Both the position numbers and the translations under genes were made by a program. 64,000 nt of DNA from Nemertoderma westbladi (Eukaryota; Animalia; Xenacoelomorpha): assembly GCA_032718475.1 (NCBI GenBank), contig JAUCBJ010007407.1, forward strand, positions 17,060 through 81,059. Reading direction: 5' to 3'. The first letter of the stretch is position 1, and every line of letters begins with the position of its first letter. The notes below the pieces were generated by a model. That model saw nothing but the letters and a program-made list of their open reading frames with translations. It searched no databases and was not told the DNA's origin. Shown in pieces: positions 1 through 64,000 of the stretch.

Positions 1-1347
1 GATCAAATAATTATATCCAGACAACCCCCCCCCCCCCTTTGTCAAGTCCTACGAATCCCTGGGTTAACCTGTACTTCCTACAGGTGCGAACTATTGCCAT
101 TCGTCAGTACGCGAGTACATATTAGGTACGGACAGCATATGTTCCATAATTTAGTGATTCATAGCACTGACTGTTTGGTACCGGTTCGCTTTGTAGAACG
201 TACATTAGTACCCCCCCCCCCCCCCCCCCTGTCTGGAGTTAGCTATTTGATCAGGCAAGGAGCATTTCTGCTACCGGCACACTGCTTGGCCTAGGGAGGT
301 TTATTAATATCCTACCGCGCCTTGCCACGTACTGATAGGTATTGCTGCTAACTACCGCAGCAACAAAGTTCTAGAATTAAATTAGTATACCAGATCAGCT
401 AACGTACGGTAGCGATTAACCCCTATTCTTATCTTACAACCAGAATCTGGTATTAGTGCCGATCACGGGTGTAGTTACTAACACTGTGGTTGCCCATTGG
501 GTTGTGGATAGGAAGGAGAGAGCTTTGACGTCATTCGTGAGTATAAAGTTCTACAAAACGCGACTAGTTTATTTTAGTAGCTAGCGCACGGTATCATTTT
601 AGTCAGAAAATCACTAAAACCTAGTAAAAGGAATTACACGAAATTGTTTTATTTGTAACACACCCACACACACACGCCCTAAAACATATTGCCCTTAAAG
701 TTCTACTAGCTATAGCGCACTATACATTACTTTAGGTGGAAATTGTCTGTATTTGTAAAATTAGGATCTGATTTAGTTGCGGCAAGATAGAGTATTTCAC
801 TTTCGTTATTAAACTGTTGATTTCTGTCCAGCAGTTATTGTTACATTTAGGCTTGACCCTTTAGACTGATTTCGTACAGGGGGATCAGTTATCGTTACAT
901 TTAGGCACGACCCCTTTTCGACTGATTTAGGACAGTCAGTGTTGTTACGCTAGGTCTGTTAACCCACTAGCTCGTATATAAACCATATAAATCACACCGC
1001 GGCAAGTTACTGTATTTAGGACTGTCAGTGATAGTTAGGATTCGCTGCGCGGGGATTGTTTTCCCGTGAGTTTGGTCTGTTACTGTAACTGTACATCTGC
1101 CTCACCGGTTAGAGGACAGGTATCCTTCTGTCTAGTACGTAGGCATTAGACCCGCTCACGTACATAGAATAGATACTAGGCTCTGTTCCTCGCCAGTAGT
1201 CGTTTGTGTATTGTATCTGTTTGTTTAGATATCCTGGACTGGGATTTGTTGTCAGATACTGTACAAGCCCGTATACATTACTAGAGTCTCATAGTAAGAT
1301 ACATCGTTACTAGGATCTGGTAAGTGGTATACTACTGGACCCTTACA
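1..1347 (+). mobile_element. Partial LTR of an element related to BEL element C, probably inserted into the protease region of element A (left end outside window)
   Basis: Shares blocks with the reverse complement of the C LTR (AACCATATAAATCACACCGCGGCAAG ~982, TTAGGATTCGCTGCGCGGG ~1036, TCATTCGTGAGTAT ~531, CTGCCTCACCGGTTA ~1097). Homology to the D polyprotein begins abruptly at ~1348, after ...CCTTACA. The right boundary is uncertain. Confidence 0.6.
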
Positions 1348-1385
1348 TACTCATCGGTCAAAACGCGCATGAAGCGCTCGAGACA

Positions 1386-4300
1386 TTGGAGAAACGGCCT
1401 GCTCAACCGCAACCACTACAAGCTTATGCGGGAAGAACTAGAGTGGGTTGGTACTTTACTGGCCCTTCCCGTAGAACTCTCATGGAAAGATTACCGAAAG
1501 ATCAGGTATATCAAGTAAGAGAATGGGAAGTTGAGAGCAGTGAGTTAAAAGATCCAACTGAGGGAACACCATACTCCTCAGATAATGACGATGTCCACCA
1601 ACTCTTCGACGAGGAGAATACCATTGATCTCCTTAAGGAAAACGAGACTTGGCAAAACCAAGTGAACTTATGTCAGCTCCTTCGTCCATCAGAACGAGAC
1701 GACTATAACAACGAACTTAATGACGTCATTGAACGTTATAATGCCAAGACTCGGGATGAACACGCCGTACGATTCTTTACTCAAGAGGCTGTAGAGCCCA
1801 ATTCCTACGATTAGGCCCTATCGGTAGAAGAAGAAAGAGCCAAGCAGATCCAAGAGACAACTACACGTTTTCTTAAAGATCAAGGTAGATATGAAATCGG
1901 TCTACCTTTCCGAAAGCGAGAACCAAAGTTCATAAACAACAGACCCTTGGCGGAGAAAAGAATTGCTCAACTACATCGACGCCTTACAGCAAATTCTTCA
2001 GCTAAAGAAATGTATCAAACGCAGTTGAAGAAATTTATTAGCAAGGGATATGCGGAGCGAGTACCGGAAGAAACAACTATAACTGAGAGAATGTATTATT
2101 TAACTCACCATTACGTTCCCAAACCCGGTAAACCCCATGAGGTACGAGTGGTGTTTGACGGCTCCGCCCTCTATATGGGCCAATCCCTTAATTCCGAATT
2201 GTTACCCGGACCCAACTTACTCCAATCCTTTTTGGGAATACTCTTAAGATTAAGACAATATTCAATCGCTTTCGCCTCAGATATAGAAGGCATGTTCTTA
2301 CAAGTCAAGGCGCTGGATAGGGATCGAGATAGCCTACGATTTCTGTGGTGGCCTGAAGGAGACCTCAACCAGAAACCGGTGGAGTACTGGATGACCATCC
2401 AGGCTTTTGGGATAATCTCAAGCCCTTCAAACGCCTGTTCAGTGGTGCGCACCACTGCGGATGACAACCGAGAAGCCTTCTCTAAAGAGGTGATTGACAA
2501 CATCAAACGGGATATATACATGGACGACAACCTAAAGTCCCTTCCATCAGTCGAAGAAGCATTTAATGTCGCTAAAGGAACGGTAGAGTGCTTAAAAAGA
2601 GGTGGATTTCGATTAACTAAATTCACCAGCAACTCCCGTGAGTTTCTGGAGTCGATCCCGGTAGAAGATCGAGGAGCGAAAGACCTAGATCTAATCAAAG
2701 ATGATCTTCCAGAAACCAAGACACTTGGTTTGAAATGGGACACAGAGAGAGATATCCTGTTTTTCCAGCTAAAACAGCGAGATAATCCAGTTCGGACTAA
2801 ACGGATTTGTTTAAGTATCCTGAGCACTTATTTCGATCCATTGGGATTTATTCGCCCAGTTATATTGATTGCTCGGAGTTTAGTACAACAAATGTGGCTT
2901 GAAAACCACTCATGGGACGATCCACTTAAGGGAGAATTATTAAAGAAGTGGATGAAATGGGAAGATTCTCTACCAGCCATCGAGAACTTTATAATTTCCC
3001 GTTCATATTTTGGTCATGCTCTCCCTACGTATTCCTATCAACTCCATGTGTTTGGAGACGCCAGCGATATGGGAATAGGTATAGTAGCCTACCTAAGAGT
3101 GGAAACTCCGGATGGAATCAAAGTCGCCTTGGTTACCTCTAAGGCATTGATAAACAACAAGTTGAAAGTTCCTCGAGCGGAGTTAAAAGCGGCTCTATAC
3201 GCTACAGCCATCGGCCAGAATGTAACAGAACAGATCGACTATCCACTGGAGAAAACTGTCTATTGGACCGATGCTTTACTCGTGTTGGAGTATATAACCA
3301 ATGAAGTCTGTCAGTTCAGTGTCTTCGTTACCTACAGAGTAGCCATTATACTTAGTCGCACGAAGATGGATCAATGGAGACATTGCCCCGGAACGATCAA
3401 TCCAGCAGACATCGCCTCCAGGGGAGCTACTCCACAAGAACTGGTAGATACTCCAGACTGGTTAGGTGGACCCGACTTCCTCTACAAAGAAGAAGAAGAA
3501 TGGCCTCCTCATCTTACTACGGCAGAGATCAGACAGGCCAAGGGAGCGGAGAAAGTCAAACCTAAAACTCGGGCGAGTAAATCGAAGTTATTTAAACCTA
3601 TGGTAGATCTGTCTGTACTACACACTTCCGGAGACGACGCTTTGGATCCGAAACCCACAGCCATAAATAAGTCTGTTGTGGAAATCCATGAGAAGGATTG
3701 GAAATCTGGAATACCAGACGTCTCGCAAGGACTCTCACCTCTCCTGCAGAGAGCGATACATCACTACAGTTCCTGGAATCGGCTCTGTAAGGCCGTCACA
3801 TATTTAAAACGATGTTTTCATCATCACTACTCCGGGACGAAGACCAATAGTGATACCGCTCCACTAACATCGGTGCAGGTCCATGTTGTTAAAGGTCTTC
3901 CCAAATATAAGATATCCGTCAGGTTTCTGAAGGAGAAGATCAGTTATCAGGAGCATGAAGAAACCAACAAGCAGATGCTGAGACTCCTGCAATGCTATGA
4001 GGATTCCGATAAGTATTTCCTGTTGTTGAGAAATCCACAGATGCGCTTAAGGGATCATTTCTCTAGCACAATGATAGATGGGTTGATACGTGTTGGAGGA
4101 AGATTAACGAATGCTCCATTATCCTTTGACACTAAATTTCCCATACTTATTAGAAATCTTGAGATACAAGTCAAGATGATTGTAGATGTTCACAGCAAAC
4201 TTTATCATGCTGGTAGAGAACGAGTTCTTAGCGAAATTCGAACTCGCTATTATTTTTATAAACCCCGTAGAGCTCTGAATCAAGTTCTTAGGAACTGCAT

Positions 4301-5393
4301 ACCCTGTAGGAAAGCATTCAGTAGGCCTTTAACACGAGAACGAGTAAGCTTCTATGAACCACCCTTTACTAATACCGGTGTAGATTTATTTGGCCCTATT
4401 GAAGTATATCGTGCTAGGACTATAGTCAAGAGATGGTGTGTCATCTTTGTTTGTATGACTTGTAGATCATCCATCTTGTCTATCCATCTCGATATGGTGA
4501 ACGATTTATCTACCAACAGTTTCCTATTAAGCTTACGACGACAGATCGCTCGCTTTGGAACCAGTAACACGATGAGATCTGATAAGGGAACAAACTTCAT
4601 TGGTGCCAACAATGAAATCAAAGCTTACGTCAAAGATTGGAACCAAAGACAGGTGGACGATAAGCTACGAGTAACAGCGTCTAGCTGGACCTTCAACGCC
4701 GCCGACGCCCCTTGGTGGGGAGGAAGTTGGGAGAGATTAATAAGAAGTGTGAAGACCGCATTTCACTTTATAGTGCCGTGCCGCGCGTATCTCACCGACG
4801 AACTTTTGTGGACGTTAATGGAGGAAATCGCCTCCTATCTCAACGAGAGACCGCTTATGCCAGTCTCATCGAGTCCCGATTCCCTGGAAGCGCTAACACC
4901 CGCGCACTTCCTACTGAAGAAACCTGTAGCCATGCTCCCACAATCGGAAATCACAGACGGAGACGAATACTGCCGGCAAACTTGGCAACTCATGCAGTTG
5001 TTATCCCGTCGTTTTGCTGACCATTTCGAAAAACATTATCTGCCCACGCTACAACTTCGAACTAAGTGGTTTGCGCAGCAAGAAAACGTCAGCGCTGGAG
5101 ACATGGTCCTTATTGTGGATGCAGATCTTCCACGTAAGCGGTGGCAGACAGGTCGTATCATCGAGACTCACATCTCGGATGACGGTTTGGTGCGATCGGT
5201 AGAACTTGTCGTCATGCGACGTAACTTCAAGAAACCGGGAATTGTCTTCGAGACACAGCAGCTCAATCGCCCAGTTGGTCGCTTATGTTTACTGGAAAGA
5301 GACAGAGAACTCTCCGGAAACTATGGAAGACAAGATACTCTTCCCACGACCACCTCCCTAATCCAACAAACATCTAGGGACTCCCCAGCTTAG
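1386..5393 (+). CDS. pol: BEL/Pao pol (RT, RNase H, integrase), with one in-frame TAG at 1812-1814
   Basis: RT motifs YYLTHH, RVVFDGS, DIEGMFLQV and IYMDD. RNase H motifs FGDAS, PRAEL and NPADIASRG. Integrase H-x3-H...CIPC, GVDLFGP, SDKGTNF and WGGSWER, with a C-terminal DUF5641-like region. ORFs 1386-1814 and 1947-5393 are in the same frame. Confidence 0.95.
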
Positions 5394-5944
5394 CAGCGTC
5401 TGGAGTGGGTGTGTGAACATATTATTTTATATTCTTATTATTTTATATTTATGTATGTATTATTATGTAATTTTATTATAATCGTTTTCTTTAATTTTAT
5501 TTAGTAGAATGTTATTTTAGCGATTATTTAGTAGATTAGTGCAATATATATTTGCGTTTATTATTTAATTACTTATATATTATATATTTAGTGCGATGGC
5601 GGGAAATAATTCTTTTTCTCTTTCCTTACTGTCCGTATTATATTACAAATACGTAACTACAGTAAGATGAAATATCCGTACTTATTAAAGTACAATAAAG
5701 CTCCTACTATATTCAAGTATTATTGGTAAAGTAGAGTATTAGGAATGCAAAATTCAGATCCTCGTATCTCGGCTAAACCAAGCTCTGGGTAGACCTTGGA
5801 AACGACTTGCCTCTTCTCACTGACACTGCTTCGTGCGATATTGCTCTCATACCGTATATTAAATAATACATATAGTAGCGTGATGTCCCTTTAACAGTAG
5901 CATACAACGCAAATAAATCTGTTAAACCCTTTGACCATCTGCAA

Positions 5945-6207
5945 TTCTAGTCGATTAAGATATCGCGTCACCCACCGATATACTTGAAAGACAAAATTCT
6001 AGAATCAGTGGTTAACGTCCCCAGACAAGTTCTGGAATAAACTGGTGCCCATCCTAAATATTAATTATTAATATTTACAAAATTGTCAAATTTTAGATCC
6101 TTTAAAATTCTAGTCTATTAAGATATCGTAGCACTTACCGATATTCTTAAAAAGACCAATTTCCTAGAATCAAGGATCCTAGTCCCCAGACATGTTCTGG
6201 AATAAAA
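5945..6207 (+). repeat. Two imperfect ~160-bp tandem units in the 3' UTR of A (also in D, ~45985-46250)
   Basis: TTCTAGTC(G/T)ATTAAGATATCG...GTCCCCAGACA(A/T)GTTCTGGAATAAA occurs twice. Confidence 0.7.
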
Positions 6208-7023
6208 TTGTGTCTATTCAATATTCAATAATAAAATTTACGGGAATAAATTTAAATTCATATTTTAATGAATTTGATAAATTGTCATCTTTATACAATT
6301 TATAACATTCCCAAAATTCCATTAATTAATAGATCATGAGAGCGGAGATTCACCCTATTAAGTATGTTAGTGTGCAAGAATCTCCAATATATAGTCAATA
6401 GCCGATAAAATTCATAAAATCATGTATAAAGAGGAATATTGACAATTAAAGAATTACTATTAAATAGCATCCCAGATCTGTATGCATGAGAATTACCCTA
6501 ATTCTACCGCTAGCTTTCCATAATGTCACCATGGCAACAACCACGCGTGAATTAGAAGTGAGTTAAAAGAACAATAAAGCTTGCCCATTGAATAGCATAA
6601 GGAATAAATAGCACACTGCTAGTATCCCAGGATACCCTATAATAACGTGGCATTCTGGAAGGCACTGACTAACGGACAAATGGCCCGAATGTGTGCGATT
6701 TGTGACAGTTGTGTGGAATTTGTGTGTTTATAGGTGAATGTTACTACTAAAGTGTGTTTACAGTAGCGAGTCGCAATTGTGAAAGTAGCCCTAACTCTCC
6801 AGTAAGAACCTGAAGTAAATCTAAGCCTTTGGGACGGTCGGTGGAGTGACTCGCGCTGGTTGTTGTGGTCGTTGTGCAGCTACGACGTTGGCGATAGGCA
6901 CATCGGCGAAAGTACACCAGCGCTGAGGATCTTGCGCTGTCCGGGGGCCGAGAGGGGTAGGCAGCGACGCCCGCTAGCCTAAATATAAACTCATTATAAT
7001 ATTGATAAACTCATATAGCAGAT

Positions 7024-8382
7024 ATGACTGAGTTGATAGAAGATGATCTTGGTATCAGGGAGCGATATATTCTACCTTTACAAGCGTTTGTTGATAGCTT
7101 GATACGCGGCGACGCTGGTCCAACTACTCCGGAGGACGATGGTCGTTATATCGAACCGCCGATGTCCCAGGAGCAACTTACGCGTGAATTGGACTATAGA
7201 AAATTCACTGCTCGCTATACGCATTGTAATGGTACGTATATGGACTTCTTAACTACTGGCCATCCTATCGATTTACACGATACGGACGATATCGACACCG
7301 AAAGGGAAATGGTCCTGTTTAAATATCATACCCAGCGGAGTCGGAACGATAAATTGAGAATCGAATGCGAAAATTCCATTCGAAATCGACTCGAAAGAGA
7401 AGACGTTAAAGAACCGGATAAACGCGGTAACTCCAACGTATATTTGGAATTCTTGAGAGAAACATTGTAAAACCGAATAAATATCACCCGCGTTTCCCCT
7501 ACAAGACGTGCGTCTTTGGTATTATTGCAATGAATGCCCAAGACCCAACCAACAAACGGAAAGACATAAACATCCGTAGAGACGTTGCTTTAAACACGGT
7601 TTTACTCGCTATATTTACAGGAGTTTCAAGCGAAACTTGTTCGATGTATCACCTACGCTCGCTCGATTCAAACAATCCTTAAATAAACCTATGATCAGAG
7701 TTCCGGAATACTCGGTCAGACCTCCTCATTCCCTAGTTAGACCTCAGACTCTTGATCCTAATAGTATCATGGATCCTCCCGAACTGTACTCACTGTTCAA
7801 AGATCTAGTGCTACCCGAACAGTTAGTCGGTGGCACTCCGGTTGTGGGCTCCCTAAATATTCGCCCATCTTACCTAGTCGGATTGGGATGCGGACATCTA
7901 ATATCGTCATTCAACCGTATCATCGCCCCTGTTTAACCCGATACAACCTGTCACCGAGGCGGAGGAAAGAGTTATACGAAACGCGTTGGACACTATTCGT
8001 CAAAAGATCGGAAAATGAACCTACAATTGTTTAGAGAAACGTAAATTACAGTAGCAAGTCCAAGCGGTAAACGAATTAACTTTATCTCAGTTCGATCAGG
8101 AAAGTCAGAATCTCTAAGAAGATATCGAACTTGGACGACCCTATTCTCTGCAAGAGTTTTGGACTAACGCATCGAAAGATAAGCGGAGGAAAATCAGATC
8201 GAGGAGAAGCATATCGAAATGGACGAGACATCGACCGTAACCCTAAACCTTCAGATGCAATTGTATTGCACCCTTTACCCAGGAGTTACAGCCCTCCTAG
8301 TAAAGTGGCTCGCCCCAAAGAGAAAAGGACTCTTGCTAGCCTCAAAAAACTGCGTAAACGCCGTCCGCGTAAGAAAGACTAA
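7024..8382 (+). pseudogene. 3' accessory ORF of element A (disrupted): N-terminal 148 aa plus basic C-terminal segment
   Basis: 7024-7470 is highly similar to D 44776-45174 (MTELIE.DLGIRERY). 8131-8382 ends KKLRKRRPRKKD, like D 43727-44059. Confidence 0.7.
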
Positions 8383-8442
8383 CTGTTTAGAGTATTTTTA
8401 TATTTTAGAAACTGTGATTTTTTATATTTTATAGACTAAAAT

Positions 8443-8460
8443 CCCATTTTCTGGGAGCGG
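8443..8460 (+). other. PPT region of element A
   Basis: CCCATTTTCTGGGAGCGG abuts the LTR TGT; the same sequence abuts the 3' LTR of D. Confidence 0.75.
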
Positions 8461-9626
8461 TGTAAAAGCTTTTGCGGAATTAGCCGGTTATTTTCCCCGT
8501 AAAGTACTCTGTAGTTGGTTTAACAGGCATAAAAAGCCGTATCCTTACTGTACTGGTGTTTTAGGGGACATAAAAAGCCATTTCTTCTGTATGTGTACTT
8601 TAGCGGACATAATTAGCAATTCTATGACGCAATGCGCTAGATCCTCTTGAAACAGTGTAGTTACTATGACGACAGCTAACAGCTGAGCTGTACACGTGTA
8701 GCTTTTTCCTTGTTCTCTGGTGTTTCTTTGTTCGGTCAACCAATCAGAGCGATTCTCCTGCTTTTTGTACAGAAACCTCCGGGAAATCGCGCAATGCATT
8801 ATGGGTCAATGTTTACATTTTGTCCTGAGCCCAGAAGACCGGCTTTTGGAATCTCTGTGTTTTCAGTCTTTAGCCCAACATTAGTAGGCTTAATTATAGA
8901 ACGTATATCTGTTATCTCACTCACCTAATCATATTGTCAACTACAAACACCGCATTTTTACTGCTATTTACTGTCGGTTGTTCATTATATCAGTTGATGG
9001 AATATTGTTATATTTGGATAATATCAATCAATAATCAGACACCCCAATCTTCTTGATATACTGAAGGTTAGAGAGACCGGTTACATATAACGATTGCGAC
9101 TCACATAAAAGTGGTTTGAAGTGAATCTAATGCTATTTCATAGGCACTACATGTATTGGCTGTTGTTCTCTTTATATGTGACTAAAATTAGTGAAGGTCG
9201 GCAGATCGGTGTGCAGCTTTGTGCAGTATTGTGTATGATTGTGACTGATAACAAAGCATCTCCTAAAGAATGCGCCATATACGTGAATCTATAGCCACCC
9301 CGTTGTGTCTAGTTTAAGTCATAACTCTGTTTACATATTTAGAGCGCCACGTCCTAAAGGAACTGTTAATATTTCCCGAAAGTGATTAATATTTGTCAGA
9401 GATTATATATTACGATCAGTCGAATAATACAGTAGGCCTACACCGCAAAACGGTTAGGCTTCCGAATCCAGTCTCCCGGGTATATCCAGCGGGTGAATGG
9501 TCGCGCATAGACTGGCTTCGGCTAATGTAGTGTATCAAATACTTGTCATAGGCTAAAGACGATTTATTATCTAGAAGACATCCCAATTTGGCAGTTTAAA
9601 CTGCTAAAGGTCTAAAAGCGCGAACA
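8461..9626 (+). repeat. 3' LTR of element A (TGTAAAAG...GCGAACA)
   Basis: Same termini as, and colinear with, the reverse complement of the D LTRs. Confidence 0.9.
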
Positions 9627-11875
9627 GTAGCTAACCTTTCCTTGTGCTTCAACGCCTTGTACTCACTACACCAAAACACTGTATGTGTACCACCGCAATA
9701 AACACAGACAATCACTCTTTTGTTCTGCTACCGGTACCTTCGTACCTGTACTCTTTTCACTCTCAGACGTCCCGCATACCTGATTACTGGAAGGCCTACC
9801 AGTACCGATACTCTCAGCTGCACTGTCCATCTGCATACTGGATTTAAACACCGAAGCATTCTTGCGATTGAAGTCACCACTTTTCTTCCCACTACTAGCG
9901 CCATATTTCTCCCCCTCTTTACTATGGCCCGGTGTGACTTCAGATAATTCAATAGTGCTGGGCTCAAATGAGGCCTTAACTCGCCTTCTCAACCAACTCT
10001 CCATACTCATAAATAAGTGAAGGCTCATTACCCCCTTCCCTAATAATCAGGCACTGCTCTCTCCACCTTCTCTGCACATAAGCCGGCATCCTCAGATACA
10101 CCTTACGCAATGTCTCAGCTGAGTGTAAGTCAGCCACATTGTTCATCTGATCCAAAGTATACACACACAGAGAAATGTTTGATAACAGTTGTCTCAGACC
10201 CAGCCTATCCAACTCTGCTACCTGTCTTCCATTCGTAACAGTACCAATGAAAACGCGTGAAATAATTGCTGGATGAGCAAACATCTCTTTCAAAGTTTTC
10301 CAAACAACCGCATAGGCTCGGCCATTACAACCGAAACCCGACACCGCATGTTTCGCCTTCCCATCCAGCTGCCCTTGCAACATCGCTAACTGTCTAGAAT
10401 CAGTGTAGTGCACCCTCGTATGCACAAGTTCATGGAACCACTCAACAAACTGTGGCCACGCTACAGGGTCACCACTAAACCGCAGTAGGTGGATATCCGG
10501 TACACCCCTCTCATCACTCAAACGCAGTAGGGCAACCTCAACACCACGTCCTCCAGCAGTCTCTGGGTCCGGAATAATGGTCTCTTCTCCTTCTACTAAC
10601 TCATCTATCCAATCATGTGTTCCTACAGGGTGGCCTCCTCTCACCCTACAATCGCCCCTAGACCCTGTGTCTCCCTCAGAAACACGTCTACTCCTCACTC
10701 CCTCATCAACCCTCCGACTCCCATAACCAGGGCCTCTGTCTCTGTCCCATCGCCTATTGTTCAACCCAGTCTCACCCTGTGGAGCACAACCTCCATCCAC
10801 TCTATCCCGACTACCCTGCTCTGAAATGGGTTCCTGTTTGCTTTCCACAGGCCAAGCATCACCCTGCAGGCCCCCCATATCAACTCTTGCACCCGAATGC
10901 ATAGGAACCTGTTCCACTTTCTCCCCTCCCAGCCAAACACCCCCCTGTTGAAATACAGGGCCCTGATGGCCACCTACATCGACCATCCTCACATTTTCGA
11001 CATTGTTTCCCAGCACTGTGAGGTGCTGTTCAACCGCTGTCACCAGCCCCCCCCCCCCTCAAACTCTTGCAACCTCACCCTCTGCTCATCCTCTACATCT
11101 CCTCTCAATCCTTGCTTGTACAACCCAGCTTCATAAGCTTTCTCTGCATGTTCCCATGCTAACACCTCTTCCCATTGCACCCTTATCTCCTCTACTCTTG
11201 CTTTTCTCCTCTCCTCTCTTGCAATCTCTTTCTTCTTACGCAATTCCTTGTCTACTTCTAACCGCTCAACCTCCCTCTTTCGGTCTACTTCTATCCGTTC
11301 AACCTCCCTCTTACTACAAGCCCGTTCTTTCTGTAACCGAAACTCAGCCATCTTCGCTTCCCCCTCTAGCCTTCTCGCCTCAGACATACCACTATATCCC
11401 GAAGCCTGTGAACTTCCTTTCACCACTTTGCCTGTATGGACCGATCTACCACTCTCCTTACTGTATGTAGACAGAGTCCCACTACCTTTTCCTGTTACTC
11501 TCCGTACACTAACACATCCCAAGGTATGTGTGCCACAATTCTCCTTCTAGCCTCCTCATATGTGCCCGCAATCCATCCTCGTTCTCCAGGTGTAATATCT
11601 CCACTCAAATATGCCGCTTTCACCCGCAATCCTGCCTGTTCCAACAACCGGCCTAAACTATCCGCACCAGCTACCGCATCTACACCTCCCCCTCCAGCGA
11701 TGAATGCCCGCACCTCATCCTCAACTTTCTCCAACTTCTCCAATTCCACCTTAAACCTATCCATGGGCCTCACTTCCTCACTCTGCCCACCTGCCAGTAC
11801 ACACACACTCGCTACCCTCTGCGCAATAGTTGGCCCAGAATTATCAGGGGACGACACCTCTTCACTATTATCCAT
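9627..11875 (-). pseudogene. gag: BEL/Pao gag of element B (disrupted; interrupted by insertion of A)
   Basis: Coiled coil, a DUF1759-like FSGDPVAWPQF motif and a CVYCGGTHTVFWC knuckle running up to the A LTR. Several frameshifts, including the poly-C at ~11050. Confidence 0.85.
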
Positions 11876-12259
11876 GGCACACACTACACAAGAAACAGTC
11901 ACTCACCCGAGATCGGCCGACAACAAAGGTAGGGCCGTTAGCTGACAGTGTCTGACAGAGTGGTAGGGATGTAGATAAAATAAATAAGGTGTGGCAATAA
12001 AATAAAGTTATAAAAACATAAGGTTATAAAAACAATCATATAAAGTTCTGTATATTTACATACTTAAGGTTATCATGGTTTACAATATGATGTTACAATC
12101 AGTAAAAATATTATGACAATATAGTGAATATAATATAAATAATTAAGGCATAATAATAAACGCATAATCAACCGCAATATAAATTGCCCAAACTATGTCG
12201 CTAAAATAATAATAATAATAAAAAATATCCTTCTGCTTGGCTGGGGTTCTGTAGGCTAC

Positions 12260-12770
12260 TGAAGAAATGAAACCAAGAATATCGGTTTATATACAACAAA
12301 TCCAATATTATATACTAAAAATGTGTTAATTAATAACCGAGCAATAAACTGCACTGTTACTCCTACAAACATCCGGGCTGGCTATAACCAGTTTGACCTT
12401 TACGACAATAGAGTAACACAACTGAGTGCATCTCCACATAAAGAACTATAGATACAACAACAAGCGAAGCACACACCACAAAGGCACTCCAATATACCCG
12501 CCCGGGTTGAAATTCTTGGTATATTTCCTAAGTTCTAAACAAGTCTGCTTAGAAAGTCTTAGAACGCTTAGCAACGCTGGTGCAAAGGGTGAGTAAAGTA
12601 CTAACAAATTTTCCAATTTCATAAAAAGGACATTGCAAGTTTATAATGTTTAGCAAGTTGTTGCTATGTGACTGACAAGTATTACAGGATATATAAACGT
12701 GCTTTATATGTAACCGATGATATATGCAAGCACTTTAGAAGTGTAATGAACTAATAACATGCGCATTACA
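12260..12770 (-). repeat. Probable 5' LTR of element B
   Basis: Lies upstream of gag, with TGTAATG...TTCA on the minus strand. There is no second copy in the window to confirm the ends. Confidence 0.35.
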
Positions 12771-13364
12771 AATCGAGCATATATCTGTTCCTATATATTC
12801 CTGGCACTAGTTCGAACCTGCGTCGCTAATTTTTTTAAGTAATAATTATTTTAGAAAAATAAATGTTGTGGGAATAGTGGTGGTTAGCTTTCAAATGAAA
12901 GTAAATTATGACCCCCCCCCCCCCCCCCCCCCAATGACATATGTAAACAAAACAAATTAATACAGAGACTGTTAATGTTTTTAATATAAACAACATATCA
13001 ACAAACATATTATTACGCTCTACATTACATAGATATATACACATCAGATATAAACGCGTAAATACTGTAGGTCTACACTAAAACACAGTTACGTCGGAAA
13101 AATTTAACCAAAAAGTTTAAAAATGGGATTCCTCATTTCTGTTTATGCAATAAAACTATTTAATTCAAATTTTTAATCTTATCAAGCGCTACAGTAGATT
13201 ACGACTTGGAGCACAAAATAAAATACAAAATTTATCACCCGTCATATAAAGTTACCAATAACATATATTATATTCTAACTATGGATTGCAGCAATTGTAT
13301 TTTGAACATTAAGGTTAACTTTTCCCAACGAAGATAGTGGTTCAATGAACCAATTAACATTAAC

Positions 13365-15252
13365 TATGCGAAGAGACAGTAACAAAATACCCTGCAATAT
13401 CCTACTGTAAAGTTTGTGAATGAAATCATAAATCCGACCTTCTCACCAAAACAATAAACTCTAAGTAAGCGAATATATATATTGCAGTATTTTGTCTCTT
13501 ATAACCGGTGAGGCAGAAAACAGTCTACGAACGGACAAACTTCGATAAAACAAAATCCTGCGCAGCGAATCCTAAAATCAGGCTGACTCACTGACGGACT
13601 AAGGGCGCTCGTATACCTTGCCGCGGTGTGATTTATATGGTTGGGATAGAGAAATGCTAGCTAGGTGCAGAGATGTCTAACTAGCGGGCAAAGCGCAGTA
13701 CGGACAAAAGTTAATTTTATATATTTTGAGGTGTAAATAATTTCTAACGCGCGTTTGTCTTGATTCTAAACAGTCAAAGTCAGTTTTGCTCCTTCACATA
13801 TATAATTACTGGGTCCGGTGTGCATTTTACAAATATTCTAATTTTGTAACTTGTAGGTCCAATACTCACGAATGATAAGGCTCCTTCCCCTTTCGTGTAT
13901 TTCCAGGACTCAAATTCAGGCATAAGGTTAATACTACGCCCAGAATTCGGCAATTTAATTTACCAGGTCCCTAATACTAAGAAGAAATGTGTTAGTTTAC
14001 TACAGTAGGCGTACAGTTACTAATAGCTAGCCTGGTTTTCTTATCTAGAATTTTGGTTGCCTAGATGTGCACGGCAACTTCCTAACAGAATGTTGGCGGG
14101 GACACGGTAGATGTTAGTATCCCTAATAGCCTCAATTTATTTTGCGCCTAGTTGTAAACTGCCCTACCGCCTGAACGGTACAATCCTAATTCAGGTAAAA
14201 TACAGTAACCCTTCTGGCCTACAAGTTCTAATGCAATGGACACCGTTGTACTACAAACAGTCGCCGACGCACCTATACTTAGCAAGAGTTAGGCGTACAG
14301 TTTGCTGCACCCTACCAATGTGTATGCCTTGTACCGGTGTGCCTGCGTCCTATCTGTGTACTAGTATCTCTGCCTGATCTCCTCTCCCCCGTAGGAATAT
14401 GAAGGTCTACTGCGGGTTTTTCTCTGAATTAAGACAGTACGGTCCCTAGATGTAATTTTTTAGCGCACAGCGTGTCACTACCTCTACCTTTGATCTTTGG
14501 TCTTACACTTAGGTAGCAAGGCATTGAACGCTGTCTAACCTTCAGGCGATGGGCGAATAACTCAAGAATGATATTGCGGGTTGTCTCCTCCTACATTCCT
14601 CAGATGTTCCCGTTCATTGCTGGGGTCCGATGTTTAGCCTGCCATCCTGTCCCTTAGTTGGGTTCACCGTGGTGAAGCATAGTAAAACAGATAGGAAAAG
14701 GGCAGATGTAACAAGTATTTCTAACTTTTATTACAGAATTAAACAATAACTATTATACAATAAATGTAACAAGAGTGAAGATAGATAGATAGAAAGAGAT
14801 AACTAATGAACGAAATCGCACCTTTTATAGCAAATTTGTGCTGCAATCAATCGAGAAAATTCTCGATTGTTCTATGAGTTCTAATAGGTTTTTAAAGATA
14901 ACTATTGGTCCAGCGAATATATAACTTGCACGACATTGGTTACTATCTAATAACTGCAATCCCATTGGTTAATCTACTTCGAGCAAATGCAATTTAATTT
15001 GTAGCGGTTAATTTAAATGAGTTGAAACTCTGCACAAAAAATAATTCGCACCTACTAGGATTCGAACTCAATACCTACTACATATAATTTCCAACGCTTT
15101 ACCGACTGAGCTACTGAACCACTTGAATAATCATCGTACAAATAGATATAGTAAATACAAATGAGGACTTAATGTAGTCTTTTATAGCAAAGTTAATTCG
15201 AACAAAATAAAATTTTGAAAATCCACGGCATTTATGAGAATATAATTCTATA
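13365..15252 (-). repeat. 3' LTR of element C
   Basis: Direct repeat of 27941-29823. Preceded on the sense strand by the PPT-like CCTGTTTTCATGGAGCGG (15253-15270). Confidence 0.95.
15036..15120 (-). ncRNA. tRNA-like Pol III unit within the C LTR (second copy 29607-29691)
   Basis: A box TAGCTCAGTCGG, B box GAGTTCGAATCC and a T6 terminator. Acceptor and anticodon stems do not pair, so it is not a functional tRNA. Confidence 0.7.
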
Positions 15253-15762
15253 CCGCTCCATGAAAACAGGATATTATCGTGCATAAAATATACGGTTTTC
15301 ACCAATACTAAATCAAATTATGGAATACTTGGGACGTACTTACATATTTACAAATTAAATTATCAACAATAATACCTCTACATAATAATTCGATACAAAA
15401 ATAATTACAAATTCAAATTTACGTATTTAAGGCTTTATTAAGTAAGTACAATATAAATCTAAATTAAATTCACCAAAATAAATCTATTGCATCTCAAATA
15501 TTGCATAAATTCAAAGAATCACAAATACTAATACTACTTAAATATAAAACAAATTGCATAAGTGCGGAATAAATCACAAGAAAGGCTCACAAGTCTTCCG
15601 TCTGCTCTTGCCTTCTATTTACTGCGAATACAAATACTGCTTCTTTATAAAATATAAATTGCATAATATTCGAAACAATAAATTGCGTAAGTTTGGAATG
15701 ACTACAAATATAGCACTTTCTAAATATAAATCTTTCTAAATGCAAATCTTTACTAAATATAG

Positions 15763-16050
15763 ATATAAACTGCATAAGTTTAGAACAATATAAACTGCAT
15801 AAGTTTAGAACAATATAAACTGCATAAGTTTAGAACAATATAAACTGCATAAGTTTAGAACAATATAAACTCTTTAGGCATCTCAAATATAAAATATAAA
15901 TCTTTCAAATATAAATTCCTTCTAAATACAAAACTTTCTGAATTTCATAAAATCGGAACAATACAAATACATAAACTTGGGGCAATAATAAATTGCATAA
16001 ATTTAGAACAATATAAATTGCATAAATTTAGAGCAATATAAATTTTAAAC
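15763..16050. repeat. 25-bp tandem repeat TATAAACTGCATAAGTTTAGAACAA (about 4 near-perfect copies plus degenerate ones)
   Basis: Directly visible in the 3' UTR of C. Confidence 0.85.
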
Positions 16051-16134
16051 AATACAAATTACACAAACAATACATAAGACAAACAATTCATAAGAAAGGC
16101 TCACGAGTCTTCCGTCCACTCCTTCCTTCCCGCT

Positions 16135-17735
16135 TTAACGCTTAGCGGATCGAGCTCTGCCGCGTCCTCGAAAACTGCGTATCGGCGATTTAGCTCGTGA
16201 TATGGGACTTGTTGGGCGAGCTACTGGTTTACTTTGGACGTTGGGAGGTGGTACGACCATTTCCTCACATATTCGTCTCTTAGTTATCCCAAATCCTCGT
16301 CCAATCCCTTGTGACCGATCGGTTGTATCTACCGCTGGTAAAACGTCTGGGAACGCGCGGGAAGCGGACGACGCAGACCCAAGAGAAGCTTGCGCCCCCT
16401 TTTGATCAGCTGGTATATGTCCCGATCCTCCTTGCGGTTCTCTGGGAAGCGAAACCGTATCCCGAGTAATTCGAATAGTCGGTTCGTATCCCCTTCGTTC
16501 TTCAACGTTGATAGTTTTCTTTAACTGTTGGCCCACTTTCTGAACCCTTATGATCCTGTGCTGTCCGTCCTCCCGAGGGTGACGTGCAGACGGCGCGTCC
16601 GGAGTAGCTGGTATGTTGGTCGCCTCTAGGACCTCCTCTTCCTCGAATACGCTCGCTCGTATACGTTTATGGTAGAACGCGGCTCGGTACGCCCATGCGA
16701 CGGTTAACCAAGCTCCCTTGTTCCGCTTTTCCGTTCGGAACCGGTCAAATTCACCATAGGTGATACGATTAACGACTTTCTGGAAATTCCATGTATTCTT
16801 ATTGTCAGGGTGTATCTGTAACAAATATTCGCGCACAACTCGGAATCCGCTATCGTGAGGCAAAATATCAACTACCTCGATGAGTTCGTCATATTGTGGC
16901 ATAGCGGAGATATATCCTTCCGACATCATAGTTTGGGGATTTACCGCCCAAAATCCAAGATGCGCTCTCATCGGGAATCGTCTTCTTTGTGCCGATACAT
17001 GTTCGTCAGCTAAATCTTCCCAATCATCAAATAGTTTTCGCACGAGTTTTACAGATTCGTGTTCGTATGGTATGTCTCGCAGTTGGCATTCAGATGCTCA
17101 ATGTCCCTTTATATTGCAGTATGTGCATTGAGCCATAAATCTCCAGCAAGTATAAAATGTATGGGACCCTTGATCTCCACACCATCCACAGATTAGTTGA
17201 GTCGTAGTAATGTGCTTTCCACTGCACTTTGTCGAATGATGTCCAGCGACGCCACATTTACCACACATCGTATTAGCAGGGTACCACACTCGCTCATATA
17301 TAAGATCGCCAATGGGTCGAGCGCTTCCTCCCACACTATAGTCATAATCGTCTGGATCGATAGGTTGGTGTGTTTCAGAAGGTTGTATTGCAAACTACAG
17401 CATCTGTTGCTTCTAGTTGTCGAATCTCCGTCTGAGATTTCTTCGGGAGGTTCCTTTCAATCTCAAGAAGTTCCTCTAAAGGATCATCGATGGTCGTCGT
17501 TACTTCGAAATCAGCACCTAAGTGACCGATAGGCGCGCGCGTCTGCCGTGATTCGTCCGTAACCTCCACGATACCGTCGTGTCATATTTAGTCTTTGCGA
17601 GTTTCGCTGTACTTTCTGATAAGTCCTTTATTCCAAATATGGTATAGTCTTTAGCTCCAAATCGTTCAAATGGCGCTGCTGCTTCCTCTTGGATATCATA
17701 TCCCCATCTCGGCTCTCCATGTATCCCCTTCGCCA
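16135..17735 (-). pseudogene. 3' accessory ORF of element C: three CCHC-type zinc knuckles, unknown domain, R/S-rich tail
   Basis: CGKCGVAGHHSTKC, CGWCGDQGSHTFYTC and CTYCNIKGH*ASEC. ORFs 17098-17334 and 16135-17043 are in frame across one TGA. The upstream part is frameshifted. Confidence 0.75.
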
Positions 17736-18447
17736 TTCTTTGAAGTATGGTTATATAATCATTGCTACTAGAGGGAATACAACAGAGTTTATTGTTAGTT
17801 GTGAGGAGATGTGAGAGTTTTAGTCTGCCCTTTTGGCTCGACAACGCTCTAACCTCCTACCCATAGCCTAAGATCTAGGGTTTCTTTAATGACACGCTGC
17901 TTCTTATCTAAAATTTTTTGCCGAAATAAAAACGATTTTGGGCTAAACTGGCTGTGAGTCTAAAATACTCACTTTTTGATCCCAAACTATTATCAGAAAA
18001 TAAGCAATCAAGAGTTAGTAATAAATATAGGGAAGTCTATTATTTGACGTAACTTATTGAAACAAGACTGTGTAAAATTTAATTAAAATTTAAGAAAGGC
18101 TCGCGAGTCTTCCATTCTCTTGTTTCTCTAATTTTAAGTTCCACCCGACTGTACCCTGAAATCTATTCACTGGAGAAAATTTTAAAATTTTTTCAAATCC
18201 AAATGGATTGTCTAAAATTTCGAAAATGTCTCAATATTGTGAGTTCCAAGTAGAATTCCATTTCTTATACCTACAAATCCCGCTCCTATGTGACACATAA
18301 GGGTACTACGGTGCTCAATGTTCACATATAAAGACAATGGAATTCTACCGCTGTCTTTACTACGGTGTACAGGTACGTGGAAATCTATTTGTAAACTCCT
18401 TACTATTTACTAACATTTGTTGGAGATTTGTAATCTCCAGACTTGTT

Positions 18448-21400
18448 TCACGTCTCTTCAAGAAGTACGAGACGTTGTGTCGGTCTGTCTACTGTACGAC
18501 CGTCAATTGTCCGTACAGTCACAGTTCTTGTCACTCCATCCATAGATGGATGTGTGTCCAAAATTACACCTGTTATCCAGAAGCTTCTTTTTAGATTCAC
18601 TTCTGCCAACAGCACGTGATCTCCCGCTCTTAAAGCGCGAGTTTTGTTGTACCAGGTAGTTCTGGCAGAAATAGAGGGCAAATAATGGTTTTGCCATATT
18701 TCCCAGAATTTGTTAGCTAGTAGTTGCGTGATTTTCCACGCTTTTCTACCGTAGCTATCGCCTTCTATGGGAATAGAAATAGGCGTTAATGTGGTCGGTG
18801 CCTGCATAAGCAGGTGTGCCGGTGTCAAAGCAAACTGGGATTGTTTGTCATCGGGTACTAATACTATTGGTCTAATATTTAGTATTGCCTCGATTTCAAC
18901 AAACAATGTTGTCAGTTGGTCGTCTGTCAAGATGTGGTTTACTGGAATTACTTTTGCCATGGCTGTTTTTATAGATCTAATCAATCTCTCCCAGACTCCG
19001 CCTCTCCATGGACTATCTGGAGGATTAAACTTCCAAACAATCTTGTAAGGACGTAGTTCGTTTGAGATTTGATCATGATCTAATTTCTTAAAGGCTCTAG
19101 CAATTTCATTTCGTGCACCAACAAAGTTTGTACCTTGATCTGAGTACAAGCATGTTACTAGTCCGCGTCTAGCGATAAATCGCCACAATGCTAGTATAAA
19201 GGCGTTGGTGGAAAGATCCATCACACGTTCAATATGAACTGCCCTACTGGACATGCATGTGAAAATCAGTCCCCAACGTTTTACTAGTATATGTCCACGT
19301 TTTGTATGTATGGGACCAAAGCAGTCAATTCCAGTCTCTGTGAAGGGTGGTCTGAATGCTTGTAGTCGTGCTTGTGGAAGTTCACTCATTTCTTGGGTAC
19401 TTATTCTAGAATGTACCTTTTTACAAATAATACACATACGCGTCACTGAACTTAATGCTTTACTGGGTCTAATTAATACAAATCTTGTACGTAAGTAGGA
19501 AAGACAGTGGTGTCTTCCAGCTTGTTTCAGATGTAAATGTGCATCCAGTATCATTGCACGTTGTAATTCGTGATGTTGTGGTATTATTATTGGGTACCTA
19601 AAATCAGTATTAAAGTCAATGTTTTGAAGCCGAGATTTATGACAAATTAAGCCATTATAAATAATCGGACTCCAACTTAATATTGGTGATGACTTGATTG
19701 GTTGACCTTGACTTATAGATGTAAATTCGCGCGCGAAATATCGCAATTGATAATGGCGAATTAATTTAATTTCACATCTGTCAATCTCAGTCAATGTGAG
19801 TCGACGTGTAAAGTCGCGTTTGCCTTTAACGTATTGTACAAAACGTACAATCCACGCTAATTTTCGGCACGCTTTGGTCCAAGAATCTGTTAGGTTTACA
19901 ATACGGTCGACGTAAGTATTTGTGACGTCATCAGGTAAGTCAATGGAGAATTTAGAAGGTTTTGTTTTACTAGATGGGCCCACGAGTCCGCCGGTAAGTA
20001 TTCCCTTGTTGACTGTTGATCCATCCGGGTCTACAAGTAATTTGTCCTTCTTCGTCTTCTTACCTTGATTGTCAGTACTTTGTGCGTCGATCCCTAATGG
20101 TGGTTTTAACTTTATGGGATCACTGGGTTTTGGTAAATTTATTTTTGTGCCGATATTAATCCCAGGTCTCACCGTAGGTTGTAAGGTTGGTATGTCTCTT
20201 GAGCGTAAAGTAACACCTGTATTTACATTAGCGTAGGTACTACCCACATCTGTAATACATGAGGTTTCACTGTACTTATGGTTACTCAAGGGTGTCAAGT
20301 TTGGTAGTTTGTCAATAGAAGGCTGCTCCAATAGGGAAACTGCGGCTTTACTATGTGTCGCTACGTTACTAATGTCTGGTAGAACATCTTGTGAAATGTC
20401 TGGTAAAATGTTTCGCGGAACATCCGGCGAAACGTCTAGTGACATGTCTGGCAAAATGTCTGGTTGACCGTCTAGTAACGTGTCTGGTTGACCGTCTAGT
20501 AACGTGTCTGGTTGACCGTCTAGTAACATGTCTGGTTGACCGTCTGGCGATACGTCTGGTTGACCGTCTGGCGATACGTCTGGTAACATGTCTGGTTGAC
20601 CGTCTGGCGATACGTCTGGTTGAGAAAGGCTCGCAAGTCTTCCTGCCCTAACTTTGTGAGTTATATTCTTCCATTTCGCCTTTGGTTTCTTCTTAAGTTT
20701 CGCCGTTGTCTTTTTCTTTGCTTTACCTTTCTTTGGTTTTTTAATTTCGGCGTCCTTAGGAATAGTATTAGACTTGTTATCGTAAAGTGGCGGCCAATGT
20801 TGTGTTGCTCTTTGTAAGAATTGTGGTCCATGTTGCCAAAATTTCTTGTTTTCCGGTTTACAGAATTCCTCAGGCATCATTCCTCGCGATGCAATATCAG
20901 CTGGATTTTGTGGTCCGGGACAATGTCGCCAATCTTCCTTTATTGAACGGTCTAGAATTTCTGCACGACGGTTAGCTACGAATGTCTTGAATTCAAGTGT
21001 GTCATTGTTTATATAAAATAAAACTAACGTCGCGTCAGTCCAATAAAATATCTGTAAACTTGACTGTAGTTCAGTCTGTATGAGGTTTACAATTGTCGTT
21101 GACAGAGTTGCGGCTTGTAGCTCAGCGCGTGGTGTCGTCATATACTTAGTAGGCATTGTTTTAGCCTTAGAAGTAATGAGCGAAACATCAAACTCGTCTG
21201 AGTCTACTTGTCTGCGCAAATACGCTGTCACTCCAAAGCCGTTGTCACTGGCGTCGGAAAAACAATGTAATTCTAAGTTGTCAGGAAATGTCGTCTGTAA
21301 TGGAAAGTACACCCGGGGTATGGAATAATCCTCTAGCGAAGATAATTGCGCCTCCCAAGTCTTCCATAAGTCCACTTGTTCGGATGAGATTGGTTCGTCC

Positions 21401-24400
21401 CATGTCAGTCCATCTTTCCAAATACTGCGCATATATATTCTTGCTTGCAGTATTATTGGGCTGATGAAACCTAATGGATCGAACAGTCTGCTTAGTTTCG
21501 ACAAGCAAGACCTCTTTGTCAGAGAATCTCCTTCAGCGTCCAGTTTTACTTTCACTCGAAAGTTGTCTGTGTTCGGGTCCCAAAATAGTCCCAACACCTT
21601 GGTCGTCGGCAGTGGTTCGAACTCTAAGTCAATGTCCCCACCCCCACGTTCAGTCGTTTCGAATGAATTTACCAATTCGGTGCTGTTTGAGGCAAACTTA
21701 GTGAGGTTAAAACCTCCGCCTGCTAAACAGTCCCGTAATTGATGTGCTACTGTTATAGCACTTTCTACTGTGTCACAACTCTGTAATCCATCGTCTACGT
21801 AAAAGTCTCGTTCTACGATCCGGATTACCTCTGGGTCATACATATGTTTCTGATCCCTAGCGGTCTGTTTTAGGGCGTACATAGTGCAATTTGGGCTGTC
21901 CCTGGCACCGAAAACGCAAACTTGCATTTGGTAAGTCGCCGGTGGTTGACTTAAGTCTCCATCCGGGTACCAGAGGAACCTCAAACTGTCTCTGTCTCGC
22001 TCTAATGCTCGCACTTGGTGAAACATCGCTTCTACGTCACAAGTAAATGCTACTTGGCGCTGACGGAAGCGCATAATCACCCCCATGAGATAATTATTCA
22101 TGTTTGGTCCGTCCATCAAGTCACTGTTGAGAGACATTCCTTCAAACAGGGCCGCGCAGTCGTTAACTACGCGTACTTTATCAGGTTTGTCGGGGTGTCT
22201 CACATAGTGATGTGGCAAATAGTATGTCTGGTCTGTCACAATCTCTGGGTTTGTCATCCTGATAGCGTACCCTTTTGTCAAATACGTCTCCATCTGAGTA
22301 TTGTACTGCAGATGGGCTTTCTCGTCCTTTAATAAACGTTGTCGTATTGAGTGTAGACGTCTTAAGGCTAGCGGATAATTATTGATAAGTTTAGGGCTTT
22401 GGCTACGCCATAGCATCCCTACCTCATAATGTCCGTCTTTCGTCTGGTGGATAGTATCTTCCATGATCTTCAAAGATTGTTTCTCTTGTTCCGACATACA
22501 CGGTTCATAACTACCGGGTTCTGCTGTATCTTGTTCTAACCACCTGATAGTTTTCTCTGTTAATTCTTTGTCTAATGCAGCTTGTTCCACTTGACAGTTC
22601 CTTAGTGTGTCGACATCGATATCGACGGGCATCGTTAATGTTATTGGTGTAGATAGACTCGCAAGCCTTCCGGCGTTATCATCTGTCGTCGATGGAACCT
22701 CTGCCTGACTCGTCTTCTTTTCACGCTCTATACTAACCTTGTGGATAGGTTGCTTTCTGTGACTTATCGTATTAGCTACACACGTCGTACCTGTAACGTT
22801 GTCGTGTTTTGTCGAACGTAGTGTAGTATAGTCTATGTCAGGTGAAAAGGAATGAATCGAAGTTGTAGTTAGTAAACTACATGTACTTTGTACATCGTCT
22901 TCTTCATCACTTATATCCAGTGTGCGCACAGGCGCTCGAGTATACCACCCTATCGGAATTCTACAGGCGTAAGCATTTCCTGCTACGACTACCGATGGTC
23001 TGGTTTCCCACACTTGATGTAAGTTGAATTGGTCTGTCCCGATCAGCATTGCTACTGACCGATAATTAACAGGACATTCAGGTACACCAAGGTGTCTGAA
23101 ATACTTACGGTCCTCTAAGGATTGCTCCGGCACTGGACCCAGTAGGTTACTAAAGTCCTTGGTGGCCGCAAAAGTCAAATCCTTAAAGGGTAACAAAGAC
23201 CTCTCCTTTTCGCTATGTTGCGATCTCGGAAGAAGAGTGTCCAAGTTTAACTTAACTCGTGTCACTGGTATTGCACGTTGTCCATGCATACTACTTACAG
23301 TGTACTTTAGATGCTTACCTTGTCTGAGATCTGTGACGACATCAGCTACCTTTTCATCCACGTAGCTGTGAGATGAGGCTGAATCTAGGATAGCGTAGAT
23401 TCTTTTGCTCCCTTTTGTGCCTGTAATCTTAACGGGAATTACACTAAACCCTTTTAGTTGATCAGGCGTCAGAAGAGCGATCAATGGTTGTTCGTCTTCA
23501 TCCGAGTATATGTCCTCGTCTTCATATTCTTCACCAGAAGACCCGGATTGTTCTGGGAAGCAATCCCAAATATGTGTCACAAAGGTTGGCGTTGTTCTCG
23601 ATTCGCGCGTTTTGTACGCATTATTACATTTCGCTGCTGCTTCTGGGTGTTCCCTGGTGAAGCGTATGGTCGGTGTATGACTGTCCGTGTGGAGTAAAGC
23701 GTCGTGATTGCGTCCACATAAATGACAGGTATCCGTATTAGGGCAATCCTTGCAGACATGTCCATGTTGTGTACACCTCCAACAAGAATCTAACGGTCTT
23801 ATTTGAAGTCGTCGTTCCTCTGAGTTTAATTCCCGAAATAACCGGCAACCTCTTAATTTGTGACCAGTGTGCCGCTTGCCTAACTGCTCGCAGTATTGGC
23901 AACCGCTAAAATCTGCACTCAGTTGTTGTCGGGTCTGTTTGATTCCAATAGGTGCAGACACCTTACTACCATCTGAAAATTGTCGGGTTTCCGTCGGTGT
24001 AGCGTAAGTGGCCGTCTTGGTGGATGTCGTCAGTTGTTTTTGTCGGTTGTGTGATGGTAAGGAAATTCCTTCTGCTACGATGTGTTGGTCAGTGTAGTTG
24101 GATCGAGTCTCCACTACCGCTTCCCTGGATATTAATAAGTACACATCTTCTAGTTTTAGGAATCCACCTCTCTCTTCCCGCTGGTATTCAATCTTCCTCC
24201 ACTCCCGACGAAGTCGATGGTGGAGTCTTCCTATAATCTTTAATAGGACAGTAGGGGTGTTTCCATACTCAAGTTGTCCAATAGATCTTAAGGTTGTGAT
24301 AGCGTTTTTTATTTCGTCAGTGAGTTTTAGTAAGTCGACGGGTTTAGTAATGGCGCCTCCCTTACAGAGTTCTTCTATCACTGACTTAGCCATACTTACG

Positions 24401-24858
24401 GTGCCTCCGTAAATCAAAGTTAAGCGATCGTACGCTAATTCGAAGGCGTCTGGTACACCAACAAAGGTCTCTGCCAAACGTTTGGGTTCTCCCGATAATG
24501 TTTGAAGCAGGTAATTAAATTTCTCCCTTGATGTAAAGGCGCACACAGAGATCTGAGATTCAATATAGTCGACGAAAGTGTGCCAATGTTTGGAGCTACC
24601 GGAAAACTTAGGTGGTTGTTGCACCGGTAGTCCTTGTCTCGCTGCGAATTTAGCTATTTCCTCGGCAACGTTCAAAGTTTCGCGTCCTGGGTTGGCAATC
24701 TGGCTGGTGTTCTCTCTTCTAGGCGCTTTTCTTTGATACGATGTGTTTGTCGATGGTATTGGTCTTTGCGGAACTTTAGGATTTCTATTGTGTTCGAATT
24801 CGGAATTTCTCGAACTGTCGGTGTGAACTTCCTCCAAGCGTTCCTCTATCTGGGCCAA
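18448..24858 (-). CDS. pol: BEL/Pao gag C-terminal half, protease, RT, RNase H and integrase (2136 aa open)
   Basis: KFSGSSKHW, three Cys/His knuckles, protease AILDSAS, RT FYVDDG, RNase H FSDAS, integrase H-x3-...CIIC, GIDCFGP and SDQGTNF. Confidence 0.97.
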   Translation of the reverse strand: MAQIEERLEEVHTDSSRNSEFEHNRNPKVPQRPIPSTNTSYQRKAPRRENTSQIANPGRETLNVAEEIAKFAARQGLPVQQPPKFSGSSKHWHTFVDYIESQISVCAFTSREKFNYLLQTLSGEPKRLAETFVGVPDAFELAYDRLTLIYGGTVSMAKSVIEELCKGGAITKPVDLLKLTDEIKNAITTLRSIGQLEYGNTPTVLLKIIGRLHHRLRREWRKIEYQREERGGFLKLEDVYLLISREAVVETRSNYTDQHIVAEGISLPSHNRQKQLTTSTKTATYATPTETRQFSDGSKVSAPIGIKQTRQQLSADFSGCQYCEQLGKRHTGHKLRGCRLFRELNSEERRLQIRPLDSCWRCTQHGHVCKDCPNTDTCHLCGRNHDALLHTDSHTPTIRFTREHPEAAAKCNNAYKTRESRTTPTFVTHIWDCFPEQSGSSGEEYEDEDIYSDEDEQPLIALLTPDQLKGFSVIPVKITGTKGSKRIYAILDSASSHSYVDEKVADVVTDLRQGKHLKYTVSSMHGQRAIPVTRVKLNLDTLLPRSQHSEKERSLLPFKDLTFAATKDFSNLLGPVPEQSLEDRKYFRHLGVPECPVNYRSVAMLIGTDQFNLHQVWETRPSVVVAGNAYACRIPIGWYTRAPVRTLDISDEEDDVQSTCSLLTTTSIHSFSPDIDYTTLRSTKHDNVTGTTCVANTISHRKQPIHKVSIEREKKTSQAEVPSTTDDNAGRLASLSTPITLTMPVDIDVDTLRNCQVEQAALDKELTEKTIRWLEQDTAEPGSYEPCMSEQEKQSLKIMEDTIHQTKDGHYEVGMLWRSQSPKLINNYPLALRRLHSIRQRLLKDEKAHLQYNTQMETYLTKGYAIRMTNPEIVTDQTYYLPHHYVRHPDKPDKVRVVNDCAALFEGMSLNSDLMDGPNMNNYLMGVIMRFRQRQVAFTCDVEAMFHQVRALERDRDSLRFLWYPDGDLSQPPATYQMQVCVFGARDSPNCTMYALKQTARDQKHMYDPEVIRIVERDFYVDDGLQSCDTVESAITVAHQLRDCLAGGGFNLTKFASNSTELVNSFETTERGGGDIDLEFEPLPTTKVLGLFWDPNTDNFRVKVKLDAEGDSLTKRSCLSKLSRLFDPLGFISPIILQARIYMRSIWKDGLTWDEPISSEQVDLWKTWEAQLSSLEDYSIPRVYFPLQTTFPDNLELHCFSDASDNGFGVTAYLRRQVDSDEFDVSLITSKAKTMPTKYMTTPRAELQAATLSTTIVNLIQTELQSSLQIFYWTDATLVLFYINNDTLEFKTFVANRRAEILDRSIKEDWRHCPGPQNPADIASRGMMPEEFCKPENKKFWQHGPQFLQRATQHWPPLYDNKSNTIPKDAEIKKPKKGKAKKKTTAKLKKKPKAKWKNITHKVRAGRLASLSQPDVSPDGQPDMLPDVSPDGQPDVSPDGQPDMLLDGQPDTLLDGQPDTLLDGQPDILPDMSLDVSPDVPRNILPDISQDVLPDISNVATHSKAAVSLLEQPSIDKLPNLTPLSNHKYSETSCITDVGSTYANVNTGVTLRSRDIPTLQPTVRPGINIGTKINLPKPSDPIKLKPPLGIDAQSTDNQGKKTKKDKLLVDPDGSTVNKGILTGGLVGPSSKTKPSKFSIDLPDDVTNTYVDRIVNLTDSWTKACRKLAWIVRFVQYVKGKRDFTRRLTLTEIDRCEIKLIRHYQLRYFAREFTSISQGQPIKSSPILSWSPIIYNGLICHKSRLQNIDFNTDFRYPIIIPQHHELQRAMILDAHLHLKQAGRHHCLSYLRTRFVLIRPSKALSSVTRMCIICKKVHSRISTQEMSELPQARLQAFRPPFTETGIDCFGPIHTKRGHILVKRWGLIFTCMSSRAVHIERVMDLSTNAFILALWRFIARRGLVTCLYSDQGTNFVGARNEIARAFKKLDHDQISNELRPYKIVWKFNPPDSPWRGGVWERLIRSIKTAMAKVIPVNHILTDDQLTTLFVEIEAILNIRPIVLVPDDKQSQFALTPAHLLMQAPTTLTPISIPIEGDSYGRKAWKITQLLANKFWEIWQNHYLPSISARTTWYNKTRALRAGDHVLLAEVNLKRSFWITGVILDTHPSMDGVTRTVTVRTIDGRTVDRPTQRLVLLEET
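20385..20620 (-). repeat. 12/24-bp coding tandem repeat (PDVSPDGQ/PDTLLDGQ) in the RNase H-integrase linker
   Basis: Visible in both DNA and translation. Confidence 0.9.
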
Positions 24859-27132
24859 CTTGTTGACAACTGGTCTCAGAATGTCGGCAAATTGTTGGGT
24901 ACTGATCGCGTCCGTTGGTTGTAACGCCCTTTGTATTGGTGTATTTTGTGGAGGATTATCGATAAATTAATTATCTGAACGCTCATGTTTACATTCGTCG
25001 GCCGCTCCTGTTCTAAATACCTCGCATTCCGGGTAATCCGACTCGCTTGAAGTACTACTATCACCTGGATACAGTGGTCGACGTGCTCGTGTCCGTTGCG
25101 TCGTTCGAATTTTAACATTCCGCTTCGGAACATCGTCTACTGGTCTCCGTTGTTCGGTAGGCTCGCAGGTCTTCCTCGAAGTCGTAGATTGCGATGTAAA
25201 CTGGTTAAATGGTCGAGTATCCACTGGTCTCCGTTGTTCGGTAGGCTCGCAGGTCTTCCTCGAAGTCGTAGATTGCGATGTAAACTGGTTAAGCGGTCGC
25301 GTATCCACTGGTCTCCATTGTTCGGTAGGCTCACAGGTCTTCCTCGAAGTCGTAGATTGCGATGTAAACTGAATCGTTGGTCGCGTAATGGCGTTTGAGT
25401 CCAAAGTCCTCGTAGGTCTAAACACAGTTGGGTTTACGTTGTGCGTGACCGGTTTTGGTGTCGACGGTTGACTCACCTGTTTAGTCGTCATTAATGCAGG
25501 TCCGACTAATAAACTACTACGATCCGTTATTGGCGGATTACTTACCTTGACCTTTGGAATAGGCGATGATGTTACTCTCGGCGGTACAAATTTGTCCGGA
25601 ATAACATACCTGTGTTCCATCGCATCATGTATAGGAGATATACTGCCACTACCAGCAATCAAAACAGGTCTTTTATTCGTAATTGGTGCGAACATTGGAG
25701 TTACTTGCGGAAATCGTTGACATAAGTCTTTAACCAATTCCCATTCTCGCTCAGGTGCTCCTACGCTTCCTTCCTTCATTCGTTCCTGAATTTGACGGTG
25801 TCTTACCTCTAACTGGTCTAGATCGTGTCCGTCTCGAGATCTCATCGATCGATCGCGGGCTTGTAGATCCAGATCTTCCTTAGCGTTGGCTAATTCTCTC
25901 GCCTTCTTCTCGAGTTCGAAATGAAGTTTAACTTCCTTCTCGCGTTGTTCCGTCTGTTGTTGTTGCGCCTCGAACTCCGCTAGTCGTATAGCTGATTGAG
26001 CCTTTATTTGCCGTTTTTTCATTTCGGCTCTCGCTTCTGAAACTAGCCTTTGTCGCTCTAACTCGGCCGCTGCCGCCGCCGCCGCCGCTTGTCGCTCTAA
26101 CTCAGCCGCTGCTGCTGCCGCCGCTTGTTGTGCAATGTCCAACTCTAACTTTTCCATCTCGGCTGCTTCCAACTCGGCTTGTTCTTGCAGATGAGAGATT
26201 CTCGCAACATTTGCGACGCGTAGTTTCTCTTCCTCTACAGCTGCTTGTACCGTCAGCAGTTGAGTTTGTTCCTCAATTTCTCGTTGTTGTCTGTAGTACT
26301 GTTGTAGCTGTCGAGAAATTTCTGACGTCGCTATACTTACCTCGCCAATTTTGCTGCGAATACTCACTAATGATTGGTCCAGTATTCCCGGTGCCGGTTC
26401 GATTTGTACGGGTGAAGTTTCCCTCGTATATTCCGGCACGGTTTCCAAATCGCCGACGTCTTCGCCGCACATACGTAAGTGATCCGTCAGATGTTTCAAT
26501 TGTCCATCCAGTCGGTACAGTTCCTGTTCTTCCTCGGGCTGTAATAACTCGTCGGAAACCGACTCACCTAGCAACTGGTCCGCTTGTTCCTGTTGTATCT
26601 GTCTAACGGTCGTCTTAAACTGAATCAGTTTCTCCCTAGCGATCATTAATTTCTCGAGGATTCTAAACTGTGTGTCCATATCCGGTCTCTGTCTAGCTAG
26701 ATCTTGTAGACCAATTAGATTATCTACGGACTAATGTACTTTACTCTGTACTCTAACCTGGAGGGTGTAGAACTCAAACCGAGACATCGGAGCGGTCAAC
26801 TCGTCTAATATGCGTTGGCCTTCTCCAATACTCCTGGTAATATGCGCCATGTATCCTCCGACGCTTCTAACCACACTTTCCTGGCTTCCTACTGAACTTA
26901 CCATGTCCGTTTCTCTATGTCTAGGTTGCGGGACCGTTAGAAAATCCTCAGTCCTGCCGTCGCCTCGTACTACGGCATCCGGTACTCCCGTTGGATGTAC
27001 TGGTGACGCGCACGGAGTAGGTTCGGTAGGCTCATGAGTCTTCCCCTGTGGTTCTTCCGCTTCTGACTTATCCGTGTTACATGAGTCATAGTCGGTTTGT
27101 GTATTCTTCGTATAGTCTTATTTGTCACTCAT
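24859..27132 (-). pseudogene. gag: N-terminal gag extension of C (coiled coil, Ala-rich), in frame with pol but with three in-frame stops
   Basis: ATG at 27132 is in frame with 26679 and 24858. Stops are TAA (codon 5), TAG (~26732) and TAA (24967-24969). Confidence 0.8.
25137..25372 (-). repeat. 84-bp coding tandem repeat, ~3 copies (QFTSQSTTSRKTCEPTEQ.RPVD)
   Basis: Directly visible. Confidence 0.9.
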
Positions 27133-27929
27133 TTCGGTAGTTGTAAGTCAAGTAAAGTGAGTGTCAAAGTATCAAACTTACCGTATTTATATCAAAACGG
27201 TATTAATTACAGTCATATAAAATTAGCCTACCGGCCGATTTTATAGCAGATGGATAAAATTAGCCAAGCGGCCAATTTTACAGCAAATAAATGTCACGGA
27301 ATAAGTATATAATAAAATTAGCCTAGCGGCCAATTTTATAACAAATAAATCGGATAACGATATACGTTATCAAAAGGTAGATTAAATACAATAATACGGA
27401 CTAATTCAGCAATAAACAAAGAAATCGTACGGAATGCATAAATACTTGAGACAGTGGAACCCACAATAATTTTAACTAATACGGTAATGCCTAACTGATT
27501 TATGCAACTTTTCGAACTCACCCCCTCCAATGATTCTCCAGAAAAACAGATTCCCAGATACAAACCGGACGTGAACCTTTCCGTTTCCAGCGTTGCGGAC
27601 GAAGTGCGATTTTCCCAACCAAAGTTGTTGAGTTATCTATCTCCCAAACTTGCTAAACACGGTCTTGCTCTCGTTACAGTCTAGAAATGAGCTCTGAATC
27701 CTGAAAAACAAAAGAGTTAGGTTTTACTTTACAAAAATTTTGTACCGGTACAATATGGTATTTAAACCCTTTTTGAACACCGGTATTCAATTCCAAATAT
27801 TTTACACGCGGTTCAAATCAAAATTTTTATTTCAAAATATTAGCACTTAGCTTATCAAATATAAACTTTTACCTCAAAATACAAAATTTTCAAATAACTT
27901 TAGTCCTACCGAACCGTAGTTCAGTAAAA

Positions 27930-27940
27930 CATATTCCTAC
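27930..27940 (-). other. Non-tRNA primer-binding site of C (GTAGGAATATG), complementary to LTR 28967-28977
   Basis: Flush with the 5' LTR end; exact 11-nt inverted match in the LTR. Confidence 0.8.
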
Positions 27941-29823
27941 TATGCGAAGAGACAGTAACAAAATACCCTGCAATATCCTACTGTAAAGTTTGTGAATCAA
28001 ATCATAAATCCGACCTTCTCACCAAAACAATAAACTCTAAGTAAGCGAATATATATATTGCAGTATTTTGTCTCTTATAACCGGTGAGGCAGAAAACAGT
28101 CTACGAACGGACAAACTTCGATAAAACAAAATCCCGCGCAGCGAATCCTAAAATTAGGCTGACTCACTGACGGACTAAGGGCGCTCGTATACCTTGCCGC
28201 GGTGTGATTTATATGGTTGGGATAGAGAAATGCTAGCTAGGTGCAGAGATGTCTAACTAGCGGGCAAAGCGCAGTACAGACAAAAGTTAATTTTATATAT
28301 TTTGAGGTGTAAATAATTTCTAACGCGCGTGTGTCTTGATTCTAAACAGTCAAAGTCAGTTTTGCTCCTTCACATATATAATTACTGGGTCCGGTGTGCA
28401 TTTTACAAATATTCTAATTTTGTAACTTGTAGGTCCAATACTCACGAATGATAAGGCTCCTTCCCCTTTCGTGTATTTCCAGGACTCAAATTCAGGCATA
28501 AGGTTAATACTACGCCCAGAATTCGGCAATTTAATTTACCAGGTCCCTAATACTAAGAAGAAATGTGTTAGTTTACTACAGTAGGCGTACAGTTACTAAT
28601 AGCTAGCCTGGTTTTCTTATCTAGAATTTTGGTTGCCTAGATGAGCAGGGCAACTTCCTAACAGAATGTTGGCGGGGACACGGTAGATGTTAGTATCCCT
28701 AATAGCCTCAATTTATTTTGCGCCTAGTTGTAAACTGCCCTACCGCCTGAATGGTACAATCCTAATTCAGGTAAAACACAGTAACCCTTCTGGCCTACAA
28801 GTTCTAATGCAATGGACACCGTTGTACTACAAACAGTCGCCGACGCACCTATACTTAGCAAGAGTTAGGCGTACAGTTTGCTGCACCCTACCAATGTGTA
28901 TGCCTTGTACCGGTGTGCCTGCGTCCTATCTGTGTACTAGAATCTCTGCCTGATCTCCTCTCCCCCGTAGGAATATGAAGGTCTACTGCGGGTTTTTCTC
29001 TGAATTAAGACAGTACGGTCCCTAGATGTAATTTTTTAGCGCACAGCGTGTCACTACCTCTACCTTCGATCTTTGGTCTTACACTTAGGTAGCAAGGCAT
29101 TGAACGCTGTCTAACCTTCAGGCGATGGGCGAATAACTCAAGAATGATATTGCGGGTTGTCTCCTCCTACATTCCTCAGATGTTCCCGTTCATTGCTGGG
29201 GTCCGATGTTTAGCCTGCCATCCTGTCCCTTAGTTGGGTTCACCGTGGTGAAGCATAGTAAAACAGATAGGAAAAGGGCAGATGTAACAAGTATTTCTAA
29301 CTTTTATTACAGAATTAAACAATAACTATTATACAATAAATGTAACAAGAGTGAAGATAGATAGATAGAAAGAGATAACTAATGAACGAAATCGCACCTT
29401 TTATAGCAAATTTGTGCTGCAATCAATCGAGAAAATTCTCGATTGTTCTATGAGTTCTAATAGGTTTTTAAAGATAACTATTGGTCCAGCCAATATATAA
29501 CTTGCACGACATTGGTTACTATCTAATAACTGCAATCCCATTGGTTAATCTACTTCGAGCAAATGCAATTTAATGCGGTTAATTTAAATGAGTTGAAACT
29601 CTGCACAAAAAATAATTCGCACCTACAAGGATTCGAACTCAATACCTACTACATATAATTTCCAACGCTTTACCGACTGAGCTACTGAACCACTTGAATA
29701 ATCATCGTACAAATAGATATAGTAAATACAAATGAGGACTTAATGTAGTCTTTTATAGCAAAGTTAATTCGAACAAAATAAAATTTTGAAAATCCACGGC
29801 ATTTATGAGAATATAATTCTATA
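27941..29823 (-). repeat. 5' LTR of element C
   Basis: About 13 substitutions and one 5-bp indel relative to the 3' LTR (counted by eye). Confidence 0.95.
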
Positions 29824-30492
29824 TTAACTTTTAAAAATAATTTTAGTCATGTTCAATGAATCATTAATACAAGGAATTCCAAATAATGAAGTGCTACGGC
29901 TACCATAGTACTGGCATTACTAACGAGCTGACACGCCGTCTTCAGGGAGTGGAGTTTCAATACTGGAGTTACTCAACATAGTACTGGCATGGCCTACTAC
30001 TGTATATATACGGCCTAACATGTTGTCGATTTGGCCTTAAAAAAAGAGGCAGGTATTTTTTACACTATTTTGATATTTTGATATGGGGAGAGTTCTATAA
30101 ATTTTCATTTGCTGCAATTTACTCAATGGACGTAATTGAAGTCTCTTCGTTAAGCAAGATACTAAATTTTATGGTAGCTAGTGTTTTAGATAGGTTTAGC
30201 TAGTAATTTCGACACTGGTTCCGATATCCTACTTCCTTCTATAAATATTTTGTAGTAGCTAGTTCTTATTACTATTTGTATAGAAAATGTTCCAGAGCAA
30301 GTTAGCTATTCATTTTAAGAAAAAATCACGTTCTAGAACGAATATTTTTTGTTCTAGAACATTTTTTAGAAAAAAATCTAGATTCTATTTGAAACGCATG
30401 TAATCGTTCTAAAACGTGTTTAAAATCAATAAAAAAAAAATTTCAAAATTTTAATTTTGACCATTCCAATCTGTCTCCACCGATCTATTCAC

Positions 30493-32543
30493 TACTAGGA
30501 TCGGCATGCTGCATTGCAGCTGCATTTTTAAGAATGCTGTGCCGGCTTGTCAACAAAATTGCACCGCCACAACTCCCTATCACCCATGACATTTGCTAGA
30601 TCATCCGCATCTTTAAGGCCAGTGTCCTTTAAGATGCGTCTCAAGAAAGTCATGGGCTGTCCACCATGCTTATTCACTCCATGAGGCTGCCAAAGTACAA
30701 GATTATGCACTGGCTGATCCTCACGGCGAAAGCAATGTCCTGCAAAGCGGAGGCGATTTTGTTCTAGTGTCAAGCTTGGGGGAACCAATGAGACACCTCC
30801 AATGTTATATAGTGTCTGGTTGGATATGTGTGCATTGTACTTGACACAATGAACCCGGCGTAGCATTCTTGTGAATGTGCCATCCAGAGATTTGGTGTCC
30901 TCAGCAGTTAGAGCCCAGCATGGACTCCCGTAGAGGAGTACTGGAACTACTGCTGCTCTAAATAATCGGACCTTAAGTTTCCGATTAATTCTCGGTGACT
31001 TCCAAATCCTGGAAAGCCTATTCAAGGCTGCCCATGCCTTTCCCTTACGTATTCGAAGGTCCTTGAACATCCTTACGTATTCTGACTTCCGGATCCATGA
31101 TCCCAGGTAACAGAAGTCGTCCACATGCTCAAGCATACCATCCTTTGAGCTTATGCTCATCCGATCAGAGACTTGCTGAGGACTTTCAAAGTTAACTGTC
31201 AGAATTTTGGTCTTTCTGGAGTTAATAAAAAGACCAACACTAGAAGCAGCATGTTCTAATGAGCTGAGGAGCCGTTGGGCTCCCTCTAATGATTCTGAGA
31301 GTACTCCTAAGTCATCAGCAAAGTCTAGATCAGTTAGGTACTTGGCAGGATTTCCTCGACTTCTGGAGCCAGTAGGTGGAGTTATCATCACACCATCATC
31401 ATTATAATGATCTAAGGACATGCGTAGAACATAGTCAACCACAATAATGAACAAGAATGGTGCAAGTGTGTCTCCTTGGAGGACGCCCCATAACACTTCA
31501 AATGGTTCTGTGTCACCGTCAACAGTAGACACAAATGTTGTCGAACCATCGTATACTGATCTGATTGCTGCAATAATTTCATCAGGAATCCCATATAATG
31601 AAAGTATGCTGAACATACATGAGCGAGAGACTGAATCAAAGGCCTTGAAGAAGTCAACAAAGATAACAGTCAGATGCCTGTCTTTCTTTTTTGATAACTC
31701 TTCAATTATCCTTCTAAGTGCCAAAATGGGCTCCATGGTCCCACGACCTTTACGGAACCCATTCTGATTTCCACGGAGCAGTCTCTCAATGGGATCCCTG
31801 ATGCGATTTAATAGAATCCTATTGTATAGCTTTGCAGCAATCGAGATCAATGAGATTCCCCGAAAAGAACCATAGAGTGTTAGGTTGCCCTTCTTGGGAA
31901 CTGGCACCAACTTATTTGTTTTCATTTCTTGTGGGACTCTTGTTGTTCGGTACATGTCTACTATGATGGGATAGATGAGCTTTAAACACTCAGGTATTTT
32001 AAAGACCTCAGGGGGAACACCATCTACTCCACTGGCACGATTGGTCTTAATGCTCTTTGCAGCAGCCTTCACTTCTGCAAAAGAGATATCGCCAATGGGA
32101 ATATCTGGGAGTACAGACTCAGACACTTTTACTTCTATAAAGTTATCAGGCAATACCCTGTCATTATTGAGGAGCTTTTCAAAGTGGGCTTTCCAACCAT
32201 TGAGGCGATCGGCCGGTGATTCAGCCTTAACCTTGGTGGTTGGTTGGCTTTTCCGCCCAGTAAGCAGATTGATCGATTTCCATGCCTGGGATGATTGCCT
32301 GCTGTCGTCAACCTGTTGGTTTATTAGCTCCTGTAGATTAGCAGAGTACTGCCTGTTCAGGGACCTAGATGCAGCCTTAACTGCATTCTTGGCCGCTGTA
32401 GTCTGTTTGAGTCGGGACTCTTTCTGCGCCTTATGAAGGTCATTTCGGCACTTCTGAATTTTGTTGTCAGTCCAGGGGGCCCTTTTCCTGTTTCGAGGGT
32501 ATACAGGAACTGTTTCTGCAGCTGCTAACTTAACTGCTTCACT
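30493..32543 (-). mobile_element. 5'-truncated RTE-clade LINE with 11-bp TSD GATCTATTCAC
   Basis: TSD at 30482-30492 and 32544-32554; contains an RT ORF. Confidence 0.92.
30528..32153 (-). CDS. Non-LTR reverse transcriptase (RTE-like); frame continues upstream toward the truncation point
   Basis: QNGFRKGR, DFFKAFDSV, GVLQGDTLAP, LDFADD, RLRFAGHC. Confidence 0.92.
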   Translation of the reverse strand: MPDNFIEVKVSESVLPDIPIGDISFAEVKAAAKSIKTNRASGVDGVPPEVFKIPECLKLIYPIIVDMYRTTRVPQEMKTNKLVPVPKKGNLTLYGSFRGISLISIAAKLYNRILLNRIRDPIERLLRGNQNGFRKGRGTMEPILALRRIIEELSKKKDRHLTVIFVDFFKAFDSVSRSCMFSILSLYGIPDEIIAAIRSVYDGSTTFVSTVDGDTEPFEVLWGVLQGDTLAPFLFIIVVDYVLRMSLDHYNDDGVMITPPTGSRSRGNPAKYLTDLDFADDLGVLSESLEGAQRLLSSLEHAASSVGLFINSRKTKILTVNFESPQQVSDRMSISSKDGMLEHVDDFCYLGSWIRKSEYVRMFKDLRIRKGKAWAALNRLSRIWKSPRINRKLKVRLFRAAVVPVLLYGSPCWALTAEDTKSLDGTFTRMLRRVHCVKYNAHISNQTLYNIGGVSLVPPSLTLEQNRLRFAGHCFRREDQPVHNLVLWQPHGVNKHGGQPMTFLRRILKDTGLKDADDLANVMGDRELWRCNFVDKPAQHS

Positions 32544-32555
32544 GATCTATTCACG

Positions 32556-33068
32556 GTGGGGGGTAAACATTTCATGGTTTACACGGACCGCCTATCGGGA
32601 TACCCCATGGCCCACCAATGGCGGGACGACCCCACAGCGCAACAGTGTGCGTTTGTTATTCGCAAATGGTTTGTGGATCTGGGAGTCCCGACTATACTCC
32701 GGTCAGACCGTGGTCCTCAGTTTGCGGCTGCTAGTTTCGGGAAGTTTCTAAACCGTTGGGGTGTTGCTTCGCAACCCAGTACTCCACACTTCCCAAGCAG
32801 CAACGGACACGCGGAAACAAGCGTCAAACAGATAAAACATCTGCTCAAAGAAATTCCTCATCCAGACATTAATTCAGAGGAATTCCAAGAGGGACTCCTT
32901 GAAATGAAGAACACACATCGCGAAGCGGGATTGTCACCAAGCGAGATTGTATTCGGGCGACAATTACGCACTCGGGTTCCGGCGCACCACAACCGGTACG
33001 CGCCGCAATGGCGAGGACGCGCCGATGAAGCCGACCAGAAAGCGGAAAGCAGAAAGTTGGCGAGGTAG
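32556..33068 (+). pseudogene. Gypsy integrase core fragment
   Basis: DDE core: SDRGPQF, PSSNGHAETSVK, SPSEIVFGRQLRT. Confidence 0.85.
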
Positions 33069-33275
33069 TAGGAGTAGAACTCGACGAGATTATCGAATTA
33101 AATTCCCATCAGGGCGGTCTTGGTGGCTAAATCGCCGTTTTATCAGAGTATACCACGAACCGAACTTCCTAGTACAAGAACCCAATAGTATAGGCCGGGA
33201 AACGGATAGTAAATCGGGAAACAGTAATAATCAAAGTGGAACTAATTTTGTACCAGAACCAAGACGTAGCCTTAA

Positions 33276-33776
33276 CCCTATCCATACCGGGGGGGGGGGG
33301 GGGGGGAACTTTTGGAGACGCACTTTATTTGATTGCTTGGTTCAAAGCCAAACCACATTTATTGCAAGTGAAATTCCGTTACTTTTCCTAAAATTTATTA
33401 TTCTTTATCTTAAAACAAAAATTAATTTTCATATTATTATTTATGACCATTAAAAAGACACGTAAACTGACCTGTCTCTGAAACTGTCATATTATTGCTG
33501 AACTATTGTAGGAGGGAAATTTAAAATTCAATCAATTTAATATAAATTTAAAATCAATTTAAACATAATTATAGGATATAAATATTATATTTGAGCATTA
33601 GTGTGTGGCATATTTGAAAAGAGGAATACATTTTGTATCTAAAACTTTTTACTTTAAAGTAATATCATCACACCACACAAAGTTATATGCTTCCAAACTT
33701 TACGTCCCCAAAAGTCCCCCCCCCCCCCCCCCCCCCTGGTAGTTTGAGCGTCTAAAGTACCCCGGTATGGATAGGG
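33276..33776. mobile_element. piggyBac-type MITE
   Basis: TTAA on both flanks and TIR CCCTATCCATACCGGG; inserted at the end of the Gypsy pol. Confidence 0.9.
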
Positions 33777-36700
33777 TTAAGGAGCGTAAAGAAACTGTAC
33801 ATTTCGGGTCTACAACAGTTCATTTTATAGAAAAAAATAGCAAAAAATTGTAAATGAGAAATTAAGTGAGATAAATTGATATCCAACAATTGTAAACATT
33901 GGATTTCAAAACTGAAAGTAACTTAATATAAAATACATATAACTATTCGTATGAGGTACGATCGCAATAGGCATTTTTAAAATGGGCAAGATTAGCCTAT
34001 TTCGATCGCGAAGGGAAAGGGAGATGGAATAGACCCATCAATATTGTATATTGTTGTATGTTGGTGGTGTTATTTGTTATTGTTATTACCATACTCTAGT
34101 GCCCTGTTACATGGCCTATATTTCATATACTTATTGTATGCCTAGACATCGGCCTAGTACAGACTTCAGCACACAGTGTACAGGTGTATAGTGCTGCATG
34201 CAGTAGTGCAGTAGCGCACTACATGCTGACACCTTGTCAGCATCTATATTTAGGAGCCCGCTTGACAGCGGGATACTTACTGTAAGAATCTTCAGGATAC
34301 ATTACATTGACTGACATACTGACTGACTGATAATTATCTAGGTTAAGGCACTTCCTGCCTGGCGATTTTGATGAAATTTTGCAAGTACATTGCTTTTGAG
34401 GTTCATAATCGCGTTACAAAATTTCAGATCGATTCTATGTGTGGTATTCGATATATTTAGTTTTTTGACATTGTTTTGTCGCGAAATTAAAAGCAATGGT
34501 AAAATAACAGCTGGTGTTCATGATGAAATATGGCTTAATATGTTATACACAGTCATAGAAAAACGTGTTGGTTGCCAAGTTTTACTAGTACAGTAGGCTA
34601 TAAGGAAAGGCAATGTTTACTCACACATAAGCTGTTGGTTTCTAATGTATTACCCCATAAGCTGATTGCTCTCCCAGTGCTTCCTAAGGGTATATCTACA
34701 ATGAGGTTACTCACTCTGCTATGTTAGGGGGTGGATCAGGAGAATGAATTTTAGTTACACAAAGCAGTGTGTTGTGTCCTATTGCAGTCGATACTCACTG
34801 TGGATTGCAAAATGTTTTATAGTTGACCTACACTATAATACAGTAGTTGCATGTATTTAAGGAGCCCGCTCTGGCCTACTGCCTAACTTAGCAGTAATAC
34901 CTATATTACATATACACATATTAAAAATATTCTTATTTTTTTTATTACATACGATTTTTTAGCTGAAACGATTTTTTAGCTGAAGTATTAATAGTGTAAA
35001 TTAATTTAATTATATTTTAATACCATTACTACATTGGCATACTGTAAGATAAGTTTTAATATTTCTTACAAATAGTGGTGCGAGCATAAATCAAATCACG
35101 CAAATTTAAAAGAACCGGGTGTGTTGTCATAGCAAAGTTTCAGTTTTTATTATGTGGGACGAGCCACAAAGTACTGCTGAGAAAGACTGAAAGGTTCAAA
35201 GACTGTATGTCAACAATGTTATTATTATTATAGTCTGCGCCACAAACAGAATATGCCAAATAATTAAATTAGCAATATAAATTTCAGAAAAATAGCTATC
35301 GGACTTGGCTGAAGAAATCGAATTATAATCCACTTAGTTTGTTATATTGATGATATTATTACTCTCTGGGAATGTGTTGGAATGGGAGATTGTAAATTAT
35401 TATTGAACAGTAAATATTACATATCCCATAAAAGTCGTCATAATTAATTGTGTAGAAAAAACAATTGTTCACCTTCTCGTTTAGATTAATTAGTAAATAA
35501 ATAAATTAGTTTAGTAGGCCGATTGTATGGTTGTTTAATTTGCGTTATTATTTTTCGCCGCGACCTAGACTTCTATTAATTGTTAAATCTAATGGTTTTC
35601 AAAAAGAAAGGTAACCGTACCTGTACTGGTAAATCTAACTTGTTATTTATCTGGTTGTGAATCATGGGCATTTTCTTATAAATATTCGGTTGTTAGTGGC
35701 AGCAAAGTTTCATTTTTTATTATATATGTGGGGCAAGCCACAAAGTCAGCTATGTATCATCACACCATTTAGACAATTGTTTAGTTTAGTATTGGCTAGG
35801 ATTCTTCCCCCCGGGCTCCTTCCAGCCAGCTTGCTGGCTCTCTAGTTCATACATATACTTATTGACATACTTATAATATATACTTATTTATATTCAATAT
35901 ATGATTGTTTACATGGATTAATATTATCCCCTCGGGAGTTCAGCCAGACATGAGCTAATACAGTTATACCAAATAGTGCGTCTATTTGAGTAAACACCAT
36001 GCCGCCTCTTCCATTTCTAGTATAAGGGATTAAATTCGGCTGACAGGATGTACATTTAAATGTTGAATTAAACCAAAACTAATAATGGGTGATAGTTGAT
36101 ATTCACACAAGTCCAACTAATAATTATCAAACAATTCTCCATGCGAATTTTCAAGGCTAAATAAGCTTGTAGAGATTTCTTTAATTTCATGTTTTATTAC
36201 GATTGAACTCAACAAAACTCAATGTAGTTACAAAATTTCGAATATTTTAAATTAAAAAAACGCCGGGAATATGTTTAGTATACAGTATGTGAGTAGTCCA
36301 TAATAACTTCGATTTAGCAAATACCAATCATTGATAGATAAATAATTTGTAGTTCAAATATACCTTAAAATGAAATTTTGCTGAAATTTTTGTGAAATGA
36401 AAAGTGCTGGTTACCTATCTCTACAAATCGGGTGATTCATAATTCTTTGCTACGTGTCTAATTATTAATTAAACTAATCATTAGTCTCATTTTAACCGTC
36501 TTCCTAGCATGTAGACCAACGATAATGACAATAATGTAACTATTAATTTTCGCCAAATTCGAAAATAAAGTGGCTCTAAAAAATTTTCTACTGCTTCATT
36601 AGGTGCCAAACGTCAACCACTCGTTATATAACATATTTTGAACATTTTCACAAAATATTTTTGAAATCTGCGATATAGTGCCACACCGATTTGTTGTTGT

Positions 36701-37060
36701 TGCATGGAATGAGCCTGCAGTGGAAATCTAAAACGTCTCGCAGGAGGTTTTGTGTTACAAGTCAGTCATGGATGGATCAAAACGACTTCGTAACCTTCCT
36801 ACAAGCAGTTGTTTGTCTGTACCACGGAATAGGCCTTGATAGTCAACATTTTCAACGTTTATAGTACACATGTGGAGCATAGTATATATTACTTACATAC
36901 TGTAATATATGGCACGCAACGTGCCGACTACGTGATGTTTGTGCATAATTCACTGCCTAATACTGTCACAAACTTCCTTTTAACACGATGTTTCGCACTG
37001 TTATAAATGCAGCATTTCCTCTTTCATAAAACTTGTCATTTTCATTAAATGTCCCTTGAT

Positions 37061-38829
37061 CGGTAATGGTGAAAAATATCGAGACTTGAAAAATATCGAG
37101 AGTAAAAATAACGAGAGTAAAAATATCGAGAGTAAAAATAACGAGAGTAAAAATAACGAGAGTAAAAATATCGAGAGTAAAAATAACGAGTGGGAAAATT
37201 AACGTGATTAAAAAATATCGAGAGTAAAAATAACACAAGATGAAAAATATCGAAAATAACGAGTGTTGAAAAATATCGAGTGTTGAAAAATATCGAGAGT
37301 AAAAATATCGAGTGTTGAAAAATATCGAGTGTTGAAAAATATCGAGTGTTGAAAAATATCGAGTGTTGAAAAATATCGAGTGTTGAAAAATATCGAGTGT
37401 TGAAAAATATCGAGTGTTGAAAAATATCGAGAGTAAAAATATCAAGAGTAAAAATATCGAGAGTAAAAATAACGAGTGTTGAAAATTAACGTGATTAAAA
37501 AATATCGAGAGTAAAAATAACACGAGATGAAAAATATCGAAAATAACGAGTGTTGAAAAATATCGGTGTTGAAAATATCGAGTGTTGAAAAATATCGAGT
37601 GTTGAAAAATATCGAGAGTAAAAATATCGAGTCTTGAAAAATATCGAGTGTTGAAAAATATCGAGAGTAAAAATATCGAGTGTTGAAAAATATCGAGTGT
37701 TGAAAAATATCGAGAGTAAAAATATCGAGAGTAAAAATATCGAGTGTTGAAAAATATCGAGAGTAAAAATATCGAGTGTTGAAAAATATCGAGAGTAAAA
37801 ATAACGAGTGTTGAAAATATCGAGTGTTGAAAAATATCGAGTGTTGAAAATATCGAGTGTTGAAAATATCGAGTGTTGAAAAATATCGAGTGTTGAAAAA
37901 TATCGAGAGTACAAATATTTCATTTTGCTTGAGCATTTTATTTAGAATTATGGAACAATATTGCAGTGCATGGGTTACAACAGTGCAAGTGCAAGTGAAT
38001 GGCATTATGTAATACACCTTGGGTACCCATTTACCAGATTTATTATACTAGCTAGTTTTTGCTATTTTTTTAATAAATATTATAAAAGAAGTGCTAGCTA
38101 TAAATTTTGATAAATATTCTTAAATATTATATTAGAACACGTATAAGCTACCAAATTTCGATAAATTTTTAGTAAAAACATTATTAGTAAAAAAAATTAT
38201 CATACAACCCTTATTTTAAAAAATTGTTACTATCGATATTTTTACTCTCGATATTTTTCAACATTCTATATTTTTTTCAACACTCGATATTTTTACTCTC
38301 GATATTTTTCAACACTCGATATTTTTCAACACTCGATATTTTTCAACACTCGATATTTTTCAACACTCGATATTTTTCAACACTCGATATTTTTACTCTC
38401 GATATTTTTCAACACTCGATATTTTTACTCTCGATATTTTTCAACACTCGATATTTTTACTCTCGATATTTTTCAACACTCGATATTTTTACTCTCGATA
38501 TTTTTCAACACTCGATATTTTTACTCTCGATATTTTTCAACACTCGATATTTTTACTCTCGATATTATTCAACACTCGATATTTTTACTCTCGATATTTT
38601 TCAACACTCGATATTTTTACTCTCGATATTTTTCAACACTCGATATTTTTACTCTCGATATTTTTCAACACTCGATATTTTTACTCTCGATATTTTTACC
38701 CTCGATATTTTTACTCTCAATATTTTTTGAACTCTCGATATTATCGTTATTTTTCAACACTCGATGTTTTTACTCGCGTTATTTTTACTCTCGATATTTT
38801 TCATGTCTCGATATTTTTCAATATAACCG
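37061..38829. repeat. Foldback-like inverted arrays of 16/18-bp units (AAAAATATCGAGAGT / AAAAATATCGAGTGTTG) around a ~310-bp spacer
   Basis: The left arm 37061-37910 and right arm 38232-38829 are inverted, with ends CGGT...ACCG. No TSD found. Confidence 0.85.
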
Positions 38830-39494
38830 TCTGTATGTACATCTACATCTGATTATACCAGTTGCCGGCGCCGTCGGTCGTACAAATACACAGTCTTGAA
38901 TTAACATATTTAACCGTTAACAAGAGCAGAAACCGTAAACGAAGAAATTCATTTTCTTTTGTCGCTGACACGTGTCAGGAGCGTAGAAATGCGGTATAGT
39001 GCTGTCGTAGTTCAGTACCGTACCGGTAGTTCTGTAGCTGGCAGTTCAGCAGTTGCTACCAGTCCGGTTATACTTCTACAGTCTGACAGTAGTCAGGTAG
39101 TAGGGCGGTACGGCGGGCGGTGCCAACAGACCCTCTAATCTAATTCAGGACCGCAGTCCAACAGTCCGGAGTCCGCACTGCATGGCTAATTAGGGCCTAC
39201 AGAATTAGGCCTGTCCTGTAGTACAAGTATACGTGATCTATAATGACTGAACCGGTACCGCGGTACTAGTCAGCCAGTACCGTAAAACACCGAATACAGT
39301 ATGGCTGTATGGTATTGCAGTATTGCTGTATTGGATGATTACAGGATTCCTGATTCAGGGATTGACATTGAGTATAGTACCGGTTAAGGCAGACAGGCCA
39401 CAATGGCATTACTGTAATTTCCCAGCTGATTTAGTCTCCTAGCAACCTGTTGATGTCAAGCGTAATAATTTTGGATAAATAAATTTATTATAAC

Positions 39495-39800
39495 TGTAAG
39501 ACAGTTACATTGGTGCTGCACGAAGGCCCCAAGCAAATTCAACTTGGAAAATTTCTAAACTTTTGACAGACTATTTGTGTACCAAATTTGGTTACATTTC
39601 ATCGAGGATTGATCGAGTTATTAACGTTCAAAATTTAACACTGCAAAAAAAGCGACAGAACGACAGAACGACAGGTTGATTAATGGTACCCCTACGCTAA
39701 GGCTCACTCACTTCGTGGCTCGCCCCACAGAGCAACAGACACACCGATTGAGTTAGTGGTACCTGTATGCTAAGCTCGCTTACTTTCGTCGCTCGCCCCA
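39495..39800 (+). repeat. HINE/pearl-like non-autonomous repeat (related to 40760-41150)
   Basis: GACAGAAC repeats followed by two copies of the GCT(A)AGGCTC...CTCGCCCCACA motif. Confidence 0.4.
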
Positions 39801-40759
39801 CATGTACATTATATTGGTTGGTCCGATGTTTTAATTAGGCTAACTGAGAATGTATTAGGTATAAATAGTTCGTATTCTTTATTTTATTTATCTAATACAG
39901 AAAGACCCCTTCGCAGAATAAACTGCTCTTTGGGGCCGTTTCCCAGGTTACGGATAGGGATAACATTTCACACATCGCGATCGCAGTAATTGTGATTATG
40001 ATTTATTTGCCTAGGCGAATGTGTATTACATTAAAAGGGAGGAAGTTTTTTGGTTGATATAAATCATTATTGGTTTGCATCTTCCAATCCCATCTGTTTC
40101 TTGGAGTCTGTGTAAGACAAGTTCGTTTAAAGCCATCTTGATGGCGTTCTAGTTGTACATACAGTAAATTATCCTACAGTATAACTACTATGGTGACATT
40201 TGGAATAAAAACATGTATACAAATGGGTACGCGTCCAAAGTACGCGCGGCAAACTGTGGGAAGGCAACCTAACCAGGCTGTTGGACATCAGGCCAAATAT
40301 GGGAATAGGATATCAGGCCGGAAATTATGATTCACATGGTCTGCCAGAGTGGGCGACAGATCCACCAGCATTCTATGGGATTCAAATGGGAGCACCACCA
40401 CAGATAGTGTGTAATCGGGTCATACACGCAGAAGTCATGGCACAAACCAGGCTCACAGCATTAAACCCAAACGCCAATGTATACGAATGTTATCCCAGAA
40501 CTATGGAGAGCAGACATACCAGAGCAGTGCTTATTTGTACAGGATGGGACCAGTTCAACACGGCAGAGTATAACATGGCACAAAAAGAGCAACAATATAA
40601 CCAGCAAATAGCCCTTATAGTGACGGGAAGTGGCAGCAACAATCATATGTTAATCCGCTAGGTGGTGTCAAATTGTCATTCTGCAATTTCGTACTTACCA
40701 GTGCAGCACTGTACAGCAGTACCGTACCGGTAGGCCTATGTCATTACTTCTGAGTCTCT

Positions 40760-41037
40760 AGCGGATCCCCAATTAAATGTCTTAACTTTTCAATTTCGTA
40801 AAATATAGATTTCATGATTCTCTACAGGCCACCAAAATTTCAGCTCAGGAAAATGAGGCCTTCCCGAGAAATTTAACATTTTCTAAAAACCACATAATCT
40901 GTCGTAGCTGACGTCAGACTGCATGATTTTTCACCAAACTTTACAAACTTTCTAAACTTTCTCTCTACTACTTACCTACTAAGTTTGGTTCAATTCCGAA
41001 CCAGCGATGCAGAGAAATTCGCGTTCAAACATTTACC

Positions 41038-41085
<48 letters not shown>

Positions 41086-41150
41086 GGACATGCCCCATTT
41101 GCCCTATATGAACCGTATGCCAAGGCTCGCCGACTACGTGTCTCGCCCCA
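40760..41150 (+). repeat. HINE/pearl-like (Helentron-associated) repeat with ACAG microsatellite
   Basis: (ACAG)n at ~41039-41089 followed by GCCAAGGCTCGCC...CTCGCCCCACA; boundaries approximate. Confidence 0.5.
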
Positions 41151-41802
41151 CATAGCATGATTAACTGCGAGGCATACAGATCGTTCAAGGTTGTGCTTGC
41201 TAAATAGATATGTTACGCAATCAAATTTGCTTGTTAGAGAAGAAAGGGAGACTAAAGTGACTCAACTGGTTGCTACTCTCAAGCTGTTTTATTTGATTTC
41301 CGCCCTAAACATATTAATTTTAAAATTAATATTTAACTTAAAACGGCGATACTACATTATTATTAATAGTAATAAAAATGCGCTATTAGTCCCCTACAAT
41401 TTCATTTTAGAGATATTTTAATTGGTTAATTATTATATTAATTCTTTAAATATTTTCAACTTTTTCTTTTACAAAAATTAAGTAACATTTTTTTGTCCGA
41501 ATTTTCAATCCGCAGTTTATAAGTTTATTTTTGAGTAAGTTCGGATAAGAAAGGGGAGAACATATGTGTGGACCGGTACTCCTCTATGTGGCAGTTGGCG
41601 ATATAAACTTGTAAATACAAATGCGGACTAAATCATACCCTTATATTATAAAATATATACATTGGTAAGTTACGCCTTCCATGTGTGTAGGTTTCCAGAA
41701 CAGAATATGACTTCGTTTTTGCTTCTCCAGCAGTAACCACTGAATGTAATTTTAATTTTTTAATACCTTTATGGTAATATTTACACCATAACCCTTAATT
41801 AA

Positions 41803-42068
41803 CCCTATTAAACCCGGGGGGGGGGGGGTCAATATGACCCCCCCCCCCGTGGTTTTTTTATAATAATTCTGAAAAAAACGCAGTTGGGAATCTGAAATTT
41901 TATGACCTTTCCTAAAAATCTATTGTCTTCCTAGTAGTGAAAACCGTTTTCAAAAATATTTGGTAGTTTTCGAGTTAATGCACCATTTTTTAACCCTACT
42001 TTTGGCACTTTTTTGAGAGGTTTTTTGAAAATTACATTTCATTAAATATTAATTGTAACATCTCTATT
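41803..42068. mobile_element. Truncated piggyBac-type MITE, inverted copy of the right end of 60866-62453
   Basis: TTAA|CCCTATTAAACCCGGG; about 265 bp match the reverse complement of ~62185-62453. Confidence 0.85.
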
Positions 42069-42430
42069 GGCTCATTCCATGAAAAGGTCAACCTCCCCAC
42101 TAATTTCGAAAAATGAGATGTAGCTTTGAATTTATACTTATTTTAGGTCAAAATTTATCGTACTTCATGAATTCAGTGCTAAAAATTGTATCAACGCAGG
42201 TGGTTTCTCAATAATAGTCGAATTACAAATTATGCACCTGCTCTGCACAAAATGTGAATAAAAGTGTGCAAAAGTTTCGTTTCCTGTAGGCACTTCCTAT
42301 GACCAATAAATTAACATTTCTGAGCATGTACCAAATCAAAAACAAACCCATTTTCGAATTTTTTTGGTTTCCTTTAATTTCACCAGTGTTTCAATCCTCT
42401 ATAATGAAATCGATAAAGTTAATCATGTGA
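42069..42430. mobile_element. DNA-transposon-like end GGCTCATTCCATG (inverted copy of the motif at ~36703-36715)
   Basis: Begins where MITE homology stops; the 13-bp motif recurs. Confidence 0.35.
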
Positions 42431-43648
42431 TGTTCGCGCTTTTGAAGACCTTTAGCAGTTTAACCTGCCAAAATTTATATGTCTTCTAGTTAATTAAAAC
42501 CACTTTAGCATACGACAATATTTTATGCTAATACGCAAAACATTAACCGAAGTCAGCCCATGCGCGATCATTCACCCGATGGATCTACACCCGGGAGACT
42601 GAATTCGGATCCTTGAATTGTATTATTACAGTGTAAGGTTGCAGTGTAAACTTACTGTATTATTCGATAGATCGTTAATAATTAATCTCTGACAGATATT
42701 ATTGGCTTTCGGGAAATATTAACAGTTCCTTTAGGACGTGGCGCTTTATCTATTTAAACAGAACTAAGACTTATACTAAAACGCAACGATACTGCTTATG
42801 ATTAAAGTATAAAGCGTATTCTTTAGGAAATACTTTGTTACCAATCTCAATCATACACACTATTCTGCCGACAGTCAGTATATTTGATCACACATAAAGA
42901 GAGCAGTAATTGACTCACGTAGGGTCTGCTAAATAACATTGGATTCAATACACACCACATTAATATAAATCGCAATTGTTATGTATAGCCGGTCTCTCTA
43001 ACCTGTAGTGTTATCAAGAAAATTGGGAATTGGGTGATTTATCCGTATTATCCAAATAGCAATATTTCCATCAACAAAATAAGTACAATTAATAACTGAC
43101 GGTAAAATAACAGTACAAACAATATGATTAGTTAAATTGATCGGTAGTTAGGTAACAGTTTATACTTTCGATAATTCAAGCAGTTTACGGTACAGCAGTA
43201 TCTATCCAAAATGCCGGTGTTTCTGGCTTAGACAGCAATAACAACAAAGTATCAAGTAAGGCAGTAAGACTGAACACTCTCCTTATGATCGACTAAAAGC
43301 TACACGTCGACAGGAAAAATCGCTCTGATTGGCTCAAGCCAAACAAAGAACCGTGCGTCCAATGGCTGTTTCCATGTCAGCAACCAGCTGTTAGATGTCG
43401 TAATATGAATTATCACGGCTAAACTGTGAAAGGTAGTTGGTGCATGGCAGGTTTTTTGCCTTACCATGTCCACTAAAACACGTATATAGCAGAATTACTC
43501 TTATGTCCGTTAAAACACCTGTAAAGGTACCTTGCGGGCGAGGGGAATATATCTACAGTTAGAAAACCTTTTAGAGTATTCCAGCGCCTGTGGGGAAACT
43601 GGATTGCGAAGCAAAAGGGGCCAGTTATATCCCACAGAAGCTTTTACA
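42431..43648 (-). repeat. 3' LTR of element D
   Basis: Direct repeat of 53234-54451; PPT at 43649-43666. Confidence 0.95.
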
Positions 43649-43726
43649 CCGCTCCCAGAAAATGGGATTTAAGTCTATAAAATATACAAAATCACAGTTT
43701 CTAAAATATAAAAATACTCTAAACAG

Positions 43727-45174
43727 TTAGTCTTTCTTGCGCGGACGGCGTTTACGCAGTTTTTTAAAGCTAGCAAGAGTCCTTTTCTCTTTGGGGCGAG
43801 CCACTTTACTAGGAGGGCTATAACTCCTGGGTGAAGGGTGCAATATGATTGCATCAGAAGGTATGGGATTGCGATCGGTATATCCGCCGGTCGAAGTACC
43901 GGGTTGATTGACATCAACGTCCGGGGAGAGGGGTCTAACGGCTTTGAGAGCTCGTTTCAAGACAGCCGCTCTTACGGGTCCTTTACGAGTGGTCTGAACG
44001 AGGGCCGTGGGTGGACCATAGGCAGTTAGAAACTTCCTTGGTTTAATGGTTCTTTCCAACTCGCGTTCGCGGGCTCTGTACTCGTAAGGCCGTCGATATA
44101 CTTCCTGTAACTCAGGGTGTGAGTTGACAAATAAGTCTCCATAGGCCGGATCTTAACGGATAAAGTTTATTAAGTTATACGAATTGATGTCACTCGGATT
44201 AATGCTCCTGAGGAATTTGCGTACATATTTGGTTGAAATACATTCTCCAACGCACTTCAATAGTTCATAACTTGATATGCATGATTTCTGTTCAACCGAA
44301 GCGAATAGATAAGGATGTAACGCATAAACTCCTTCGTAAGCGCGTCCGGGATAATAGCGATGGCGCGAATCACAATATAAATCAGTGTTCGCTTCCCAAG
44401 CTCTGATGTAACGTAGTGTGATCATTTCATCTACGCTTTCCAAATCGTGATTAAAAGGGCAATCGAAACTGGCATGTCCCTTTAGTTGACAATGGTGACA
44501 TTGAGTCATAAATTGAGGGCAAACCGCAAAATGTGCAAATTATTAAATCTGCAATACGCGCAATAAATTTCCATCGCCGGTTGTTCGTGGAAATAAGAAC
44601 AGCGGACGTTTGTGTCCATGGGCGTAACATGGTCTCTCGATGCGCATAATCGACAACGTTGCCGAGAAACATAGTTGGCATGGCGATAATCGTACGCAGT
44701 GAGACACTGTGGACTTTGATACCATTCTAGGATGTAATCGTTGTCGCTGTTCCGAGCGCGATAGGCTGAATCTCCTCAGATTCTAGACATATTGGTTCGT
44801 CTTCCCAGTCTGTTACGAATGGAATTTTCGTGATCTATTCTCGGTTTATCGTTACGACGCCGCTGGGTATGATATTTAAATAGAACCATTTCCCTTTCGG
44901 TGTCTACATCGTCCGTATAATGTAAATCGATAGGATGGCCAGTAGTTAAGAAGTCCATATACGTACCATTACGATTCGTATAGCGAGCGGTGAATTTTCT
45001 ATAGTCCAATTCACGCGTAAGTTGTTCCTGGGACATCGGCGGTTCGATATAACGACCATCGTCCTTCGTAATAGTCGGATCGGCTTCACCGCGTATCAAG
45101 CTATCCACAAACGCTTGTAAAGGTAGAGTATATCGCTCCCTGATACCAAGGTCCTCTTCTATCAATTCCGTCAT
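43727..45174 (-). pseudogene. 3' accessory ORF of element D (disrupted), with CCHC knuckle and basic tail
   Basis: LIICTFCG and FMTQCHHCQLKGHASFDC align with the C accessory protein; the N- and C-termini match A. Confidence 0.75.
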
Positions 45175-46779
45175 ATCTGTTATCTGAGTTTATTAATATC
45201 AATATAAGTTAATATTTTAGGCAAACGGGCGTCGCTGCCTACTAGGCTTTTGCCCCCGGACAGTGGGTTTCTCAGCGCCGATATACCGCTGTCGCAGTGT
45301 TTGCGCCAACATGTAGCAACAGCACGACAACGATAATCGACACAAGTCCCACCACTGTCCGTCCCAAAGGCTTGATTCCACTTGAGGTTATCTCGGTAGA
45401 GTTAGGGCTACTTTACAATTGCGATTAGCTACTGTAAACACACTTTAGTAGTAACATTCACCTATAAACGCACAAATTCCATACAATCATTACTTATTGC
45501 ACACATGCATGCCATTTGTCCGTTAGTCAGTGTCTTCCAGAATGTCACGTTATTACTATGTATCCTTGGATACTAATAGTGCGCTATGTATACTCTTATG
45601 CTACGCAATGGGGCAAGCTTTTATTGGTCCTTTAACTTGTTTCTAATTCTAGCGTGGGTGTTGCCATGGTGACATTATGGAAAACTAGCGGTAGAATTAG
45701 GGCAATCCTCAGGCATACAGATCTGGGATGTTATTTAATAGTAATTCTTTAATTGTCAATATCCTCTTTATGCATGATTTTATAAATTTTATCGGCTATT
45801 GACTATATGTTGGAGATTCTCACACTCTAGTACACTCAATATGAATCTCCGCTCCCATGATCTATTAATTACTGGAATTTTGGGAATGTTATAAATTGTA
45901 CAAAATGACAATTTATGAAATTCATTTGAATATGAATTTAAATTTATTCCCGTGAATTTTATTATTTGATGTTAAATTGACATAAATTTTATTCCAGAGC
46001 ATATCTGGGGACTTAGGATCCTTAATTCTATAAAATAGTCCTTCTAAGAATATCGGTAAATACTGCGATATCTTAATTGACTAGAAATTTTAAAGGATCG
46101 GGATTTTACAGATTTTAATAAATATTAAATTAATATTTAGGATGGGCACCGATTTATTCCAGAACTTGTCTGGGGACGTTAACCACTGATTCTAGAATTT
46201 GTCTTTCAAGTATATCGGTGGGTGCCGCGATATCTTAATCGACTAGAATTACAGATGGTCAAAAGGTTTAACAGCTTTATTTGCGTTTTACGCTACTGTT
46301 AGAGGGACATCACGCTACTATATGTATTATTTGTTATAAGGTAGAAGAGCAATATCGCACGAAGCAATGTCAGTGTGAAGAGGCAAGTCGTTTCCAAGGT
46401 CTACCCAGAGCTTGGTTTAGCCGAGACACGAGGATCTGAACTTTGCATTCCTAATACTCTGCCTACCAATAATACTTAAATATAGTAGTGGCTTTATTGT
46501 ACTTTAAGAAGTACTGACATGTCATCTTACTATAGTCTCGCATTTATAATATAATACGGACAGTAAGGAAAGAGAAAAATAATTATTTCTTGCCGTCGCA
46601 CTAAATATATTATAAGTAATTAAGTACGTAATAAACACTAATATATTGCACTAATTTACTAAATAATCGCTAAAATAACATTCTACTAAATAAAATTAAA
46701 GAAAACGATTATAATAAAATTACATATAAAATAAAAACAAATATAAAATGATATAGTCACACACCCACTCCATATGTTA

Positions 46780-49700
46780 TTATGTTATGGAGTCCCTAGA
46801 TATTTGTCGGATTAGGGAAGTGGTCGTAGGAAGAGTATCTTGCCTTCCATAGTTTCCGGACAGTTTTTGGTCTCTTTCCAGTAAACATAAACGACCAGCT
46901 GGGTGATTGGGTTGTCGTGTTACTTTCTCCGCTCCCTTGGCCTGTCTACTCTCCGCCGTGGTAAGATGAGGAGGCCATTCATCTTCTTCTTTACTTAGGG
47001 AGTCGGGTCCACCTAACCAGCCGGGAGTATCTATCCGTTCTTGAGGAGTCGCTCCTCTGGAAGCGATGTCGGCTAGATTAATCATCTCGGGGCGATGTCT
47101 CCATTGATCTTCATTGGAGTTAATATCGTCATTATCTGAGGAGTATGGTGTTCCCTCAGTTAGTTCGTCCACTTCACTGCTCTCCACTTCCAAACCATTT
47201 ATCTGGTATAGTCTTTCTGATGGTAGTCTCTCTTCGAGAGTTCTGCGGGAAGGACCAGTAAAGTACCAACCTACTCTAGTTCTTACCGCATAGGTTTGTA
47301 GTGGCTGCGGTTGAGCAGGTCGTTTTTCCAATGTCTCGAGCGCCTCGTGCGCGTTTTGGCCGATAAGTATTTGCACTCCAGGATAATCTGTCTGGAATCG
47401 AGGTATCTTAAGATGTTGGATGCTCTCATCCTCGTCCCAATTATAAAGGTCTGCTTGGGTAGTAGCGAAGTTCTTTATAGCCACCATTTTTACTGACCTT
47501 ATACTTTGTGCTCCTAATTTATCCTGGGGGGTGGACAACGCACCTACATAGTAATCTGCCGTTATGGTAGATTTCCAAACCTGCATAATTCCGGACATAT
47601 TCAACTTAGTTTGGAATTTGGGTTGTCCAGCAAAGATATCTTCGGCTAGTTCTTGATCGATGAATGTTCCTGTGCTGCCGGAGTCAAGGAGTGCGTTCAC
47701 TATGTAACTTTTGTTGGGACCGTGAACTCTTACCTGCACTACAGGAAATTCTCTGATTCCTACATTGGAAGTTGGAGTTTTCCAAGATGGTGGTTTGTCA
47801 AAAGTAGTTGGGGGAAACTCATTGGTGGTGTCTTTTTCGTAAGTAAGTGCTCGATACACTGCGGTATTTATTAGGTAACAGGATTCGTTGGCATCGGAGA
47901 ATTCGTCCGTATAGAATCCTTCCCACTCAGAACTTTGGTCAGTGTCGTTCACATCACTGAATTGGACATGTGATTTGGGCTCACTTACCTGACTCGGGCT
48001 GTTTCGTTCGAATTCCGTGTGTAACAAGCTATGATGTTTCGCGCCGCACTTAGCACACCTTGCGTCAGAGTAACAGGTTCGCCGCTGGTGTCCGCGTCTG
48101 AGACAGTTATAACATAACCGCTTATCCCACAGGACTCCACGTCTATCTGCCATGGATTTCTTTAGGAATTCTGCACACGCACTCAAACGGTGGGGCCCGT
48201 CGCACAGCGCACATTTTGGTTTGATGTTACTCACCTTAACTTGGTTAACGTTCTGCACTCTCGTTCTTTCTTCGGGCTTTCTTCCGTGAATTCTCTTAGG
48301 AGACATAGGAGGAGTTGTTGTTACCTGTTCTCTCCTGTCACTGGTTCGAGACTTGTATTTACTTACGTCTTTATAGGTCTTGTTGTCATAGTAAGATTTT
48401 GCTGTGTCTTTCCCGCTGTCCTCTTCTTGAGAAGCTTGGCTTTCGCCGTCGTCAGTATAACACACTGGTATTATCCTTCTCCTAGAAACGGGTTTCTCAC
48501 TTACCTTATTTTCCGATGTTTTCTCTCTGGACTGCCTTATGAGTTGTAATTTTACTTCACTATCTAAGAAGGACATGAGATCAGCCATGGTAGGGCTTCG
48601 GCGTTGTTGTTCATTCATGTACAACACTTTCTTGTCCCAGCGCGTACATACTCCACCCTTTGGTAAAGTAGAGACTACGGCTCCAATGACCATGGAACTC
48701 TGATATTCATGCGACTTACCTAACCAGTCCAGTTGTCTACAGATCTCTTGAATTTCATCTGAAAACTCTATAATCCCGCTACTAAGGAAGTGTCTGGGGG
48801 CTACTAATTTTGCATACAAATACTTAGCTATGTTATCCTTGTTACCATACCTGATGTTTAATGTATCCCAAACTTGTCTTAATCCATCTGGATGTCCAAT
48901 AAACTTTAACGCCATTAACTTGGGAGGTCCTTCCAAGCACTTGATGAGGAATCTAAGTTTCTCTCCGTTAGATAGTACAGAGTTCTGTATGCTATCTTTG
49001 TAATATTCGTTGAAAGGTAACCATTTCATCTCATCTCCATTGAATTTGACGATCTCTCCCACTTTGACCGCTTGGCGGGCTTCTGTTCTAGCCATCTGAC
49101 GCGTAAAGCTTTCTTGGGCCATCGTGTTATTTAATATCGAATTATCGGTATATAAATTTATCGGATCATTATCAGGTCTATAGGGAATATCATTAATAAC
49201 AGGTCTATAATCACCCTTAATAGGGTTTGCTATAGGAGTTTCAACTTCACTAGCACTATAGATGCGTGTAGGCTCCACACCTTGCGCATGTAATACTTCA
49301 GACCTAACAGGTTGACACAATGTTACAGGGGGTATTGGTATGCCCTTTTGTATATTGACTAATTTATCGCGTTCTAGTGCGATACTTTGCTGCACTTCTT
49401 GCAACTCTGCTCTACCTTCCCTCACTGTTCCCTTAAGTTGGTGGACAGTCTCCTGCATCTGTCCTAGCAGAAGATTCATCCCCCGCCGTCCCTCTTCCAC
49501 CCACTCAACCGCCGAAGCGGGAGTCGCCAACATAGTAGCGGGCTGACGCGGGACGACGGGAGACAAATTATTGATTTCTCTCTCTGCTATCTGGACAGGG
49601 GTATTTGCATGGACTGTTCCACCGGGTACAGGCAGTGTAGTACTATGTAAAGGGAATTTAGAGTTAAGCTCTGGAAGTACAGGGGTCTCTAACACAGAAG

Positions 49701-50961
49701 TGACTTTGGGAACGACAGGCCTAATTATTTCAGGCTCATCTACTATAGTAGGGAGTCTATTTACGGTAATAATTTGGTCTGTGGGTTCTGTACTACTTAA
49801 ATCTGTGCTAGCTATTTGTCGTCTAACAGCGGGGGGCAAATCGGGCAATTTATGACGGTGAGATGTCTTTCTACGCCTACTGAGACGAGATCTATTTCCT
49901 CTGCCTTCAGGATCGGTGGTCTCGCCTTCCTCCGATGATGTGTATCCTTGGCGTTTGGGAGTAGATCGACTCATCATCTGCATTTGATTAGCAGTAAACT
50001 GTTTATTTATACTGTCTTGTGTCTCTTGCAGATTTTCCAACTCCAGTTGGGTAGTCTGCTCAGCGGCTCTCCGTTCTGCTTCGGCCACTGCCCTTTCCGC
50101 CTTTGCTTCTGCCGCCGCTGCCTTTCTTTTTGCTTCTGCTTCTGCCGCTGCTGCCCTTCCTTTTGCTTCTGCTTCTGCCGCTGCTGCCCTTGCTGCTATT
50201 CTTTCTGCTTCTGCTTCTGCCATAGCCGCCGTTTTTTGTTCCTCTATCCTTCTTTTCTTTATTTGTTCTTCTCGGACTCTAACGAGGCGGAGTTTTTCAT
50301 CACATTCAGCTTGGTTTGCAGCTAACATTTCGGCATCGATGGCGTCCAACACAAGCTTGGTTCCTTCACTATTAGGGGGAAGTCCAGACAGCCGTCTCCT
50401 CAACTCTTCGTCTCCTAGGAATCGCTGATAGTCGGACAAATAAATGTCGATAGCGTCTCTAGTTCGCGGCTTCTCTGCTGATGTTAATTCGCTTTCCACT
50501 TCGCTTTCCACCTCGCTTTCCACTTCGCTTTCCACTTCGCTTTCCACTTGAGGAGAAGCAGCGTCGGTTGATTCTTCAAAGGTTGGTCGCTCATCATAAA
50601 CCGTATCTGCCATCTTCGCTCCGCGTTCGGGTCTCCGCTCAGCAGTATCCGAACAACTGGAGCCATCGGGCCGCTGAGAACTAGGTTCTGGGCTAGGAGG
50701 TTGCTGCTGTTTTATAGCTTCTTCTTGATCCCGCTTGACTTGGGCCCGAGTGCCTATGGCAGACCAACGGCGCTTCACTAACTTCGCAAATTGCGAAATC
50801 TTTTCTACCAACCTAGGTTCTGACACAACCACTGCAGGGGTTGCCCTTCTTACAGTATGAGGGGTTTCAGACCTCGGTCTGGGATTCTCTACACTTTGAT
50901 CTGAGAAACAGGCTGTTGTTTCTAGGAGACTATCTGACAGAGTTTGCCTTGTGTCAGCCAT
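46780..50961 (-). CDS. gag: BEL gag-protease fused in frame to short RNase H-end and integrase-end remnants (1393 aa)
   Basis: KFNGDEMKW, knuckles CALCDGPH, CYNCLRRGH and CAKCGAKHHSLLH, protease ALLDSGS. RT and the integrase core are absent relative to A. Confidence 0.93.
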   Translation of the reverse strand: MADTRQTLSDSLLETTACFSDQSVENPRPRSETPHTVRRATPAVVVSEPRLVEKISQFAKLVKRRWSAIGTRAQVKRDQEEAIKQQQPPSPEPSSQRPDGSSCSDTAERRPERGAKMADTVYDERPTFEESTDAASPQVESEVESEVESEVESEVESELTSAEKPRTRDAIDIYLSDYQRFLGDEELRRRLSGLPPNSEGTKLVLDAIDAEMLAANQAECDEKLRLVRVREEQIKKRRIEEQKTAAMAEAEAERIAARAAAAEAEAKGRAAAAEAEAKRKAAAAEAKAERAVAEAERRAAEQTTQLELENLQETQDSINKQFTANQMQMMSRSTPKRQGYTSSEEGETTDPEGRGNRSRLSRRRKTSHRHKLPDLPPAVRRQIASTDLSSTEPTDQIITVNRLPTIVDEPEIIRPVVPKVTSVLETPVLPELNSKFPLHSTTLPVPGGTVHANTPVQIAEREINNLSPVVPRQPATMLATPASAVEWVEEGRRGMNLLLGQMQETVHQLKGTVREGRAELQEVQQSIALERDKLVNIQKGIPIPPVTLCQPVRSEVLHAQGVEPTRIYSASEVETPIANPIKGDYRPVINDIPYRPDNDPINLYTDNSILNNTMAQESFTRQMARTEARQAVKVGEIVKFNGDEMKWLPFNEYYKDSIQNSVLSNGEKLRFLIKCLEGPPKLMALKFIGHPDGLRQVWDTLNIRYGNKDNIAKYLYAKLVAPRHFLSSGIIEFSDEIQEICRQLDWLGKSHEYQSSMVIGAVVSTLPKGGVCTRWDKKVLYMNEQQRRSPTMADLMSFLDSEVKLQLIRQSREKTSENKVSEKPVSRRRIIPVCYTDDGESQASQEEDSGKDTAKSYYDNKTYKDVSKYKSRTSDRREQVTTTPPMSPKRIHGRKPEERTRVQNVNQVKVSNIKPKCALCDGPHRLSACAEFLKKSMADRRGVLWDKRLCYNCLRRGHQRRTCYSDARCAKCGAKHHSLLHTEFERNSPSQVSEPKSHVQFSDVNDTDQSSEWEGFYTDEFSDANESCYLINTAVYRALTYEKDTTNEFPPTTFDKPPSWKTPTSNVGIREFPVVQVRVHGPNKSYIVNALLDSGSTGTFIDQELAEDIFAGQPKFQTKLNMSGIMQVWKSTITADYYVGALSTPQDKLGAQSIRSVKMVAIKNFATTQADLYNWDEDESIQHLKIPRFQTDYPGVQILIGQNAHEALETLEKRPAQPQPLQTYAVRTRVGWYFTGPSRRTLEERLPSERLYQINGLEVESSEVDELTEGTPYSSDNDDINSNEDQWRHRPEMINLADIASRGATPQERIDTPGWLGGPDSLSKEEDEWPPHLTTAESRQAKGAEKVTRQPNHPAGRLCLLERDQKLSGNYGRQDTLPTTTSLIRQISRDSIT

Positions 50962-52329
50962 GTTTGATTGTACAGTCGAATGCCTACTGCTATATTACAG
51001 TTAAAGCAAGTCTAGTAATTCAGTATCACTGTTAGCCTAATAATTAATTACCGATACTGCTACTCAGTGTAGCGTGATATATATATAATATATTAGAATA
51101 CCGGTATGCTTATAATATATATATAAGTATTATTACAGACTAGATTTGTCACAGAGTACCGGTATATAATTTTAGCACAAATATATATAAATATATAATA
51201 GGCCTATCGTGAATACCGGTATACAGCTGACACTTATAGTATATATAAGTATAATTATTACTAGAATTAATTACAGAATACCGGTATGATTTCAGCTCAA
51301 ATTTATAGAAATAAATATAATAAGCCTATGGTAAATACCGGTATGTCAATTATTTTAGAATAATTGAATTTCTGAATATTTTAGGGTTACTTGGTTACTT
51401 TAACTTACTTTATTACCGTTATTTAAGCAGCAGTCCAACTGATATTGAGACCTAGTTGTTGTATGGCAGGCCTACTATTTATAAATCGTTTGAGTTGATT
51501 TATAATACTTATATACCCGTTTAAATGGGTTTTTTGTCAATATTTGAAATAAATGTTATTATTTCTGGGGGAATCACTACACAGAAGCTGTGCGCTGTCA
51601 GTGAAGTGTTACTTATTGAGACACTAAAACTGATAATTCTAATTTACCTAAGTTACTTAATACTACAAATTACTTACGATACGGGTGAGATTAATTCTCT
51701 AATTAAACACAACAAAAATATTACGTACAAAATTTTTAGGGTAATTTTACAGGAAGTCTACAAACCAGCCTAACAAAGGGTTAGATTTCTGGCTATTACA
51801 AAGGACAGGGTACTACGGTATTTAAATAATAAGTAGTAGTAAATATATTGTACTGTCCAGATAGGAAAATACCACCGCCTGACGACCTATAACCGTATCG
51901 CTATAGGTACTACGTTATGTATCACGGATTGTTCCTACCCAGAGGCTAATAGAGCTAACGAATGTGCCTATCAACCACTTTACAACACAGATATACTGCC
52001 TACACTAATTACTTCGGATAGCACTGTACACTAAACCCTAAATTAGGTACAAGTACCGGTATAACAAATAATCAGTAGTTAAATATACTTGAACAGTTAA
52101 AAGAACCACGGCATCTGCTGGAGTGACCGAAGCACAAAGTCGTCAGTCTTTACCTACGCCAAGCAGCCCTGATGTAGTACCGGGGTTAGTTTAACTATAA
52201 CGGTATGTATAACAAGCACAATTACTGTAGGAATAAACTTGGGGACATGAATGTTGCGAATAATCGCATAAACTCTGAATAATAAATATTACGCTACCCG
52301 TACAGAATACTCAAACAAATACAAACCAA

Positions 52330-52850
52330 ACGCTGGTAGACTACTATCAAGCCTAAACAAACTACAGTATGTGCAGATTCTGAAACTGTTAGTTAGTATG
52401 CGTGCTAACACGGTAGTACGACTTACTCTTTAAGAGGGGATTGTCCTTACAGCATATGGCTGCCCCAACTTACTAACTGCACTTGATCAGACCAACTCTA
52501 CACACGCAGCAATCCCTTCAGACCTAAAAATAGCTAGACAACAATCCAGCCTACAAATATTTGAGTAATAACTATTACGGTACCTGAACAGACCACACAA
52601 ACAAACTCAGGCTAAAACACTGGCAGACTACGATCAAGCCTAGATAAACTACAGTATATGCAGACTCTGAAACTGTTAGTTAGTATGCGTTCTAACACGG
52701 TAGTACGACTTATTCTTTAAGAGGGGATTGACCTTCAGCATATGGCTGCCCCAACTTACTAACGGCACTTTATCAGACAAACTCTACACACGCCGTAATC
52801 TCTCCAAACTCAACAACAGTCAGACAGCAGCCCAGCCTACAATTATCTGA
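52330..52850. repeat. ~290-bp tandem duplication in the leader of D
   Basis: CTGG(T/C)AGACTAC...CCAGCCTACAA occurs twice. Confidence 0.8.
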
Positions 52851-53221
52851 ACAATCTGAGCAGGGTCACACGCCTTCTGCTCAATATTAGCCTACTAGTA
52901 AATAAAACTGACAGAAATAGACCTAAGTAAAATCCCAATAAAAAACCAGGCGTCCCCGATTTAATATCGAGACCTACCGGTATACAATAATCAAAATCGA
53001 ATAATACTAAATGTACTTGTACAGCAGTACCGGTACCGGTGATGACAGTTAGGCCTACTGACCTACAGAAGCACCGGTTCAGTTTTACCAGTCACTACGG
53101 TATTTTGCAACCTTATTGCCTACTGCAATAAGATTGTAAACTGTTACTGTTCGACAGAACAGTATTAAACTGTATTTAATGCCTACACTTGCAACCTTAT
53201 TGCCTACTGCAATAAGATTAA

Positions 53222-53233
53222 ATAAACTGTTAC
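53222..53233 (-). other. Non-tRNA primer-binding site of D (GTAACAGTTTAT), complementary to LTR 53955-53966
   Basis: Flush with the 5' LTR end; exact 12-nt inverted match in the LTR. Confidence 0.8.
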
Positions 53234-54451
53234 TGTTCGCGCTTTTGAAGACCTTTAGCAGTTTAACCTGCCAAAATTTATATGTCTTTTAGTTAATTAA
53301 CACACCTTTAGCATACGACAATATTTTATGCTAATAAACAAAACATTAGCCGAAGCCAGCCCATGCGCGATCATTCACCCGATGGATCTACACCCGGGAG
53401 GCTGAATTCGGATGCTTAGATTTTATTATTGCAGTGTAAGGTTGCAGTGTAAACCTATTGTATTATTCGATAGATCACTAATATGTAATTTCTGACAGAT
53501 ATTATTAACTTTCGGGAAATATTAACAGTTCCTTTAGGACGTGGCGCTCTATCTATTTAAACAGAGCTAAGACTTATACTAAAACGCAACGATACTGCTT
53601 ATGATTAAAGTATAAAGCGTATTCTTTAGGAAATACTTTGTTACCAATCTCAATCATACACACTATTCTGCCGACAGTCAGTATATTTGATCACACATAA
53701 AGAGAGCAGTAATTGACTCACGTAGGGTCTGCTAAATAACATTGGATTCAATACACACCACATTAATATAAATCGCAATTGTTATGTATAGCCGGTCTCT
53801 CTAACCTGTAGTGTTATCAAGAAAATTGGGAATTGGGTGATTTATCCGTATTATCCAAATAGCAATATTTCCATCAACAAAATAAGTACAATTAATAACT
53901 GACGGTAAAATAACAGTACAAACAATATGATTAGTTAAATTGATCGGTAGTTAGGTAACAGTTTATACTTTCAATAATTCAAGCAGTTTACGGTACAGCA
54001 GTATCTATCCAAAATGCCGGTGTTTCTGGCTTAGACAGCAATAACAACAAAGTATCAAGTAAGGCAGTAAGACTGAACACTCTCCTTATGATCGACTAAA
54101 AGCTACACGTCGACAGGAAAAATCGCTCTGATTGGCTCAAGCCAAACAAAGAACCGTGCGTCCAATGGCTGTTTCCATGTCAGCAACCAGCTGTTAGATG
54201 TCGTAATATGAATTATCACGGCTAAACTGTGAAAGGTAGTTGGTGCATGGCAGGTTTTTTGCCTTACCATGTCCACTAAAACACGTATATAGCAGAATTA
54301 CTCTTATGTCCGTTAAAACACCTGTAAAGGTACCTTGCGGGCGAGGGGAATATATCTACAGTTAGAAAACCTTTTAGAGTATTCCAGCGCCTGTGGGGAA
54401 ACTGGATTGCGAAGCAAAAGGGGCCAGTTATATCCCACAGAAGCTTTTACA
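53234..54451 (-). repeat. 5' LTR of element D
   Basis: Direct repeat of 42431-43648. Confidence 0.95.
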
Positions 54452-54456
54452 TGTGA

Positions 54457-55169
54457 TGTCCCATACTTTACCTAAAATAGTGAAATTTGTAGTTTATTCA
54501 CAGAGATGTAATTCAGCCTAATCACCCAGTGGAATGCAAAGCACGTTTGTGTTGCGTCATCGTATAAAACAATTAGTTTCATCTTCACTTCCTCAGAAAT
54601 ATCATGGCGGCCAATCGAAAATTGTCCCATACTTTACCATTAAAATGGCGATTATATTAGTGCACTGTATTAATGTAATATGTGAAGCCAGGGGTGTTAT
54701 AATACTCTAAGGTCATAGTCGGCCGTGTAAGCTCACTGTTCAGCAGTCTGAATGTCAGTGGAAATGTGTTGTTAGCTGACTGTCAAAAGTATATTGAAAA
54801 TAGGTAAGACAATACTGCAAACATATCAATCTGTACCGGTACTAACTAAAGATATCTTGGGGCGAGCCATGATAGCATGAATGCGTTACAGGCCGTAAGA
54901 ATATGAGTCTATATTTGAACTGAGAATCATTCCTCAGTCAAAAAATCTTTGGGTTTATGCATGTAAAGTCCCATACTTTACCAAAAAATAGTGAAATTTT
55001 TAATTTATACACAGAGAAGTAGTCTAACTCAGCCCAATCACCCAGTGGAATGCAAAGCACGTTTGTGTTGCGTCATCTTAAGAAACAATTACCTGTAGTT
55101 TCATAATCTACTCCCTCAGAAACATCATGACGGCCAATTGAAAATTGTCCCATACTTTACCATTATAAG
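54457..55169. repeat. Repeat with duplicated ~190-bp block and four GTCCCATACTTTACC motifs (likely DNA transposon subterminal region)
   Basis: 54458-54640 resembles 54968-55165. Confidence 0.55.
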
Positions 55170-55980
55170 GGTCAGATCAGGTATTCTAGGTCATTGATCA
55201 AGAAAACTTGCCACCTCCATGCAGCATAAAGGAGGTGCCACCTGTAGCTGCATAGACCCTCTTACTAGGGCAAATCTGGTCCTATAACTAGGACCCCCTT
55301 CGTTCTGGGATAAGGACGCCCTTGGTCCTGGATTAAGGACCCATATACTTGGCTGCAGGGGTATATGGCCTGGCCAGGCAGATGGTGATCTACCAATGGC
55401 TGGTCAGGAGTAGAGTGTTCTCATGTCCACTCTGAGTGCACTTCACTGCGACCTGCACCTGGCAGCAGGGGTACAGGGCATGACCCAGCAGATGAGCTGC
55501 ACAGCCAATGGTGGGTCATGTGCATGAGAGTAGATATGGGTGATGGGCCTCATATCTGACTCCACTGCGACACCCACCCTGTGGAATGGCAAACCAGGGT
55601 GTGGTATTTGCCCCGAGAGCTGACTCGGCAAAAAAGCACCCCCAACCCCCACTATGGAATACATTAGTAATGCGGAGGTCCAGCCACTAGAGGCCAGAGG
55701 AATGACTGGACACAATCGGCCTCACAGGCGTCAGTTATCTCCTGACCTGCTGCCTGTCTCACCCCCTACTGGAGAGAGAGCGGCAAACAATTCTTTGAGT
55801 CCCTTTCCTGATGACCTTTCTGGCCCAAACCCTGGGTCACCAGGGAGGCCAGATTGTGAGGGGGAGAGGGATTCTGGAGTTGGAGGCTATTCTCATGTTC
55901 CACCCCGACCAACAAAGCCATTGGTGAATATGAGGCAAGTCACTAGACTAGCCTCAGTAAACACCCTAACACCCGAACAA

Positions 55981-57350
55981 TGTATATCAATCGCCTCTTG
56001 AATAGGATCTAACAGCTGTTAACCTATAGTATAACCACCACCAGATACATACAGTTAGTAGTTCATTTAGTTCATTTGGCACATAATACAAAACCAGTTA
56101 GTATGGTACCACATGCCCCCCTTAAACCCCCTCCCCCCCTTGGGGTGTCACACCAAAGAATTTTGTCACACCATGAGAGCGGGTCCCTCGATGTGGTTGC
56201 ACCACAGACCAGCCATCCTGATCTACTGTAGGCGAACTTTGCGGTATTGGCGTGGGAGCAACATGACTATCAGATGTGGTAGGGGTATCCGCTTGGAATA
56301 CTGGTCGAAGGAATCGCCTATTACGCCATAGTGTTGACCCATAATCTGTATGGACGAAATAATTTCGGTTTCGGTTCGGTTATATGCTCGCCTGGCTGGA
56401 GAACAGACAAAACATGAGACCCACGGTCATTCAGGTGGGAAGCGTTATTACGAATGATTGACACTTTAGATTCAGCTGCTTCACGTTGCATTTCCGTTAT
56501 CCTGGCATAGTTGGTCATAGGCAATGTTGTCCGAGTATGGTGTCCTACTCGCCACTGGGTTGGGCTGAGGCCATCTTTTCGGGGTGTGTTGCGATATTCT
56601 AACATAGCAATGGCGAAATTGATTGTGGTTGTGTCACCTGATGGGCTCACCTTTAATAACATCTCCTTCATACTCTTCACAGCCGCCTCACCATAACTAT
56701 TAGCCTGGTGGTGGTGAGGGGACGAAGGGTCATGGTTTATGTTATTGTCTGAGCAGAAGGTCGCAAACTCGTCAGACGAAAATTGCGAGCCATTGTCTGT
56801 AGTTAGATGTCGTGGAAAGCCAAATTCCTTAATCCATGACACCAAATGGTCGATTGTATGTGATGCGTTCACCCCTCCTTTCCCGCATGGGTATACTTCG
56901 GGCCAACCAGAGTATTTATTTTTAATGACTAAGTACCGACCTCCAGCATAAAAAAATAAATCTGCGGATATAGCCTCACCTGCAAACACTGGTCTTATGT
57001 CGTGGATAAATGGTTCTTGTCCGTAACTTGCTTTATGGGTTTCACATTCTGGGCAACTGCAAACCTGGTTGGCCACATCATTTGTAAGCCCCGGCCAAAA
57101 CACGCACTCCCTTGCGCGCTGAAGAGCTCTTTCCTGTCCTTGGTGTGCGGCATGGAACCCAACTAGTATCTTGTGACGCATCTGCTTCGGAACTACGATG
57201 CAACTGCCATATAGGGGACCATACCATCATAAGCCGATAGGCCATCCCGAACCACCCAGTATGGCCTTAATTCTAAGTCCAACATGTATTTCTCGATTGG
57301 AAATACAGCCTTAGTTACTAAGTCAAACAATTTCATGTATTCCCTGGGCA
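55981..57350 (-). mobile_element. Gypsy integrase fragment with PPT and start of 3' LTR
   Basis: ORF 56321-57181 has HAAHQG...CPEC, ADLF, TDNGSQF and ANSYGE. A G-rich PPT precedes TGTGGTAC at 56113. Confidence 0.85.
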
Positions 57351-57364
57351 ACTTCTTCACCTAT

Positions 57365-57810
57365 CACGATTTCCCATAAATCTAAAGAAATCAACACCAT
57401 CTGTATTTTATGTTTCCACATAAACCAATTCGTGCCATTAAATTTATCTGTGCGCAACCCAACTTTATATTCACTAGCCATGGCTGATCGATGTACATTT
57501 ACTTTACTTCAATAAGTGCAGCGTATTCCTGCATTCGTTTGCTGATACCGGTATCCAATACTGCAGTCCGTAGTAAGCTTATATTATAGTAAATCGTTTA
57601 CCTCAGTTCAGCATTTCTGCCAGTCGCAGTCAGCCTGCAGCCTAGGGTTGCAGCCAGCATTACAAGGTTTCAAATTGCCGTGTCCTGGGCCCATAACCTG
57701 TTAGAAATATATGTTTCTCCAAGTCAAATCCACTGTTTTTAATAAAAAACTTCCAACATCATACGTTGCAGTATTAAGTAAATATAGTTGCTCAGTTGCT
57801 CCAGTAATTG
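57365..57810 (-). mobile_element. Copia 5' fragment: LTR end, PBS and gag start
   Basis: ...CTAACA|GGTTATGGGCCCAGG (57684-57698) is the Copia half-tRNA-iMet type PBS. Gag starts at ATG 57481: MASEYKVGLRTDKFNGTNWFMWK...DLWEIV. Confidence 0.8.
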
Positions 57811-57819
57811 TTACTGGGA

Positions 57820-58615
57820 AAGCAAATTATAAGTTAGAAACTGAGCCTGAAATGAGGACTGAGAAAGTAAATGACAAATTAAATTATAAGTTAGAAACTG
57901 AGCCTGAAACGAGGACTGAGAAAGTAAATGACAAATCAAAAACAGTGCCTGAAGTGAGGAAGTCGTCAAGAGTTAGAAAACTGCCAGACAGATATGGTGA
58001 GTGGATTGAGGGAGATGAATTTGATAATATGGTTTTCTCAGTATCCATGGAGCCAAGAACCATAAATGAAGCACTGGAAGGTGATTCGAGTGACCAATGG
58101 AAATCTGCAATAGAAAATGAATATAACTCGTTAACCAACAACAAAACCTGGTCTTTATTTGAATTACCAGAAGGTAGAACAGTCATTGGCAGTAAATGGA
58201 CTTTTAAAGAAAATAAAGATTCTAACGCTACAAACGCTACAAAGCTACAAAGCGCGGCTTGTAGCTCAGGGCTTCACTCAACAGCCCAATTTGGATTATC
58301 AAGAAACGTTTGCACCAGTTGCACGCTGTACCTCTATTCGTACAATACTAGCTCTTGTGAATGAGTATAACTTAGAACTACACCAAATGGATGTTGAGAC
58401 AGCCTTCCTGAATGGTGTACTGGAGGAAGAGATCTTTATGAAACAACCAGATGGATTTATCGAACTTGGTATGTAAACTTCACAAGAGTATTTATGGATT
58501 GAAACAAGCCTCTCGATGTTGGTATCAAGTAATGGATGATCACCTTAAGGGATCTGGATACATACAATCGTATTCTGATCCTTGCATTTACATCAAACAC
58601 ATTGGAGACAACTTT
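57820..58615 (+). pseudogene. Copia reverse transcriptase fragment (frameshifted)
   Basis: EPRTINEAL, YKARLVAQGF, QMDVETAFLNG, KSIYGLKQASRCW. Confidence 0.9.
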
Positions 58616-58950
58616 ATTAACGCCAGGGCACTTACTAATGGAGATGCCGGCGATGATCGACATGCGGGCGCGGGGTGTAGACCCGGATGACATACATTCG
58701 TGTCAAAGTTGGAAAGTTGCCAAGGCAATAAGTGCGGAGTATTGGAGGAGATGGGTAGAAGAATATCTTCCGATGCTGCATAGGAGGAGTAAGTAGAGGA
58801 ATACCAGTAGAGAATTAAAGAAGGGTGACTTGGTAATCATCACTGACGACACAATTATCAATAACCAATGGAAACTAGTGAGAGTGGTAGATACTTACCC
58901 CGACGACGACGGAAGAGTCCGGTTAGTGGAAGTGAGGATAGGAGGGAAAA
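58616..58950 (+). pseudogene. BEL integrase C-terminal fragment
   Basis: LTPGHLL...WRRWVEEYLPMLHRRSK*...GDLVII...DGRVRLVEV. Confidence 0.8.
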
Positions 58951-59082
58951 TTTATTTATTTTATTTTAATTTTATTCCACGCCTAATGGCACATATATAG
59001 TAAAAACGAAGTAGCACAATATTATAATTATATATAAATACATAGCATAAAATTAATTAATTTGCTGACCCTACACTACAGA

Positions 59083-60791
59083 CTACGCTATTCTAGAACA
59101 AGGACTACACACTGTATATACCGCACGAAGCAAAGAATTGTTCGAGTCTGTAACTCGGCCCTTAAGACTGGTACGGCATTTATATATTATATGACAAAAC
59201 ATAGGTATATTTAAGACACCAAAAGTGAGAGACATACTGGTTGGCTCATCGTTTGTCAAACGAGGAACCTTAAAAAGTAGCCTAGCACAGTTGTTATAAG
59301 CAACCCTCAATTTATCAAAAACACGCTGGGTGTAATTACGTCGAGCCCATAGACTACAACAATAAATTGGCGTTATAAAAGCACGAAAAAGTGCCACTTT
59401 AACGGCAGTAGATGCATTACTAAATTTCCTAGCTAGTGTATTACCCCTAGCGTACATTGCATGCATTTGTTTTATAATATCTATGTCATCATCCGTGGAT
59501 GAACACAGTGTATGACCAAGGTAAACAAAAGAATCAACGACATCAATAACAGCACCATATAATTTAACATTGGCAGACCGTGTAACCGTGTACGACTTAG
59601 GAATAAAATAAATACATTTCGTTTTTTTAATATTGAATAATATAGAATGTGAATTAGCAAATACAACTGCCATATTAATTAGTTTTTGTAAACCATAGAT
59701 TGAGTTGGAAATAATGCACAGATCATCAGCGTATATAATATGGTTAATTCTGATAGATCCAATTAGACATCCAGTTCCACTGGCATTTAACTGTGTGCTA
59801 AGATCGTCTATGTATACGTTATAGAAGAGGGGGCTTAAGACCCCGCCCTGTCTAGTGCCATTAGTAACTTGGAATGGTAACGAGATAATACCATCCCAAC
59901 ATACACGAAGCAACTGATTGCGATACCGAAAACGAATTAATCGTACTATATAAATTGGAATGCCACAATTCAATAATTTATTAAATAGTTTGTAGTGGTT
60001 TACACGGTCAAATGCCTTGGAAGCGTCCAACATACAAATGTAAATACAAGAGTTGTTACTGAGATAGTAATTTATAATTTCTTTCAATGTGTAAACACAG
60101 GTTTCTGTTCCTAATTTAGACTTGAAACCATACTGATTATCATTGGTGCAAAGAAGATCAATGCAACGTTCTAGAATTAATTTCTCAATAATTTTGCTAA
60201 TTATTGTGGATAGTGCTATACCACGATAATTTTCTTTGCTTGTAAGATCTCCTGTTCTGTCCTTGACTAATGGTATGATGGTTGAGTTCATCATATCATC
60301 AGGCATGATCCATATATCAAAGTTGCATTAATCAACAAAGTTATTGCACAAACAAGATTATACCCACAGGCATATATTAAGTGCTCAGCGGTCAAACCGT
60401 CAGGACCAGTGGCCTTACCTGTTGAAAGGCCGAGCAAGGAATCAAGCACTTCTTTGTAGGATACACGATTTATATTTATATTTGTAGCCTTGTCTAAAAT
60501 ACTATTTACATAACTACTATTTGTATCGTCTTTCAAGCAATTAAATAAATCATTAAAATGCTCCTTCCACATATTTGTAATATTCTTAGCACCAATTCCA
60601 TTACCAATTCTATTTGGTAATGGGGCCTTATTAGAACTGTGGCTACGTACTTGTGACCAAAAATTCTTAGTATTTGCATTCGATATTAAGGCATCCGCCA
60701 TTTTATCTTGTTTAATTTGAGACTCGTTTTTCTTACACTGTCTCATTGCCCGTTTATACCGAGCCTTGGTGCGCAGATACTCATGAAACAC
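59083..60791 (-). pseudogene. LINE ORF2 reverse transcriptase region (frameshift near 60300)
   Basis: NQYGFK, LDASKAFDRV, GTRQGGVLSP, IIYADDL, FVYLG. Confidence 0.9.
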
Positions 60792-60865
60792 AGAACCTTG
60801 GCGGGGTGAGCCGCAGTTACGCCAAATTTTGAATGCCGATAAGGACTGTTTGTATTGGACCTTAA

Positions 60866-62453
60866 CCCTATTAGTACCGGGCTATAAAATGTTGTACAAA
60901 TACCGGGGGGGGGGGGGGGGGGGGGTCATATTGACCCCCCCCCCCCCCCCTCTAAAATCTACAAATATTTACGAAAACGTCTGATTTTTTGTTTGTACGT
61001 AGGTATCACTTGCCTGGATCCGACCGAAAAAAAAAATTTTCGAAAAAATGAACTGGAGTGGTTATATTGCAGCACCAAAATTACAAGTAGTGCACAATTT
61101 TCACAAAATTTGAAAGTTACATTTTCGGCTAATTATTTTTTTCAATACAGGTTTTCTGGGGTGCAAAATACATTGGAAAATATTTAAAAATGATATGATT
61201 ACAATAAATGGCTGTTTAGACCTCTCTGCGTAGGAAAAAAATGAAAAAAACAAGTAACCAGCACTTTTCAGTTAGAACACAAAATTTTTAATTCACTTAT
61301 ACGATGCTATAAATTCACATTTTCAGGTTTTCGAGGGTCCTGATTCTAATGGAATACATTTCTAATATGCCAGATCATTGCTACTTGTATTTTTCGGCGG
61401 AATTTGGCAAATTTTGGTGCTAGCACCAAATTTCGTACCCATCACCAAAAAGTACAAGTTTGCGATGTCCAGTGCTGTTTTTATTGATTCCATCGGATTC
61501 AGGACCCTCATAAACCCGTATAACGCAAGAAACAAGGTGATACTATCTATTGATCAATTTGCGTATTTTCCAAAATTTGGTGCTGGCACAACAATTTTCA
61601 CCCACCGGCGAAAAATACAAGTTTGAGAACTCTTATGAAATTTTTACTGATTCCATTGAATTCAGAACCATCACAAACCCGTATAACGCAAGAAACAAGG
61701 TGACACAATCAATTGATATATTTGATGGTTTTCAAAATTTGGTGCTAGCACCACATTTTGCACCCACATTCGAAAAATACAAGTTTGAGATGTCTAGTTC
61801 GATAATTATATATTCCATTGAATTCAGAACAGCCATAAACCTCTAAAACGCAAGAAATAAATTGTCACAAGCAATTTTATCTATTGAATGGATTTTCAAA
61901 ATTTCGTGCTAGCACCAAAATTTGCACACAGCACCGAAAAATACAAGTTTGATACGCTTGGTGCAACTCGTATATATTTCATCGAATCCAGAACCCCAAA
62001 AAACCCCAATTGCATAAAAAACAAGTTTCAAACAATCAATTTACAAAATTGACATATTTCAAAATTTGGTGCAGGCACCAAAATTTGGCACCCACCGAAA
62101 AAAACAAGTTTGTTGAAATTTCTAAATCAATTTATATGAATTCCATCCAATTTCTAACACCAAAAAACCGGTGTAAATTAAAAATAGAGATGTTACAATT
62201 CATATTTAATGAAATGTAATTTTCAAAAAACGTCTCAAAAAAAGTGCCAAAAGTAGGGTTAAAAAATGGTGCTATAACTCGAAAAGTACCCAATATTTTT
62301 GAAAACGGTTTTCACTACTAGGAAGACAATAGATTTTTAGGAAAAGTCATAAAATTTTAAATTCCCAACTGCGTTTGTTTCAAAAGTATAATAAAAAAAC
62401 CACGGGGGGGGGGGGGTCATATTGACCCCCCCCCCCCCCCGGGTTTAATAGGG
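60866..62453. mobile_element. piggyBac-type non-autonomous element inside the LINE, with internal ~160-180-bp tandem repeats
   Basis: TTAA flanks (60862-60865 and 62454-62457), TIR CCCTATTA, subterminal GnTCATATTGACn hairpins, repeats at ~61405-62150. Confidence 0.92.
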
Positions 62454-62745
62454 TTAACTACATCATTCCATCCTGGTACATGGCTATGGTGGTTGCCTTG
62501 GTTATCGCTACTAGTATGTTTAATATACGTCTTACTAGAATCAGCTAAAATTGTCACCAAAGTTGAATACAACTTGTCAATATCTGAATTATGTGAAAAA
62601 GAAATATTATGTTCATTAAGTAAAAAACTACCAATAGCTTCATTTACATAATTAGAATATTCATGGACCTTACTGGATTGATGTTCCCAGTCAAAATTAA
62701 CCGGACCTTACTGGATTGATGTTCCCAGTCAAAATTAACCGGAGG

Positions 62746-63243
62746 TTAGGTATTAGTTACATCATCAATATTGCTGTCCATAAATAATGGCGCAATCGTC
62801 GAAGCAATGCCAATATGCAGTGGCATATGATCCGATACAGTTGCGTCATATATAACCTTTATAGAGTCAATTAAACAGTGATCAAGCCACGAGGTCGATC
62901 CGTGTGCGTCATTCACGTATGTAAAAGTATCAATAGGCAACGTACACACATCACTAATAGTTAAATTTAAAGTTAAACACCAGCGAGATAACTCGGTATA
63001 TATTTCTCGAGTAGGGTCAGCATTAAAATCGCCAACTAGACAACATTGAGAATATTTTTCAGTTTGGATAATATTGGTTATCTTACCTAAACAATAAGTA
63101 ATGTAATGGAATGGAAGTAATGTTTCCTGAAGAAGTAAAATATCGCAACTATTACACAGCTCCTTTACTACGGACTGTGACTCCGCAGTGCAAACAGAAT
63201 TGCAATTATAACTTTTCAAATTAATAATATTGTTGTTAGCCAT
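62746..63243 (-). pseudogene. LINE ORF2 apurinic-type endonuclease domain (internally deleted; 38-bp tandem duplication at 62665-62740 just downstream)
   Basis: AP-endonuclease motifs LQET, GDFNA, LDH, SDH. Confidence 0.85.
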
Positions 63244-64000
63244 TTTATTGTTATCCGTATAAAAATATAATTAATTAGGCTATAAATACTAGGGTGTCTA
63301 TTTACAATATAAATATATATATTATTTAATATCAACACAATATTCAATAAAACAATACATTGGGTATTACAATAAAATAAATTAAAATTAAAACAATTAT
63401 TATACCAGCAATAATTATTCAGACAAACTGACCGTGTCCGACGTTAGAACTGGTACCGGGCTGGATGGAAGAGTTGATGACTTCGAAGCAGGAGGGGACT
63501 GCCACCCGTTATTGTTTATTATACGTTTAGACGGAGACTCAGCAGTGATATTGCCTGATTCTAGACGCTTCTTAGGAGGGAAGTACAAGTTTATCATGGA
63601 GTTAACTGGCCAGGTGTTAGGATCCAATAGAGTATCGCGGTCGCCTGCCTTACAGGTGATGATGAATGATGATTAACCCTTGCGTGATGTCGGTGCCTTT
63701 TCACATTCAATATCCACGCTGAGTGATTCTTTAATGAAGTTAACAATAGTATCGGGTTCAACTCCGGATCCGCAACCAACTAGATATAATTTCCTTACTG
63801 GTTGCACCGTAGGGAACGCCGAAGATTGAGCTGATCCTCTAGTAAACTGTCGACGAGACGGACGCTTAATACAATTTGAGTTTTCGATAATCGCACTCCC
63901 ACGCCGAACCGTACCATCAGATACCTCCCAACCATCGCGCGGAGGTTTAGATCGTTTTGCTGGCCGATGCCTACCATCGGTACCAACAAGATGAAAGGCT

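Follow-up and report, generated by a model that had tools for sequence, protein, structure and literature searches.

What is the open reading frame that lies between pol and the 3' LTR of certain BEL/Pao retrotransposons of Nemertoderma westbladi, and what might its product do for the elements that carry it? The question arises from a stretch of 64,000 nucleotides (contig JAUCBJ010007407.1, positions 17,060 to 81,059 of the forward strand; hereafter the window), which is a patchwork of animal retroelements. Among these, C, D and A are BEL/Pao elements. A first-pass annotation made from the letters of the window had proposed that all three carry, in sense orientation between pol and the 3' LTR, a non-env gene for a multi-zinc-knuckle protein. 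We refer to this frame as ORF3; all coordinates are those of the window.

Element C (13363..29823, minus strand) is a complete BEL/Pao LTR retrotransposon. Its LTRs (13363-15252 and 27939-29823) are 1890 bp long and 99.05% identical, they enclose 12.7 kb, and inspection of termini and flanks revealed a 5-bp target-site duplication, GTTAA. The gag-pol frame (24966..18448, minus strand; 2172 aa) matches the Pfam families Peptidase_A17 (E 2e-42), DUF1759 (3e-10) and DUF5641 (2e-20); thus both the Pao-type gag and pol domains and the LTR pair with its target duplication place C among the BEL/Pao elements. Element D (42431..54451, minus strand) is a BEL/Pao insertion from which most of pol has been deleted. 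Its LTRs (42431-43648 and 53234-54451; 1218 bp, 97.9% identical) are bordered by a 5-bp target-site duplication (TCACA) and both of its ends are complete, but DUF1759 is the only Pfam domain found in its 1404-aa frame, and it lacks counterparts of the RT/RNase H (1593-3368) and integrase (3557-5252) parts of A (D 46780-47370 compared with A 1347-5393). Despite the loss of pol, gag, ORF3 and both LTRs have been retained, and D is a non-autonomous derivative of a family whose word depth is very high in three DNA runs. Element A, a relative of D truncated by the start of the window, shares 86% DNA identity with it over 5253-7398 and 93% over 8232-8480. The pol of A (1815-5393, plus strand) contains Peptidase_A17, DUF5641 and Integrase_H2C2 (Pfam), with an open RT-to-integrase frame of 1192 aa, and is 42-43% identical to that of C. 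Because C and D are both complete insertions with target duplications, ORF3 is internal to each.

Several other features of these elements deserve mention. A purine-rich word, GGAGCGG, lies directly upstream of the 3' LTR in C (15253-15270), D (43649-43665) and A (approximately 8460-8480), and is likely to be a polypurine tract conserved between the families. The LTRs of C have the termini TAT..ATA instead of TG..CA. Between the ORF3 stop of C and its 3' LTR is an AT-rich, internally repeated stretch (15644-16042), where D has only about 78 nt. The Gag of both C and D has a very long N-terminal extension ahead of the DUF1759 capsid domain. In C this extension (24967-26730, minus strand) covers 587 codons, matches no Pfam family and is in frame with gag-pol, with one intervening stop; in D (49000-50994, minus strand) it covers some 650 residues with Ala/Glu/Lys-rich stretches and a coiled-coil-like look, and the two extensions cannot be aligned. 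Between its RNase H and integrase parts the pol of C has a long insert, in which a tandem repeat of 12-nt period (20373-20623, minus strand) encodes PDVSPDGQPD-like repeats.

The remainder of the window includes a further BEL/Pao gag fragment (DUF1759, E 1e-15), accompanied by no pol, in a GC-rich (50%) and strongly GC-skewed segment at 9976-11546 (minus strand). LINE-type reverse transcriptase or endonuclease fragments and stray integrase fragments are found at 30528-32546, 59083-60327, 62746-63270 and 56321-57226 (all minus strand) and at 32529-33068 (plus strand). Dense arrays of 15/17-nt tandem repeats occupy 37021-38821, in two oppositely oriented blocks that are 84-90% alike as inverted copies, and a unit of approximately 163 nt is repeated four times in tandem at 61402-62053, its copies being 63-77% alike.

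The minus-strand frame of C between 17856 and 16135 contains six stops. The main frame of ORF3 (16135..17394, minus strand) comprises 419 codons and a stop; a single in-frame stop at 17098-17100 divides it into open parts of 98 aa (17394-17098), with three CCHC knuckles, and 320 aa (17097-16135). The knuckles (17086..17265) have the forms CX2CX4HX4C, CX2CX5HX4C and CX2CX4HX4C, the last of which contains the stop. They are followed by a post-knuckle domain that aligns with D (16660..17085), and by a basic tail (16138..16659) that is rich in Arg, Pro, Ser and Gly, ends in an RGRGRARSAKR cluster and has a net charge of +16 over 159 residues. Upstream, ORF3 continues in another frame with 68 open codons (17378..17581, minus strand). 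Whether an open frame of 112 codons beyond it (17518..17856, minus strand) also belongs to ORF3 is uncertain: no alignment with the N-terminal part of D was found, and the four differences from other genomic copies listed for it (among the best-supported 40 of 191) have no third-position bias. The ATG near 17736 that had been put forward as the start of the gene lies in this 112-codon frame, which we could not connect to ORF3, and is doubtful to that extent; the 68-codon frame, by comparison, is joined to the main frame in other copies.

In D, ORF3 (43727..45189, minus strand) has an ATG at 45174, an N-terminal part reaching to 44779, knuckles at 44459-44655, a domain that starts at 44458 and a tail, of net charge +18, that runs to 43730. 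Two stops (44776-44778 and 44153-44155) and a frameshift near 44527 interrupt the gene, leaving the open pieces 45189-44776, 44775-44506, 44539-44153 (after the frame shift) and 44152-43727. The A-type ORF3 (7024..8382, plus strand) matches D in its N-terminal part (7024-7398; 86% amino acid identity over 130 codons) and in 41-47 codons of its tail (8218-8379). Its middle (7399-8217, 820 nt) is unrelated to D (37-45% nucleotide identity) and contains many stops, and neither knuckles nor a post-knuckle domain are present in A. The proposed trio of sense frames is accordingly reduced to C and D, with A contributing only a D-like N-terminal part and tail; the multi-knuckle gene does span two divergent families (C and A/D), although not three copies. 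The proposal was correct in holding that every copy in the window is disrupted: the ORF3s of C, D and A are each broken. Its Arg/Lys-rich tails are likewise real, as the net charges in C and D and the D-like tail codons of A attest.

Contigs from other copies bear on the relationship between the A and D types. In three of four runs (X1, X2 and X5) contigs abandon the D sequence at 44800-44812, the very place where the likeness of A and D ends, which indicates that A-type copies exist beyond the window; one contig of the fourth-label run departs from the D sequence near 43871. The N-terminal part and tail of D have three to five times the depth of its middle, a hint, though only a hint since contig depth cannot rank the parts of a gene, that A-type copies are common.

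The ORF3s of C and D are homologous. BLASTP aligns them with 29% identity over 133 aa (E 1e-15). When both are read through, with X at frame breaks and stops, each has approximately 480 residues and the alignment extends over 186 of them at 26% identity (E 6e-18), covering the CCHC knuckles, which number three in each and are collinear, together with a domain of approximately 110-150 residues. The three motifs of C recur in D in unchanged order, with a longer spacer between His and Cys in the first D knuckle. Four blocks of similarity had earlier been matched by eye: blocks two to four fall within our alignment, but the first (LICGWCG in C, IICTFCG in D) does not survive, its D letters having been taken from a third frame. 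The collinear D partner of the second C knuckle is instead IYCAYCR..H, in D frame a. No alignment was obtained between the N-terminal parts of C and D. The two proteins nonetheless have a common build, in which a variable acidic N-terminal part is followed by three CCHC knuckles, then by the domain of approximately 110-150 residues and finally by a tail of 140-160 residues that is basic and disordered, and both genes lie in sense orientation between pol and the 3' LTR. The same place, orientation and architecture in two families sustain the original view that ORF3 is a non-env gene of the element, as opposed to a nested insert or a chance reading frame. Had ORF3 drifted neutrally while the pols diverged to 42-43% identity, a likeness of 26-29% would not have persisted, and for this reason we regard it as other than neutral.

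If ORF3 has been maintained by selection, then differences among its genomic copies should carry the mark. Copies were compared using Logan contigs of three DNA runs with one organism label, together with one run (X5) of a second label; the differences considered are the best-supported 40 of 191 for the C stretch and the best-supported 40 of 175 for the D stretch. Both families occur at very high word depth in the three DNA runs, contig depth being no equivalent of copy number. Among the best-supported 40 of 191, 25 differences lie in C 16138-17394. Synonymous changes at third positions account for 19 of them, against a neutral synonymous expectation of 23-29% (P between 3e-8 and 1.3e-6). Within the same 40 of 191, the knuckle part (17101-17394) has 15 synonymous differences out of 18, the post-knuckle domain has only two or three differences altogether, and the tail has two synonymous and three non-synonymous ones, a count that shows no constraint. 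Because so few fall in the post-knuckle domain, the case for selection there is carried mainly by its conservation between C and D.

The defects of the C copy in the window are partly its own. At 17100, within the stop at 17098-17100, nearly all depth in all three DNA runs (18-31 contigs each) has another letter, and the single X5 contig at this position likewise differs from the window copy; the stop is thus private. Near 17388-17390 the window copy has one letter more than other copies: a letter is missing at 17388 or 17390 in all depth in X1, X3 and X5 and in part of the depth in X2. The absence of that letter joins the 68-codon frame (17581-17378) to the main frame. Since the stop is private and other copies join the frames, the ORF3 of family C is longer and less broken than the window copy implies. 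Upstream of 17574 other copies diverge from the window sequence. ORF3 in family C evolved under purifying selection and was a selected gene.

The A/D family presents a more divided picture. Comparison of A with D yields a dN/dS of 0.24 for the N-terminal part (130 codons; Fisher P 2e-5) and of 0.15 for the tail (47 codons). The shared parts of the two ORF3s contain no indels, compared with many of 1-2 nt in the 1.6-kb spacer behind pol (5400-7000). These shared parts evolved under purifying selection. In D no depth in any of the four runs agrees with the window at 44155, which makes the stop at 44153-44155 private, but the extra letter at 44527 that joins the D frames is found in only 8-18% of DNA depth (5, 14 and 6 contigs) and in two contigs of X5. 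Among the best-supported 40 of 175 differences, the D knuckles ahead of the frameshift have 10 synonymous and 2 non-synonymous ones, whereas the domain behind it has 2 synonymous and 7 non-synonymous ones, which looks like neutral decay. Considering all 39 D differences listed among the best-supported 40 of 175, none is at a second codon position (P 5e-5). Decay of CpG was considered as a source of the differences and rejected, for it explains only 4 of the 25 listed in C and 5 of the 39 listed in D. The balance of synonymous and non-synonymous change speaks for a gene in family C, as it does for the two parts that A and D share, and not in the neutral-looking domain of D. As we read these data, selection acted on ORF3 in both families, and the gene was disabled in the D lineage that multiplied. 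Low-depth contigs of X5, a run that is only guessed to be RNA, cover the ORF3s of C and D; no informative joint was seen among them.

To what class of protein might ORF3 belong? The zinc knuckles are called by motif only. The best knuckle model in Pfam, zf-CCHC_4, gave E 0.98 and 9.5 bits where the cut-off is 27, although such short models often miss single knuckles, and apart from this sub-threshold knuckle no Pfam family matched any ORF3 piece at E <= 1; the enzyme families GDSL esterase and DEDDy exonuclease gave no Pfam match in any piece. Sequence and profile searches of solved structures returned no credible match, the Atlas search no usable match, and a scan of metagenome contigs no relative. 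Searches with C residues 40-270, a 206-aa C segment and a 128-aa D segment among proteins of near length found no relatives either. HMMER against 1.84 billion representative proteins produced one match (P0003, E 2.4e-8), a fragment of a retrotransposon Gag-like protein aligned over two knuckles only. AlphaFold2 reached a pLDDT of 35.6 with the single sequence and 35.8 with a two-row C/D alignment, too poor for a fold search; with very low confidence, the post-knuckle domain of C is predicted to be mostly helical. To judge from Pfam, solved structures, the Atlas and the protein library, the post-knuckle domain has no known relatives.

Two more familiar identities were rejected. ORF3 is not a copy of the gag or pol of its element, since no similarity to either was found in the window beyond the knuckles; the Gag of the same elements has, in translation, Cys/His motifs of its own. 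Nor is ORF3 env-like, for it has no signal peptide, no membrane segment and no match to a glycoprotein family in Pfam. The usual threshold for a membrane segment is a 19-residue Kyte-Doolittle mean of approximately 1.6; the highest values over all ORF3 pieces of C, D and A are 0.46-0.73, in keeping with the original call that there is no transmembrane segment.

How does ORF3 compare with extra genes already described for LTR elements? The nearest in position are the env-like ORF3s of BEL/Pao, described as F-like in roo and as gB-like glycoproteins in mosquito BEL elements (PMC13524379, PMC3118150). They share with our ORF3 the superfamily and the place between pol and the 3' LTR; ours differs in lacking signal peptide, membrane segment and glycoprotein family, and in having Cys only in its CCHC knuckles. 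As far as the available portions of a BEL/Pao survey (PMC3118150) and of a recent env study (PMC13524379) extend, env is the sole extra gene mentioned, and our literature search found no BEL/Pao ORF3 with knuckles, although Repbase or Dfam may already hold an annotation of it. Non-env ORF3s of GDSL esterase and DEDDy exonuclease type are reported for LTR elements of bdelloid rotifers (PMC5408684). Like ORF3 they are non-envelope genes that occupy the env slot behind pol, a slot which is therefore modular, but they are recognisable enzymes, mostly of elements outside BEL/Pao, and ORF3 consists of knuckles and a domain without relatives. The aORFs of plant LTR retrotransposons (PMC7264820) are lineage-specific extra ORFs, mostly of unassigned function, in the Ty3 and Ty1 superfamilies; they differ in host and superfamily and share with ORF3 the general phenomenon, a likeness of description.

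A functional precedent is provided by CERV, an extra protein of the Ty3/gypsy element Cer1 of C. elegans that is required for nuclear export of the genomic RNA (PMC10309623). Its spliced mRNA comprises five exons and has exons in common with gag, and the protein contains a C4-type loop and a domain resembling a G protein (PMC10309623). Like ORF3, CERV is a non-env accessory protein of an LTR element and lacks homologues in other lineages; its Cys-rich motif is a presumed RNA-binding one, it has a candidate signal for nuclear localisation, and it works in trans, as ORF3 presumably does (PMC10309623). In contrast to ORF3 it belongs to another superfamily and lacks three CCHC knuckles, and the two are likened by description and not by sequence. 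Non-env extra genes behind pol, in rotifer and plant elements, are thus known already, as is CERV for function.

The first-pass annotation had put forward a nuclear RNA-binding factor that might chaperone a self-priming fold, export RNA in the manner of Rev or suppress silencing. We put at roughly one half the probability that one BEL/Pao lineage possesses in ORF3 a true accessory gene, the protein of which binds the RNA of its own element and serves as a trans-acting escort for nuclear export or packaging. On motifs and charge, the knuckles and the strongly basic tail would bind nucleic acid, and the C-terminal Arg/Lys clusters may take the protein to the nucleus. There, or during packaging, it would by analogy escort the unspliced element RNA; we favor this role because of the CERV precedent, because Gag already has Cys/His motifs of its own and because the elements are very long. 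Where it is needed the protein would act in trans, as we infer from the pol-deleted, ORF3-frameshifted or module-less copies that stand at very high depth. Against a strict requirement are the common ORF3 frameshift of most D-family copies and element A, which has no knuckle module and yet an open RT-to-integrase frame; the module is evidently not needed in cis, and perhaps not at all in the A subfamily.

The main rival to an RNA escort, although we think it rather unlikely, is a second nucleocapsid-like chaperone that works in the cytoplasm or in virus-like particles in packaging, dimerisation or reverse transcription of a very long RNA. The pairing of CCHC knuckles with basic, disordered tails is typical of retroelement nucleocapsids, the sole library match is to the knuckles of a Gag-like protein, and C, with its 12.7 kb between LTRs, is a long element. 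Gag nucleocapsids likewise have CX2CX4HX4C motifs followed by basic sequence. Yet the knuckles of ORF3 are in a separate gene and precede a conserved non-Gag domain, and the middle one is of CX5H type; a Gag with Cys/His motifs is already at hand, ORF3 is unlike gag outside the knuckles, and a position behind pol is an odd site for the gene of a stoichiometric structural protein.

Ranking after the chaperone are a silencing antagonist and a dead relic. A counter-defence factor that weakens silencing of the element by host small RNAs or by other routes, for instance through sequestration of RNA, could account for the lack of relatives outside the lineage, for an N-terminal part and tail that diverge fast, as in proteins engaged in host conflict, and for the very high word depth that the families reach in the three DNA runs; we hold it improbable, given that no positive selection was seen, the differences being mostly synonymous, and that no similarity to known suppressors was found. 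More improbable still is that ORF3 is an old captured or duplicated sequence, now without function in either family. The three broken window copies, the frameshift common to most D-family depth, the neutral-looking D domain and the absence of the module from A are what such a passenger would leave behind, but it would not produce the strong synonymous excess of family C, where stop and frameshift are peculiar to the copy in the window, nor the ORF3 identity kept while pol diverged. ORF3 is best read, from its motifs and composition, as a lineage-specific and probably trans-acting nucleic-acid-binding accessory protein, for which we infer a role in either escort and export or chaperoning.

A bolder formulation is doubtful but can be stated. 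ORF3 may represent a new accessory family, uniting three CCHC knuckles, a new fold and a basic tail, that provides giant BEL/Pao elements with a trans-acting escort of genomic RNA analogous to Rev and CERV; it would have been invented independently in a third superfamily of LTR retrotransposons, and would be older than the divergence of families with only 42% identity left between their pols.

BEL/Pao elements are described in the literature searched as gag-pol elements, occasionally with env. A selected, non-env knuckle gene common to divergent families would add a layer of accessory proteins to the superfamily, parallel to CERV in Ty3/gypsy and to Rev in retroviruses, and would offer a way to study RNA management in elements that are very long and very high in copy number. 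Family C, in which the gene is kept, and A/D, in which the module has been frameshifted or replaced at very high depth, together constitute a natural experiment on action in trans.

Follow-up and report, generated by a model that had tools for sequence, protein, structure and literature searches.

The window, by which we mean the whole stretch of 64,000 nucleotides of Nemertoderma westbladi DNA analysed here, contains a 16.5 kb element on the minus strand, termed element C, which was delimited by self-comparison of the window. C is bounded by two long terminal repeats (LTRs), and its main structural and coding features are the following.

29823-27941, minus strand: 5′ LTR of C, 1883 bp, termini TAT..ATA
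15252-13365, minus strand: 3′ LTR of C, 1888 bp, carrying a copy of the predicted primer at 14401-14391
29824..29828, minus strand: target-site duplication GTTAA, 5 bp, with its second copy at 13364-13360
24967..26730, minus strand: N-terminal gag-like open reading frame (ORF), 587 aa from stop to stop
18448..24966, minus strand: BEL/Pao gag-pol frame, 2172 aa
16135..17097, minus strand: additional ORF of 320 aa, behind pol and ahead of the 3′ LTR
15253..15266, minus strand: polypurine-tract region, nearly identical to those of the neighbouring elements D and A

The two LTRs are 99.0% identical, with 18 columns differing, and their termini are TAT..ATA, not TG..CA; a TA end is also found in two relatives of C (L011 and L037). 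The LTR end was set at 27941 because the GTTAA duplication is present on both flanks. The gag-like ORF is ended by an in-frame stop at 24969-24967, ahead of the 2172-aa frame; this copy carries a stop in gag. The long frame contains DUF1759 (Pfam E = 2.7e-10), a zinc knuckle, a reverse transcriptase (RT) with its YVDD motif at 1056, Peptidase_A17 (2.1e-42), an integrase HHCC motif at 1812 and DUF5641 (2.3e-20), in the order RT, RNase H, integrase. Among the best 120 of 732 homologues, identity to C is 38–44%, PF05380 is present in all, and the named sources are sea urchins, corals and other marine invertebrates. By its domains, two LTRs, target duplication and polypurine tract, C is a BEL/Pao (Belpaoviridae) LTR retrotransposon. 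Membership of the Tf1/sushi group, which are Ty3/gypsy chromoviruses, was considered and rejected, as the Pfam matches are BEL/Pao-specific and there is no chromodomain match.

Several further observations concern the body of C and its surroundings. The 320-aa extra ORF has a basic C-terminus and no Pfam match. In the U3 of both LTRs (~29695-29620, minus strand), reading by eye showed a stretch resembling a tRNA or SINE, with motifs like an A-box and a B-box, for which ARAGORN and Rfam return no match; across the whole window there is likewise no Rfam match and no tRNA gene. A nested solo LTR in U3 was rejected because no target duplication backs it. A search of viral contigs found no relative. 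C seems to have inserted into the upstream region of B, a degenerate BEL element with DUF1759 (9976-13364 and 29824-30020, minus strand), and in sequencing run X1, which covers neither the predicted primer nor the PBS, one contig joins 13362 to 29859, resembling an empty site. The LTR end of B is not fixable, and its primer and primer-binding site candidates are solely AT-rich and of low complexity.

Directly after the 5′ LTR of C lies a predicted primer-binding site (PBS), the complement of which is found within the LTR itself.

27930..27940, minus strand: predicted PBS of C, 11 nt GTAGGAATATG, flush with the LTR end
28967..28977, minus strand: predicted self-primer of C (LTR position 847-857), complementary to the PBS at every base and ending 3′ in AC

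As an earlier note on this DNA had claimed, the reverse complement of the first 11 internal nucleotides (27940-27930) is present without mismatch at 28977-28967 and, in the 3′ LTR, at 14401-14391, and the site lacks TGG. TGG first occurs 146 nt into the internal region. The 18-nt tRNA-type PBS, an ICTV trait that is descriptive rather than phylogenetic, is likewise absent from C. The note's estimate that such an 11-mer would arise by chance once in 1000–2000 cases holds against computed values of 0.0008–0.0014: complements of at least 11 nt occur at 10 of 12,647 other internal start positions (0.0008) and in 7 of 5000 dinucleotide-shuffled LTRs (0.0014). The longest match in a same-strand control is 6 nt, and further 11-mers occur in the C leader at positions 60 and 716. 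A published criterion predicts a self-primer from an LTR complement of at least 10 bp that lies 0–5 bp after the LTR (PMC6317226); C has 11 nt and D has 12 nt, both flush with the LTR.

The arrangement in D, which uses other letters and had been reported in the same note, was recovered as a 12-nt flush complement (53233-53222 versus 53966-53955). The features of D and of its sister element A are as follows.

54451-53234, minus strand: 5′ LTR of D, 1218 bp, termini TGT..ACA
43648-42431, minus strand: 3′ LTR of D, with the primer copy at 43163-43152
53955..53966, minus strand: predicted self-primer of D, LTR position 486-497, 3′ end AC
53222..53233, minus strand: predicted PBS of D, 12 nt, flush with the LTR
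53137..53147, minus strand: second copy of the D PBS, 11 nt
8461..9626, plus strand: 3′ LTR of A, without the primer letters of D at the aligned place

D is flanked by the target duplication TCACA, and its first TGG lies at 144 nt of the internal region. Matches of this length occur at 2 of 9544 internal starts (0.0002) and in 0 of 5000 shuffles, and the cross-matches of C with D and of D with C reach 5 and 6 nt. The second PBS copy belongs to a short duplication of the LTR end, PBS and hairpin (~53160-53105, minus strand). Relative to A (1347-9626), the PBS of which is outside the window, D (42431-54451) lacks two blocks of pol of ~1.7–1.8 kb (RT-RNase H and integrase) and is therefore likely to be non-autonomous; it still has an ORF of 1404 aa and a primer/PBS pair of its own. 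The differences between the two D LTRs are skewed, with 25 of 26 in LTR positions 886-1163 and a single one in positions 1-885, a pattern that suggests recombination or conversion.

Relatives of C were taken from a metagenome scan as the best 80 of 485 confirmed loci, which besides C and A represent 51 families at 88% identity. They derive from collapsed metagenome assemblies and are ~43% identical to C in RT-RNase H. A long-range direct repeat is present at 32 loci, and 15 have both LTR copies diverging; with L015 left out as a duplicate of L019, and L073 replaced by its family member L074 (the 3′ LTR of which ends at the contig end), 14 families were obtained. The LTR ends of L052, L059 and L077 were placed by the analyst at the nearest CA, and L052 was initially excluded and tested afterwards.

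A self-complement of 10–15 nt, located 0–4 nt after the LTR, is present in all 14 families with a defined LTR end; in two of these it is contiguous, as in C and D (L011, 11 nt; L035, 10 nt). L030 is the single relative with a TGG no more than 10 nt from the end of the LTR; it begins 1 nt after the LTR (1 of 14 relatives, or 1 of 16 elements when C and D are included). A search of the loci for recurrent TGG motifs fell on coding sequence. Exact matches of at least 10 nt link 14 of 16 elements to their own LTR and occur in 7 of 228 cross-pairs, a total from which the 12 cross-pairs among four kin families were removed; these four have almost the same PBS and do not count as independent. In 14 of the 16 elements, among them C and D, the 3′ end of the primer is AC. 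Complementarity that is kept while the letters change between families is seen in D and in each of the 14 families with a defined LTR end. The complement feature is real and is common to a wide group of elements. One PBS is held in common by L004, L014, L036, L059 and L077, and we take this site to resemble a tRNA T-loop, in the same sense and not as its complement.

In 12 of the 14 families the complement is split: the LTR contains a gap bounded by GT..AG, and pairing is achieved solely across the exon junction, where it spans 10–15 nt, compared with 5–8 nt for the best contiguous (unspliced) match. Ten families are exact over 10–15 nt, while L076 and L077 pair over 11 and 12 nt with one G-U; L078, the sister of L076, has an exact junction match of 11 nt. 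The predicted introns are 71–409 nt long, with the donor GTAAGT in 7 of 12 and near-consensus donors in the others. The recurrence of the pairing in D and the relatives, with own-pair matches far more frequent than cross-pair ones, strongly supports the earlier reading of C as self-priming, which had missed the splitting of the primer by a predicted LTR intron in most relatives. The idea of a split arose from ten LTRs read by eye, in which a stretch bounded by GT..AG interrupted the complement; for L008, L014, L030, L036 and L052 the donor halves were inspected only afterwards, and they fitted. Out of 256 possible border pairs, GT-AG ranks first (score 139; mean 42, s.d. 20; 13 loci summed). 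When canonical splice sites are required and one G-U is allowed, 12 of 15 elements score above every one of the 20 control windows taken downstream of them; for L059 and for D a single window did as well or better, and L074 did not pass the stricter acceptor filter. In 31 further loci scanned blind, complements of at least 11 nt were obtained in 14, compared with 2 for each of three letter maps that were wrong; 20 of the 31 loci had been picked since an earlier scan had listed a candidate or 5′ region, and because such picking favours the true letter map, the scan is taken as supporting only. Spliced LTR copies were sought in DNA with 11 probes among the 80 loci, with 0 matches.

In an unrooted RT-RNase H tree of 53 rows, built with no named reference elements, C groups with A on long branches (SH-aLRT 100), and families of the contiguous and the split type occur among one another. 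For three fixed contiguous rows the tree forces at least three changes between the contiguous and split states, and being unrooted it gives no direction of intron gain or loss.

Predicted folding of the leader RNAs places the primer on the PBS in both elements of the window. In C, with a leader of 1077 nt that begins at the primer and extends 40 nt beyond the LTR, a probability of 0.9–1.0 is reached by 10 of the 11 primer:PBS pairs, and in the D leader (773 nt) 11 of 12 have a probability of at least 0.94. The prediction depends on where the RNA begins: the pairing of C is kept with 100 nt added at the 5′ end and lost with 400 nt, and that of D falls to 0.3 with 30 nt and is lost with 100 nt and also with 400 nt. 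Three further structures lie close to the pairing.

27904..27929, minus strand: 11-bp hairpin directly 3′ of the C PBS (z -3.8, 0/200 shuffles)
53192..53220, minus strand: 12-bp hairpin 3′ of the D PBS (z -5.2, 0/200 shuffles)
28982..28988, minus strand: possible second 7-bp helix in C, pairing with bases 3′ of the PBS (p=0.053)

C and D alone have a significant post-PBS hairpin, and among 13 relatives none is individually significant. The possible second helix of C lies just 5′ of the 11-mer and competes with the post-PBS hairpin; across elements, this outer extension of the helix is borderline (combined p=0.083). An inner, Tf1-like extension does no better than in shuffled sequences (p=0.15 in C; p=0.85 for 15 elements combined), and hairpins at the U5 end show weak enrichment overall (combined p=0.003) and none in C (p=0.67).

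Signals for transcription and polyadenylation were compared with the position of the primer.

29003..29008, minus strand: TTAATT, weak TATA candidate of C
29303..29405, minus strand: rival promoter-like block upstream of the C primer, with TATAAAAG at 29405 and AATAAA at 29308
28712..28717, minus strand: AATAAA, candidate polyadenylation signal of C, 250 nt downstream of the primer

The initiator-like context TTCATATT and the upstream TTAATT, on which a transcription start near 28977 had been proposed, are both present; TTAATT is no consensus TATA box, and a better TATA-like motif lies at 29405. In C, L030 and L035 a YCA lies no more than 2 nt from where the primer begins, which we take to be initiator-like, and L008 has what is presumably a TATA-like motif ~30 nt before its primer. 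Motif support for a start at 28977 is weak, and we regard transcription of C from 28977 ± 2 as a tentative placement, just short of an even chance. With the intron excluded, 10 of 13 relatives have a polyadenylation hexamer downstream of the primer and none of the 13 has one upstream; D has one downstream, and C has two on each side, with the 3′ LTR copy of AATAAA at about 14141-14136.

Self-priming has been shown or predicted for Tf1/sushi elements, Tcn1 and the Copia TAR lineage (PMC6317226, PMC4600332). In Tf1, the RNA's initial 11 bases are described as pairing with the PBS, and RNase H as cutting between bases 11 and 12 (PMC7175516, PMC5341516); primer retention on Tf1 cDNA is described in PMC11042837, where about half of the cDNA is given as keeping the copied PBS. 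By comparison of these accounts with the sequences, C likely primes reverse transcription in a Tf1-like manner, with a piece of its own RNA and not with a host tRNA. The RNA of C would start at or somewhat upstream of the primer, which would reach the PBS by folding back across R-U5, a span of 1026 nt in C. A cut by RNase H behind AC, as in Tf1, would follow, and minus-strand DNA would begin at the last base of the LTR. Strong-stop DNA would end at the cut and jump to the 3′ R, and the primer would never be copied in strong-stop DNA; primer and U3 would be copied from the 3′ LTR, and the PBS would be re-copied from the retained primer, which would keep primer and PBS matched. In split families, the primer would be assembled when the 5′ LTR copy is spliced, and the intron would be passed on by the 3′ copy that stays unspliced; because the primer comes from the 3′ LTR, the intron would stay in both LTRs and the PBS would match the spliced form alone. 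This scheme predicts a poly(A) site of C downstream of LTR position 857, in which case the TATA/AATAAA block at 29405-29303 should not delimit the working R of C. C and D are the intron-free form and have the longest loops (1.0 and 0.7 kb) among the elements measured here. It also appears likely, if less so than self-priming in C itself, that a broad marine branch of BEL/Pao has dropped tRNA priming, and that in most of its families the spliceosome builds the primer and so gates reverse transcription.

Other explanations of the complement differ widely in how well they accommodate these data. That it is a chance match, or a one-off fold-back duplication in this copy, is highly improbable: a single 11-mer has p ~0.001 and the C leader contains the two others given above, but chance and duplication are contradicted by the cross-family tests, since D and the 14 families show the pairing independently and in letters of their own, and DNA fold-back cannot make matches that span a junction. 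A better case can be made that the pairing is real but structural, serving packaging, dimerisation or translation control, and that a host RNA or tRNA fragment of a kind not yet recognised primes at or near the site. Half-tRNA primers without TGG are on record for Copia lineages (PMC6317226), a strong hairpin adjoins the PBS in C and D, and L030 does have a TGG. We nevertheless consider this explanation unlikely, given that some 12 unrelated PBS sequences each match their own LTR only, that the helix in every case starts 0–4 nt off the end of the LTR, the place at which a primer has to terminate, and that the common 3′ AC fits a cut site; host-RNA priming would moreover require a separate host RNA for each family.

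Where the RNA begins is a question within the self-priming reading, not one that competes with it. Transcription might start well upstream of 28977, with the primer an internal piece freed by a 3′ cut, unlike the capped 5′ end that serves in Tf1; we hold this variant to be possible, at somewhat less than even chance. It would account for the second helix 5′ of the primer, which, if real, needs an RNA start further upstream than 28977; the promoter motifs at 28977 are weak, and split families would otherwise need first exons of just 4–9 nt, as counted from an RNA start at the primer. Against it stand the YCA of C, L030 and L035 and the motif of L008, in so far as we read them correctly as promoter signals, and the loss of predicted pairing with long 5′ extensions.

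Self-priming by an element such as C would resemble several known systems and differ from each. Tf1, Tf2, Tj1 and the Tf1/sushi group share with C an LTR segment of ~11 nt complementary to an LTR-adjoining PBS, without a tRNA, as described in PMC4600332; they are Ty3/gypsy chromoviruses, whereas C is BEL/Pao by its domains. The C loop of 1026 nt has no significant inner stem, unlike Tf1, and the relatives of C allow a spacer of 0–4 nt and have a mostly intron-split primer, which the portions of the Tf1 literature consulted do not describe. Tcn1 (Gypsy) and TAR/Houba/Osr-1 (Copia) of plants were predicted by the LTR-complement criterion that also applies to C and D (PMC6317226), but belong to other superfamilies and other hosts. 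With Belpaoviridae (BEL/Pao, Semotivirus), C shares domain content and order, LTRs, polypurine tract and animal-type relatives. The ICTV describes this family as host-tRNA-primed, with an 18-nt PBS for tRNA-Arg or tRNA-Gly, LTRs of 0.2–1.2 kb and genomes of 4.2–10 kb (PMC8742986); C has no such PBS, its LTRs are 1.9 kb and its length is 16.5 kb. The fungal GalEa Copia elements, with their Conserved Hairpin Site, are similar in having no tRNA PBS and a hairpin just after the LTR, but their authors found no LTR complement (PMC5445492), whereas in the C group it is the complement that is conserved, with a significant hairpin in C and D alone.

Full-text literature searches, in the parts of freely available articles that they reached, found no account of self-priming in BEL/Pao or of a splice-built primer. 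The main texts of PMC3118150, PMC6238403 and PMC8556966 contain no mention of PBS, primer, tRNA or priming, that of PMC554778 (Sinbad) refers to PCR primers only, and the consulted parts of PMC3601003, PMC8220671, PMC6934838, PMC5445492 and PMC5443660 make no link between BEL/Pao and self-priming. If the proposed reading is true, self-primed reverse transcription extends to a third LTR superfamily, BEL/Pao, and the ICTV statement that belpaovirids are tRNA-primed needs correction; the missing PBS of many marine BEL/Pao elements would be explained, and annotation tools would gain a test. Self-primed elements would also be expected to lie beyond the reach of control exerted by way of the tRNA supply or of tRNA fragments. 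Building the primer by splicing would link the spliceosome with the start of reverse transcription, a link not found in the literature searched.

The remainder of the window holds other repetitive DNA. Two arrays of 15/17-bp repeats face each other to form a long inverted repeat at 36966-38899. Retroelement fragments on the minus strand at 30528-32546, 56321-57226 and 59083-60327 contain two RVT_1 ORFs and one integrase (H2C2 + rve) ORF, and tandem repeats of ~163, 287 and 84 bp occur at 61402-62169, 52276-52850 and 25136-25387.

Follow-up and report, generated by a model that had tools for sequence, protein, structure and literature searches.

Within the 64-kb stretch of Nemertoderma westbladi DNA analyzed here (the window), two BEL/Pao retrotransposons, C and D, each carry a PBS that is complementary to a segment of their own LTRs, and in most related families a partner of the same kind is found only across a predicted GT-AG intron of the LTR. 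By analogy with Tf1, the best reading is that these elements would be self-primed and that their primer site is usually built by splicing, C and D representing the intron-less state. Element-encoded priming overall appears highly likely, and we lean slightly toward its cis form in D and C, in which the PBS would pair with a segment of the element's own LTR and the element's own transcript would prime reverse transcription. The splicing, cutting, and priming of the element RNA are steps that we infer from sequence. The pairing in D is part of a widespread signature, and the wider result is the apparently splice-split partner in the relatives.

Element D (42431-54451, minus strand) is a non-autonomous BEL/Pao element whose two LTRs of 1218 nt (5' LTR, 53234-54451; 3' LTR, 42431-43648; both minus) are 97.9% alike and have TG...CA ends. 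The 5-bp TSD TCACA occurs on both flanks (54452-54456 and 42426-42430), so the end of the LTR is fixed without recourse to the pairing hypothesis. As an earlier note on this DNA had claimed, with coordinates that all hold on re-reading, the 12 nt flush with the 5' LTR (53233-53222, minus strand) are the exact reverse complement of LTR positions 486-497. This segment, which contains the predicted 3' end of the primer, is present in both LTRs (53955-53966 and 43152-43163, both minus), and the match ends at nt 13. Separately, the leader of D contains a tandem duplication (53060-53246, minus) that carries a second LTR-end-like sequence and a second copy of the PBS, an 11-nt match 86 nt downstream (53137-53147, minus). 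Differences between the two LTRs of D are clustered, with 25 of 26 inside LTR positions 886-1163 and a single one in positions 1-885, a pattern attributable to gene conversion or to two-template strand transfer.

The single open reading frame of D (46780-50994, minus; 1404 amino acids [aa]) encodes Gag (DUF1759) and protease. Three separate parts of the Pol of element A, the third element discussed here, align to the end of this frame, indicating that, relative to A, RT, most of RNase H, and integrase were deleted in D, which is therefore non-autonomous. The polypurine tract of D (43649-43656, minus) is flush with the 3' LTR, and its GGAGCGG end is common to D, A, and C. An extra open frame between pol and the 3' LTR occurs in C (16135-17097, minus) and A (7009-7470, plus) and has a homologue in D (44800-45189), each without a Pfam match. 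The window also contains a minisatellite of 15/17 nt in two inverted arrays (36966-38899).

Element C (13365-29823, minus strand) is a coding element flanked by the TSD GTTAA, which fixes its LTR ends as TA...TA rather than TG...CA (5' LTR, 27941-29823, 1883 nt; 3' LTR, 13365-15252; both minus). Its coding region (18448-26730, minus) consists of a 587-aa frame, one stop, and a 2172-aa Gag-Pol frame with Pfam matches to DUF1759, Peptidase_A17, and DUF5641. The 11 nt flush with the LTR (PBS, 27930-27940, minus) match LTR positions 847-857 (28967-28977, minus; 3' LTR copy at 14391-14401), and the best TATA candidate, at LTR position 419 (29405), lies 428 nt upstream of this segment. A donor-like motif at LTR position 1379, downstream of the primer segment, is conserved in F, another LTR of the window. 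In the U3 of both C LTRs there is a tRNA-like stretch with an A-box-like motif, a B-box-like motif, and a T run (29609-29695 and 15038-15124, minus), at which neither ARAGORN nor Rfam made a call.

Both PBSs begin with GTA, not TGG, and judged by the missing TGG start neither element has a tRNA-type PBS. The LTRs of D and C, as the earlier note maintained, lack colinear similarity (best blastn hit, E 6.7). The 12-nt match in D was reached by only 5 of 20,000 dinucleotide shuffles of the LTR and the match in C by 9 of 20,000, and only 3 of 9,555 interior start positions in D have a 12-nt match to the LTR, the PBS itself among them. That the matches arose by chance in AT-rich LTRs, or that the D segment is a mere TATA box, is hardly credible: the segment does overlap a TATAAA at LTR position 485, but the homologous site in A has no TATAAA, and the same pairing recurs among the relatives (23 of 26 families). 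Taken together, the shuffle results and these relatives refute this explanation. The observation is real, and D is confirmed as a second, intron-less case of PBS-LTR complementarity.

In the predicted fold of the D leader, the duplex of PBS and segment lies within the best structure, and its probability varies with the assumed start of the RNA (0.96, 0.29, and 0.03 with 0, 40, and 100 nt added upstream); in C, the probability stays at 0.99. A splice junction that would lengthen the pairing was looked for in D, C, and F, and none was found. Searches of the 64-kb window with ARAGORN and Rfam returned no tRNA or ribozyme, leaving a self-cleaving ribozyme without support. At a lowered threshold, ARAGORN made 39 noise calls in the window, none at the tRNA-like stretch of C.

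The remaining LTRs of the window bear on what the earlier note had predicted for A. In the 3' LTR of A (8461-9626, plus), which has 72% identity to the LTR of D over its 3' 740 nt, the segment homologous to the complementary segment of D (8905-8915, plus) reads ATATCTGTTAT and does fall on the site in D, with a 2-column gap in the MAFFT alignment. What is left of A's pol (1346-5393, plus) runs from the end of protease to integrase, its 5' part being absent from the window. Upstream lies F, the 3' part of a third, C-like LTR (1-1293, plus; ends CATA; blastn against the C LTR, E 4e-11), followed by a leader of 52 nt that begins with GTA and extends to the start of pol at 1346. The 5' part of A is here truncated or chimeric, with the F LTR fused at 1346 to the protease region. 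The earlier note had placed the PBS of A outside the window. Since A's pol joins a C-like LTR and leader at 1346, its 5' LTR and PBS are not simply next upstream; the PBS may be lost or may lie beyond the C-like LTR. Against self-priming, F itself pairs over only 8 nt: the leader flush with it (1294-1301) has its complement at 430-437, a weak match reached by 239 of 5,000 shuffles.

As a proxy for the PBS of A, contigs of four runs were aligned on the LTR-PBS junction of D. In three runs, PBS position 1 was A instead of G at 23%, 12%, and 35% of depth, a change absent from the fourth run that fits A because A's segment ends in T; moreover, the T run was one base shorter in all four (3 to 11% of depth). 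The inner T-to-A change predicted from A's segment stayed below the 2% threshold in all four runs. The predicted sequence of A's PBS was thus borne out in two of its changes but not in the third, a partial outcome, given that contig depth is no measure of copy number and the variants are unphased with A. Within the PBS of D, no substitution reached 2% at 53222-53232 (11 of the 12 places) in the four runs, and indels set in at the PBS edge, partly owing to the duplicated leader. One contig of run X4, aligned at 53230-53272, has a loose end that resembles the sense LTR immediately upstream of the primer segment and that is linked, at the edge of D's PBS, to the end of the antisense LTR; this single case could represent a retained primer or a nested insertion.

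Relatives were sought among metagenome contigs, where 524 related stretches were confirmed and the best 80 of the 524 were used, and among genome contigs, which added 7 loci; the resulting 87 related loci form 47 families. No relatives were found in viral contigs. Before testing, 21 of the 47 families were left out because the contig, judged by eye, was short of the LTR or PBS, and one record per family was tested for 24 families with LTR and PBS on one contig and for two added later (26 in all). Five of the BEL/Pao elements (L081, L082, L084, L085, and L086; four with both LTRs) come from records titled as bacterial metagenome-assembled genomes, most likely because DNA of animal hosts is present in the bins.

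Under a strict test (exact pairs, PBS offset of 0 to 5, and consensus donors and acceptors), 16 of the 24 families pair over at least 10 nt (10 to 15 nt), 14 across a predicted intron of 66 to 1022 nt and 2 contiguously (L060 and L085). These matches occur in 9 of the 16 families whose LTR end was set by two copies and in 7 of the 8 whose end was judged, and each was reached by at most 3 of 300 PBS shuffles passed through the same junction set. L036 and L064 join them when the splice filter is relaxed and one G-U pair is allowed. Five further families pair in post hoc checks: that of L043 over 10 nt in three additional copies (the first copy is changed at the exon end), L053 over 14 nt after correction of its LTR end, the new families L070 and L034 over 14 and 16 nt, and L041 weakly over 10 nt. 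The total comes to 23 of 26 families that pair over at least 10 nt, 7 of the 23 by relaxed or post hoc handling; such counts overstate independence, because the families are kin and one PBS core is common to six of them. The misses are L068 (8 nt) and L074 and L018 (no pairing), L074 being kept as a miss with an uncertain LTR end.

For 21 of the 23 pairing families, the partner is complete only when a predicted GT-AG intron is removed from the LTR; in the other 2 it is contiguous, as in C and D. The interpretation in the earlier note is partly supported. Its view that pairing rather than letters is conserved holds far beyond the window, but it had missed that the partner is mostly split by a predicted intron.

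Several controls bear on the splice-split matches. In a test blind to splicing, an AG directly adjoins the longest uninterrupted match in 19 of 24 LTRs, compared with an expected 3.7, although 3 of the 19 (L053, L018, and L064) are at the wrong site by inspection. When 26 LTRs (the 24 relatives, C, and D) were crossed with 26 PBSs under a loose splice filter, the element's own PBS ranked first in 14 of 26 rows. In the rows of L006, L012, and L081, the only PBSs to rank higher came from sister families and had the same core; the rows of C, L014, and L082 each lost to at least one unrelated PBS, C and L082 having the two longest LTRs; and the six families that failed in the cross-matrix run rank lower. 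The sister families L081 and L084 differ in the last three letters of exon 1 (CAC and TAA), and the three matching PBS letters differ in step (GTG and TTA). The spliced duplexes have energies of -8.7 to -18.7 kcal/mol, compared with +1.5 to -8.2 for exon 2 alone, such that splicing lowers the duplex energy by 4 to 15 kcal/mol.

This dependence of each PBS on its own LTR also bears on the idea that the primer is an internal tRNA fragment or some other small host RNA, of which the LTR segment would be a copied relic. Half-tRNA priming is known in copia lineages, according to the available sections of two reports (PMC6317226, PMC10886601). A host RNA would hold the letters of the PBS fixed, and is disfavored because these letters vary freely by family, following each family's own LTR; nor would a relic be split by GT-AG introns with pyrimidine tracts. 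We regard such a primer as very improbable.

The position of the duplex is informative about its function. A PPT flush with the LTR is accompanied by a flush PBS match in 6 of 7 cases (C and D included), and where an A-ending spacer separates PPT and LTR, the match is offset by 1 to 5 nt in 17 of 17 (Fisher P = 5e-5, ignoring kinship; tallied by hand, with L054, L068, L074, and L018 left out). Such agreement would be expected if the end of the duplex marked the end of the cDNA, and the spacing is a hint that the duplex end may be the priming point. An unlikely alternative is that the helix is real but serves packaging, dimerization, or the sensing of splicing while a host RNA nearby primes. 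Sequence alone cannot show priming, and the offset of the PBS from the LTR end does range from 0 to 5 nt across families; however, that offset follows the PPT spacer, the duplex occupies the exact place required of a primer, and only 1 of 26 related PBS regions starts with TGG, itself pairing over 14 nt with its own junction.

By protein descent, C and D are filed as BEL/Pao, and it is their priming mode that departs from the ICTV profile. Pfam finds DUF1759, Peptidase_A17, Integrase_H2C2, and DUF5641 in A and C and DUF1759 in D; the Gag/Pol domains are of the Pao type, in the order PR-RT-RH-IN, and the elements have direct LTRs, a PPT, and a TSD. The best of 1,639 homologues are 38 to 44% identical with the same domains, those that are named coming from molluscs, corals, sea urchins, and a ribbon worm. 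Over RT-RNase H, the identity between A and C is 45%, and a quick, unrooted tree built without reference elements or an outgroup unites the two in a clade with support of 99. The contiguous partner occurs in C, D, L060 (the nearest row to C and A), and L085, the last of which sits among intron-bearing families (support of 99 in the same quick, unrooted tree), and the simpler reading of this unrooted tree would be that the intron has been lost at least twice.

We propose that the transcript would start within the 5' LTR, either at the segment or upstream of it, and that in most families a GT-AG intron splitting the segment would be spliced from the 5' leader, creating a partner of 10 to 16 nt that C, D, and two relatives carry already joined. 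The partner would fold onto the PBS, and the RNase H of the RT, acting as it does in Tf1, would cleave immediately 3' of the duplex, so that the new 3'-OH would coincide with the LTR end or lie 1 to 5 nt from it. The stretch from the cut to the poly(A) site would then serve as R for the first strand jump. D, which has no RT, would be copied by an A-type helper. TATA candidates lie 36 to 428 nt upstream of the partner (36 nt in L067 and over 200 nt in L082, L084, and C), so the primer could be something other than the 5'-terminal 11 nt of the RNA. In 15 of 20 LTRs, poly(A)-like hexamers follow the site.

Inheritance of the intron requires an unspliced source: either the 3' copy is left unspliced, as cis priming would entail, or a spliced short transcript primes an unspliced genome in trans. 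In the cis scheme, the intron would be passed on by a 3' LTR that stays unspliced, and intron-less lineages such as C and D would arise when that LTR is occasionally spliced. This scheme expects some intron-less copies, but no intron-less DNA copy was seen in any of 16 intron-bearing families (1 to 6 copies sampled in each), and a terminal intron beside a poly(A) signal would have to escape splicing at the 3' end. In the trans scheme, a spliced short transcript, running from start site to poly(A) site within one LTR or a solo LTR, would anneal to the PBS of the unspliced genomic RNA, be cut, and prime, the intron shielding the copies that the genome itself carries from pairing and cleavage. 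Such trans priming, a possible but distinctly less probable arrangement, accounts for the retention of the intron in 21 of 23 families along with the absence of intron-less copies, and is in keeping with poly(A)-like signals that come soon after the acceptor (9 nt in both L081 and L084) and with weak predicted cis folding in L081, L084, L054, and L067. The contiguous site in both LTRs of C, D, L060, and L085 speaks against it, as do the strong cis folding predicted for C and for 7 of 13 spliced leaders and the fact that Tf1 primes in cis, as stated in the part of the report available (PMC7175516). In these 13 folded leaders, a set that excludes L008, L012, and L013, the pairing probability exceeds 0.9 in those 7 and is near 0 in L081 and L084.

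These data suggest that the BEL/Pao elements of animals probably include a large and old branch whose tRNA primer has given way to one that the host spliceosome assembles from two halves of the LTR, with C and D as escapees by intron loss. If this is true, splicing would license reverse transcription in the branch with the splice-built primer; the RNA would be spliced at one LTR copy only, or a spliced mini-transcript would act in trans; and C and D, at the intron-less end of the series and both in one 64-kb window, would have lost the intron, at least two times independently in the tree, and would prime without splicing. Retrotransposition would be tied to host splicing, the elements would presumably be freed from silencing by tRNA fragments, and tRNA-based PBS filters would miss BEL/Pao elements with a self-made primer. 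The PBS also provides a rule for predicting LTR introns.

Priming in BEL/Pao elements has so far been assumed, not measured, and the present data make it directly testable. They suggest that self-priming extends to a third superfamily and that a primer may take the form of an exon-exon junction. The BEL-group element Cer7 of Caenorhabditis elegans has reportedly been proposed to encode its own, tRNA-like RNA primer, which would differ from the spliced LTR junction predicted here; that proposal may lower the novelty of an element-encoded primer in BEL/Pao. We found no report of self-priming or of a splice-built primer in BEL/Pao in the literature searched, which covered few subscription papers and no supplements. 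The words "PBS," "primer," and "tRNA" are absent from the available main text of two BEL/Pao surveys (PMC3118150, PMC6238403), as are "PBS" and "tRNA" from the available part of the Sinbad paper (PMC554778); the sections at hand of five other papers have no bearing on BEL/Pao priming (PMC13524379, PMC8220671, PMC4558846, PMC5445492, PMC10886601). Supplementary PBS tables (PMC6317226, PMC6238403, PMC3118150) and entries in Repbase and GyDB could bear on novelty.

According to the ICTV profile of the Belpaoviridae, replication is primed by a host tRNA, tRNA-Arg or tRNA-Gly, for which the PBS measures 18 nt, and is on the whole poorly understood (PMC8742986). The elements resemble this family in the Gag-PR-RT-RH-IN order, Pao-type Pfam domains, LTRs, PPT, and 5-bp TSD, but the 18-nt PBS is absent from C and D, there is no TGG start in C, D, or 25 of 26 related families, and the 1.9-kb LTR of C exceeds the stated range of 0.2 to 1.2 kb (PMC8742986). 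Outside BEL/Pao, self-priming has been named, in the sections available, for Tf1, Tf2, Tj1, sushi, Tcn1, and the plant TAR copia elements (PMC7175516, PMC4600332, PMC6317226, PMC3601003). In the TAR lineage of plant Ty1/copia (Houba, Osr-1), it was likewise predicted from PBS-LTR complementarity, but these are copia elements of plants, and the portion available describes no intron-split partner (PMC6317226). The fungal GalEa copia elements also lack a tRNA PBS and have a self-complementary element at the PBS position; as far as the available text goes, the hairpin sequence is conserved there, whereas here the partner is in the LTR and its letters vary by family (PMC5445492). The tRNA-like U3 stretch of C, a coding element, recalls the tRNA-derived LTR pieces of Helenus described in the accessible part of that report (PMC10886601).

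The closest parallels are Tf1 and Tf2 of Schizosaccharomyces pombe, Tj1 of S. japonicus, the Tf1/sushi group, and Tcn1, in which, to judge from the available sections, a PBS of about 11 nt pairs with the element's own LTR RNA without a tRNA and the RNase H cut of Tf1 falls between bases 11 and 12 (PMC7175516, PMC4600332). D and C share with this group a PBS complementary to an LTR segment and the lack of a TGG-type tRNA start. The Tf1/sushi group belongs to Ty3/gypsy, however, and the Pao-type domains of C and D are not those of chromovirus ancestry; as BEL/Pao elements, they are not members and at most work alike. Compared with Tf1, the BEL/Pao partner seemingly does not in every case coincide with the 5'-terminal 11 nt of the transcript, given TATA candidates 36 to more than 400 nt upstream, and in most BEL/Pao relatives it is split by a predicted intron.
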